64,000 nucleotides of DNA, taken from NCBI RefSeq assembly GCF_964204645.1, contig NW_027437465.1:17001-81000 (forward strand), in the 5' to 3' direction. Origin of the DNA: Tubulanus polymorphus. Lineage: Eukaryota; Animalia; Nemertea. The position numbers and the translations under genes are program-made. Under the pieces are notes generated by a model. The model worked only from the letters and a program-made list of their open reading frames with translations, had not been told where the DNA came from and made no database searches. Shown piece by piece: positions 1-64,000 of the stretch (its first letter is position 1; every line of letters begins with the position of its first letter).

Positions 1-3000
1 GTCGTTCAGCGCGAGAAAAGCAGTTTTCTCATCAAATTCTCCCCGTATCGGAAAAACGAAAATGTCGATGCGCGAAAGCGCTCAAATCGACGGGAAAAGC
101 ACATTTCGACCCGAAAACGTCGTTCAGCGCGAGAAAAGCAGTCTTCTCATCAAATTCTCCCAGTATCGGAAAAATGAAAATGTCGATGCGCCAGAAAAGC
201 GCTCAAATCGACAGCAAAAGCACATTTCGACCCGTAAAACGTCGTTCAGCGCGAGAAAAAAATTTTTCTCATCAAATTCTCCCCGTATTGGAAAAACGAA
301 AATGTCGATGCGCGAAAGCGCTCAAATCGACGGGAAAAGCACATTTCGCCCCGAAAACGTCGTTCAGCGCGAGAAAAGACGTTTTCTCATCAAATTCTCA
401 CCATATCGGAAAAATGAAAATGTCGATGCGCCAAAAAAGCGCTCAAATCGACGGGAAAAGCACATTTCGACCCGAAAACGTCGTTCAGCGCGAGAAAAGC
501 AGTTTTCTCATCAAATTCTCCCCGTATCGGAAAAACGAAAATGTCGATGCGCGAAAGCGCTCAAATCGACGGGAAAAGCACATTTCGCCCCGAAAACGTC
601 GTTCAGCGCGAGAAAAGCAGTTTTCTCATCAAATTCTACCCGTATCGGAAAAACAAAAAATGTCGATGCGCGAAAGCGCTCAAATCGACGGGAAAAGCAC
701 TTTTCGACCCGAAAACGTCGTTCAGCGCGAGAAAAGCAGTTTTCTCATCAAATTCTCCCCGTATCGGAAAAACGAAAATGTCGATGCGCGAAAGCGCTCA
801 AATCGACGGGAAAAGCACATTTCGACCCGAAAACGTCGTTCAGCGCGAGAAAAGACTTTTTCTCATCAAATTCTCCCCGTATCGGAAAAACGAAAATGTC
901 GATGCGCGAAAGCGCTCAAATCGACGGGAAAAGCACATTTCGACCCGAAAACGTCGTTCAGCGCGAGAAAAGCAGTCTTCTCATCAAATTCTCCCAGTAT
1001 CGGAAAAATGAAAATGTCGATGCGCCAGAAAAGCACTCAAATCGACGGGAAAAGCACATTTCGACCCGTAAAACGTCGTTCAGCGCGAGAAAAAAATTTT
1101 TCTCATCAAATTCTCCCCGTATTGGAAAAACGAAAATGTCGATGCGCGAAAGCGCTCAAATCGACGGGAAAAGCACATTTCGACCCGAAAACGTCGTTCA
1201 GCGCGAGAAAAGACGTTTTCTCATCAAATTCTCACTTTATCGGAAAAATGAAAATGTCGATGCGCGAAAGCGCTCAAATCGACGGGAAAAGCACATTTCG
1301 CCCCGAAAACGTCGTTCAGCGCGAGAAAAGACCTTTTCTCATCAAATTCTACCCGTATCGGAAAAACGAAAATGTCGATGCGCGAAAGCGCTCAAATCGA
1401 CGGGAAAAGCACTTTTCGACCCGAAAACGTCGTTCAGCGCGAGAAAAGCAGTTTTCTCATCAAATTCTCCCCGTATCGGAAAAACGAAAATGTCGATGCG
1501 CGAAAGCGCTCAAATCGACGGGAAAAGCACATTTCGACCCGAAAACGTCGTTCAGCGCGAGAAAAGACTTTTTCTCATCAAATTCTCCCAGTATCGGAAA
1601 AAATGAAAATGTCGATGCGCCAGAAAAGCGCTCAAATCGACGGGAAAAGCACATTTCGACCCGTAAAACGTCGTTCAGCGCGAGAAAAAAATTTTTCTCA
1701 TCAAATTCTCCCCGTATTGGAAAAACGAAAATGTCGATGCGCGAAAGCGCTCAAATCGACGGGAAAAGCACATTTCGACCCGAAAACGTCGTTCAGCGCG
1801 AGAAAAGACGTTTTCTCATCAAATTCTCACTTTATCGGAAAAATGAAAATGTCGATGCGCGAAAGCGCTCAAATCGACGGGAAAAGCACATTTCGCCCCG
1901 AAAACGTCGTTCAGCGCGAGAAAAGACCTTTTCTCATCAAATTCTCTCCGTATCGGAAAAACGAAAATGTCGATGCGCGAAAGCGCTCAAATCGACGGGA
2001 AAAGCACTTTTCGACCCGAAAACGTCGTTCAGCGCGAGAAAAGCAGTTTTCTCATCAAATTCTCCCCGTATCGGAAAAACGAAAATGTCGATGCGCGAAA
2101 GCGCTCAAATCGACGGGAAAAGCACATTTCGACCCGAAAACGTCGTTCAGCGCGAGAAAAGCAGTCTTCTCATCAAATTCTCCCAGTATCGGAAAAATGA
2201 AAATGTCGATGCGCCAGAAAAGCGCTCAAATCGACAGCAAAAGCACATTTCGACCCGTAAAACGTCGTTCAGCGCGAGAAAAAAATTTTTCTCATCAAAT
2301 TCTCCCCGTATTGGAAAAACGAAAATGTCGATGCGCGAAAGCGCTCAAATCGACGGGAAAAGCACATTTCGCCCCGAAAACGTCGTTCAGCGCGAGAAAA
2401 GACGTTTTCTCATCAAATTCTCACCATATCGGAAAAATGAAAATGTCGATGCGCCAAAAAAGCGCTCAAATCGACGGGAAAAGCACTTTTCGACCCGAAA
2501 ACGTCGTTCAGCGCGAGAAAAGCAGTTTTCTCATCAAATTCTCCCCGTATCGGAAAAACGAAAATGTCGATGCGCGAAAGCGCTCAAATCGACGGGAAAA
2601 GCACATTTCGCCCCGAAAACGTCGTTCAGCGCGAGAAAAGCAGTTTTCTCATCAAATTCTACCCGTATCGGAAAAACAAAAAATGTCGATGCGCGAAAGC
2701 GCTCAAATCGACGGGAAAAGCACTTTTCGACCCGAAAACGTCGTTCAGCGCGAGAAAAGCAGTTTTCTCATCAAATTCTCCCCGTATCGGAAAAACGAAA
2801 ATGTCGATGCGCGAAAGCGCTCAAATCGACGGGAAAAGTACATTTCGACCCGAAAACGTCGTTCAGCGCGAGAAAAGACTTTTTCTCATCAAATTCTCCC
2901 CTTATCGGAAAAACGAAAATGTCGATGCGCAAAAGCGCTCAAATCGACGGGAAAAGCACATTTCGACCCGAAAACGTCGTTCAGCGCGAGAAAAGCAGTC

Positions 3001-6000
3001 TTCTCATCAAATTCTCCCAGTATCGGAAAAATGAAAATGTCGATGCGCCAGAAAAGCGCTCAAATCGACAGCAAAAGCACATTTCGACCCGTAAAACGTC
3101 GTTCAGCGCGAGAAAAAAATTTTTCTCATCAAATTCTCCCCGTATTGGAAAAACGAAAATGTCGATGCGCGAAAGCGCTCAAATCGACGGGAAAAGCACA
3201 TTTCGCCCCGAAAACGTCGTTCAGCGCGAGAAAAGACGTTTTCTCATCAAATTCTCACCATATCGGAAAAATGAAAATGTCGATGCGCCAAAAAAGCGCT
3301 CAAATCGACGGGAAAAGCACTTTTCGACCCGAAAACGTCGTTCAGCGCGAGAAAAGCAGTTTTCTCATCAAATTCTCCCCGTATCGGAAAAACGAAAATG
3401 TCGATGCGCGAAAGCGCTCAAATCGACGGGAAAAGCACATTTCGCCCCGAAAACGTCGTTCAGCGCGAGAAAAGCAGTTTTCTCATCAAATTCTACCCGT
3501 ATCGGAAAAACAAAAAATGTCGATGCGCGAAAGCGCTCAAATCGACGGGAAAAGCACTTTTCGACCCGAAAACGTCGTTCAGCGCGAGAAAAGCAGTTTT
3601 CTCATCAAATTCTCCCCGTATCGGAAAAACGAAAATGTCGATGCGCGAAAGCGCTCAAATCGACGGGAAAAGCACATTTCGACCCGAAAACCTCGTTCAG
3701 CGCGAGAAAAGACTTTTTCTCATCAAATTCTCCCCGTATCGGAAAAACGAAAATGTCGATGCGCGAAAGCGCTCAAATCGACGGGAAAAGCACATTTCGA
3801 CCCGAAAACGTCGTTCAGCGCGAGAAAAGCAGTCTTCTCATCAAATTCTCCCAGTATCGGAAAAATGAAAATGTCGATGCGCCAGAAAAGCGCTCAAATC
3901 GACGGGAAAAGCACATTTCGACCCGTAAAACGTCGTTCAGCGCGAGAAAAAAAATTTTCTCATCAAATTCTCCCCGTATCGGAAAAACGAAAATGTCGAT
4001 GCGCGAAAGCGCTCAAATCGACGGGAAAGGCACATTTCGACCCGAAAACGTCGTTCAGCGCGAGATAAGCAGTTTTCTCATCAAATTCTCCCCGTATCGG
4101 AAAAATGAAAATGTCGATGCGCCAAAAAGCGCCCAAATCGACGGGAAAAGCACATTTCGACCCGAAAACGTCGTTCAGCGCGAGAAAAGACTTTTTCTCA
4201 TCAAATTCTCCCCGTATCGGAAAAACGAAAATGTCGATGCGCGAAAGCGCTCAAATCGACGGGAAAAGCACATTTCGACCCGAAAACGTCGTTCAGCGCG
4301 AGAAAAGCAGTCTTCTCATCAAATTCTCCCAGTATCGGAAAAATGAAAATGTCGATGCGCCAGAAAAGCGCTCAAATCGACGGGAAAAGCACATTTCGAC
4401 CCGTAAAACGTCGTTCAGCGCGAGAAAAAAAATTTTCTCATCAAATTCTCCCCGTATCGGAAAAACGAAAATGTCGATGCGCGAAAGCGCTCAAATCGAC
4501 GGGAAAGGCACATTTCGACCCGAAAACGTCGTTCAGCGCGAGATAAGCAGTTTTCTCATCAAATTCTCCCCGTATCGGAAAAATGAAAATGTCGATGCGC
4601 CAAAAAGCGCCCAAATCGACGGGAAAAGCACATTTCGACCCGAAAACGTCGTTCAGCGCGAGAAAAGACGTTTTCTCATCAAATTCTCCCAGTATCGGAA
4701 AAATGAAAATGTCTTTGCGCCAGAAAAGCGCTCAAATCGACGGGAAAAGCACATTTCGACCCGAAAACGTCGTTCAGCGCGAGAAAAGACGTTTGCTCAT
4801 CAAATTCTCCCCGTATCGGAAAAACGAAAATGTCGATGCGCGAAAGCGCTCAAATCGTCGGGAAAAGCACATTTCGACCCGAAAACGTCGTTCAGCGCGA
4901 GAAAAGACTTTTTCTCATCAAATTCTACCCGTATCGGAAAAACGAAAATGTCGATGCGCGAAAGCGCTCAAATCGACGGGAAAAGCACATTTCGACCCGT
5001 AAAACGTCGTTCAGCGCGAGAAAAGACGTTTTCTCATCAAATTCTCACTTTATCGGAAAAATGAAAATGTCGATGCGCGAAAGCGCTCAAATCGACGGGA
5101 AAAGCACATTTCGCCCCGAAAACGTCGTTCAGCGCGAGAAAAGACCTTTTCTCATCAAATTCTCCCCGTATCGGAAAAACGAAAATGTCGATGCGCGAAA
5201 GCGCTCAAATCGACGGGAAAAGCACTTTTCGACCCGAAAACGTCGTTCAGCGCGAGAAAAGCAGTTTTCTCATCAAATTCTCCCCGTATCGGAAAAACGA
5301 AAATGTCGATGCGCGAAAGCGCTCAAATCGACGGGAAAAGCACATTTCGACCCGAAAACGTCGTTCAGCGCGAGAAAAGCAGTCTTCTCATCAAATTCTC
5401 CCAGTATCGGAAAAATGAAAATGTCGATGCGCCAGAAAAGCGCTCAAATCGACAGCAAAAGCACATTTCGACCCGTAAAACGTCGTTCAGCGCGAGAAAA
5501 GACGTTTTCTCATCAAATTCTCACTTTATCGGAAAAATGAAAATGTCGATGCGCGAAAGCGCTCAAATCGACGGGAAAAGCACATTTCGCCCCGAAAACG
5601 TCGTTCAGCGCGAGAAAAGACCTTTTCTCATCAAATTCTCCCCGTATCGGAAAAACGAAAATGTCGATGCGCGAAAGCGCTCAAATCGACGGGAAAAGCA
5701 CTTTTCGACCCGAAAACGTCGTTCAGCGCGAGAAAAGCAGTTTTCTCATCAAATTCTCCCCGTATCGGAAAAACGAAAATGTCGATGCGCGAAAGCGCTC
5801 AAATCGACGGGAAAAGCACATTTCGACCCGAAAACGTCGTTCAGCGCGAGAAAAGTCGTTTGCTCATCAAATTCTCCCCGTATCGGAAAAACGAAAATGT
5901 CGATGCGCGAAAGCGCTCAAATCGACGGGAAAAGCACATTTCGACCCGAAAACGTCGTTCAGCGCGAGAAAAGACTTTTTCTCATCAAATTCTCCCCGTA

Positions 6001-9000
6001 TCGGAAAAACGAAAATGTCGATGCGCGAAAGCGCTCAAATCGACGGGAAAAGCACATTTCCACCCGAAAACGTCGTTCAGCGCGAGAAAAGCAGTCTTCT
6101 CATCAAATTCTCCCAGTATCGGAAAAATGAAAATGTCGATGCGCCAGAAAAGCGCTCAAATCGACGGGAAAAGCACATTTCGCCCCGAAAACGTCGTTCA
6201 GCGCGAGAAAAGACGTTTTCTCATCAAATTCTCCCAGTATCGGAAAAATGAAAATGTCGATGCACCAGAAAAGCGCTCAAATCGACGGGAAAAGCACATT
6301 TCGACCCGAAAACGTCGTTTAGCGCGAGAAAATTCGTTTGCTCATCAAATTCTCCCCGTATCGGAAAAACGAAAATGTCGATGCGCGAAAGCGCTCAAAT
6401 CGACGGGAAAAGCACATTTCGACCCGAAAACGTCGTTCAGCGCGAGAAAAGACGTTTTCTCATCAAATTCTCCCCGTATCCGAAAAATGAAAATGTCGAT
6501 GCGCGAAAGCGCTCAAATCGACGGGAGAAGGACATTTCGACCCGAAAACGTTGTTCAGCGCGAGAAAAGACGTATTCTCATCAAATTCTCCCCGTAGCAG
6601 AAAAACGAAAATGTTAATGCGCCAGAAAAGCGCTCAAATCGACGGGAAAAGCACATTTCGACCCGAAAACGTCGTTCAGCGCGAGAAAAGACGTTTTCTC
6701 ATCAAATTCTCACTTTATCGGAAAAATGAAAATGTCGATGCGCGAAAGCGCTCAAATCGACGGGAAAAGCACATTTCGCCCCGAAAACGTCGTTCAGCGC
6801 GAGAAAAGACGTTTTCTCATCAAATTCTCACCATATCGGAAAAATGAAAATGTCGATGCGCCAAAAAAGCGCTCAAATCGACGGGAAAAGCACTTTTCGA
6901 CCCGAAAACGTCGTTCAGCGCGAGAAAAGCAGTTTTCTCATCAAATTCTCCCCGTATCGGAAAAACGAAAATGTCGATGCGCGAAAGCGCTCAAATCGAC
7001 GGGAAAAGCACATTTCGACCCGAAAACGTCGTTTAGCGCGAGAAAAGACTTTTTCTCATCAAATTCTCCCCGTATCGGAAAAACGAAAATGTCGATGCGC
7101 GAAAGCGCTCAAATCGACGGGAAAAGCACATTTCGACCCGAAAACGTCGTTCAGCGCGAGAAAAGCAGTCTTCTCATCAAATTCTCCCAGTATCGGAAAA
7201 ATGAAAATGTCGATGCGCCAGAAAAGCGCTCAAATCGACGGGAAAAGCACATTTCGACCCGTAAAACGTCGTTCAGCGCGAGAAAAAAATTTTTCTCATC
7301 AAATTCTCCCCGTATTGGAAAAACGAAAATGTCGATGCGCGAAAGCGCTCAAATCGACGGGAAAAGCACATTTCGACCCGAAAACGTCGTTCAGCGCGAG
7401 AAAAGACGTTTTCTCATCAAATTCTCACTTTATCGGAAAAATGAAAATGTCGATGCGCGAAAGCGCTCAAATCGACGGGAAAAGCACATTTCGCCCCGAA
7501 AACGTCGTTCAGCGCGAGAAAAGACCTTTTCTCATCAAATTCTACCCGTATCGGAAAAACGAAAATGTCGATGCGCGAAAGCGCTCAAATCGACGGGAAA
7601 AGCACTTTTCGACCCGAAAACGTCGTTCAGCGCGAGAAAAGCAGTTTTCTCATCAAATTCTCCCCGTATCGGAAAAACGAAAATGTCGATGCGCGAAAGC
7701 GCTCAAATCGACGGGAAAAGCACATTTCGACCCGAAAACGTCGTTCAGCGCGAGAAAAGCAGTCTTCTCATCAAATTCTCCCAGTATCGGAAAAATGAAA
7801 ATGTCGATGCGCCAGAAAAGCGCTCAAATCGACAGCAAAAGCACATTTCGACCCGTAAAACGTCGTTCAGCGCGAGAAAAAAATTTTTCTCATCAAATTC
7901 TCCCCGTATTGGAAAAACGAAAATGTCGATGCGCGAAAGCGCTCAAATCGACGGGAAAAGCACATTTCGACCCGAAAACGTCGTTCAGCGCGAGAAAAGC
8001 AGTTTTCGCATCAAATTCTCCCCGTATCGGAAAAACGAAAATGTCGATGCGCGAAAGCGCTCAAATCGACGGGAAAAGCACATTTCGACCCGAAAACGTC
8101 GTTCAGCGCGAGAAAAGACTTTTTCTCATCAAATTCTCCCCGTATCGGAAAAACGAAAATGTCGATGCGCGAAAGCGCTCAAATCGACGGGAAAAGCACA
8201 TTTCGACCCGAAAACGTCGTTCAGCGCGAGAAAAGCAGTCTTCTCATCAAATTCTCCCAGTATCGGAAAAATGAAAATGTCGATGCGCCAGAAAAGCGCT
8301 CAAATCAACGGGAAAAGCACATTTCGACCCGTAAAACGTCATTCAGCGCGAGAAAAAAATTTTTCTCATCAAATTCTCCCCGTATTGGAAAAACGAAAAT
8401 GTCGATGCGCGAAAGCGCTCAAATCGACGGGAAAAGCACATTTCGACCCGAAAACGTCGTTCAGCGCGAGAAAAGACGTTTTCTCATCAAATTCTCACTT
8501 TATCGGAAAAATGAAAATGTCGATGCGCGAAAGCGCTCAAATCGACGGGAAAAGCACATTTCGCCCCGAAAACGTCGTTCAGCGCGAGAAAAGACCTTTT
8601 CTCATCAAATTCTACCCGTATCGGAAAAACAAAAAATGTCGATGCGCGAAAGCGCTCAAATCGACGGGAAAAGCACTTTTCGACCCGAAAACGTCGTTCA
8701 GCGCGAGAAAAGCAGTTTTCTCATCAAATTCTCCCCGTATCGGAAAAACGAAAATGTCGATGCGCGAAAGCGCTCAAATCGACGGGAAAAGCACATTTCG
8801 ACCCGAAAACGTCGTCCAGCGCGAGAAAAGACTTTTTCTCATCAAATTCTCCCCGTATCGGAAAAACGAAAATGTCGATGCGCGAAAGCGCTCAAATCGA
8901 CGGGAAAAGCACATTTCGACCCGAAAACGTCGTTCAGCGCGAGAAAAGCAGTCTTCTCATCAAATTCTCCCAGTATCGGAAAAATGAAAATGTCGATGCG

Positions 9001-12000
9001 CCAGAAAAGCACTCAAATCGACGGGAAAAGCACATTTCGACCCGTAAAACGTCGTTCAGCGCGAGAAAAAAATTTTTCTCATCAAATTCTCCCCGTATTG
9101 GAAAAACGAAAATGTCGATGCGCGAAAGCGCTCAAATCGACGGGAAAAGCACATTTCGCCCCGAAAACGTCGTTCAGCGCGAGAAAAGACGTTTTCTCAT
9201 CAAATTCTCACCATATCGGAAAAATGAAAATGTCGATGCGCCAAAAAAGCGCTCAAATCGACGGGAAAAGCACATTTCGACCCGAAAACGTCGTTCAGCA
9301 CGAGAAAAGACGTTTTCTCATCAAATTCTCACTTTATCGGAAAAATGAAAATGTCGATGCGCGAAAGCGCTCAAATCGACGGGAAAAGCACATTTCGCCC
9401 CGAAAACGTCGTTCAGCGCGAGAAAAGACCTTTTCTCATCAAATTCTACCCGTATCGGAAAAACGAAAATGTCGATGCGCGAAAGCGCTCAAATCGACGG
9501 GAAAAGCACTTTTCGACCCGAAAACGTCGTTCAGCGCGAGAAAAGCAGTTTTCTCATCAAATTCTCCCCGTATCGGAAAAACGAAAATGTCGATGCGCGA
9601 AAGCGCTCAAATCGACGGGAAAAGCACATTTCGACCCGAAAACGTCGTTCAGCGCGAGAAAAGACTTTTTCTCATCAAATTCTCCCCGTATCGGAAAAAC
9701 GAAAATTTCGATGCGCGAAAGCGCTCAAATCGACGGGAAAAGCACATTTCGACCCGAAAACGTCGTTCAGCGCGAGAAAAGCAGTCTTCTCATCAAATTC
9801 TCCCAGTATCGGAAAAAATGAAAATGTCGATGCGCCAGAAAAGCGCTCAAATCGACGGGACAAGCACATTTCGACCCGTAAAACGTCGTTCAGCGCGAGA
9901 AAAAAATTTTTCTCATCAAATTCTCCCCGTATTGGAAAAACGAAAATGTCGATGCGCGAAAGCGCTCAAATCGACGGGAAAAGCACATTTCGACCCGAAA
10001 ACGTCGTTCAGTGCGAGAAAAGACGTTTTCTCATCAAATTCTCACTTTATCGGAAAAATGAAAATGTCGATGCGCGAAAGCGCTCAAATCGACGGGAAAA
10101 GCACATTTCGCCCCGAAAACGTCGTTCAGCGCGAGAAAAGACCTTTTCTCATCAAATTCTCCCCGTATCGGAAAAACGAAAATGTCGATGCGCGAAAGCG
10201 CTCAAATCGACGGGAAAAGCACTTTTCGACCCGAAAACGTCGTTCAGCGCGAGAAAAGCAGTTTTCTCATCAAATTCTCCCCGTATCGGAAAAACGAAAA
10301 TGTCGATGCGCGAAAGCGCTCAAATCGACGGGAAAAGCACATTTCGACCCGAAAACGTCGTTCAGCGCGAGAAAAGCAGTCTTCTCATCAAATTCTCCCA
10401 GTATCGGAAAAATGAAAATGTCGATGCGCCAGAAAAGCGCTCAAATCGACAGCAAAAGCACATTTCGACCCGTAAAACGTCGTTCAGCGCGAGAAAAAAA
10501 TTTTTCTCATCAAATTCTCCCCGTATTGGAAAAACGAAAATGTCGATGCGCGAAAGCGCTCAAATCGACGGGAAAAGCACATTTCGACCCGAAAACGTCG
10601 TTCAGCGCGAGAAAAGACGTTTTCTCATCAAATTCTCACTTTATCGGAAAAATGAAAATGTCGATGCGCGAAAGCGCTCAAATCGACGGGAAAAGCACAT
10701 TTCGCCCCGAAAACGTCGTTCAGCGCGAGAAAAGACCTTTTCTCATCAAATTCTCCCCGTATCGGAAAAACGAAAATGTCGATGCGCGAAAGCGCTCAAA
10801 TCGACGGGAAAAGCACTTTTCGACCCGAAAACGTCGTTCAGCGCGAGAAAAGCAGTTTTCTCATCAAATTCTCCCCGTATCGGAAAAACGAAAATGTCGA
10901 TGCGCGAAAGCGCTCAAATCGACGGGAAAAGCACATTTCGACCCGAAAACGTCGTTCAGCGCGAGAAAAGACTTTTTCTCATCAAATTCTCCCCGTATCG
11001 GAAAAACGAAAATGTCGATGCGCAAAAGCGCTCAAATCGACGGGAAAAGCACATTTCGACCCGAAAACGTCGTTCAGCGCGAGATAAGCAGTTTTCTCAT
11101 CAAATTCTCCCCGTATCGGAAAAATGAAAATGTCGATGCGCCAAAAAAGCGCCCAAATCGACGGGAAAAGCACATTTCGACCCGAAAACGTCGTTCAGCG
11201 CGAGAAAAGACGTTTTCTCATCAAATTCTCCCAGTATCGGAAAAATGAAAATGTCTTTGCGCCAGAAAAGTGCTCAAATCGACGGGAAAAGCACATTTCG
11301 GCCCGAAAACGTCGTTCAGCGCGAGAAAAGACGTTTGCTCATCAAATTCTCCCCGTATCGGAAAAACGAAAATGTCGATGCGCGAAAGCGCTCAAATCGA
11401 CGGGAAAAGCACATTTCGACCCGAAAACGTCGTTCAGCGCGAGAAAAGACTTTTTCTCATCAAATTCTCCCCGTATCGGAAAAACGAAAATGTCGATGCG
11501 CGAAAGCGCTCAAATCGACGGGAAAAGCACATTTCGACCCGAAAACGTCGTTCAGCGCGAGAAAAGCAGTCTTCTCATCAAATTCTCCCAGTATCGGAAA
11601 AATGAAAATGTCGATGCGCCAGAAAAGCGCTCAAATCGACAGCAAAAGCACATTTCGACCCGTAAAACGTCGTTCAGCGCGAGAAAAGACGTTTTCTCAT
11701 CAAATTCTCACCATATCGGAAAAATGAAAATGTCGATGCGCCGAAAAAGCGCTCAAATCGACGGGAAAAGCACTTTTCGACCCGAAAACGTCGTTCAGCG
11801 CGAGAAAAGCAGTCTTCTCATCAAATTCTCACAGTATCGGAAAAATGAAAATGTCGATGCGCCAGAAAAGCGCTCAAATCGACAGCAAAAGCACATTTCG
11901 ACCCGTAAAACGTCGTTCAGCGCGAGAAAAAAATTTTTCTCATCAAATTCTCACCGTATCCGAAAAATGAAAATGTCGATGCGCGAAAGCGCTCAAATCG

Positions 12001-15000
12001 ACGGGAGAAGCACATTTCGACCCGAAAACGTCGTTCAGCGCGAGAAAAGACGTTTTCTCATCAAATTCTCACCATATCGGAAAAATGAAAATGTCGATGC
12101 GCCAAAAAAGCGCTCAAATCGACGGGAAAAGCACTTTTCGACCCGAAAACGTCGTTCAGCGCGAGAAAAGCAGTTTTCTCATCAAATTCTCCCCGTATCG
12201 GAAAAACGAAAATGTCGATGCGCGAAAGCGCTCAAATCGACGGGAAAAGCACATTTCGACCCGAAAACGTCGTTCAGCGCGAGAAAAGACTTTTTCTCAT
12301 CAAATTCTCCCCGTATCGGAAAAACGAAAATGTCGATGCGCGAAAGCGCTCAAATCGACGGGAAAAGCACATTTCGACCCGAAAACGTCGTTCAGCGCGA
12401 GAAAAGCAGTCTTCTCATCAAATTCTCCCAGTATCGGAAAAATGAAAATGTCGATGCGCCAGAAAAGCGCTCAAATCGACGGGAAAAGCACATTTCGACC
12501 CGTAAAACGTCGTTCAGCGCGAGAAAAAAATTTTTCTCATCAAATTCTCCCCGTATTGGAAAAACGAAAATGTCGATGCGCGAAAGCGCTCAAATCGACG
12601 GGAAAAGCACATTTCGACCCGAAAACGTCGTTCAGCGCGAGAAAAGACGTTTTCTCATCAAATTCTCACTTTATCGGAAAAATGAAAATGTCGATGCGCG
12701 AAAGCGCTCAAATCGACGGGAAAAGCACATTTCGCCCCGAAAACGTCGTTCAGCGCGAGAAAAGACCTTTTCTCATCAAATTCTACCCGTATCGGAAAAA
12801 CGAAAATGTCGATGCGCGAAAGCGCTCAAATCGACGGGAAAAGCACTTTTCGACCCGAAAACGTCGTTCAGCGCGAGAAAAGCAGTTTTCTCATCAAATT
12901 CTCCCCGTATCGGAAAAACGAAAATGTCGATGCGCGAAAGCGCTCAAATCGACGGGAAAAGCACATTTCGACCCGAAAACGTCGTTCAGCGCGAGAAAAG
13001 ACTTTTTCTCATCAAATTCTCCCCGTATCGGAAAAACGAAAATTTCGATGCGCGAAAGCGCTCAAATCGACGGGAAAAGCACATTTCGACCCGAAAACGT
13101 CGTTCAGCGCGAGAAAAGCAGTCTTCTCATCAAATTCTCCCAGTATCGGAAAAAATGAAAATGTCGATGCGCCAGAAAAGCGCTCAAATCGACGGGACAA
13201 GCACATTTCGACCCGTAAAACGTCGTTCAGCGCGAGAAAAAAATTTTTCTCATCAAATTCTCCCCGTATTGGAAAAACGAAAATGTCGATGCGCGAAAGC
13301 GCTCAAATCGACGGGAAAAGCACATTTCGACCCGAAAACGTCGTTCAGTGCGAGAAAAGACGTTTTCTCATCAAATTCTCACTTTATCGGAAAAATGAAA
13401 ATGTCGATGCGCGAAAGCGCTCAAATCGACGGGAAAAGCACATTTCGCCCCGAAAACGTCGTTCAGCGCGAGAAAAGACCTTTTCTCATCAAATTCTCCC
13501 CGTATCGGAAAAACGAAAATGTCGATGCGCGAAAGCGCTCAAATCGACGGGAAAGGCACTTTTCGACCCGAAAACGTCGTTCAGCGCGAGAAAAGCAGTT
13601 TTCTCATCAAATTCTCCCCGTATCGGAAAAACGAAAATGTCGATGCGCGAAAGCGCTCAAATCGACGGGAAAAGCACATTTCGACCCGAAAACGTTGTTC
13701 AGCGCGAGAAAAGCAGTCTTCTCATCAAATTCTCCCAGTATCGGAAAAATGAAAATGTCGATGCGCCAGAAAAGCGCTCAAATCGACAGCAAAAGCACAT
13801 TTCGACCCGTAAAACGTCGTTCAGCGCGAGAAAAAAATTTTTCTCATCAAATTCTCCCCGTATTGGAAAAACGAAAATGTCGATGCGCGAAAGCGCTCAA
13901 ATCGACGGGAAAAGCACATTTCGACCCGAAAACGTCGTTCAGCGCGAGAAAAGACGTTTTCTCATCAAATTCTCACTTTATCGGAAAAATGAAAATGTCG
14001 ATGCGCGAAAGCGCTCAAATCGACGGGAAAAGCACATTTCGCCCCGAAAACGTCGTTCAGCGCGAGAAAAGACGTTTTCTCATCAAATTCTCACCATATC
14101 GGAAAAATGAAAATGTCGATGCGCCAAAAAAGCGCTCAAATCGACGGGAAAAGCACTTTTCGACCCGAAAACGTCGTTCAGCGCGAGAAAAGCAGTTTTC
14201 TCATCAAATTCTCCCCGTATCGGAAAAACGAAAATGTCGATGCGCGAAAGCGCTCAAATCGACGGGAAAAGCACATTTCGACCCGAAAACGTCGTTCAGC
14301 GCGAGAAAAGACTTTTTCTCATCAAATTCTCCCCGTATCGGAAAAACGAAAATGTCGATGCGCGAAAGCGCTCAAATCGACGGGAAAAGCACATTTCGAC
14401 CCGAAAACGTCGTTCAGCGCGAGAAAAGCTGTCTTCTCATCAAATTCTCCCAGTATCGGAAAAATGAAAATGTCGATGCGCCAGAAAAGCGCTCAAATCG
14501 ACGGGAAAAGCACATTTCGACCCGTAAAACGTCGTTCAGCGCGAGAAAAAAATTTTTCTCATCAAATTCTCCCCGTATTGGAAAAACGAAAATGTCGATG
14601 CGCGAAAGCGCTCAAATCGACGGGAAAAGCACATTTCGACCCGAAAACGTCGTTCAGCGCGAGAAAAGCAGTTTTCTCATCAAATTCTCCCCGTATCGGA
14701 AAAACGAAAATGTCGATGCGCGAAAGCGCTCAAATCGACGGGAAAAGCACATTTCGACCCGAAAACGTCGTTCAGCGCGAGAAAAGACGTTTTCTCATCA
14801 AATTCTCACTTTATCGGAAAAATGAAAATGTCGATGCGCGAAAGCGCTCAAATCGACGGGAAAAGCACATTTCGCCCCGAAAACGTCGTTCAGCGCGAGA
14901 AAAGACCTTTTCTCATCAAATTCTACCCGTATCGGAAAAACGAAAATGTCGATGCGCGAAAGCGCTCAAATCGACGGGAAAAGCACTTTTCGACCCGAAA

Positions 15001-18000
15001 ACGTCGTTCAGCGCGAGAAAAGCAGTTTTCTCATCAAATTCTCCCCGTATCGGAAAAACGAAAATGTCGATGCGCGAAAGCGCTCAAATCGACGGGAAAA
15101 GCACATTTCGACCCGAAAACGTCGTTCAGCGCGAGAAAAGACTTTTTCTCATCAAATTCTCCCCGTATCGGAAAAACGAAAATTTCGATGCGCGAAAGCG
15201 CTCAAATCGACGGGAAAAGCACATTTCGACCCGAAAACGTCGTTCAGCGCGAGAAAAGCAGTCTTCTCATCAAATTCTCCCAGTATCGGAAAAAATGAAA
15301 ATGTCGATGCGCCAGAAAAGCGCTCAAATCGACGGGACAAGCACATTTCGACCCGTAAAACGTCGTTCAGCGCGAGAAAAAAATTTTTCTCATCAAATTC
15401 TCCCCGTATTGGAAAAACGAAAATGTCGATGCGCGAAAGCGCTCAAATCGACGGGAAAAGCACATTTCGACCCGAAAACGTCGTTCAGTGCGAGAAAAGA
15501 CGTTTTCTCATCAAATTCTCACTTTATCGGAAAAATGAAAATGTCGATGCGCGAAAGCGCTCAAATCGACGGGAAAAGCACATTTCGCCCCGAAAACGTC
15601 GTTCAGCGCGAGAAAAGACCTTTTCTCATCAAATTCTCCCCGTATCGGAAAAACGAAAATGTCGATGCGCGAAAGCGCTCAAATCGACGGGAAAGGCACT
15701 TTTCGACCCGAAAACGTCGTTCAGCGCGAGAAAAGCAGTTTTCTCATCAAATTCTCCCCGTATCGGAAAAACGAAAATGTCGATGCGCGAAAGCGCTCAA
15801 ATCGACGGGAAAAGCACATTTCGACCCGAAAACGTTGTTCAGCGCGAGAAAAGCAGTCTTCTCATCAAATTCTCCCAGTATCGGAAAAATGAAAATGTCG
15901 ATGCGCCAGAAAAGCGCTCAAATCGACAGCAAAAGCACATTTCGACCCGTAAAACGTCGTTCAGCGCGAGAAAAAAATTTTTCTCATCAAATTCTCCCCG
16001 TATTGGAAAAACGAAAATGTCGATGCGCGAAAGCGCTCAAATCGACGGGAAAAGCACATTTCGACCCGAAAACGTCGTTCAGCGCGAGAAAAGACGTTTT
16101 CTCATCAAATTCTCACTTTATCGGAAAAATGAAAATGTCGATGCGCGAAAGCGCTCAAATCGACGGGAAAAGCACATTTCGCCCCGAAAACGTCGTTCAG
16201 CGCGAGAAAAGACGTTTTCTCATCAAATTCTCACCATATCGGAAAAATGAAAATGTCGATGCGCCAAAAAAGCGCTCAAATCGACGGGAAAAGCACTTTT
16301 CGACCCGAAAACGTCGTTCAGCGCGAGAAAAGCAGTTTTCTCATCAAATTCTCCCCGTATCGGAAAAACGAAAATGTCGATGCGCGAAAGCGCTCAAATC
16401 GACGGGAAAAGCACATTTCGACCCGAAAACGTCGTTCAGCGCGAGAAAAGACTTTTTCTCATCAAATTCTCCCCGTATCGGAAAAACGAAAATGTCGATG
16501 CGCGAAAGCGCTCAAATCGACGGGAAAAGCACATTTCGACCCGAAAACGTCGTTCAGCGCGAGAAAAGCTGTCTTCTCATCAAATTCTCCCAGTATCGGA
16601 AAAATGAAAATGTCGATGCGCCAGAAAAGCGCTCAAATCGACGGGAAAAGCACATTTCGACCCGTAAAACGTCGTTCAGCGCGAGAAAAAAATTTTTCTC
16701 ATCAAATTCTCCCCGTATTGGAAAAACGAAAATGTCGATGCGCGAAAGCGCTCAAATCGACGGGAAAAGCACATTTCGACCCGAAAACGTCGTTCAGCGC
16801 GAGAAAAGCAGTTTTCTCATCAAATTCTCCCCGTATCGGAAAAACGAAAATGTCGATGCGCGAAAGCGCTCAAATCGACGGGAAAAGCACATTTCGACCC
16901 GAAAACGTCGTTCAGCGCGAGAAAAGCAGTCTTCTCATCAAATTCTCCCAGTATCGGAAAAATGAAAATGTCGATGCGCCAGAAAAGCGCTCAAATCGAC
17001 AGCAAAAGCACATTTCGACCCGTAAAACGTCGTTCAGCGCGAGAAAAAAATTTTTCTCATCAAATTCTCCCCGTATTGGAAAAACGAAAATGTCGATGCG
17101 CGAAAGCGCTCAAATCGACGGGAAAAGCACATTTCGACCCGAAAACGTCGTTCAGCGCGAGAAAAGACGTTTTCTCATCAAATTCTCACTTTATCGGAAA
17201 AATGAAAATGTCGATGCGCGAAAGCGCTCAAATCGACGGGAAAAGCACATTTCGCCCCGAAAACGTCGTTCAGCGCGAGAAAAGACCTTTTCTCATCAAA
17301 TTCTCCCCGTATCGGAAAAACGAAAATGTCGATGCGCGAAAGCGCTCAAATCGACGGGAAAAGCACTTTTCGACCCGAAAACGTCGTTCAGCGCGAGAAA
17401 AGCAGTTTTCTCATCAAATTCTCCCCGTATCGGAAAAACGAAAATGTCGATGCGCGAAAGCGCTCAAATCGACGGGAAAAGCACATTTCGACCCGAAAAC
17501 GTCGTTCAGCGCGAGAAAAGACTTTTTCTCATCAAATTCTCCCCGTATCGGAAAAACGAAAATGTCGATGCGCGAAAGCGCTCAAATCGACGGGAAAAGC
17601 ACATTTCGACCCGAAAACGTCGTTCAGCGCGAGAAAAGCAGTCTTCTCATCAAATTCTCTTAGTATCGGAAAAATGAAAATGTCGATGCGCCAGAAAAGC
17701 GCTCAAATCGACGGGAAAAGCACATTTCGACCCGTAAAACGTCGTTCAGCGCGAGAAAAAAAATTTTCTCATCAAATTCTCCCCGTATCGGAAAAACGAA
17801 AATGTCGATGCGCGAAAGCGCTCAAATCGACGGGAAAAGCACATTTCGACCCGAAAACGTCGTTCAGCGCGAGTTAAGCAGTTTTCTCATCAAATTCTCC
17901 CCGTATCGGAAAAATGAAAATGTAGACGCGCCAAAAAAGCGCCCAAATCGACGGGAAAAGCACATTTCGACCCGAAAACGTCGTTCAGCGCGAGAAAAGA

Positions 18001-21000
18001 CGTTTTCTCATCAAATTCTCCCAGTATCGGAAAAATGAAAATGTCTTTGCGCCAGAAAAGCGCTCAAATCGACGGGAAAAGCACATTTCGACCCGAAAAC
18101 GTCGTTCAGCGCGAGAAAAGACGTTTGCTCATCAAATTCTCCCCGTATCCGAAAAATGAAAATGTCGATGCGCGAAAGCGCTCAAATCGACGGGAGAAGC
18201 ACATTTCGACCCGAAAACGTCGTTCAGCGCGAGAAAAGACGTTTTCTCATCAAATTCTCACCATATCGGAAAAATGAAAATGTCGATGCGCCAAAAAAGC
18301 GCTCAAATCGACGGGAAAAGCACTTTTCGACCCGAAAACGTCGTTCAGCGCGAGAAAAGCAGTTTTCTCATCAAATTCTCCCCGTATCGGAAAAACGAAA
18401 ATGTCGATGCGCGAAAGCGCTCAAATCGACGGGAAAAGCACATTTCGACCCGAAAACGTCGTTCAGCGCGAGAAAAGACTTTTTCTCATCAAATTCTCCC
18501 CGTATCGGAAAAACGAAAATGTCGATGCGCGAAAGCGCTCAAATCGACGGGAAAAGCACATTTCGACCCGAAAACGTCGTTCAGCGCGAGAAAAGCAATC
18601 TTCTCATCAAATTCTCCCAGTATCGGAAAAATGAAAATGTCGATGCGCCAGAAAAGCGCTCAAATCGACGGGAAAAGCACATTTCGACCCGTAAAACGTC
18701 GTTCAGCGCGAGAAAAAAAATTTTCTCATCAAATTCTCCCCGTATCGGAAAAACGAAAATGTCGATGCGCGAAAGCGCTCAAATCGACGGGAAAAGCACA
18801 TTTCGACCCGAAAACGTCGTTCAGCGCGAGAAAAGACTTTTTCTCATCAAATTCTCCCCGTATCGGAAAAACGAAAATGTCGATGCGCGAAAGCGCTCAA
18901 ATCGACGGGAAAAGCACATTTCGACCCGAAAACGTCGTTCAGCGCGAGAAAAGCAGTCTTCTCATCAAATTCTCCCAGTATCGGAAAAATGAAAATGTCG
19001 ATGCGCCAGAAAAGCGCTCAAATCGACAGCAAAAGCACATTTCGACCCGTAAAACGTCGTTCAGCGCGAGAAAAGACGTTTTCTCATCAAATTCTCACCA
19101 TATCGGAAAAATGAAAATGTCGATGCGCCGAAAAGCGCTCAAATCGACGGGAAAAGCACTTTTCGACCCGAAAACGTCGTTCAGCGCGAGAAAAGCAGTC
19201 TTCTCATCAAATTCTCACAGTATCGGAAAAATGAAAATGTCGATGCGCCAGAAAAGCGCTCAAATCGACAGCAAAAGCACATTTCGACCCGTAAAACGTC
19301 GTTCAGCGCGAGAAAAAAATTTTTCTCATCAAATTCTCACCGTATCCGAAAAATGAAAATGTCGATGCGCGAAAGCGCTCAAATCGACGGGAGAAGCACA
19401 TTCGACCCGAAAACGTCGTTCAGCGCGAGAAAAGACGTTTTCTCATCAAATTCTCACCATATCGGAAAAATGAAAATGTCGATGCGCCAAAAAAGCGCTC
19501 AAATCGACGGGAAAAGCACTTTTCGACCCGAAAACGTCGTTCAGCGCGAGAAAAGCAGTTTTCTCATCAAATTCTCCCGTATCGGAAAAACGAAAATGTC
19601 GATGCGCGAAAGCGCTCAAATCGACGGGAAAAGCACATTTCGACCCGAAAACGTCGTTCAGCGCGAGAAAAGACTTTTTCTCATCAAATTCTCCCCGTAT
19701 CGGAAAAACGAAAATGTCGATGCGCGAAAGCGCTCAAATCGACGGGAAAAGCACATTTCGACCCGAAAACGTCGTTCAGCGCGAGAAAAGCAGTCTTCTC
19801 ATCAAATTCTCCCAGTATCGGAAAAATGAAAATGTCGATGCGCCAGAAAAGCGCTCAAATCGACGGGAAAAGCACATTTCGACCCGTTAAAACGTCGTTC
19901 AGCGCGAGAAAAAAATTTTTCTCATCAAATTCTCCCCGTATTGGAAAAACGAAAATGTCGATGCGCGAAAGCGCTCAAATCGACGGGAAAAGCACATTTC
20001 GACCCGAAAACGTCGTTCAGCGCGAGAAAAGACGTTTTCTCATCAAATTCTCACTTTATCGGAAAAATGAAAATGTCGATGCGCGAAAGCGCTCAAATCG
20101 ACGGGAAAAGCACATTTCGCCCCGAAAACGTCGTTCAGCGCGAGAAAAGACCTTTTCTCATCAAATTCTACCCGTATCGGAAAAACGAAAATGTCGATGC
20201 GCGAAAGCGCTCAAATCGACGGGAAAAGCACTTTTCGACCCGAAAACGTCGTTCAGCGCGAGAAAAGCAGTTTTCTCATCAAATTCTCCCCGTATCGGAA
20301 AAACGAAAATGTCGATGCGCGAAAGCGCTCAAATCGACGGGAAAAGCACATTTCGACCCGAAAACGTCGTTCAGCGCGAGAAAAGACTTTTTCTCATCAA
20401 ATTCTCCCCGTATCGGAAAAACGAAAATTTCGATGCGCGAAAGCGCTCAAATCGACGGGAAAAGCACATTTCGACCCGAAAACGTCGTTCAGCGCGAGAA
20501 AAGCAGTCTTCTCATCAAATTCTCCCAGTATCGGAAAAAATGAAAATGTCGATGCGCCAGAAAAGCGCTCAAATCGACGGGACAAGCACATTTCGACCCG
20601 TAAAACGTCGTTCAGCGCGAGAAAAAAATTTTTCTCATCAAATTCTCCCCGTATTGGAAAAACGAAAATGTCGATGCGCGAAAGCGCTCAAATCGACGGG
20701 AAAAGCACATTTCGACCCGAAAACGTCGTTCAGTGCGAGAAAAGACGTTTTCTCATCAAATTCTCACTTTATCGGAAAAATGAAAATGTCGATGCGCGAA
20801 AGCGCTCAAATCGACGGGAAAAGCACATTTCGCCCCGAAAACGTCGTTCAGCGCGAGAAAAGACCTTTTCTCATCAAATTCTCCCCGTATCGGAAAAACG
20901 AAAATGTCGATGCGCGAAAGCGCTCAAATCGACGGGAAAGGCACTTTTCGACCCGAAAACGTCGTTCAGCGCGAGAAAAGCAGTTTTCTCATCAAATTCT

Positions 21001-24000
21001 CCCCGTATCGGAAAAACGAAAATGTCGATGCGCGAAAGCGCTCAAATCGACGGGAAAAGCACATTTCGACCCGAAAACGTTGTTCAGCGCGAGAAAAGCA
21101 GTCTTCTCATCAAATTCTCCCAGTATCGGAAAAATGAAAATGTCGATGCGCCAGAAAAGCGCTCAAATCGACAGCAAAAGCACATTTCGACCCGTAAAAC
21201 GTCGTTCAGCGCGAGAAAAAAATTTTTCTCATCAAATTCTCCCCGTATTGGAAAAACGAAAATGTCGATGCGCGAAAGCGCTCAAATCGACGGGAAAAGC
21301 ACATTTCGACCCGAAAACGTCGTTCAGCGCGAGAAAAGACGTTTTCTCATCAAATTCTCACTTTATCGGAAAAATGAAAATGTCGATGCGCGAAAGCGCT
21401 CAAATCGACGGGAAAAGCACATTTCGCCCCGAAAACGTCGTTCAGCGCGAGAAAAGACGTTTTCTCATCAAATTCTCACCATATCGGAAAAATGAAAATG
21501 TCGATGCGCCAAAAAAGCGCTCAAATCGACGGGAAAAGCACTTTTCGACCCGAAAACGTCGTTCAGCGCGAGAAAAGCAGTTTTCTCATCAAATTCTCCC
21601 CGTATCGGAAAAACGAAAATGTCGATGCGCGAAAGCGCTCAAATCGACGGGAAAAGCACATTTCGACCCGAAAACGTCGTTCAGCGCGAGAAAAGACTTT
21701 TTCTCATCAAATTCTCCCCGTATCGGAAAAACGAAAATGTCGATGCGCGAAAGCGCTCAAATCGACGGGAAAAGCACATTTCGACCCGAAAACGTCGTTC
21801 AGCGCGAGAAAAGCTGTCTTCTCATCAAATTCTCCCAGTATCGGAAAAATGAAAATGTCGATGCGCCAGAAAAGCGCTCAAATCGACGGGAAAAGCACAT
21901 TTCGACCCGTAAAACGTCGTTCAGCGCGAGAAAAAAATTTTTCTCATCAAATTCTCCCCGTATTGGAAAAACGAAAATGTCGATGCGCGAAAGCGCTCAA
22001 ATCGACGGGAAAAGCACATTTCGACCCGAAAACGTCGTTCAGCGCGAGAAAAGCAGTTTTCTCATCAAATTCTCCCCGTATCGGAAAAACGAAAATGTCG
22101 ATGCGCGAAAGCGCTCAAATCGACGGGAAAAGCACATTTCGACCCGAAAACGTCGTTCAGCGCGAGAAAAGCAGTCTTCTCATCAAATTCTCCCAGTATC
22201 GGAAAAATGAAAATGTCGATGCGCCAGAAAAGCGCTCAAATCGACAGCAAAAGCACATTTCGACCCGTAAAACGTCGTTCAGCGCGAGAAAAAAATTTTT
22301 CTCATCAAATTCTCCCCGTATTGGAAAAACGAAAATGTCGATGCGCGAAAGCGCTCAAATCGACGGGAAAAGCACATTTCGACCCGAAAACGTCGTTCAG
22401 CGCGAGAAAAGACGTTTTCTCATCAAATTCTCACTTTATCGGAAAAATGAAAATGTCGATGCGCGAAAGCGCTCAAATCGACGGGAAAAGCACATTTCGC
22501 CCCGAAAACGTCGTTCAGCGCGAGAAAAGACCTTTTCTCATCAAATTCTCCCCGTATCGGAAAAACGAAAATGTCGATGCGCGAAAGCGCTCAAATCGAC
22601 GGGAAAAGCACTTTTCGACCCGAAAACGTCGTTCAGCGCGAGAAAAGCAGTTTTCTCATCAAATTCTCCCCGTATCGGAAAAACGAAAATGTCGATGCGC
22701 GAAAGCGCTCAAATCGACGGGAAAAGCACATTTCGACCCGAAAACGTCGTTCAGCGCGAGAAAAGACTTTTTCTCATCAAATTCTCCCCGTATCGGAAAA
22801 ACGAAAATGTCGATGCGCGAAAGCGCTCAAATCGACGGGAAAAGCACATTTCGACCCGAAAACGTCGTTCAGCGCGAGAAAAGCAGTCTTCTCATCAAAT
22901 TCTCTTAGTATCGGAAAAATGAAAATGTCGATGCGCCAGAAAAGCGCTCAAATCGACGGGAAAAGCACATTTCGACCCGTAAAACGTCGTTCAGCGCGAG
23001 AAAAAAAATTTTCTCATCAAATTCTCCCCGTATCGGAAAAACGAAAATGTCGATGCGCGAAAGCGCTCAAATCGACGGGAAAAGCACATTTCGACCCGAA
23101 AACGTCGTTCAGCGCGAGTTAAGCAGTTTTCTCATCAAATTCTCCCCGTATCGGAAAAATGAAAATGTAGATGCGCCAAAAAAGCGCCCAAATCGACGGG
23201 AAAAGCACATTTCGACCCGAAAACGTCGTTCAGCGCGAGAAAAGACGTTTTCTCATCAAATTCTCCCAGTATCGGAAAAATGAAAATGTCTTTGCGCCAG
23301 AAAAGCGCTCAAATCGACGGGAAAAGCACATTTCGACCCGAAAACGTCGTTCAGCGCGAGAAAAGACGTTTGCTCATCAAATTCTCCCCGTATCCGAAAA
23401 ATGAAAATGTCGATGCGCGAAAGCGCTCAAATCGACGGGAGAAGCACATTTCGACCCGAAAACGTCGTTCAGCGCGAGAAAAGACGTTTTCTCATCAAAT
23501 TCTCACCATATCGGAAAAATGAAAATGTCGATGCGCCAAAAAAGCGCTCAAATCGACGGGAAAAGCACTTTTCGACCCGAAAACGTCGTTCAGCGCGAGA
23601 AAAGCAGTTTTCTCATCAAATTCTCCCCGTATCGGAAAAACGAAAATGTCGATGCGCGAAAGCGCTCAAATCGACGGGAAAAGCACATTTCGACCCGAAA
23701 ACGTCGTTCAGCGCGAGAAAAGACTTTTTCTCATCAAATTCTCCCCGTATCGGAAAAACGAAAATGTCGATGCGCGAAAGCGCTCAAATCGACGGGAAAA
23801 GCACATTTCGACCCGAAAACGTCGTTCAGCGCGAGAAAAGCAATCTTCTCATCAAATTCTCCCAGTATCGGAAAAATGAAAATGTCGATGCGCCAGAAAA
23901 GCGCTCAAATCGACGGGAAAAGCACATTTCGACCCGTAAAACGTCGTTCAGCGCGAGAAAAAAAATTTTCTCATCAAATTCTCCCCGTATCGGAAAAACG

Positions 24001-27000
24001 AAAATGTCGATGCGCGAAAGCGCTCAAATCGACGGGAAAAGCACATTTCGACCCGAAAACGTCGTTCAGCGCGAGTTAAGCAGTTTTCTCATCAAATTCT
24101 CCCCGTATCGGAAAAATGAAAATGTCGATGCGCCAAAAAAGCGCCCAAATCGACGGGAAAAGCACATTTCGACCCGAAAACGTCGTTCAGCGCGAGAAAA
24201 GACGTTTTCTCATCAAATTCTCCCAGTATCGGAAAAATGAAAATGTCTTTGCGCCAGAAAAGCGCTCAAATCGACGGGAAAAGCACATTTCGACCCGAAA
24301 ACGTCGTTCAGCGCGAGAAAAGACGTTTGCTCATCAAATTCTCCCCGTATCGGAAAAACGAAAATGTCGATGCGCGAAAGCGCTCAAATCGACGGGAAAA
24401 GCACATTTCGACCCGAAAACGTCGTTCAGCGCGAGAAAAGACTTTTTCTCATCAAATTCTCCCCGTATCGGAAAAACGAAAATGTCGATGCGCGAAAGCG
24501 CTCAAATCGACGGGAAAAGCACATTTCGACCCGAAAACGTCGTTCAGCGCGAGAAAAGCAGTCTTCTCATCAAATTCTCCCAGTATCGGAAAAATGAAAA
24601 TGTCGATGCGCCAGAAAAGCGCTCAAATCGACAGCAAAAGCACATTTCGACCCGTAAAACGTCGTTCAGCGCGAGAAAAAAATTTTTCTCATCAAATTCT
24701 CCCCGTATCCGAAAAATGAAAATGTCGATGCGCGAAAGCGCTCAAATCGACGGGAGAAGCACATTTCGACCCGAAAACGTCGTTCAGCGCGAGAAAAGAC
24801 GTTTTCTCATCAAATTCTCACCATATCGGAAAAATGAAAATGTCGATGCGCCAAAAAAGCGCTCAAATCGACGGGAAAAGCACTTTTCGACCCGAAAACG
24901 TCGTTCAGCGCGAGAAAAGCAGTCTTCTCATCAAATTCTCCCAGTATCGGAAAAATGAAAATGTCGATGCGCCAGAAAAGCGCTCAAATCGACAGCAAAA
25001 GCACATTTCGACCCGTAAAACGTCGTTCAGCGCGAGAAAAAAATTTTTCTCATCAAATTCTCCCCGTATTGGAAAAACGAAAATGTCGATGCGCGAAAGC
25101 GCTCAAATCGACGGGAAAAGCACATTTCGACCCGAAAACGTCGTTCAGCGCGAGAAAAGACGTTTTCTCATCAAATTCTCACTTTATCGGAAAAATAAAA
25201 ATGTCGATGCGCGAAAGCGCTCAAATCGACGGGAAAAGCACATTTCGCCCCGAAAACGTCATTCAGCGCGAGAAAAGACCTTTTCTCATCAAATTCTCCC
25301 CGTATCGGAAAAACGAAAATGTCGATGCGCGAAAGCGCTCAAATCGACGGGAAAAGCACATTTCGACCCGAAAACGTCGTTCAGCGCGAGAAAAGACGTT
25401 TTCTCATCAAATTCTCACCATATCGGAAAAATGAAAATGTCGATGCGCCAAAAAAGCGCTCAAATCGACGGGAAAAGCACTTTTCGACCCGAAAACGTCG
25501 TTCAGCGCGAGAAAAGCAGTTTTCTCATCAAATTCTCCCCGTATCGGAAAAACGAAAATGTCGATGCGTGAAAGCGCTCAAATCGACGGGAAAAGCACAT
25601 TTCGACCCGAAAACGTCGTTCAGCGCGAGAAAAGACTTTTTCTCAACAAATTCTCCCCGTATCGGAAAAACGAAAATGTCGATGCGCGAAAGCGCTCAAA
25701 TCGACGGGAAAAGCACATTTCGACCCGAAAACGTCGCTCAGCGCGAGAAAAGCAGTCTTCTCATCAAATTCTCCCAGTATCGGAAAAATGAAAATGTCGA
25801 TGCGCCAGAAAAGCGCTCAAATCGACGGGAAAAGCACATTTCGACCCGTAAAACGTCGTTCAGCGCGAGAAAAAAATTTTTCTCATCAAATTCTCCCCGT
25901 ATTGGAAAAACGAAAATGTCGATGCGCGAAAGCGCTCAAATCGACGGGAAAAGCACTTTTCGACCCGAAAACGTCGTTCAGCGCGAGAAAAGACGTTTTC
26001 TCATCAAATTCTCACTTTATCGGAAAAATGAAAATGTCGATGCGCGAAAGCGCTCAAATCGACGGGAAAAGCACATTTCGCCCCGAAAACGTCGTTCAGC
26101 GCGAGAAAAGACGTTTTCTCATCAAATTCTCCCCGTATCGGAAAAACGAAAATGTCGATGCGCGAAAGCGCTCAAATCGACGGGAAAAGCACATTTCGAC
26201 CCGAAAACGTCGTTCAGCGCGAGAAAAGTCGTTTGCTCATCAAATTCTCCCCGTATCGGAAAAACGAAAATGTCGATGCGCGAAAGCGCTCAAATCGACG
26301 GGAAAAGCACATTTCGACCCGAAAACGTCGTTCAGCGCGAGAAAAGCAGTCTTCTCATCAAATTCTCCCAGTATCGGAAAAATGAAAATGTCGATGCGCC
26401 AGAAAAGCGCTCAAATCGACGGGAAAAGCACATTTCGACCCGAAAACGTCGTTCAGCGCGAGAAAATTCGTTTGCTCATCAAATTCTCCCCGTATCGGAA
26501 AAACGAAAATGTCGATGCGCGAAAGCGCTCAAATCGACGGGAAAAGCACATTTCGACCCGAAAACGTCGTTCAGCGCGAGAAAAGACGTTTTCTCATCAA
26601 ATTCTCCCCGTAGCAGAAAAACGAAAATGTTAATGCGCCAGAAAAGCGCTCAAATCGACAGGAAAAGCACATTTCGACCCGAAAACGTCGTTCAGCGCGA
26701 GAAAAGACGTTTTCTCATCAAATTCTCCCCGTATCGGAAAAATGAAAATGTCGATGCGCAAGAAAAGCGCTCAAATCGACGGGAAAAGCACATTTCGACC
26801 CGAAAACGTCGTTCAGCGCGAGAAAAGACGTTTTCTCATCAAATTCTCACTTTATCGGAAAAATGAAAATGTCGATGCGCGAAAGCGCTCAAATCGACGG
26901 GAAAAGCACATTTCGACCCGAAAACATCGTTCAGTGCGAGAAAAGACCTTTTCTCATCAAATTCTCCCCGTATCGGAAAAACGAAAATGTCGATGCGCGA

Positions 27001-30000
27001 AAGCGCTCAAATCGACGGGAAAAGCACTTTTCGACCCGAAAACGACGTTCAGCGCGAGAAAAGCAGTTTTCTCATCAAATTCTCCCCGTATCGGAAAAAC
27101 GAAAATGTCGATGCGCGAAAGCGCTCAAATCGACGGGAAAAGCACATTTTGACCCGAAAACGTCGTTCAGCGCGAGAAAAGACGTTTTCTCATCAAATTC
27201 TCCCCGTATCGGAAAAATGAAAATGTCGATGCGCAAGAAAAGCGCTCAAATCGACGGGAAAAGCATATTTCGACCCGAAAACGACGTTCAGCGCGAGAAA
27301 AGCAGTTTTCTCATCAAATTCTCCCCGTATCGGAAAAACGAAAATGTCGATGCGCGAAAGCGCTCAAATCGACGGGAAAAGCACATTTCGACCCGAAAAC
27401 GTCGTTCAGCGCGAGAAAAGACTTTTTCTCATCAAATTCTCCCCGTATCGGAAAAACGATGTCGACGCGCGAAAGCGATCAAATCGACGGGAAAAGCACA
27501 TTTCGACCCGAAAACGTCGTTCAGCGCGAGAAAAGACTTTTTCTCATCAAATTCTCCCCGTATCGGAAAAACGAAAATGTCGATGCGCAAAAGCGCTCAA
27601 ATCGACAGGAAAAGCTCATTTCGACCCGAAAACATCGTTCAGCGCGAGATAAGCAGTTTTCTCATCAAATTCTCCCCGTATCGGAAAAATGAAAATGTCG
27701 ATGCGCCAGAAAAGCGCTCAAATCGACGGGAAAAGCACATTTCGACCCGAAAACGTCGTTCAGCGCGAGAAAAGTCGTTTGCTCATCAAATTCTCCCCGT
27801 ATCGGAAAAACGAAAATGTCGATGCGCGAAAGCGCTCAAATCGACGGGAAAAGCACATTTCGACCCGAAAACGTCGTTCAGCGCGAGAAAAGACGTTTTC
27901 TCATCAAATTCTCCCCGTATCCGAAAAATGAAAATGTCGATGCGCGAAAGCGCTCAAATCGACGGGAGAAGGACATTTCGACCCGGAAACGTCGTTCAGC
28001 GCGAGAAAAGACGTTTTCTCATCAAATTCTCCCAGTATCGGAAAAATGAAAATGTCGATGCGCCAGAAAAGCGCTCAAATCGACGGGAAAAGCACATTTC
28101 GACCCGTAAAACGTCGTTCAGCGCGAGAAAAGACGTTTTCTCATCAAATTCTCCCCGTATCGGAAAAACGAAAATGTCGATGCGCGAAAGCGCTCAAATC
28201 GACGGGAAAAGCACATTTCGACCCGAAAACGTCGTTCAGCGCGAGATAAGCAGTTTTCTCATCAAATTCTCCCCGTATCGGAAAAATGAAAATGTCGATG
28301 CGCCAAAAAAGCGCCCAAATCGACGGGAAAAGCACATTTCGACCCGAAAACGTCGTTCAGCGCGAGAAAAAGACGTTTTCTCATCAAATTCTCCCAGTAT
28401 CGGAAAATGAAAATGTCGATGCGCCAGAAAAGCGCTCAAATCGACGGGAAAAGCACATTTCGACCCGAAAACGTCGTTCAGCGCGAGAAAAGTCGTTTGC
28501 TCATCAAATTCTCCCCGTATCGGAAAAACGAAAATGTCGATGCGCGAAAGCGCTCAAATCGACGGGAAAAGCACATTTCGACCCGAAAACGTCGTTCAGC
28601 GCGAGAAAAGACGTTTTCTCATCAAATTCTCCCCGTATCCGAAAAATGAAAATGTCGATGCGCGAAAGCGCTCAAATCGACGGGAGAAGGACATTTCGAC
28701 CCGAAAACGTTGTTCAGCGCGAGAAAAGACGTTTTCTCATCAAATTCTCCCCGTAGCAGAAAAACGAAAATGTCAATGCGCCAGAAAAGCGCTCAAATCG
28801 ACAGGAAAAGCACATTTCGACCCGAAAACGTCGTTCAGCGCGAGAAAAGACGTTTTCTCAGCAAATTCTCCCCGTATCGGAAAAATGAAAATGTCGATGC
28901 GCCAGAAAAGCGCTCAAATCGACGGGAAAAGCACACTTCGACCCGTAAAACGTCGTTCAGCGCGAGAAAAGACGTTTTCTCATCAAATTCTCACTTTATC
29001 GGAAAAATGAAAATGTCGATGCGCGAAAGCGCTCAAATCGACGGGAAAAGCCTATTTCGACCCGAAAACATCGTTCAGTGCGAGAAAAGACCTTTTCTCA
29101 TCAAATTCTCCCCGTATCGGAAAAACGAAAATGTCGATGCGCGAAAGCGCTCAAATCGACGGGAAAAGCACATTTCGACCCGAAAACGTCATTCAGCGCG
29201 AGAAAAGACGTTTTCTCATCAAATTCTCCCCGTATCCGAAAAATGAAAATGTCGATGCGCGAAAGCGCTCAAATCGACGGGAGAAGCACATTTCCACCCG
29301 AAAACGTCGTTCAGCGCGAGAAAAGACGTTTTCTCATCAAATTCTCCCCGTATCGGAAAAATGAAAATGTCGATGCAAAACGTCGTTCAGCGCGAGAAAA
29401 GACTTTTTCTCATCAAATTCTCCCCGTATCGGAAAAACGAAAATGTCGATGCGCGAAAGCGCTCAAATCGACGGGAGAAGGACATTTCGACCCGAAAACG
29501 TCGTTCAGCGCGAGAAAAGACGTTTTCTCATCAAATTCTCCCAGTATCGGAAAAATGAAAATGTCGATGCGCCAGAAAAGCGCTCAAATCGACGGGAAAA
29601 GCACATTTCGACCCGTAAAACGTCGTTCAGCGCGAGAAAAGACGTTTTCTCATCAAATTCTCCCCGTATCGGAAAAACGAAAATGTCGATGCGCGAAAGC
29701 GCTCAAATCGACGGGAAAAGCACATTTCGACCCGAAAACGTCGTTCAGCGCGAGATAAGCAGTTTTCTCATCAAATTCTCCCCGTATCGGAAAAATGAAA
29801 ATGTCGATGCGCCAAAAAAGCGCCCAAATCGACGGGAAAAGCACATTTCGACCCGAAAACGTCGTTCAGCGCGAGAAAAAGACGTTTTCTCATCAAATTC
29901 TCCCAGTATCGGAAAAATGAAAATGTCGATGCGCCAGAAAAGCGCTCAAATCGACGGGAAAAGCACATTTCGACCCGAAAACGTCGTTCAGCGCGAGAAA

Positions 30001-33000
30001 AGTCGTTTGCTCATCAAATTCTCCCCGTATCGGAAAAACGAAAATGTCGATGCGCGAAAGCGCTCAAATCGACGGGAAAAGCACATTTCGACCCGAAAAC
30101 GTCGTTCAGCGCGAGAAAAGACGTTTTCTCATCAAATTCTCCCCGTATCCGAAAAATGAAAATGTCGATGCGCGAAAGCGCTCAAATCGACGGGAGAAGG
30201 ACATTTCGACCCGAAAACGTTGTTCAGCGCGAGAAAAGACGTTTTCTCATCAAATTCTCCCCGTAGCAGAAAAACGAAAATGTCAATGCGCCAGAAAAGC
30301 GCTCAAATCGACAGGAAAAGCACATTTCGACCCGAAAACGTCGTTCAGCGCGAGAAAAGACGTTTTCTCATCAAATTCTCCCCGTATCGGAAAAATGAAA
30401 ATGTCGATGCGCCAGAAAAGCGCTCAAATCGACGGGAAAAGCACACTTCGACCCGTAAAACGTCGTTCAGCGCAAGAAAAGACGTTTTCTCATCAAATTC
30501 TCACTTTATCGGAAAAATGAAAATGTCGATGCGCGAAAGCGCTCAAATCGACGGGAAAAGCCTATTTCGACCCGAAAACATCGTTCAGTGCGAGAAAAGA
30601 CCTTTTCTCATCAAATTCTCCCCGTATCGGAAAAACGAAAATGTCGATGCGCGAAAGCGCTCAAATCGACGGGAAAAGCACATTTCGACCCGAAAACGTC
30701 GTTCAGCGCGAGAAAAGACGTTTTCTCATCAAATTCTCCCCGTATCCGAAAAATGAAAATGTCGATGCGCGAAAGCGCTCAAATCGACGGGAGAAGCACA
30801 TTTCGACCCGAAAACGTCGTTCAGCGCGAGAAAAGACGTTTTCTCATCAAATTCTCCCCGTATCGGAAAAATGAAAATGTCGATGCAAAACGTCGTTCAG
30901 CGCGAGAAAAGACTTTTTCTCATCAAATTCTCCCCGTATCGGAAAAACGAAAATGTCGATGCGCGAAAGCGCTCAAATCGACGGGAAAAGCACATTTCGA
31001 CCCGAAAACGTCGTTCAGCGCGAGAAAAGCAGTCTTCTCATCAAATTCTCCCAGTATCGGAAAAATGAAAATGTCGATGCGCCAGAAAAGCGCTCAAATC
31101 GACGGGAAAAGCACATTTCGACCCGTAAGACGTCGTTCAGCGCGAGAAAAGACTTTTTCTCATCAAATTCTCCCCGTATCGGAAAAACGAAAATGTCGAT
31201 GCGCGAAAGCGCTCAAATCGACGGGAAAAGCACATTTCGACCCGAAAACGTCGTTCAGCGCGAGAAAAGTCGTTTGCTCATCAAATTCTCCCCGTATCGG
31301 AAAAACGAAAATGTCGATGCGCGAAAGCGCTCAAATCGACGGGAGAAGGACATTTCGACCCGAAAACGTTGTTCAGCGCGAGAAAAGACGTTTTCTCATC
31401 AAATTCTCCCCGTAGCAGAAAAACGAAAATGTCAATGCGCCAGAAAAGCGCTCAAATCGACAGGAAAAGCACATTTCGACCCGAAAACGTCGTTCAGCGC
31501 GAGAAAAGACGTTTTCTCATCAAATTCTCCCCGTATCGGAAAAATGAAAATGTCGATGCGCCAGAAAAGCGCTCAAATCGACGGGAAAAGCACACTTCGA
31601 CCCGTAAAACGTCGTTCAGCGCGAGAAAAGACGTTTTCTCATCAAATTCTCACTTTATCGGAAAAATGAAAATGTCGATGCGCGAAAGCGCTCAAATCGA
31701 CGGGAAAAGCCTATTTCGACCCGAAAACATCGTTCAGTGCGAGAAAAGACCTTTTCTCATCAAATTCTCCCCGTATCGGAAAAACGAAAATGTCGATGCG
31801 CGAAAGCGCTCAAATCGACGGGAAAAGCACATTTCGACCCGAAAACGTCGTTCAGCGCGAGAAAAGACGTTTTCTCATCAAATTCTCCCCGTATCCGAAA
31901 AATGAAAATGTCGATGCGCGAAAGCGCTCAAATCGACGGGAGAAGCACATTTCGACCCGAAAACGTCGTTCAGCGCGAGAAAAGACGTTTTCTCATCAAA
32001 TTCTCCCCGTATCGGAAAAATGAAAATGTCGATGCAAAACGTCGTTCAGCGCGAGAAAAGACTTTTTCTCATCAAATTCTCCCCGTATCGGAAAAACGAA
32101 AATGTCGATGCGCGAAAGCGCTCAAATCGACGGGAAAAGCACATTTCGACCCGAAAACGTCGTTCAGCGCGAGAAAAGCAGTCTTCTCATCAAATTCTCC
32201 CAGTATCGGAAAAATGAAAATGTCGATGCGCCAGAAAAGCGCTCAAATCGACGGGAAAAGCACACTTCGACCCGTAAAACGTCGTTCAGCGCGAGAAAAG
32301 ACGTTTTCTCATCAAATTCTCACTTTATCGGAAAAATGAAAATGTCGATGCGCCAGAAAAGCGCTCAAATCGACGGGAAAAGCACATTTCGACCCGTAAG
32401 ACGTCGTTCAGCGCGAGAAAAGTCTTTTTCTCATCAAATTCTCCCCGTATCGGAAAAACGAAAATGTCGATGCGCGAAAGCGCTCAAATCGACGGGAAAA
32501 GCACATTTCGCCCCGAAAACGTCGTTCAGCGCGAGAAAAGTCGTTTGCTCATCAAATTCTCCCCGTATCGGAAAAACGAAAATGTCGATGCGCGAAAGCG
32601 CTCAAATCGACGGGAAAAGCACATTTCGACCCGAAAACGTCGTTCAGCGCGAGAAAAGACTTTTTCTCATCAAATTCTCCCCGTATCGGAAAAACGATGT
32701 CGATGCGCGAAAGCGATCAAATCGACGGGAAAAGCACATTTCGACCCGAAAACGTCGTTCAGCGTGAGAAAAGACTTTTTCTCATCAAATTCTCCCCGTA
32801 TCGGAAAAACGAAAATGTCGATGCGCAAAAGCGCTCAAATCGACGGGAAAAGCTCATTTCGACCCGAAAACATCGTTCAGCGCGAGATAAGCAGTTTTCT
32901 CATCAAATTCTCCCCGTATCGGAAAAATGAAAATGTCGATGCGCCAAAGAAGCGCCCAAATCGACGGGAAAAGCACATTTCGACCCGAAAACGTCGTTCA

Positions 33001-36000
33001 GCGCGAGAAAAGACTTTTTCTCATCAAATTCTCCCCGTATCGGAAAAAACGAAAATATCGATGCGCCAGAAAAGCGCTCAAATCGACGGGAAAAGCACAT
33101 TTCGACCCGAAAACGTCGTTCAGCGCGAGAAAAGACGTTTTCTCATCAAATTCTCCCCGTATCGGAAAAATGAAAATGTCGATGCGCCAAAGAAGCGCCC
33201 AAATCGACGGGAAAAGCACATTTCGACCCGAAAACGTCGTTCAGCGCGAGAAAAGACTTTTTCTCATCAAATTCTCCCGTATCGGAAAAAACGAAAATAT
33301 CGATGCGCCAGAAAAGCGCTCAAATCGACGGGAAAAGCACATTTCGACCCGAAAACGTCGTTCAGCGCGAGAAAAGACGTTTTCTCATCAAATTCTCCCC
33401 GTATCCGAAAAATGAAAATGTCGATGCGCGAAAGCGCTCAAATCGACGGGAGAAGCACATTTCGACCCGAAAACGTCGTTCAGCGCGAGAAAAGACGTTT
33501 TCTCATCAAATTCTCCCCGTATCGGAAAAATGAAAATGTCGATGCAAAACGTCGTTCAGAGCGAGAAAAGACTTTTTCTCATCAAATTCTCCCCGTATCG
33601 GAAAAACGAAAATGTCGATGCGCGAAAGCGCTCAAATCGACGGGAAAAGCACATTTCGACCCGAAAACGTCGTTCAGCGCGAGAAAAGCAGTCTTCTCAT
33701 CAAATTCTCCCCGTATCGGAAAAATGAAAATGTCGATGCGCCAAAGAAGCGCCCAAATCGACGGGAAAAGCACATTTCGACCCGAAAACGTCGTTCAGCG
33801 CGAGAAAAGACGTTTTCTCATCAAATTCTCCCCGTATCGGAAAAAACGAAAATGTCGAGGCGCCAGAAAAGCGCTCAAATCGACGGGAAAAGCACATTTC
33901 GACCCGAAAACGTCGTTCAGCGCGAGAAAAGACGTTTTCTCATCAAATTCTCCCCGTATCCGAAAAATGAAAATGTCGATGCGCGAAAGCGCTCAAATCG
34001 ACGGGAGAAGCACATTTCGACCCGAAAACGTCGTTCAGCGCGAGAAAAGACGTTTTCTCATCAAATTCTCCCCGTATCCGAAAAATGAAAATGTCGATGC
34101 AAAACGTCGTTCAGCGCGAGAAAAGACTTTTTCTCATCAAATTCTCCCCGTATCGGAAAAACGAAAATGTCGATGCGCGAAAGCGCTCAAATCGACGGGA
34201 AAAGCACATTTCGACCCGAAAACGTCGTTCAGCGCGAGAAAAGCAGTCTTCTCATCAAATTCTCCCAGTATCGGAAAAATGAAAATGTCGATGCGCCAGA
34301 AAAGCGCTCAAATCGACGGGAAAAGCACATTTCGACCCGTAAGACGTCGTTCAGCGCGAGAAAAGACTTTTTCTCATCAAATTCTCCCCGTATCGGAAAA
34401 ACGAAAATGTCGATGCGCGAAAGCGCTCAAATCGACGGGAAAAGCACATTTCGACCCGAAAACGTCGTTCAGCGCGAGAAAAGACGTTTTCTCATCAAAT
34501 TCTCCCCGTATCGGAAAAACGAAAATGTCGATGCGCGAAAGCGCTCAAATCGACGGGAAAAGCACATTTCGACCCGAAAACGTCGTTCAGCGCGAGAAAA
34601 GACTCTTTCTCATCAAATTCTCCCCGTATCGGAAAAACGAAAATGTCGATGCGCAAAAGCGCTCAAATCGACGGGAAAAGCTCATTTCGACCCGAAAACA
34701 TCGTTCAGCGCAAGATAAGCAGTTTTCTCATCAAATTCTCCCCGTATCGGAAAAATGAAAATTTCGATGCGCCAAAGAAGCGCCCAAATCGACGGGAAAA
34801 GCACATTTCGACCCGAAAACGTCGTTCAGCGCGAGAAAAGACGTTTTCTCATCAAATTCTCCCCGTATCGGAAAAAACGAAAATATCGATGCGCCAGAAA
34901 AGCGCTCAAATCGACGGGAAAAGCACATTTCGACCCGAAAACGTCGTTCAGCGCGAGAAAAGACGTTTTCTCATCAAATTCTCCCCGTATCGGAAAAATG
35001 AAAATGTCGATGCAAAACGTCGTTCAGCGCGAGAAAAGACTTTTTCACATCAAATTCTCCCCGTATCGGAAAAACGAAAATGTCGATGCGCGAAAGCGCT
35101 CAAATCGACGGGAAAAGCACATTTCGACCCGAAAACGTCGTTCAGCGCGAGAAAAGCAGTCTTCTCATCAAATTCTCCCAGTATCGGAAAAATGAAAATG
35201 TCGATGCGCCAGAAAAGCGCTCAAATCGACGGGAAAAGCACATTTCGACCCGTAAAACGTCGTTCAGCGCGAGAAAATAATTTTTCTTATCAAATTCTCC
35301 CCGTATCGGAAAAACGAAAATGTCGATGCGCGAAAGCGCTCAAATCGACGGGAAAAGCACATTTCGACCCGAAAACGTCGTTCAGCGCGAGATAAGCAGT
35401 TTTCTCATCAAATTCTCCCCGTATCGGAAAAATGAAAATGTCGATGCGCCAAAAAAGCGCCCAAATCGACGGGAAAAACACATTTCGACCCGAAAACGTC
35501 GTTCAGCGCGAGAAAAGACGTTTTCTCATCAAATTCTCCCAGTATCGGAAAAATGAAAATGTCGATGCGCCAGAAAAGCGCTCAAATCGACGGGAAAAGC
35601 ACATTTCGACCCGAAAACGTCGTTCAGCGCGAGAAAAGACGTTTTCTCATCAAATTCTCCCCGTATCCGAAAAATGAAAATGTCGATGCGCGAAAGCGCT
35701 CAAATCGACGGGAGAAGCACATTTCGACCCGAAAACGTCGTTCAGCGCGAGAAAAGACGTTTTCTCATCAAATTCTCCCCGTATCGGAAAAATGAAAATG
35801 TCGATGCAAAACGTAGTTCAGAGCGAGAAAAGACTTTTTCTCATCAAATTCTCCCCGTATCGGAAAAACGAAAATGTCGATGCGCGAAAGCGCTCAAATC
35901 GACGGGAAAAGCACATTTCGACCCGAAAACGTCGTTCAGCGCGAGAAAAGCAGTCTTCTCATCAAATTCTCCCCGTATCGGAAAAATGAAAATGTCGATG

Positions 36001-39000
36001 CGCCAAAGAAGCGCCCAAATCGACGGGAAAAGCACATTTCGACCCGAAAACGTCGTTCAGCGCGAGAAAAGCAGTCTTCTCATCAAATTCTCCCAGTATC
36101 GGAAAAATGAAAATGTCGATGCGCCAGAAAAGCGCTCAAATCGACGGGAAAAGCACATTTCGACCCGTAAGACGTCGTTCAGCGCGAGAAAAGACTTTTT
36201 CTCATCAAATTCTCCCCGTATCGGAAAAACGAAAATGTCGATGCGCGAAAGCGCTCAAATCGACGGGAAAAGCACATTTCGACCCGAAAACGTCGTTCAG
36301 CGCGAGAAAAGACGTTTTCTCATCAAATTCTCCCCGTATCGGAAAAACGAAAATGTCGATGCGCGAAAGCGCTCAAATCGACGGGAAAAGCACATTTCGA
36401 CCCGAAAACGTCGTTCAGCGCGAGAAAAGACTCTTTCTCATCAAATTCTCCCCGTATCGGAAAAACGAAAATGTCGATGCGCAAAAGCGCTCAAATCGAC
36501 GGGAAAAGCTCATTTCGACCCGAAAACATCGTTCAGCGCAAGATAAGCAGTTTTCTCATCAAATTCTCCCCGTATCGGAAAAATGAAAATTTCGATGCGC
36601 CAAAGAAGCGCCCAAATCGACGGGAAAAGCACATTTCGACCCGAAAACGTCGTTCAGCGCGAGAAAAGACGTTTTCTCATCAAATTCTCCCCGTATCGGA
36701 AAAAACGAAAATATCGATGCGCCAGAAAAGCGCTCAAATCGACGGGAAAAGCACATTTCGACCCGAAAACGTCGTTCAGCGCGAGAAAAGACGTTTTCTC
36801 ATCAAATTCTCCCCGTATCGGAAAAATGAAAATGTCGATGCAAAACGTCGTTCAGCGCGAGAAAAGACTTTTTCACATCAAATTCTCCCCGTATCGGAAA
36901 AACGAAAATGTCGATGCGCGAAAGCGCTCAAATCGACGGGAAAAGCACATTTCGACCCGAAAACGTCGTTCAGCGCGAGAAAAGCAGTCTTCTCATCAAA
37001 TTCTCCCAGTATCGGAAAAATGAAAATGTCGATGCGCCAGAAAAGCGCTCAAATCGACGGGAAAAGCACATTTCGACCCGTAAAACGTCGTTCAGCGCGA
37101 GAAAATAATTTTTCTTATCAAATTCTCCCCGTATCGGAAAAACGAAAATGTCGATGCGCGAAAGCGCTCAAATCGACGGGAAAAGCACATTTCGACCCGA
37201 AAACGTCGTTCAGCGCGAGATAAGCAGTTTTCTCATCAAATTCTCCCCGTATCGGAAAAATGAAAATGTCGATGCGCCAAAAAAGCGCCCAAATCGACGG
37301 GAAAAACACATTTCGACCCGAAAACGTCGTTCAGCGCGAGAAAAGACGTTTTCTCATCAAATTCTCCCAGTATCGGAAAAATGAAAATGTCGATGCGCCA
37401 GAAAAGCGCTCAAATCGACGGGAAAAGCACATTTCGACCCGAAAACGTCGTTCAGCGCGAGAAAAGACGTTTTCTCATCAAATTCTCCCCGTATCCGAAA
37501 AATGAAAATGTCGATGCGCGAAAGCGCTCAAATCGACGGGAGAAGCACATTTCGACCCGAAAACGTCGTTCAGCGCGAGAAAAGACGTTTTCTCATCAAA
37601 TTCTCCCCGTATCGGAAAAATGAAAATGTCGATGCAAAACGTAGTTCAGAGCGAGAAAAGACTTTTTCTCATCAAATTCTCCCCGTATCGGAAAAACGAA
37701 AATGTCGATGCGCGAAAGCGCTCAAATCGACGGGAAAAGCACATTTCGACCCGAAAACGTCGTTCAGCGCGAGAAAAGCAGTCTTCTCATCAAATTCTCC
37801 CCGTATCGGAAAAATGAAAATGTCGATGCGCCAAAGAAGCGCCCAAATCGACGGGAAAAGCACATTTCGACCCGAAAACGTCGTTCAGCGCGAGAAAAGA
37901 CGTTTTCTCATCAAATTCTCCCCGTATCGGAAAAAACGAAAATGTCGAGGCGCCAGAAAAGCGCTCAAATCGACGGGAAAAGCACATTTCGACCCGAAAA
38001 CGTCGTTCAGCGCGAGAAAAGACGTTTTCTCATCAAATTCTCCCCGTATCCGAAAAATGAAAATGTCGATGCGCGAAAGCGCTCAAATCGACGGGAGAAG
38101 CACATTTCGACCCGAAAACGTCGTTCAGCGCGAGAAAAGACGTTTTCTCATCAAATTCTCCCCGTATCCGAAAAATGAAAATGTCGATGCAAAACGTCGT
38201 TCAGCGCGAGAAAAGACTTTTTCTCATCAAATTCTCCCCGTATCGGAAAAACGAAAATGTCGATGCGCGAAAGCGCTCAAATCGACGGGAAAAGCACATT
38301 TCGACCCGAAAACGTCGTTCAGCGCGAGAAAAGCAGTCTTCTCATCAAATTCTCCCAGTATCGGAAAAATGAAAATGTCGATGCGCCAGAAAAGCGCTCA
38401 AATCGACGGGAAAAGCACATTTCGACCCGTAAGACGTCGTTCAGCGCGAGAAAAGACTTTTTCTCATCAAATTCTCCCCGTATCGGAAAAACGAAAATGT
38501 CGATGCGCGAAAGCGCTCAAATCGACGGGAAAAGCACATTTCGACCCGAAAACGTCGTTCAGCGCGAGAAAAGACGTTTTCTCATCAAATTCTCCCCGTA
38601 TCGGAAAAACGAAAATGTCGATGCGCGAAAGCGCTCAAATCGACGGGAAAAGCACATTTCCACCCGAAAACGTCGTTCAGCGCGAGAAAAGACTCTTTCT
38701 CATCAAATTCTCCCCGTATCGGAAAAACGAAAATGTCGATGCGCAAAAGCGCTCAAATCGACGGGAAAAGCTCATTTCGACCCGAAAACATCGTTCAGCG
38801 CGAGATAAGCAGTTTTCTCATCAAATTCTCCCCGTATCGGAAAAATGAAAATGTCGATGCGCCAAAGATGCGCCCAAATCGACGGGAAAAGCACATTTCG
38901 ACCCGAAAACGTCGTTCAGCGCGAGAAAAGACGTTTTCTCATCAAATTCTCCCCGTATCGGAAAAAACGAAAATATCGATGCGCCAGAAAAGCGCTCAAA

Positions 39001-40417
39001 TCGACGGGAAAAGCACATTTCGACCCGAAAACGTCGTTCAGCGCGAGAAAAGACGTTTTCTCATCAAATTCTCCCCGTATCGGAAAAATGAAAATGTCGA
39101 TGCAAAACGTCGTTCAGCGCGAGAAAAGACTTTTTCTCATCAAATTCTCCCCGTATCGGAAAAACGAAAATGTCGATGCGCGAAAGCGCTCAAATCGACG
39201 GGAAAAGCACATTTCGACCCGAAAACGTCGTTCAGCGCGAGAAAAGCAGTCTTCTCATCAAATTCTCCCAGTATCGGAAAAATGAAAATGTCGATGCGCC
39301 AGAAAAGCGCTCAAATCGACGGGAAAAGCACATTTCGACCCGTAAAACGTCGTTCAGCGCGAGAAAATAATTTTTCTCATCAAATTCTCCCCGTATCGGA
39401 AAAACGAAAATGTCGATGCGCGAAAGCGCTCAAATCGACGGGAAAAGCACATTTCGACCCGAAAACGTCGTTCAGCGCGAGATAAGCAGTTTTCTCATCA
39501 AATTCTCCCCGTATCGGAAAAATGAAAATGTCGATGCGCCAAAAAAGCGCCCAAATCGACGGGAAAAACACATTTCGACCCGAAAACGTCGTTCAGCGCG
39601 AGAAAAGACGTTTTCTCATCAAATTCTCCCAGTATCGGAAAAATGAAAATGTCGATGCGCCAGAAAAGCGCTCAAATCGACGGGAAAAGCACATTTCGAC
39701 CCGAAAACGTCGTTCAGCGCGAGAAAAGTCGTTTGCTCATCAAATTCTCCCCGTATCGGAAAAACGAAAATGTCGATGAGCGAAAGCGCTCAAATCGACG
39801 GGAAAAGCACATTTCGACCCGAAAACGTCGTTCAGCGCGAGAAAAGACATTTTCTCATCAAATTCTCCCCGTATCCGAAAAATGAAAATGTCGATGCGCG
39901 AAAGCGCTCAAATCGACGGGAGAAGGACATTTCGACCCGAAAACGTCGTTCAGCGCGAGAAAAGACGTTTTCTCATCAAATTCTCCCCGTAGCGGAAAAA
40001 CGAAAATGTCAATGCGCCAGAAAAGCGCTCAAATCGACAGGAAAAGCACATTTCGACCCGAAAACGTCGTTCAGCGCGAGAAAAGACGTTTTCTCATCAA
40101 ATTCTCCCCGTATCGGAAAAATGAAAATGTCGATGCGCCAGAAAAGCGCTCAAATCGACGGGAAAAGCACATTTCGACCCGAAAACGTCGTTCAGCGCGA
40201 GAAAAGACGTTTTCTCATCAAATTCTCACTTTATCGGAAAAATGAAAATGTCGATGCGCGAAAGCGCTCAGATCGACGGGAAAAGCACATTTCGACCCGA
40301 AAACATCGTTCAGTGCGAGAAAAGACCTTTTCTCATCAAATTCTCCCCGTATCGGAAAAACGAAAATGTCGATGCGCGAAAGCGCTCAGATCGACGGGAA
40401 AAGCACTTTTCGACCCG
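1..40417 (+). repeat. Tandem satellite DNA array, 118-bp base monomer (variants 121/122, 115, 76 bp), roughly 340 monomers; continues past the window's left edge
   Basis: Monomer GTCGTTCAGCGCGAGAAAAGCAGTTTTCTCATCAAATTCTCCCCGTATCGGAAAAACGAAAATGTCGATGCGCGAAAGCGCTCAAATCGACGGGAAAAGCACATTTCGACCCGAAAAC starts at 1, 119, 241 and so on. It is head-to-tail with no inversion or foreign insertion seen, and stops mid-monomer at ...TTCGACCCG (40417). Confidence 0.99.
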
Positions 40418-40600
40418 AGTAATAGGGATAATAGGCTTTCAGATCAAAGGTTGAAGGGTCGAGCTCGTAAAAAATGAAAATAACAAGTTGAAGTTGAAGT
40501 CGCGCACACTCCTAATTCAACTTTTAATTATTGTTATTTTCATTTTTTACTCACTCGCCCCTTCAACCTTTAACCTGAAAGCCTATTATCCCTATTACTC
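40417..40600. repeat. 184-bp imperfect inverted repeat (fold-back) at the left end of element 1
   Basis: GAGTAATAGGGATAATAGGCTTTCAG at 40417 is the exact reverse complement of CTGAAAGCCTATTATCCCTATTACTC ending at 40600. Pairing continues with a few mismatches (GTAAAAAATGAAAATAACAA/TTGTTATTTTCATTTTTTAC; AAGTTGAA/TTCAACTT) to a ~17-nt loop. Confidence 0.95.
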
Positions 40601-40831
40601 TTAAAATAATCATATACATGAATAACATTTAAATTGACAGATTATTCAATATAAAAGTGTAAGCTCTTATAGAATAGATATATAGATATATTTACAACAT
40701 TATTTCAATATTTATATTTGCATGAGTTAGATTTTTAAACATTAAAAGTGTTAGTAAAGTGTGATTGAAATAATACATACTAAAATCATTGAACTTCTAA
40801 AATCAATTTAAAAAAAAAATTTAGTATTAAA

Positions 40832-43800
40832 ATGGAAGCAAATAAGTACTACTGTCCAACATGTAATATCAATATAGATAAATCCCAAAAAGCAAGACAC
40901 AATAAAACTAAAACACATTTAGAGAATAAATTGAAACTAGAATATAAAGATGATATATTAGAAACTAAATTAGATGAATTAAAGAATGAAAAAGAAATAT
41001 ATAAATGTGATACATGTAATCTATCATTCAGTGATAAAAGATATTATAAAGAACATTTAAAATCTAAAAGCCATATTAGAAATAAGAATAATGATATTTT
41101 AGGTGTAGATTATTTTGATAAAGATAATGATAAGAAACAGAAGACAATTAAAAACATAAAAAATAAATTAAACAATAAAAGACCATACATGGAAGATGTA
41201 AGAAAATATATTAATTTATTGGATAATAAAAAAGATATAGAGATAACCGAAGCATTTAAAAGTGATATTGGCCCAGCAGCTATCGAGTTTAAATTTCATA
41301 AAGGAAAAACATTAGAAGAAAATAAAAAACATTTAGCAAATATGAAAGAAATAATGAAAATAATAACTGATGTTGAATATCCTAAAATTAGTATATCAGT
41401 TAAAGTAAAGTTTATAAAATCTGAAGATAAACCAATATATAATATAAATTCTCATTCACAACATATTATATATAAACAACATATAGATGATAAATTAGAT
41501 AAATGTTATAATAAAGTAAAAACTAAAATAGAAGAGAAATATTTTGAAGGATCTGCTTTAATATTTGATGAAATAATATTTATGACTTTACATGTTTATA
41601 ACACAAAATATAATAAGTTAACTAAATCAAAACCAATTGATGAAAATAATTTATCATATTATAAAGAACCAGATATTGAAGCATCGAGTTATATTAAACT
41701 ACCATTTAATACTAATGCTGTAATAAATGTACAAAATGAAGATGATAAATGTTTTCTATGGACAATTATAAGTTGTTTACATCCTGCAACTTATAATATT
41801 TGTAGATAAACTCATTATAAACCATTTGAAAATAATTATAAGATAGATAAGTATCCTGTTATAATTAAAAACATCCCAAAAATAGAAAGAGATAATAATA
41901 TAAAGATAAATGTATTTGATTTAATCAAATTGCCAAATACAAAAGGTAACAATATAAAACATTATACATTAGAACCTTTATACCTATCAAAAGATTATGA
42001 TTCAAACGATGTTATAGGTATACTATATTATGAGAATCATTATATGTGGATTAAACAAATAGATTTATTCTTTAGAACAGAAAGTGATCACCATAATAAA
42101 ATATATATATATATGTAGAAAATGTTTACATAGATTCAGTAATGAAAGTACATTATTAAATCATAAACAATTATGTGAAAATCATGATTATTGTAAATTA
42201 GTTTTACCAAATGAAAAAGAAAAAATATTAGAATTAAAAAAATATGATTACAAAAATAAAGTTCCATTTGTTATATATGGAGATTTTGAATCATTAAATA
42301 AAGAATAAACTGATCAAGAAAAGAAATATATTATAAAAGAAAGAAATTAAATTCTAATGAAAATGATTATTCTGAAGCACCACCAAAAACAAATACTATT
42401 AAAAAGATTCATCAATCAGCTGCTGCTTTCGGGTTATATATTAAATCTGATTATCCGGAACTAATTAAAAGTGAATATTATCATTATAGAAATGAAAATG
42501 TTATCAATCATTTTTGTGACTTATTAATTGAATATGAAATAAGATTTAGTAAATTATTGAATACAAATTTAGAAATTATAATGACAGAAGAAGATAAAGA
42601 AGAATTTGCGTTTGCAGATAAATGTTATTATTGTGAAAAGATATTTGATTATAAAGATAAAAAAGTAAGAGACCATGATCATTTGAACGGAAAGTTTAGA
42701 GGCGCTGCACATGAGAATTGTAACTTACAAGCTAAGAAAATTAATTTTGTACCAGTTATATTTCATAATCTATCAGGATATGATGCACATTTATTCATCA
42801 AACAGTTATGCCATAAAATAGAAGAAATTAATAACGAAATAGAAAGATTAAATTCAAATAGATCAAAAGATAAAATACCAACTTATAAATTTAGAATGTT
42901 AGCTAAAACATCTGAGAATTATATATCATTCCAATTTGGTTGTCTAAGATTTATAGATTCATATAGATTTTTAAATAGTTCATTAGATAACTTATCAAAA
43001 TCATTAGTTGATGATGAATTAAAAATATTAAAGCAACACTACCCAAATAATGATGATTTTCAATTAATGAGATATAAAGGCGCAATTCCATATTCATTTT
43101 ATAAATCACATAATGATTTTAATATAACTGAATTATTAAAAGAACAATTCTATGATGAATTAAAAAATGAATATGTTAAAGATGAAGTATATAATAGAAC
43201 ATTGAATATTTGGAATCCTTTTAGAATGAAAAATCATGGACAATTAGTAGATTTATATTTAAAATCAGATGTATTATTATTAACCGATATATTCGAAAGG
43301 TTTAGAGATGTAAACCTAAAATATTTCAATATTGATCCTTGTCATTGTTATTCATCACCAGGTTTAACATGGGATTGTGGAGTAAAATTTGCAGATATAA
43401 AAATGGATTTGTTAACAAATATAGATCAATTATTATTATTTGAAAAATCTATAAGAGGAGGAGTTTCAGGTGTATTAGGCGATAGATATTTCAATGTAAA
43501 TGATAACCCTGGATATAAGTTATTATATATAGATGCAAATAATTTGTATGGTTGGGCAATGATGGAACCACAACCTTATGGAGTATTTGAAATAAGTGAA
43601 GTTTTACAACAGGAAAACAATGATAAATTTGATTGGAAGAAAAGAATCCTAGATATTGCAGATGATTCAGATACTGGTTACTTTTTTGTTGTAGATTTAG
43701 AATATCCTGAACATATTAAATTTAAATCTAGAAATCTAGCATACTGTCCAGAACATAAAACTGTAACTCATGAAGAATTATCAAATTATCAAAAAAGAAT

Positions 43801-44852
43801 TAAACCCGAAAATCATATTCGTACAGAAAAGTTAATGGTAACTCAGGAAGATAAATCTAATTATGTAGTACATTATAGAATGTTGAAGTTTTATTTGAAT
43901 CAAGGAATGGTTCTAAAAAAGTACATAGATATATTTCATTTAGTCAATCTAAGTGGTTAGAAAAATATATAGATTTTAACACCAAACAGAGAACTAAAGC
44001 TAAAATTGATTTCGAAAAAGATTTCTTCAAGTTAATGAATAATGCATTCTATGGTAAGACTTGTGAAAATATTAGAAATAGAAATGATATTGAGTTAGTT
44101 AGTAATGGTAAAAGGATAAGGCATTTACAATCATATCCCAAGTTTTTAGGTAACAGAATATTTGATGAAAATTTAGCCGCAGTTAAGATGAGAAGAACAT
44201 CAATGAAACTTAATAACCAATCTGTGTTGGAGCATCAGTTTTAGAATTATCAAAATTACTAATGTATGAATTCTATTATAATGTATTACAACCACTTTTT
44301 GGAGAAAAACATATAGAAATATTATATTTTGATACCGATTCTTACATATTAAAGATAAAAACTGATAACATAACAGATGATTTAAAAACATTAAAACATC
44401 ATTTTGATTTTAGTAACTATCCTAAAGATCATGAATTGTTTAGCAATGATATTAAAAAAGTTCCCGGTAAATTCAAAGATCAATTAGGTGGTGAAGAAAT
44501 GATAGAGTTCATAGGTATTAGATCTAAAATGTATTCATATAAAACTAAAGAACATGAAGCTAAAAAGTCAAAAGGAATAACCAAAAGTGTAGTAGAAAAG
44601 AATATTCATTTCAAAGATTACATCAATGAAGAAGTTAGAAAACATAAAATGAGATGTTTAAGATCTGAAGATCATGAAATGTTTATTGAAGAAATTGAAA
44701 AGATAAGTCTAAACCCATTTGATGATAAAAGATATATTCTGGATGATGGAATTCATACAGTTGCTTATGGTTGTAATTTAGATGAATACTTAAAATTTAA
44801 AAGAGAAGAAACAAAAGAGAACGAGATAATGAAAAGAATTCTAACGTGTTAA
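40832..44852 (+). pseudogene. pPolB: Protein-primed family B DNA polymerase, broken by stops and frameshifts
   Basis: ORF fragments 40832-41809, 41930-42118, 42084-42308, 42557-43960, 44035-44244 and 44262-44852. Motifs: ExoI YGDFES, ExoII FHNLSGYDAHLF, ExoIII LYLKSDV, PolA YIDANNLYGWAM, PolB KLMNNAFYGK, PolC YFDTDS, plus NEDDKCFLW. Also an endonuclease-VII-like insert (CYYC..VRDHDHLNGKFRGAAHENCN) and N-terminal C2H2 zinc fingers. Confidence 0.96.
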
Positions 44853-44881
44853 TCAAATTTTGATAAAAATATGTATTATAA

Positions 44882-45235
44882 ATGGAGAGTAAACAAACAC
44901 ACAGTGAGAACAACAAATTATTTCTAGATAGAATTAAAGATATCACAAATGTAAAATCTGTAGATTATAAATTCAAAAAGTTAACAGAATTAACAATCCA
45001 TAAGAAATATCTAATTACAGATATTGTTACAGTTACTAATAACTATGGAGATAAATTAGTTATACACTTAGAATATGAACGATTAAAAGGAAATACATAT
45101 AAATTCAGAACATATTTACCAGATAGATTTCATAGATTATCAAGTGAAGATTTTGAAGAATTATGTTCTGGTGATTTCTATTTCGTATACAAAGGTAAGA
45201 ATGAAAAAGGGCACCATGAAATAGATTTCGAATAA
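44882..45235 (+). CDS. Small Polinton protein (117 aa), possible OB-fold/ssDNA-binding; paralog of 49932-50258
   Basis: Intact ORF with TATAAATG start. Shares FKKL..L, YG(D/E)K, (T/V)(Y/F)LPD and Y.GKNE.GHH with the 49932-50258 ORF. The function is a guess. Confidence 0.6.
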   Translation: MESKQTHSENNKLFLDRIKDITNVKSVDYKFKKLTELTIHKKYLITDIVTVTNNYGDKLVIHLEYERLKGNTYKFRTYLPDRFHRLSSEDFEELCSGDFYFVYKGKNEKGHHEIDFE

Positions 45236-45249
45236 ATTATGTAAAATAA

Positions 45250-46008
45250 ATGGTGGAATTAAAAGAATACAGAATATTTGTTGATTCAAGAAAACTTACA
45301 AATTATAAATCTCATAATTTACTAGTTCAATTAGATAGAGAATTTAAGAATTGTGTAGATTTGAAATTAGTAAATATAAGTTTATGTAATTCTTTTTATA
45401 ATATATCGGATAAAACTATTGGAGATAATACTGTTTTAATTCATATTAGAAATGTAGATAATTGGTTTCATCTAATTTTAAAACCAGGATTATATAATTT
45501 AGAAACATTAGCTCAAGAAATTAATCGAAGAGCACGGTTGAAAATTAGAAGAGATGATAAATTTTTAATTAGATTTATAAAAAGTGATAGCACAAATAAA
45601 ATTAAAATAAAGGTATATGATGAAAGTCAACATGCATTTATGGTAAAAAAACCTATAGCTAAACTGTTAGGAATTGTACCAGATACTGTTACAGGAAACG
45701 TAGATGGTAATTCAAATATAATACCTTTTACACACTTTTATATTTATTGCAATTTAATCGATCCTACAAAAACTTTCGAAGCAACTAAAGATATAACTTG
45801 TAATTCTGGTTTACTAAACATTTTACCATTGAAGAATGTTAACTAATTTGGAACGCAAATAAATTATAATTTAACAGAATGTGATTTCAAACTATGCATT
45901 CCTCGTTTTAATAATTTTAGATTAGAAATTAGAAATCATAATGGATACTTAATTGATTTAAATAATTTCCCTGTAATTTATGAATTAGTTATAAGATGTA
46001 GAGAGTAA
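45250..46008 (+). pseudogene. Minor capsid protein (penton, single jelly-roll) with one premature stop
   Basis: RIFVDSR..., ISLCNSFYNIS, LKPGLYNLETL, YIYCNLID, LLNILP. After TAA at 45844-45846 the frame continues ...LEIRNHNGYLIDLNNFPVIYELVI, a typical Polinton mCP C-terminus. Confidence 0.8.
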
Positions 46009-46024
46009 TTTTTTCATTATATAA

Positions 46025-46381
46025 ATGAATATAACTGTTGGACCGAGTATATGTTTTGGGTTTGATTTTAAACGTGAGAAAGAAATGAAATTTAACGTTA
46101 ATGATGTAATTACACATATCAAAAATATTACATTTTCTAATGAAACAACATTTGAGTATGAAACAACAATAGATCAAGAAACTTTAAATGTAGAAAAGAT
46201 TACTAATTTAATTAGAGAATCTTTAAGATTTTATGAATTAGATGAAGATTTTATCATCGATGATATCAAAAAAATAATAATTGAAATATATACAAATGAA
46301 ACTAGTAATGAAATAAATGTTGAATTAATCATAAATAAGATAACTAAATATTTTGATGATAGTAATTTTTTTGATAAATAA
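46025..46381 (+). CDS. Hypothetical acidic protein (118 aa)
   Basis: Intact ORF, TATAAATG start, co-oriented in the viral gene block. Confidence 0.55.
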   Translation: MNITVGPSICFGFDFKREKEMKFNVNDVITHIKNITFSNETTFEYETTIDQETLNVEKITNLIRESLRFYELDEDFIIDDIKKIIIEIYTNETSNEINVELIINKITKYFDDSNFFDK

Positions 46382-46603
46382 ATGAGTGATAATAAGTGGA
46401 TAATAACTGGATGATATAATGGAGCATTACTATCAGTTGGAACTGTTGGTTATTCAATGGTATTAAAAAAAGTATTTAAAATGGGAAGTGTTAATGTTGA
46501 TAGATTTGATATAAATGATATTTTAAAATTAACATTAGCAGTTACTTTATCTAATTTAACTATTGATTATTTAGAAAAACAAAAATATATTACTCCCATA
46601 TAA
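46382..46603 (+). pseudogene. Small hydrophobic viral protein with an in-frame TGA
   Basis: Manual translation: MSDNKWIITG*YNGALLSVGTVGYSMVLKKVFKMGSVNVDRFDINDILKLTLAVTLSNLTIDYLEKQKYITPI. AATAAATG start. Confidence 0.6.
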
Positions 46604-46627
46604 ATGCATAATTACTTTACTAAATAA

Positions 46628-47050
46628 ATGGCTTCTGCAGTTATAACTAATATAGGATCGGCAATTGTTAACGCTTTAGCATTTACTGGTGGTGGATATT
46701 TATTTAAATATATTGATAAAAATGGATCATTAACAGAACAAAAAATACATAACTTAGCATTAGAGAAATACAATAAAGCAGCAGAAGAATATAGAGAAAA
46801 GAGGCAAAACTATATGGATTATATTAACAAGGAATTATATGATCAGAAGATTTCACACAGAGATTTTCAATCAGTTGATGATGCAATGAGTTTATATAAC
46901 GCGGTAACAAATAAAGAAAAATTACATCTACATAAACCTACAATATCAGATTATTATACCCCAAGTAATGAACAGAAGAAATATGAAATAATTTGGATTT
47001 TAGGTGGAACAGTTATTGTTATATTTGTTGCTAATAAGTTTACTAATTAG
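46628..47050 (+). CDS. Membrane-active/structural viral protein (amphipathic N-terminus, C-terminal TM), 140 aa
   Basis: MASAVITNIGSAIVNALAFTGGGYLF followed by a coiled-coil and a hydrophobic C-terminus (IIWILGGTVIVIFVA). Resembles small ORFs I recall from invertebrate Mavericks. Confidence 0.65.
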   Translation: MASAVITNIGSAIVNALAFTGGGYLFKYIDKNGSLTEQKIHNLALEKYNKAAEEYREKRQNYMDYINKELYDQKISHRDFQSVDDAMSLYNAVTNKEKLHLHKPTISDYYTPSNEQKKYEIIWILGGTVIVIFVANKFTN

Positions 47051-47070
47051 TAATTTTTTTTGCTAAATAA

Positions 47071-47495
47071 ATGGATGATAATATTGATATTATTCCTCAT
47101 GATATAAATAAAACTAAATTAAAAATATATTTAGAAAAACAAATATTAGAATTTGAAAGTGACTTAAAGATAAAAAAGAAAAAATATTTAAAAAGTGAAA
47201 TTATATATTATTTGATTATAAGTGGTTCGGTTACAATTAGTTCTGTAATAACATTTCTAGCAATATTCAGTCCATTAACACCTTAAGCTATATGAATTGG
47301 TGTATTAGGATTAAGTGTTAAAGTGTTTTAACTGGTATAAGTTCAAAATTAAACATAAAAAGTAATAAAGAAAAAATTAAAACTAATATAAAAGAAATTA
47401 ATAAATTAAAGAATACACTAGATTATATAATAAGTTTAAATGGCCATATAACAGTTGAAGAACAAGATAAATTATTAAAAGAATTAGTTAATTCT
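47071..47495 (+). pseudogene. Coiled-coil/two-TM viral protein, disrupted and fused to the integrase remnant
   Basis: ORF 47071-47286 with a hydrophobic segment. The coding-like sequence continues through stops and a frameshift to ...KLLKELVNS. Confidence 0.5.
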
Positions 47496-47948
47496 TATCA
47501 TTCTTCTATTGGAATGAAACCTATTGATGCTAGAAAACCTGAAAATGCTGAAATTGTTTGGAATAATTTATATGGAGCATTTCTTGTAGATGATTTTGGT
47601 GAACCTAAATTTAAAGTTGGTCAAAATGTTAGAATTTCTAAGTATAAAAAGATATTTGACAAAGGATACGATCGAAATTTTACTAGGGAAATATATAGAA
47701 TAAAAAAGGTAATAACAACAAAACCATATGTCTATAAATTAGAAGATTTAGATGGTGAAGAAGTTGATGGCTACTTTTACGAAGAAGAATTAAGTTTAAC
47801 TACTGAAAATCTAGAACAAGAATATAAAATTGAAAAAGTATTAAAAACAAAAACTATTAAAAGAAAAAAATATTCTTTAGTAAAATGGGTTGGATGGCCA
47901 GATAAATTTAATGAATGGATATTATCAAGTAAAATTAAAAATATATAA
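47490..47948 (+). pseudogene. int: Retroviral-type (Polinton) integrase, C-terminal part with chromodomain; DDE core deleted
   Basis: NSYHSSIGMKP, PKFKVGQNVRISK..FDKGY..NFT.EI, YKLEDLDGEEVDGYFYEEEL, and chromodomain YKIEKVLK..YSLVKWVGWPDKFNEWI. Confidence 0.9.
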
Positions 47949-48557
47949 ATGAATAAGGAATTATTCATATTTGAGCCTCATAATATGTTAATTTCTGGTG
48001 TAACAAATTGTGGAAAAACTTATTTTATATTAAATCTATTAGAAACTGTTTATAAAAACTATTTTGATAATATAGTATTATTTTGTCCAACATATGAATT
48101 TAATGAAACTTATGATAGAAATATTACTAGAAATAATAAATTTATTATATTAGATCCTAAAACAGTAAAAGAAAATTTAGATAATTGTATTAAAATAGCA
48201 ATAGATATTTATAAAGGATCAAATACATTATTCATTATAGATGATTGTGCTAATCTACATGATTCAAAAGTTAGAGAAAGTGAGCTGTGCTATTTAGCTT
48301 TTTCTGGCAGACATTTTGGGATAACAACTTGGGTTTAAAATCAAAAATATAATTCAATTGTTAAAGACGTTAGAGAAAACATTAGATTTCTAGTTTTATT
48401 CTACAATAAAGATAGAAAATCGATGAAAAATGCACTTGAGGAAAATGATATTATTCCACATGATTTACATAATGAATATATGGATAAGTTGAAAAATATT
48501 AAAAGATCAAAATTACTATTTAGATTACAACACCCATTCAAATATGAATTTATTTAA
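47949..48557 (+). pseudogene. DNA packaging ATPase (FtsK/A32-like) with one premature stop
   Basis: Walker A GVTNCGKT, Walker B LFIIDD, GRHFGIT motif. TAA at 48336-48338, after which the frame continues NQKYNSIVKDVRENIRFL... to TAA at 48557. Confidence 0.92.
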
Positions 48558-48558
48558 A

Positions 48559-48835
48559 TTCAACTAGCTTGTTAATCTAGTTGAATTCTAGTTACATTCT
48601 AGTTGAATTCTAGTTATTTGTAGTTGTAACAAAAATCAACTAGATTTAACAATATTTTAACTAGCTTGTTAATCTAGTTTAATTCTAGTTACATTCTAGT
48701 TGAATTCTAGTTGTTAGTAGTTGGAACAAAAATCAACTAGATTTAACAAGAAATAAACAAAAACAACAATATTTCAACTAGCTTGTTAATCTAGTTGAAT
48801 TCTAGTTACATTCTAGTTGAATTCTAGTTGCAACA
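48559..48835. repeat. Three ~97-117-bp tandem units built from CTAGTT/AACTAG sub-repeats
   Basis: AACTAGCTTGTTAATCTAGTT(G/T)AATTCTAGTTACATTCTAGTTGAATTCTAGTT at 48562, 48659 and 48776. Confidence 0.9.
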
Positions 48836-48861
48836 TCACAACTAATTTTTTTGTTATATAA

Positions 48862-49468
48862 ATGGTAGGTGAAAAGAAAATAAAATCTAAAAATGGTGTT
48901 GTTCCAATTGAAAAAACTTAAGATGATTTAGGAATAACAGAAACAAAAATTAACTCCAGATGATGGTGCTTTAAATAATATTACAACAAATAATAATTAT
49001 GAATATTATCTTTATTGTAAACATCAATTAGAAATATTTATAGCATCTGGAAAATGTAAAAATTTTGTCGGTAAAAATTTAACTTATAATGAATTAGATA
49101 CAATGAAATCAGATGAAATTATTAGATTATTTAAGGTTTATGAAGCCGCGAGAACAGCTAGAATTAGTGACGCGATATCAGAAAATGTAGTAAAAGGTTA
49201 TAGTAAATTATGTAATTATATACTACCAATTGAAGATGAAAATAGATTATATTCCGATTTAAAAAATGATTATTTAGTTATGACTGAATTAAATAAATGG
49301 ATTGGATATTTATCATTTCAATTAGGTGGATTTATGACATTATTATCAACTGGGGTTATAACATTTTCAAATATTGAAAGTAAAAATATTTCTATAATAA
49401 ATGAGCGAGGTGGAAGAAGTGAAGGAATTAACTGTGAAGAAAAAACCGAGATCACAGAAACAAATTGA
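48862..49468 (+). pseudogene. Conserved Polinton hypothetical protein 'A', disrupted
   Basis: ATG at 48862, then stop/frameshift. YEYYLYCKHQLEIFIASGKC...LYSDLKNDYLVMTEL is homologous to 56050-56624(-). Confidence 0.7.
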
Positions 49469-49769
49469 ATGGTCTCGGCAATTAGGAATTAAATCACAAG
49501 AATATAAAAAAGCTGTAAAAGAAAAAATAAGTAATAAAAATGTTAATAAAAACGGTGAAAATATTGTTATTTCTACTCCTTCTAATGATAGAATATTTGA
49601 TAAATGTCTATATTTTACAGTTGGATTTGTAATTGTATTCATTTTGATTGGGTGTAATTGGTATAAGAAATCAAATAAAATTCATGATATTAATAATTCT
49701 GAAACAACTGCTATTAAGAATGAAAATACTTCTGAAATTCCAAAATTGACAATAAAAAAAATGGATTAA
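49401..49769 (+). CDS. Hypothetical TM protein 'B' (122 aa)
   Basis: Intact ORF, AATAAATG start, KKPRSQKQIEWSRQLG motif and a TM segment. Homologs at 55689-56049(-) and 63690-64000(-). Confidence 0.7.
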   Translation: MSEVEEVKELTVKKKPRSQKQIEWSRQLGIKSQEYKKAVKEKISNKNVNKNGENIVISTPSNDRIFDKCLYFTVGFVIVFILIGCNWYKKSNKIHDINNSETTAIKNENTSEIPKLTIKKMD

Positions 49770-49824
49770 TATTTTAGAAAAAAAGCAAAAAAAATAATTT
49801 TTTTTAATTAATTGAATATTAATT

Positions 49825-49901
49825 GAATATCTCACTACTTTTGTCTATCTATGCGGAACAATTAAATTGTCCAGATAAGTCATTTCGGATTCTAGATATT
49901 C
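49825..49901. other. Conserved ~77-nt non-coding element (candidate structured RNA or cis-site), copy 1
   Basis: TATCTCACTACTTTTGTCTATCTAT...TGTCCAGAT(A/T)AGTCATTTCGGAT recurs at 56721-56798 and, inverted, at 63570-63646. Closed by a terminal stem GAATATCT/AGATATTC. Confidence 0.6.
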
Positions 49902-49931
49902 ATTATCTTTATTAATTTATTTTTTAAAAAT

Positions 49932-50258
49932 TTAATCAACAATTTCTAAATCATGATGGCCATCTTCATTTTTTCCATGATAGATTATTTTAAATCCTTC
50001 TAAATCTTTTAATTCCTCTGTACTCAATGAAGCCCATTTATCAGGTAAAAATACTTTAAATTCTCGCGATGTACTAACATTGCAGTAGCTTAAATTAGCT
50101 GATACTTTCTCTCCATATTTAGTTTTTATCTTTTCTAATTTCAATATTTTATGTTCAATTTCTTTTGTAACATCAATTAACTTTTTTATTTCAAATTGTT
50201 TTTTTGCTGGTTTTATTCTGTTATTCATTGTTGCTAAGAATGCTTTTCTATCTCCCAT
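49932..50258 (-). CDS. Small Polinton protein (108 aa), paralog of 44882-45235
   Basis: Intact ORF with AATAAATG start; KYGEKV, FKVFLPDKW, YHGKNEDGHH. Confidence 0.65.
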   Translation of the reverse strand: MGDRKAFLATMNNRIKPAKKQFEIKKLIDVTKEIEHKILKLEKIKTKYGEKVSANLSYCNVSTSREFKVFLPDKWASLSTEELKDLEGFKIIYHGKNEDGHHDLEIVD

Positions 50259-50297
50259 TTATTAGGAAAAAAAATTACTTGTGGTGATGAGTGGTGT

Positions 50298-50343
50298 CTC
50301 GACCGCTCGACCTCTGGTATGAAAGCCTACTTTTCCTACTACT
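50298..50343 (-). repeat. Right terminal inverted repeat of element 1
   Basis: The reverse complement AGTAGTAGGAAAAGTAGGCTTTCATACCAGAGGTCGAGCGGTCGAG matches 40418-40463 at 36/46 positions without gaps. It starts 5'-AGT as Polinton termini do. Confidence 0.8.
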
Positions 50344-51656
50344 GTGGTTCTAAAGATCCATCGACAGATGAATTTGATAGAAGAACTAGATCGAGAATAG
50401 ATCCTGAAAATGTAAATCCAGATTTAGTAAAACAAAATTTAGAATATCATGAATATATTTATAATTTCAAACCTATATTTGAAAGATCTGGATATAATAT
50501 AAATAATAAAGGTGCTAGACTTTTAATACAAGAATTAAAATCTTGAGATGGTGAATATTATTATCATTTGAAAGATGATTATTATATTGATTTCTCTTAT
50601 AAAAAACAAAACAAAATATTAGCAGAATCAACTTTGCTTAAGTTAGACCTATCTAGAATTAAAAGAATAAGAAATAGTAATGAAATAGAAAATGCTACTG
50701 ACGCAGAAATCATTAAAAATGAAAAGGTATTTAAACAAAGAATTAATGACTTATTTGAAACAATCAATAATAATTTAGAACCAGAAACAACTTCTGAACA
50801 GAATATAACTTCCAAAACTAGTAAACCTAATTCAAGAGGAGTTCAAACTGAAAAACTTTTACCAAATGGTTTACTTGATGCAACAGATCAAGAATTAGAA
50901 GATTTAAATATATTTTCTGATAAAGCAATTAGAGAAATTTTTAGTAAAAGACTTGTATCTGATAAAATTACGCATGATAAAAGTATAAGAGATTTTAAAA
51001 TTAGAACTTTAGAAAAAGATAGAACTGATAAAATAAAAGAAATAGAACAATTAAAATTAGATAGAGATAATAAAGTTATTGAAGAAATTTAATTTAAAAA
51101 AAGAAATGCATATTTAGAAAAAGAAAAAGATGGTTTAGAATAAAACATAGAATTTCAGAAAGAAGAAATTAAATTATTAAAAAAATCATATGATTATAAT
51201 ATTAATAGATTAAAAGTTATTTTCAAAGATTTGTTGATAAAACCAAATTCTGAAATATCATTAAAAGATAGAATAAGATTATTATTTAAGTTAGAAGGTA
51301 TAACAATTCTTTCAATTCTAACAGCTGTAACTATGTTATTTACAACAATAGGTTTAGCAATATCAAATTCATTAAAATCTACGCCGACACCCAATAAACC
51401 AGATAAACCTCCAAGTCATGATAATTCTATACAGGATAAAGTGAAAGATGGATTAAATAAATTAGCAAAATATCTATGGCAACTATCTAAAAAATTTGCT
51501 GCAGCTTTACCCGGAATTATTGCATCAATTGTTGGTTTTATATTGAAATCTGCAGGAAGTATTATTAACTTTGCTGCAGAACATATTATCTTATTTTTAA
51601 TTACAGTTGTAAGTGCAATTATTTTTGGATTAGTGAATATGATAAAAAATAAATAA
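50344..51656 (+). pseudogene. Large coiled-coil protein with C-terminal hydrophobic helices (Maverick structural/membrane protein), 5'-truncated and disrupted
   Basis: Fragments 50344-50546, 50568-51092 and 51231-51656. LKDRIRLLFKLEGITILSILTA...LAKYLWQLSKKFAAALPGIIASIVGFIL resembles a conserved invertebrate Maverick ORF. Confidence 0.65.
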
Positions 51657-51676
51657 TTAACTTCTTTGTTAAATAA

Positions 51677-52948
51677 ATCAGTGGGAGTTATATAAATCCT
51701 TCTAAGAATTCAAGAATATCTAGTGCTATTAAAGCAGAAAGATCTCATCATATAATTACTCATAGCCCTTCTAATATTAATCCCGATAAAACCTTATATG
51801 TTAGAATTCCTCGATTAACACAAAATACTTTTTATGTTCCAAATAGTATTTATTTATCAGCTGATATAAATGTAACTGGTAATAATAATAATTATGTTGT
51901 TGATAATGTTGGAAGATATTTGATAAAAAAATTAACTATAAAGATTGGACCAGAAATAGTTTTCTCATTAGATGATTATAATTTATTTATGCATTATAGA
52001 GATTTATGGCTAAAAAAAGAAAATAGAAATAATATGATATTTCAAGGCATCCAATCAGAAAACCAAAATAAATTAAGATCAGAAGCTAATAATGCAATAA
52101 TAACTAATGCTACAGATAATTTGATAAAAAAGATTTATGGTAGTAAATATAAAATTCCATTAGATTTTGAATTGATAAATGATAATGCACCTTTATATAA
52201 ATATGCTATACAAGAAGATATTATATTCGAGATAACATTTGCTCTTGTTAATGAAATTGTGCTATCTAGCGTTGTTAAAGATATGGGATATAAATTATCG
52301 AATATATGTTTAGAATATGATACAGTAACTGATGAAAATATTGCTAGCATAATTCAAACTCAATATAATCAAGGATTTTCATTATTATATGATTATATTG
52401 ATAAATTTAAAACTGTAACTATTAATGCAAATGATGAAATAATGAATGAGAATATTAACTTCCCAAGAAGATCTATCAAAGGTATATTAATATTTTTTAC
52501 AATTGCAACATATTCTAATGGCGCAATACAGGTTGATAAGTATTACAACCCTGAAATAATAAAAGTAGAAATTACTATCGAAGGCATAGCAAATAAAATA
52601 TTTTGCCAGGGAATGAGAATGATAGATCAGTGGCCAGAAATTAAAAAACATTTTATGAATGAAAAAAATAAATCATCTGAAAATTGTAATATTAATCAAA
52701 TAGATTATTATACTGGTAATAAATATGCATTATGGTTAGATTTCAGAACAACACAGGATAATTCATTACATGGTTCTGGTAAAAAATTACAGAATACTAA
52801 AGATGGGATACAATTATTCATGACAAAGGAAAAAGGAAGGTTAAATTTCAAAATGCACATTTATATTATATCTGACGCGCAATTAAATATTGTTAATTCT
52901 CAATTCAATAGTGTTATGTATCAAAATTTTAGTTTTAATAAAAATTAA
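51677..52948 (+). pseudogene. Major capsid protein (double jelly-roll); frame open but start codon mutated (ATG>ATC)
   Basis: The frame is open from AATAAATC (ATC at 51677): SGSYINPSKNSRISSAIKAERSHHIITHSPSNINPDKTLYVRIP..VPNSIYLSAD..VVDNVGRYLIKK. It continues into ORF 51920-52948 (YKIPLDFEL, LSNICLEYDTV, PRRSIKGIL, LWLDFRT..DNSLHGSGK, YIISDAQLNI). Confidence 0.85.
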
Positions 52949-52956
52949 TATAATAA

Positions 52957-53747
52957 ATGGAGGCAGGTAAAGTATAAACATATTCCATACATTGATAAAC
53001 ATGAAAATAATGATGGCTTATATTATGTAATACCTTGTAATATAGCTTTGATATTTGATCCTATTTTCAAAAATTAAAAAACTAAACTAATAGAAATCGG
53101 TAATAATAAAAGTGAAGTTGTTGATAATTTAAGTAATGAAATTGATAATAATGTTTTACCTTCTACATCTGATGTTTTACCTTCAACATATAATAATGAA
53201 ATAATATTAGATTATAGTGAAAATAGAAATTATTGTGGTTATTGTAAAGGTGAAATTCAGCAGGCCATCAAATTGGAATAACCATATGAATACATTTGTA
53301 CATATTACTAATGTTATAAAACGTGTTGGTTTAAGAGAATTTATAGAACACCCATTTAGATATGTAACAAAGTTTGTTTCAAATAACAAAGTAAATGGTA
53401 AAGATTTATATAAAGATTCATTAGGTGAATTTTTATCTAAGGAACCTAGTAATGATACATTAGGTTTATCTGCTGCTAAAAAAATATTAGGAGCAAACAT
53501 TGTAAAAAAAATATTGAGGCCAAACACTAAGAAAGAGGATATAGATACAGATAATGAAGATTATATAGATACAGATTGGACAAAAGATGAAGTAGTAACT
53601 ATTGATGATGCGGTAGTTAGGTTGAAAAAGGATTATAATGAAAAAACTTATGATGATCCGGTAGAAAGGTTTAATAGATTGTTAGAGTCTGATGATGAAT
53701 TGGAGGATGATGATGAAAATGATGTTAATTATCTCACATTCACATAA
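52957..53747 (+). pseudogene. Hypothetical protein with a frameshifted C2H2-type zinc finger and acidic tail
   Basis: AATAAATG start at 52957. YCGYCK joined across a frameshift to VKFSRPSNWNNHMNTFVH. Acidic C-terminus. Confidence 0.5.
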
Positions 53748-53784
53748 AATAATAGTTGAAAATAGTATAAAATAATAGTTAATA

Positions 53785-54016
53785 AAAAAGGGGGTTTTAA
53801 GCATTCAGGTATCTTATACGTATCTAATACATATTTAAGTATTTATGTATCTAATATGTATTAATCTATATAACCTCTATTATTTTCAAACTTAGTTGGA
53901 AAAATAAAAATACATTGGTTGAAAAATTAAAATAAATAATATATATTTCAAAAGGGGGTTTTAAGCATTTATGTATCTAATACGTATCTAATACGTATCT
54001 AATACATAAATGCTTT
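53785..54016. repeat. Intergenic repeat/palindrome block between convergent genes
   Basis: AAAAGGGGGTTTTAAGCATT twice (~53787, ~53950); GTATCTAATAC tandem units; inverted repeat AAGCATTTATGTAT...ATACATAAATGCTT at 53963-54015. Confidence 0.75.
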
Positions 54017-54023
54017 AAATGCC

Positions 54024-54620
54024 TTATTTTATAAATCTATATACATAAGGAAATTGAAGCCTCAGAAGTAATTTGGAACCTTTATTATTGTTTAATTTAT
54101 TCATATATTCATCATGTAATTCAATAGGTATAATTTGATTTTCTTCCAATGATTGTTGCATTGATTTTCTATCTTTATTGTAGAATAATACTAAAAATCT
54201 AATGTTTTCTCTAAAGTCTTTAAGAATTGAATTATATTTTTGATTTAAAACCCATGTTGTTATCCCAAAATGTCTCCCAGAGAAAGCTAGATAACATAAC
54301 TCACTTTCTCTAACTTTTGAATCATGTAAATTTGCACAATCATCCACAGTGAATAATGTATTTGATCCTTTATAAATATCAATTGCTATTTTTATACAAT
54401 TATCTAAATTTTCTTTCACTGTTTTAGGATCTAATATAATGAACTTTTTTATCTTAACTATATCTCTATTATATGTTTTATTCATTTCATAAGTAGGGCA
54501 GAATAATATTATATTACCAAAATGATTTTTATAAATAGATTCTAACAAATATAATATGAAATGTGTTACACCAGTAACTAACATATTATATGGTTCAAAT
54601 ATAAATAAATCTTTATTCAT
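54024..54620 (-). pseudogene. DNA packaging ATPase, open frame but Walker A deleted
   Basis: MNKDLFIFEPYNMLVTGVT-----HFIL, versus ISGVTNCGKTYFIL in element 1. LFTVDD and GRHFGIT are retained. Confidence 0.9.
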
Positions 54621-55690
54621 TTGTTCTTTTAATTTTACTAGATAAAATCCATTCATTAAATTTGTCATCATACCCTTTATATTTCACCAAAGAATACTTT
54701 TTTCCTTTAAGAGTTTTTGTTTTCAATACTTTTTCTATTTTATATTCTATTTCATCTGGATTTGGCACAAGTGATAATTCTCGTTCATAAAAGTAACCTA
54801 ATATTTCTTCATCTTTTAAATCTTCTAATTTATAAACAAATGGTTTAGTTAATATTATCTATTTAATCTTAGATATTTCTTCAGTAAAATTTGGAGTATA
54901 ACCTTTATAAAATGTTTTTCTATATCTAGATATTCTAACATGTTGTCCTATTTTGAATCTAGGTTCTCCAAAATCATGTGTAACAAATACTCCATATAAA
55001 TTATTCCAAACTATTTCTGAATTATCTTCTTTTCTAGCTTGTATATATTTCATACCAATACTTGAATGTTTAGAATTATTATAACCTTTCACCAAATCAT
55101 CTAATACATCTATATATTTATTTGTTTCATTAGCAGTAAAATATTTCCACATTCTAGTTTTCGAAATTTTATTAAATCTTTCTATAATAGATGCTTTTTT
55201 GTCTGAGTGTGTTGAAAAATATTCTTCATCGTTATCAGATAATAATTTTCTAAAATGTTTATTATAGAATTCCTTACCTTCATCAAATTGTATCTTACCT
55301 GGAATAGCTTCTTTAAATACTTATTTAAAAGCATTTGTTACTTCTATACCAGTGTTATTTTTGATTGGTATACTCCTGCTGAATATATCTATAACATTTA
55401 ATATCCAGAAATATCCTTTGTTGTATTCCTCTAAGTATTTCATATCAATCAAATCTGCTTGCCATTGTTGATCGATATGTGAAACCATAACTTTTCTCGT
55501 TAAATGATTTTTATCTATTTTCTTATGGATTTGATATGTTGGTTGATTTTGTAACCATAATCTTAGTTCACTATATCTTATATTTTCTTTATCAGATTTA
55601 ATTTTATCCCATAATTCTGAAACACTAGAACATGATACTTCACTCTCTGGGTTAATTCTCTTGAATATTGTTCTCTTTTCATCTTCTTTT
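54613..55690 (-). pseudogene. int: Polinton integrase (rve DDE core plus chromodomain), disrupted
   Basis: Manual translation: WLQNQPTYQIHK..QQWQADLIDM..NKGYFWILNVIDIFSR, IQFDEGKEFYN, KKASIIERFNK, YNNSKHSSIGM, and chromodomain YSLVKYKGYDDKFNEWI. Stops and frameshifts are present; the start is approximate. Confidence 0.92.
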
Positions 55691-56049
55691 AATCCATTAA
55701 TAATAATCTTGGTTTATTTTCAATGACTTTATCATTTGACTTATTTTCTGGTATAATAGGTTTATCATCGGAATCATCTTTATCATCAGATTTATACTTG
55801 TATATTACACCAGAAAATAAAATAATTGTGATTAATCCAATTGTAATATATAATTTATTATTACTTCCAGCATTAGAACCATTAGATGGATTATCATTCG
55901 AATCAATATCAGATAATTTATGTGACTCATTTTATAACAGTTAATTTCTTTTTCTTAGCTCTTTTTAATTCTGAATATCTTTTACCCAACTCCCTTGCCC
56001 ATTTAATTTGTTTTTCAGATATAGGTTTCTTCTTTATATCATCACTCAT
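55689..56049 (-). pseudogene. Homolog of protein 'B', frameshifted
   Basis: AATAAATG start, MSDDIKKKPISEKQIKWARELGKR, a TM segment, and the same ...MD* ending as 49401-49769. Confidence 0.65.
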
Positions 56050-56624
56050 TTATTTTAGTTAATTTTTGTTCTGTTTCAGTATTGTTATCTGAATTACTTT
56101 TATCTTCACATGCTATAGGTTTGATGTTAGAAATGTTCTCCAGTAGAAATTTATGTAATTATTCCTCCTAATTGGAATGAAGCATATCCGACCCATTTTT
56201 GTAGTTCTGTCATAACTAAGTAGTCATTTTTTAAATCACTATATAATTTATTTTCATCATCAATTAGTATAATCCGGTTACATAATTTAGAGTAACATTT
56301 TATAATACCATCACTAATAGAGTCATTTATTCGGGCTAATCTAGCTTCTTCATATATTTAGAAATGTTTTATTACTTTATCTGGTTTCATATTATCTAAT
56401 TCTTGAAAAGTTAAAATTTTTCCGATAAACTCATTACATTTACCACTAGCAATTAATAATTCTAGATGGTGCTTACACATCAAATAGTATTCATAATCAA
56501 TATTATCATTTTGAATACAATTAGAAACAACTGTATCATTATTGCCAGTAATGCCCAAATCCTCAATTGTCTTTTCAACATCAATATTATTCTTATTAGA
56601 TTTCTTTGACATTTTCTTTGACAA
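56050..56624 (-). pseudogene. Homolog of protein 'A', disrupted
   Basis: EKTIEDLGIT..YEYYLMCKHHLELLIASGKC; downstream LYSDLKNDYLVMTEL. Confidence 0.7.
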
Positions 56625-56720
56625 TATAAAGTATTCTCCTTTTAAAAAGATAATATCAAAAATATAATAGAATTCACTGGCTAGTTTAAGTTATTGTTTT
56701 TTTAAATACTTAGGATTTAG

Positions 56721-56798
56721 ATTATCTCACTACTTTTGTCTATCTATAGGAGCGGTAACAATAACTGTCCAGATTAGTCATTTCGGATCCTCGATAAT
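56721..56798. other. Conserved non-coding element, copy 2 (diverged)
   Basis: ATTATCTCACTACTTTTGTCTATCTATAGGAGCGGTAACAATAACTGTCCAGATTAGTCATTTCGGATCCTCGATAAT. Confidence 0.6.
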
Positions 56799-57408
56799 AA
56801 ATCCTCAACTGAAAATCAATTCAAAGCAACGACTGGTGGAAATACTATTTCGTCAACATATATATTTATTATGCAAATTAGCGCATGCGCAGAAGCAATA
56901 ACGGTCCTAGAAGATTGCTGCTGCTCATGCACCAATTATATAATTTATTCTGTAAACTACAACATTCAAACATAGACCAGTAACCAATCAATACAGAACA
57001 GCCGCGACCGAACGACTAGTGCACGCGCAACTGCAATTCCAACATATATAATACATTGTAAGTCTATACAGTATGATGAATAAGCTTCAGTCTCTTGTGA
57101 TGAAATATCCTTAATTTCTGATTCAGAATCCATCCATCTTCACCTTCTTATTTCAATGGTCTTCATTTTGTTATCTAAAAGATATCTAGCGTAGAACATA
57201 ATTAACTTGAAGTTGAACCAGGTTTATACTAAAATTTAACACGAGTCAAAACATAGCTTGTGAGTTTGGGAAGTGGCTTGTATTTCACTTTATTACAGCT
57301 CGTGTGTGTTCCAAAGTCACAGAGCTGTTGTTAAATATATATTTAAACAAAATATAGCTGCAAAGCAGCGATAACGGTTTTTTTGCTGTCTTAGAATCCT
57401 GTTCATCG

Positions 57409-57645
57409 GTGGATTTCGATAAAGCATTTGATAAGGCACAACATCAGCCATTACTAACAAAACAGGCTTTTAGGAAACAGTATCAATGATAAGTCGCCCA
57501 AATGGCTCAGCAGTTATCTCTGAATGAAAACTTATAGCCAAAATCAACGGAACGCCTCATCTTGGAATAAGTCGGTCTAACTAGTGGAGTCACGCTAGGT
57601 AGTATCCTAAGTCGTCTACTGTTTAATGTCCTGACAAATGACATA
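57409..57645 (+). pseudogene. Highly decayed non-LTR (CR1/L2-like) reverse transcriptase fragment
   Basis: Manual translation VDFDKAFDKAQHQPLLTK ... WLSSYL* ... TSGVTLGSILSRLLFNVLTNDI matches the RT motifs LDFxKAFDxVxH and SGVPQGSxLGPLLFNIYINDL. Confidence 0.7.
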
Positions 57646-57884
57646 CACAGTAATCCAAAATATACCGCAAATCAATTGTGACAAAGTATTGATGCAAATG
57701 ACCTATTTAGTTCATCGACCATGTACCGAACATTATTATTGTGCCCCAGCATTTGGGGTCATTCTACTTGAACCCCAACATTCAATATGTCCACCAGATT
57801 CTGGTGATGATAAAGTCATTTTAATTTTTCTGCCAACTTCATTTCTTCGTTCATATTCATCTAACATTAAACATCATTAAGCAT

Positions 57885-58610
57885 CAATATATCGATGTAA
57901 CTAGGAAGACCTTATTTAAAATTTCGTGATTTTTATGTCGACTTTTTGCGATATTGTCTCAATAAATTGCCATACGTATCACGATATTTTAGCTAAAGGA
58001 GTGATAATTATGACGACAGTACGCGGTTATGTTGAGATACAGACGTCGGCATTGGTGAAAGGCGTGATCCGTATAACGATTTATCGTGATATTAACACGA
58101 TATATCGACTTAATTATGTCGATAAATCGCGATATATCACGTTTGTTCGACATAATTTCGTCGTGATAAAAAGTCGCGACGGTCCCATATATACGGAAGT
58201 ACGGAAGCGATAAAGGGCCTCGAGTTGTCGCGTTCCAACTCGACAAAGTCGCCATATTTATGTCGACATATCGCGATATATCGCTTCAAGTCGACATGAA
58301 TATGTCGACATATTGTTTTGACGACATATTTCGTTTTCTCAACCATTTTCCTCGCAACAATTCGACATATTCATGACGACTTGAAACTCAGTCGCCATAT
58401 TACTGGCGTCCTCATCTTACATTTCGACGTGTCCTCAAATGACAGCTTGTCCCGTGGAAAATGGGCGAAAAAGCGAAATTTGTCGTGAAAACGTCACGAT
58501 ATGTCGACATATTCATGTCGACTTGACGCGATATATCGCGATATATCTGCCAAAATGACCTTAATATTCGACACTATATCAGACTATATCGACTTCAAAA
58601 TAGGCGAAAG
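57885..58610. repeat. Degenerate CG-palindrome-rich repeat (ATATGTCGACATAT, ATATCGCGATAT motifs)
   Basis: Many GTCGAC, CGACAT and ATATCG words; TATGTCGACATA at ~58259, ~58302 and ~58500. Confidence 0.5.
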
Positions 58611-58659
58611 CATAAGTTTTTATAACGTTATTAATTGGTCTAATTATTCAAAAGCTAAT

Positions 58660-59640
58660 AAAGTGGGCGACAAAACCAAAAAAATGAATTGTCACGGGCA
58701 ATAAAACCAAAATAATCAATAATCAAATAAACCCAAACTAATGAATTGTCGCGGGCGACAAAACCAAAATAATGAATTGTCGCAGGCGACAAAACCAAAA
58801 TATTGAAATGTCGCGGGCGATAAAACCAAAATAATGAATTGTCGCTGGCGATAAAACCAAAATATTGAATTGTTGCGGGCGACAAAACCAAAATAATGAA
58901 TTGTCGCTGGCGATAAAACCAAAATATTGAATTGTCGTGGGCGACAAAACCAAAATATTGATTTGTCGCGGGTGTCAAAACCAAAATAATGAATTGTCGC
59001 GGGCAATAAAACCAAAATAATGAATTGTCGCGGGCGATAGAACCAAAATAATGAATTGTCGCGGTCGATAAAACCAAAATAATGAATTGTCGCTGGCGAT
59101 AAAACCAAAATATTGAATTGTCGCGGGCGATAAAACCAAAATAATGAATTGTCGCTGGCGATAAAACCAAAATATTGAATTGTCGCGGGCGATAAAACCA
59201 AAATAATGAATTTTCGCTGGCGATAAAACCAAAATAATGAATTGTCGCTGGCGATAAAACCAAAATATTGAATTGACGCAGGCGACAAAACCAAAAGAGT
59301 GAAATGTCGCGGGCGATAAAACCAAAATATTGAATTGTCGCGGGCGATAAAACCAAAATATTGAATTGTCGCGGGCGACAAAACCAAAAAAATGAATTGT
59401 CGCGGGCGGTAAAACCAAAATATTGAATTGTCACGTGCGACAAAACCAAAATAATGAATTGTCGCGGGCGATAAAACCAAAATATTGAATTGACGTGGGC
59501 GACAAAACCAAAATATTGATTTGTCACGGGTGACAAAACCAAATTAATGAATTGTCGCGGGCGATAAAACCAAAATAATGAATTGTCGCGGGCGATAAAA
59601 CCAAAATAATGAATTGTCGCGGGCGACAAAACCAAAATTA
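58660..59640 (+). repeat. 31-bp minisatellite, ~31-32 copies
   Basis: Unit AAAACCAAAATA(A/T)TGAATTGTCGCGGGCGA(T/C), containing the mini-hairpin TGTCGC-GG-GCGACA. Confidence 0.97.
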
Positions 59641-59691
59641 TTGTTTTGTCGCGTTATTTTAGTTTTGTCGTTTTGTCATAATGCCACCCAT

Positions 59692-60910
59692 ATTTGCATA
59701 TTCATGTTTTTTTTACGCATGGCCCTTATCAGCCACCATACTAAAGCCTTAAGGTCGCGTAAAACTCGATAAACACTTCAAGCGACACAGCGAACGATCT
59801 CCTTTCCCCCACAGCGAACGCTTAACCCAGGAAGAAATCCACTAAATATTTGGATGGATATATGAAAGCTGTGGGTACTGGAGTGTGTAATGGGTAGTGT
59901 AGTGTGATCTGTGTGCATTTGTGGCCAGCACACAGATCACATTGTTCATTGGGGTTTAGTCCAGGACTCGCGAGATTTTCAACAACACGGAAGTAACGTG
60001 TAATAAATGATGACTTGAATTGCATGTCTACCTACCACCCCTCATTATTGTTGGAAAAGTAAACGTTCCGCACTGACTAAAAATTAGTAATAATAATTAA
60101 TAACATTTTAGAAATGGCCAGAATTTTAACTTAGGTTCTATCTCATTTTTATTTTACAATTGCGTTTGGTATAATTTTTTTTAAACGGCCGTTAAGGCTT
60201 CATGTTTCGTCTGCAATTCACTGCAAATAGTTACGCAACTACGCACATTTCAGTGTTTTTGGCGGCTGTACACTCAATCGGCACCGTTCGTGACTAGCCT
60301 CATTTGCATATTCGTGTTTTTTTACGCATGGCCCTTATCAGCCACCATACTAAAGCTTTAAGGTCGCGTAAAACTCGATAAACACTTCAAGCGACACAGC
60401 GAACGATCTCCTTTCCCCCACAGCGAATGCTTAACCCAGGAAGAAATCCACTAAATATTTGGATGGATATATGAAAGCTGTGGGTACTGGAGTGTGTAAT
60501 GGGTAGTGTAGTGTGATCTGTGTGCATTTGTGGCCAGCACACAGATCACATGTTCATTGGGGTTTAGTCCAGGACTCGCGAGATTTTCAACAACACGGAA
60601 GTAACGTGTAATAAATGATGACTTGAATTGCATGTCTACCTACCACCCCTCATTATTGTTGGAAAAGTAAACGTTCCGCACTGACTAAAAATTAGTAATA
60701 ATAATTAATAACATTTTAGAAATGGCCAGAATTTTAACTTAGGTTCTATCTCATTTTTATTTTACAATTGCGATTGGTATAAGTTTTTTTAAACGGCCGT
60801 TAAGGCTTCATGTTTCGTCCGCAATTCACTGCAAATAGTTACGCAACTACGCACATTTCAGTGTTTTTGGCGGCTGTACACTCAATCGGCACCGTTCGTG
60901 ACTAGCTTCA
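59692..60910 (+). repeat. Two-copy tandem duplication of a ~610-bp unit
   Basis: ATTTGCATATTC(A/G)TGTTTTTT... at 59692 and 60302; near-identical through ...CGTTCGTGACTAGC. Confidence 0.95.
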
Positions 60911-61084
60911 CTGCGGAATTATCATTAATTAACATCGCCATATCACATCATCAACTTATATTGTGCCTTAAAACCCTAACAGCCGAAATAAATGAAATGC
61001 ACACACGATTTCTATCATTGAAAATTGAGAGAGTGGCGGTGTTTGTGTTCTGCTGCTTCGCGTAAATCCCGCGCGGAGTGGCGA

Positions 61085-62189
61085 CTTAGTCGAGTTACAT
61101 TGTGGAGAAAATTAATCGATAGTAGCATAACGGGGAATTTCTTAAATACAGTTAAAATGTATATATATTATAACTCGGTTAAGTCATGTGTTAAATTTAA
61201 CGGTAGGCCTAACACATCACAATACTTTGCTGCAGATAGAGGCTTACGACAAGGCGAAAACTTATCACCAATTCTATTTTCCCTATTTCTAAACGATATT
61301 GAAGAGTTTTTTCTCACGCGCCGTAATCCAACTTTGTCATTTATTGAAAAACTGAATCTTAATTGTGATCCAGAACTAGGGACTTTACTTAACGTATTCA
61401 TTATCCTTTATGCAGATGACACAGTCATTCTTGCTGAAGATGAAAAATCTCTCCAGTTACATTTAGATACACTATTTGAATATTGCGCCGACAATGGCCT
61501 TTCAGAATGTTGATAAAACTAAAATATTAGTCTTCGCTAGAAGTAAAAGTAGGATCAAGAAAATTTCTAGAAAATTTATGTTTGGTAACCAAGAGTTAGA
61601 GGTAGTTGAAGATTATTTGTATCTTGGAGTAAAATTCAACTGGAATGGCAGTTTCCCTAAAGCAAAAAAATGTCTTTATGATAAAGCTATGAGAGCCATG
61701 TTTTCTATTATTCAGAAGGGTAGACGTTTGAAACTTCCGATAGATGTAATGCTTAAACTATTTGACATGTGTGACGCTCCTGTAGCACTATACGGCTGCG
61801 AAATCTGGGGTTATGAGAATCTCGATTTACTAGAAAACCTCCACTGCTTATTCTGTAAAATTATTATGAAAGTTACGAAATATTCCCATAATGTGCAAGT
61901 GCTGGCAGAGCTAGGGCGTTATCCTATGTATATTGACGTAAAGCGTAGAATGATCAATTTTTGGGCTAAAACGGTATCGTGCAAGCAAACTAAACTAAGT
62001 TCAATCCTTTATAAAATATCTCTCAATTTATATGTTAATGACAGGTTTAAGAGCCCCTGGCTGTTATTTATTAAGAAGATTTTAGATGACTGCGGTCTAT
62101 CGTATATTTGGACGCAGCAATTAATGGTTAACTCTATGACACTCTCAAAGAAATTAAAATGTGTACTCCGAGACCAGCACGTACAAGAG
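61085..62189 (+). mobile_element. Non-LTR retrotransposon (LINE) RT fragment, frameshifted, cut at its 3' side by element 3
   Basis: LWRKL, GLRQGENLSPILFSLFLND, ILYADD, (frameshift near 61500) NVDKTKILVF, YLYLGVKF, YGCEIWG, ELGRYP. Ends at DQHVQE, where the Polinton terminus begins. Confidence 0.93.
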
Positions 62190-62270
62190 AGTAATTGGGA
62201 AAGTAAGCTTTCATACCAGAGGGCGAGAGGGCGAGACACCACTCATCACAAGTAATTTTTTTCCTAATAA

Positions 62271-62596
62271 ATGGGAGATAGAAAAGCATTCTTAGCAACA
62301 ATAAATAACAGAATTAAACCAACAAAAAAACAATTTGAAATAAAAAAGTTAGTTGATGTTACAAAAGAAATTGAACATAAGATATTGAAATTAGAAAAGA
62401 TAAAAACTAAATATGGAGAGAAAGTATCAGCTAATTTAAGCTACTGTATGTTAGTACATCATGAGAATCTAAAGTGTTTTTACCCGATAAATGGGTTTCA
62501 TTGAGTATAGAGGAATTGAACGATTTAGTAGGATTTAAAATAATATATCATGGGAAAAATGAAGACGGTCATCATGATTTGGAAATTGTTGATTAA
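62271..62596 (+). pseudogene. Frameshifted copy of the 49932-50258 gene
   Basis: MGDRKAFLATINNRIKP... is nearly identical; frameshift near 62448; ends ...HHDLEIVD* at 62596. Confidence 0.85.
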
Positions 62597-63569
62597 ATAA
62601 AAAATAAAAATAATGAATATCTAAAAATGACCTTAGTCGTTTTATAAACAACTACAATCATACAGTCAAACATCTGTTACATGTTATTACAAGAGAGTGC
62701 TTCATTTGAATATTGATCGATCAAACAGGTGTTGCACAACGTTGTTGTTATATAATAAGCACGCAGTACATACAACACACACAAGCCAGTTAGACGGCAT
62801 TGAACTACCACGTTTTCATTGGTTGCTGAAAGCGAGGTTTATTTAAATTAGCTCGGCCGTGACGACAGGAGGATAGTCATCATTCTCTCTCGTGATTAAA
62901 AGGAATATTTCAATGTTTTTACGGTAAGTTTTAGCAAAACCACCCGACTTGACCGGCAGAGTTTTTAGGGGATAAGCATCCCGTTATTGAGAGGCGCCAC
63001 GAGATACCTATCCCCAAGCATTTCTAATTACACCCCTGTGACCCACACCTCACCAATTCTCCTTCAATGGTTGACAGGAAACACATTATATTAAAGGCGC
63101 CTAATGCATTTCCTATCAACCCCTTACCCCCGAAAGGAGGATCGAAAGTCGAAACTGAAGGAGAACCACGGAGGGTGGACAAAGGTGCATTTTCGAAATG
63201 CCCCTGCAAGCCAAGCCCGGCGGCACTCCAGTGGTTGAATGAATTGCCTTATATACTTAGCTAAAACACCTAAGTAAATGTTGCTGGTGCTAAAAAAATA
63301 TGTGAAATTTGAAATTATAAATTATTCCGAATGAAAAGAATATAAGAATGAAAACTGATAAATGAATTATGGATTTTTAACTTAATTATGATATAATTTT
63401 TAATCAAATTAGTAATCAATTACTATGTTAATTGATTAACAAATTCAAATTCAAATATTCATTTTAGCATACCCAGTGTTGTCATCTTTCAATTTAAGAA
63501 AAAACTAATAATAAGAAACGACTGTAATACAATATTCAAGTAAAAACAAAATAAATTAATAAAAATAAT

Positions 63570-63646
63570 GAATATCTAGAATCCGAAATGACTTATCTGG
63601 ACAATTTAATTACTCCGCATAGATAGACAAAAGTAGTGAGATATTC
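63570..63646. other. Conserved non-coding element, copy 3 (inverted)
   Basis: GAATATCTAGAATCCGAAATGACTTATCTGGACAATTTAATTACTCCGCATAGATAGACAAAAGTAGTGAGATATTC is the reverse complement of 49825-49901 with 2 changes. Confidence 0.65.
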
Positions 63647-63689
63647 AATTAATCAAAAAAATTATTTTTTTTGCTTTTTTTCTAAAATA

Positions 63690-64000
63690 TTAATCCATTT
63701 TTTTTATTATCAATTTTGGAATTTCAGAAGTACTTTCATTTTTGATAGCAGTTGGTTCAGAATTACTAATATCATGAATTTTATTTGATTTCTTATACCA
63801 ATTACACCCAATCAAAATGAATACAATTACAAATCCAACTGTAAAATATAAATATTTATCAAATATTCTACTATCAGAAGGAGTAGAAATAACAATATTT
63901 TCACCATTTTTATTAACATTTTTATTACTTATTTTTTCTTTTACAGCTTTTTTATATTCTTGTGATTTAATTCCTAATTGTCGAGACCATTCAATTTGTT
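63690..64000 (-). CDS. Protein 'B' copy (3' part; 5' end outside the window)
   Basis: The reverse complement closely matches 49460-49769. Confidence 0.75.
   Translation of the reverse strand, partial: QIEWSRQLGIKSQEYKKAVKEKISNKNVNKNGENIVISTPSDSRIFDKYLYFTVGFVIVFILIGCNWYKKSNKIHDISNSEPTAIKNESTSEIPKLIIKKMD

Follow-up and report, generated by a model that had tools for sequence, protein, structure and literature searches.

Which RNA polymerase transcribes the genes of a Polinton that sits in a likely animal genome, and do such elements need a helper virus? The question is raised by a locus in the window, the 64,000-nucleotide stretch of DNA analysed here, where a first-pass annotation saw a motif resembling the late promoter of poxviruses at nearly every Polinton gene start. 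Late promoters are known to be common to virophages and their helpers (PMC6428243), and entomopoxvirus occlusion bodies have yielded PLVs (PMC11296320). The literature covered, chiefly the main text of openly available papers, contained no account of a Polinton with promoters of the poxvirus type.

A decayed Polinton and its copies

The window contains a decayed, multi-copy integrated Polinton in a likely animal genome. The element, taken here as 40601-56740, has a GC content of 0.237 and encodes the Polinton hallmarks, namely pPolB, an rve-chromo integrase, an A32 ATPase and a double-jelly-roll capsid protein. Stops or frameshifts disrupt most genes of this copy, and many copies of the element family are present across the same genome. 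A 182-nt inverted repeat with AGT...ACT ends (40418..40599), whose arms are 91% complementary, adjoins a 118-bp satellite ending at 40418 and likely serves as the left terminus of the element. Read depth in the bin of this repeat is about twice the usual element level. Neither a right end matching the AGT left end at 40418 nor a 6-bp target-site duplication was found within the window.

The genes, which lie on the plus strand unless stated, begin with pPolB (40832..44852). It carries zinc fingers and an endonuclease VII domain (Pfam DNA_pol_B_2, E=3e-11; Endonuclease_7, E=4e-5) and is broken into several pieces; in relatives it is full-length at 1,319-1,365 aa and 76-80% identical. Next come g2 (motif 44870..44884; gene 44882-45235), a 117-aa paralogue of the 50258 gene gZ, and a likely penton (minor capsid) gene (motif 45238..45252; gene 45250-46005) whose ORF is broken by one stop. 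The penton orthologue of L001, an environmental relative, has the mavirus penton as its best fold match, which is weak (E=0.005) and comes from a low-confidence single-sequence model (pLDDT 39). A T-run with TAAATG precedes both g4 (46006..46027; gene 46025-46381) and g5 (46363..46384), a small membrane gene broken 10 codons after 46382. g6 (motif 46616..46630; gene 46628-47050) shares 76% identity with its L001 orthologue. g7 (T-run and TAAATG 47051..47073; gene 47071-47489) is a broken SLATT-like gene with two TM segments; the L001 orthologue has matches to SLATT_4 (E=4e-5) and SLATT_fungal that fall short of the curated cut-offs. Position 47071 is thus the start of this membrane gene rather than of the integrase.

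The integrase is represented at 47466..47948 by its C-terminal part, which gave a Chromo match and was located by a tblastn search that used the L002 integrase and matched it from residue 201 onward; the N-terminal part is missing from this block. Both L001 and L002 have rve and Chromo domains, and the integrase pieces in the window are 72-78% identical to both. The A32-type packaging ATPase (47935..48557, start 47949; Pox_A32, E=1e-9) is broken, and its start combines an A-rich core with TAAATG. It is followed by gX (T-run and TAAATG 48843..48864; gene 48862-49468), which is frameshifted and whose ORF breaks 19 codons after 48862, by gY (motif 49389..49403; gene 49401-49769) and, on the minus strand, by gZ (T-run and TAAATG 50256..50277; gene 50258-49932). 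gW (50319..51656) is a broken remnant of a roughly 485-aa gene, 53% identical to L001 gW from residue 77, with no identifiable start in the window copy. The MCP gene (51660..52948) was correctly described by the first-pass annotation as keeping the upstream motif and having no intact start codon at 51677. Its model (pLDDT 84.7) matches iridovirus, PBCV-1, mavirus and Sputnik capsids in Foldseek (E 5e-16 to 1e-10), the mavirus and Sputnik MCPs, each at 11% identity, ranking below the iridovirus and PBCV-1 capsids. The last gene of this series, gV (52945..53747, start 52957), has the motif and is broken after 6 codons.

Further pieces derive from other copies. An inverted block on the minus strand (54024..56700) holds gX', gY', integrase and ATPase from a second element, roughly 74-83% identical. 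Here gY' has the motif at 56049 and an ORF that breaks after 40 codons, and the assigned starts at 54620 and 56612 lack TAA. A dispersed copy of the gZ region (62190..62626, start 62271; 97% arm match) adjoins a LINE reverse-transcriptase remnant (RVT_1 at 61157-61510). Another dispersed copy, on the minus strand (63548..64000), is 94% identical to 49459-49923 and contains gY and a conserved non-coding element. This non-coding element of about 75 nt (49825..49900) recurs at 56720-56796, at 63570-63646 and, with 78% identity, in L001. It is predicted to fold into a hairpin, in which a comparison of 4 sequences shows 3-5 two-sided changes, and Rfam gave zero matches across 40300-64000, this element included.

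The start motif in the window copy

WATAAATG had been reported at 13 starts, and we found it at 13/13. The T-run TAATTTTTT that had been described upstream of some of them lies at 46006, 46363, 47051, 48843 and 62253 on the plus strand and at 50277 on the minus strand (50278 in the first-pass annotation), and the pPolB start indeed reads TAAAATG, with T at -12. However, 62271 had been counted as a separate site and is not independent, as it belongs to a 97% duplicate of the 50258 gene.

TAA precedes 12/17 assigned ATG starts compared with 39/639 other ATGs in the element (p=6e-11), and WATAA precedes 12/17 compared with 10/639 (p=3e-16). Since this list of 17 starts was drawn partly from the first-pass annotation, we ran a non-circular test with a weight matrix trained solely on 56 starts of environmental relatives. 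When the matrix was applied to the element, the previously proposed starts filled the top 11 positions and gene starts made up 13 of the top 14 sites, with gX scoring best. Twenty order-2 Markov shuffles yielded 0-2 sites at the score reached by 12 real sites.

The motif in environmental relatives

Is the motif a property of the element family? We called starts mechanically (n=56) in 11 intact environmental relatives, which are partial contigs of 2-11 kb with capsids 50-76% identical and GC contents of 20-44%. This count omitted L003 and L013 (near-duplicates of L002 and L012) and L014, L016 and L018 (broken frames). TAAATG was present at 50/56 starts (~89%) versus 71/1,799 other ATGs. Close relatives had it at 27/30 starts versus 48/929 other ATGs (p=3e-29) and mid-distance relatives at 23/26 versus 23/870 (p=9e-30). 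The spacing is fixed, with TAA at -3 to -1 and T at -12 (47/50 motif starts; T at -13 in 38/50), and the spacer at -7 to -4 is conserved as TAWA. Three more distant Polinton-like contigs (MCP identity 41-45%) had TAAATG at 0/12 starts, and IMG/VR yielded no relative of the MCP or the ATPase.

Such a motif could in principle be a by-product of AT-richness, the AAAATG Kozak context and tight gene packing, given the low GC content of the element and the 60 occurrences of TAAATG in the window. However, the motif is enriched ~17- and 33-fold relative to the remaining ATGs in these contigs, and it persists at 6/8 starts in two contigs with a GC content of 0.40-0.44. Moreover, the base at -3 is T rather than a purine, and the T at -12 is fixed. 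Base content, Kozak context and stop-start abutment, the ordinary causes that the first-pass annotation had itself set against its reading, are thus rejected, and the by-product explanation is refuted.

We also regard it as highly improbable that the motif is a translation signal, acting in stop-restart or internal entry on a polycistronic mRNA, rather than a promoter. TAA is an in-frame stop directly 5' of the ATG, many genes stand in tandem, and two window starts abut an upstream ORF: 46382 follows the g4 stop and 47949 the integrase stop, both as reported previously and the only two to do so. However, the L001 orthologue of g5 has the motif without abutment, and among the relatives a called ORF directly adjoins just 1/50 motif starts. 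TAG or TGA never takes the place of TAA (0/56 starts). Furthermore, the first genes of divergent units have the motif on both strands: 6/7 head-to-head pairs in relatives carry TAAATG in both directions, with gaps of 19, 24, 28, 28, 30 and 72 nt between the ATGs.

A possible split into a late class (T-core: MCP, 9/11) and an intermediate class (A-core: ATPase, gV) was also seen. We do not claim it, because A-cores often fall in upstream coding sequence and the T-run of one head-to-head gene is the A-run of its partner.

Comparison with poxvirus and other promoters

Vaccinia late promoters place TAAAT(G) over the start codon, with a conserved T 10 nt upstream amid weaker Ts (PMC11980589), and a salmon gill poxvirus and an entomopoxvirus also keep TAAATG (PMC4542343, PMC3061580). 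In the element clade, the most strongly conserved T lies 9 bases upstream of the T of the motif, and 10 bases upstream there is a T in 38/50. Judged against the literature text, the layout departs by no more than one base from that published for vaccinia late promoters. The clade shares three features with the late/intermediate promoters of vaccinia and entomopoxviruses: TAAAT(G) over the start, a T-rich (or A-rich) core at constant spacing and, about 10 nt upstream, a T that hardly varies. The clade signal differs in its location within a Polinton, in the place of the conserved T (9th base instead of 10th) and in having a conserved -7 to -4 spacer as well. By comparison, Pol II TATA boxes are located 25-30 bp ahead of the start (PMC5294985); the AT-rich core of the clade, at -18 to -10 relative to the ATG, is too near the ATG to serve as one.

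Could the polymerase be cytoplasmic but not of the poxvirus type, belonging to another giant-virus lineage or to a linear cytoplasmic element such as the yeast virus-like elements? We consider this unlikely. TAAATG is short and AT-rich and occurs at 18/66 (27%) of unrelated giant-virus starts, so it is not unique to poxviruses, and giant-virus contigs can hold a perfect motif match. However, T at -12 accompanies it in 8/18 of these cases and is at background level across the sampled giant viruses, which have A at -3 in 40/66 starts, and the late initiator of ASFV is TATA (PMC7163114). Phage-like contigs had TAAATG at 6/50 starts; this control count omitted L030 (near-duplicate of L023) and L025 (which shares genes with L021). 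The yeast elements (pGKL) are described as linear, replicated by pPolB and read by a pox-related polymerase from a TAAAN initiator with poly(A) leaders (PMC6211774), and these features favor the alternative. The yeast elements carry genes for an RNA polymerase and a capping enzyme of their own; neither was detected here, and the present element has capsid and integrase genes. The yeast elements also require an upstream early-promoter-type element, and none was apparent here on an informal look.

Searches for a polymerase and a helper

Pfam and NCBIfam scans of ORFs from the window and from the partial (2-11 kb) relatives gave no family match to RNA polymerase, TBP or TFIIB. About 10 conserved ORFs match no known family, and a transcription factor could be among them. 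A 442-aa orphan of L001 has 1,372 homologues, but its matches in Pfam and PDB were uninformative; since its close relatives have a hydrophobic tail at the end, it is probably not a polymerase. To look for a helper, we scanned IMG/VR for exact copies of the motif and obtained 11 stretches, 6 giant-virus-like and 5 phage-like, none recognised as pox-like, and loose-pattern motif counts in three of the stretch records were about those of the reversed control. We found no gene specifically common to the clade and poxviruses, and the 10 homologues of the deoxynucleoside kinase of the relatives are all unnamed and give no link to a virus family. A listing of RNA data had no entry for 44000-53900, and three same-species runs that share almost no words with the locus yielded 4-5 short pieces each; neither outcome bears on expression.

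These searches bear on whether the element is instead autonomous and nuclear, with host Pol II, perhaps guided by an element protein, making nearly leaderless transcripts at the motif. The unassigned ORFs leave room for such a protein, and the element is multi-copy with a chromodomain integrase. Nevertheless, this scenario is quite unlikely. Besides the lack of TBP/TFIIB family matches in the scanned ORFs, the core leaves too little distance to the ATG for a TATA-type complex. By the Kozak rule, T at -3 is unfavorable for translation, so the context is poor unless a poly(A) leader is added. Finally, the motif also precedes pPolB in L001, which would leave an element-made activator with no evident early promoter.

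Discussion

We propose, with a probability of roughly 60%, that the T-rich core and TAAATG together are a promoter, recognised, as in virophages, by the cytoplasmic RNA polymerase of a poxvirus-type helper that infects the same cell. Because the pox-type signal stands at about nine in ten gene starts, the elements probably use the RNA polymerase that a pox-like virus supplies on co-infection. The detailed match to the poxvirus late promoter, together with the head-to-head geometry, makes a pox-type cytoplasmic enzyme the preferred interpretation, and TAAATG on both strands of very short gaps argues against ordinary Pol II promoters. The first-pass annotation had taken the genes to be tuned to such a polymerase, which stands as the best reading, and the copy to be an activatable provirophage, which does not: with stops or frameshifts in most genes, the window copy is dead and too broken to act alone. 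The proposal concerns the element family.

How would such a promoter work? By analogy with vaccinia, the first transcribed base would lie within the AAA of TAAATG, and slippage of the polymerase would add a non-templated 5' poly(A) leader that replaces the unfavorable T at -3. Expression of every gene, pPolB and the integrase among them, would be confined to the post-replicative phase of a helper infection, inside the helper's factory or close to it, and integrated copies would otherwise be silent, as mavirus is with CroV. The many copies in the genome count against this model, since they need either frequent germ-line infection by the helper or some helper-free expression. Going further, it is possible, though unlikely, that the clade consists of virophages of an undiscovered poxvirus lineage of a non-insect invertebrate. 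The integrated copies would then be an inducible defense fired only by the late polymerase of the helper, through factory parasitism and possibly through the SLATT-like membrane protein expressed from the same promoter.

How do these elements relate to known systems? They share with Maverick/Polinton elements (Polintoviricetes) pPolB, the rve-chromo integrase, the A32 ATPase, the double-jelly-roll MCP and the many integrated copies, and probably also a penton and an AGT-type end. They differ in having their own pox-type start motif at ~89% of genes and no detected cysteine protease: the adenovirus-like protease of adintovirus-type Polintons and of the virophage morphogenesis module had no family match in ORFs of the window or of the relatives, which are partial contigs. 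Mavirus (the provirophage of Cafeteria, with CroV as helper) and Sputnik are likewise small dsDNA viruses whose genes carry the late promoter of a large virus (PMC6428243), and mavirus also integrates and has pPolB and an rve integrase. However, the capsid here is not of the strict virophage (mavirus/Sputnik) type, being 11% identical, the motif is poxvirus-type, the host is likely an animal, and helper, reactivation and protection of the host are hypothetical here. Promoter sharing of the virophage kind with a large cytoplasmic DNA virus is seen here against the published poxvirus late consensus, as given in the literature text, rather than against a helper genome. The entomopoxvirus PLVs (AHEV_PLV1/2, CBEV_PLV1, Ca_PLV1) are likewise proposed hyperparasites of poxviruses in animals (PMC11296320). 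They were connected to poxviruses by being sequenced together with occlusion bodies, whereas the evidence here is the promoter. They encode a protease, for which ORFs of the window and of the partial relatives gave no match, and no rve integrase was reported for them. The words "promoter", "motif" and "TAAAT" are absent from the main text of that report.

Altogether, our work offers a sequence-level answer, for one clade, to the question of how Polintons in animal genomes achieve transcription and whether a helper is required. If the proposal is true, virophage-style promoter mimicry is not confined to protists but extends to elements integrated in a likely animal host, and the association of PLVs with entomopoxviruses gains a mechanism. 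It would also predict a so far unfound pox-like virus in the host of the element. If the virophage-defense reading is true as well, the motif would be a sequence tag for new poxviruses and their satellites in animal genomes.

The integrated element and its surroundings

The element is a Polinton, as its pPolB, integrase, ATPase and capsid genes establish. It is AT-rich (GC 0.237), spans approximately 40418-56740 and encodes a pPolB (40832-44852) bearing zinc fingers and endonuclease VII, a likely penton (start at 45250), small membrane proteins, the C-terminal portion of an rve-chromo integrase, an A32 ATPase (start at 47949) and the major capsid protein, MCP (51677-52948). Beyond the MCP gene is an inverted block derived from another, related element (54024-56700), and further pieces of the element lie at 62190-62626 and 63548-64000. 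The modelled capsid (pLDDT 84.7) resembles the double-jelly-roll capsids of iridovirus, PBCV-1, mavirus and Sputnik, with identities of 9-13%, and the sole eukaryote-named capsid homologue among the matches listed was a bivalve protein (39% identity). Together with the LINE remnant and the satellites, this homologue suggests an animal host. Family scans of the ORFs found no protease in the element, and its termini are incomplete in the window. Most of its genes contain stops or frameshifts, and this copy is too damaged to produce particles on its own. In one whole-genome run, of which 1.9 Gb was read, 107,700 of 12.9 million reads fell on 40420-58500. Most were 90-95% alike, and depth over the element was roughly 100-1,400. 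The genome therefore holds many diverged copies.

A satellite with a 118-bp unit (GC 0.46) fills positions 1-40418; its tandem structure was examined for 36000-40418 and its composition is even from base 1. At the satellite junction lies a 182-nt near-perfect inverted repeat (40418-40599), and in many reads some 152 nt close to its inner edge (40631-40782) are missing. Tandem repeats of 97 bp and 11 bp sit between genes at 48559-48830 and 53755-54020, with comparable repeats downstream of the ATPase gene in the relative L001 and of gene gV in the related contig L005. Host-type repeats comprise a 31-bp minisatellite of 32 copies (58665-59653), a 608-bp tandem duplication (59708-60850) and a LINE reverse-transcriptase remnant (61157-62255).

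A start motif under selection

The motif consists of a T-rich core and TAAATG over the start codon. In the window element, TAA directly precedes 12 of the 17 assigned ATG starts, as against 39 of 639 other ATGs; two assigned starts of the inverted block lack the motif. The first-pass annotation had listed 13 WATAAATG starts and six T-runs, every one of which is present, and had rightly remarked that 46382 and 47949 abut a stop; 62271, however, is a duplicate rather than a separate start. Because the list of assigned starts leaned on that annotation, relatives served as an independent test. A capsid alignment retrieved 18 metagenome contigs and one from a genome collection. Of these 19, two near-duplicates and three contigs with disrupted frames were set aside; in the other 14, ORFs of at least 60 aa were predicted by a fixed rule, each starting at the first ATG that follows a stop.

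Four close relatives (69-76% identity, GC 0.21) carry TAAATG at 27 of 30 starts vs 48 of 929 other ATGs, and seven mid-distance relatives (50-55% identity, GC 0.36) at 23 of 26 vs 23 of 870. Several of the six exceptions in these two groups have TAAAT a few bases upstream of the ATG. Three distant relatives (41-45% identity) have TAAATG at none of 12 starts. Among the 50 motif starts, T occupies -12 in 47 and -13 in 38, positions -18, -6 and -4 tend to be A, and just one abuts an upstream ORF. A matrix trained on the relatives' 56 starts alone ranked the first-pass sites 1-11 among positions of the window's element. Gene order is shuffled among L001-L012 while the start motif travels with each gene, consistent with a separate promoter for every gene. 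In the more distant relative L017 (41% MCP), both strands of a head-to-head gap of 37 nt (1837-1875) carry a T-run and AAAATG, which may be a variant promoter serving another helper.

Our controls were IMG/VR contigs holding one perfect motif match, with that match excluded from the counts. In giant-virus-like controls (GC 0.30), 18 of 66 starts read TAAATG, and 8 of these 18 have T at -12; in phage-like controls the count was 6 of 50. TAAATG is thus fairly common in AT-rich large viruses, yet it falls short of 89% of starts and lacks the fixed T. Chance is a highly improbable source of the motif, a genuine feature that is under selection throughout a Polinton clade.

Other genes and elements

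A SLATT-like gene with two TM segments (window 47071-47489; L001 2541-2972) has one of the strongest motifs in front. Its family matches are weak and under the cut-off, and its product may act as an effector in lysis or defence. A non-coding stretch some 75 nt long (window 49825-49900, 56720-56796 and 63570-63646; L001 2436-2520) is 78% conserved between elements and relocated between gene orders. It has a predicted hairpin with a few two-sided changes and no Rfam match, and may function as a small RNA, as an origin or as a recombination site. Relatives also encode a deoxynucleoside kinase (Pfam dNK, E ~1e-31; L001 10343-10981, L007 2898-3377) and, in L001, a 442-aa orphan (2996-4321) with 1,372 homologues, a hydrophobic C-terminal tail and no informative family match; neither was found in the window copy. 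PF14890, which we take to be the intein splicing domain, occurs in two related pPolB proteins, P0155 and P0159. A GC-rich Polinton-like contig, L019 (MCP, ATPase, pPolB), lies inside an archaeal metagenome-assembled genome and is probably mis-binned.

Transcription of the element

The best supported of the readings weighed, as yet unproven, is that the pox-type RNA polymerase of a helper would transcribe the Polinton genes late in co-infection (probability about 0.6). It draws on the layout of the motif, the T at -3, the position of the core, the short divergent gaps, and the lack of any match to RNA polymerase, TBP or TFIIB families among the ORFs scanned in the window and its relatives. About ten conserved ORFs have no assigned family. 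Transcription would initiate in the AAA of TAAATG, and slippage would add a poly(A) leader in place of the T at -3. That T runs counter to the Kozak context but is understandable if such a leader supplants it. The motif might instead be a translation signal, which we consider very unlikely, and a nuclear autonomous route, in which the genes are read with no helper, is unlikely.

TAAATG occurs on both strands in 6 of 7 head-to-head pairs. In five of the six the ATGs are 19-30 nt apart; these five are not fully independent cases, as the related contigs L009 and L010 resemble each other. Two Pol II promoters of the ordinary kind would fit into gaps this short only with overlapping leaders. Nor can a core at -18 to -10 serve as TATA box if transcription begins before the ATG.

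The pox-type helper reading has close parallels in passages of the poxvirus literature. In vaccinia late promoters, TAAAT(G) overlaps the start codon, with a conserved T ten bases upstream and weaker T's around it (PMC11980589). The Polinton motif has the same layout, except that its invariant T is, by our count, the ninth base upstream. Vaccinia intermediate promoters combine TAAA with an A-richer core (PMC11980589, PMC5294985, PMC12917281), the 5' poly(A) leader arises from initiation in AAA and slippage (PMC4542343, PMC6211774), and the identical hexamer TAAATG marks an entomopoxvirus late gene (PMC3061580). Stage-specific transcription factors vary from one poxvirus subfamily to another. 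Our IMG/VR motif scan for a helper yielded no pox-like contig. Another cytoplasmic helper, not of pox type, is a rather unlikely reader of the promoter; ASFV late genes, as passages of PMC7163114 describe, start at TATA.

The association of Polinton-like viruses (PLVs) with entomopoxviruses is already published (PMC11296320), in a main text that contains no promoter analysis, as is a PLV with a giant virus's early promoter (passages of 10.1101/2022.07.28.501842). The word 'promoter' is absent from passages of 10.1101/2024.03.23.586382 and 10.64898/2026.10.13.758929, and the titles and abstract openings searched included no report of a Polinton with poxvirus-type promoters. Mavirus and Sputnik genes are read by giant viruses late in co-infection (passages of PMC6428243). 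The element likely works in the manner of a virophage, though it is not one taxonomically. By analogy, and from the weak SLATT-like match, its integrated copies may serve in host defence.
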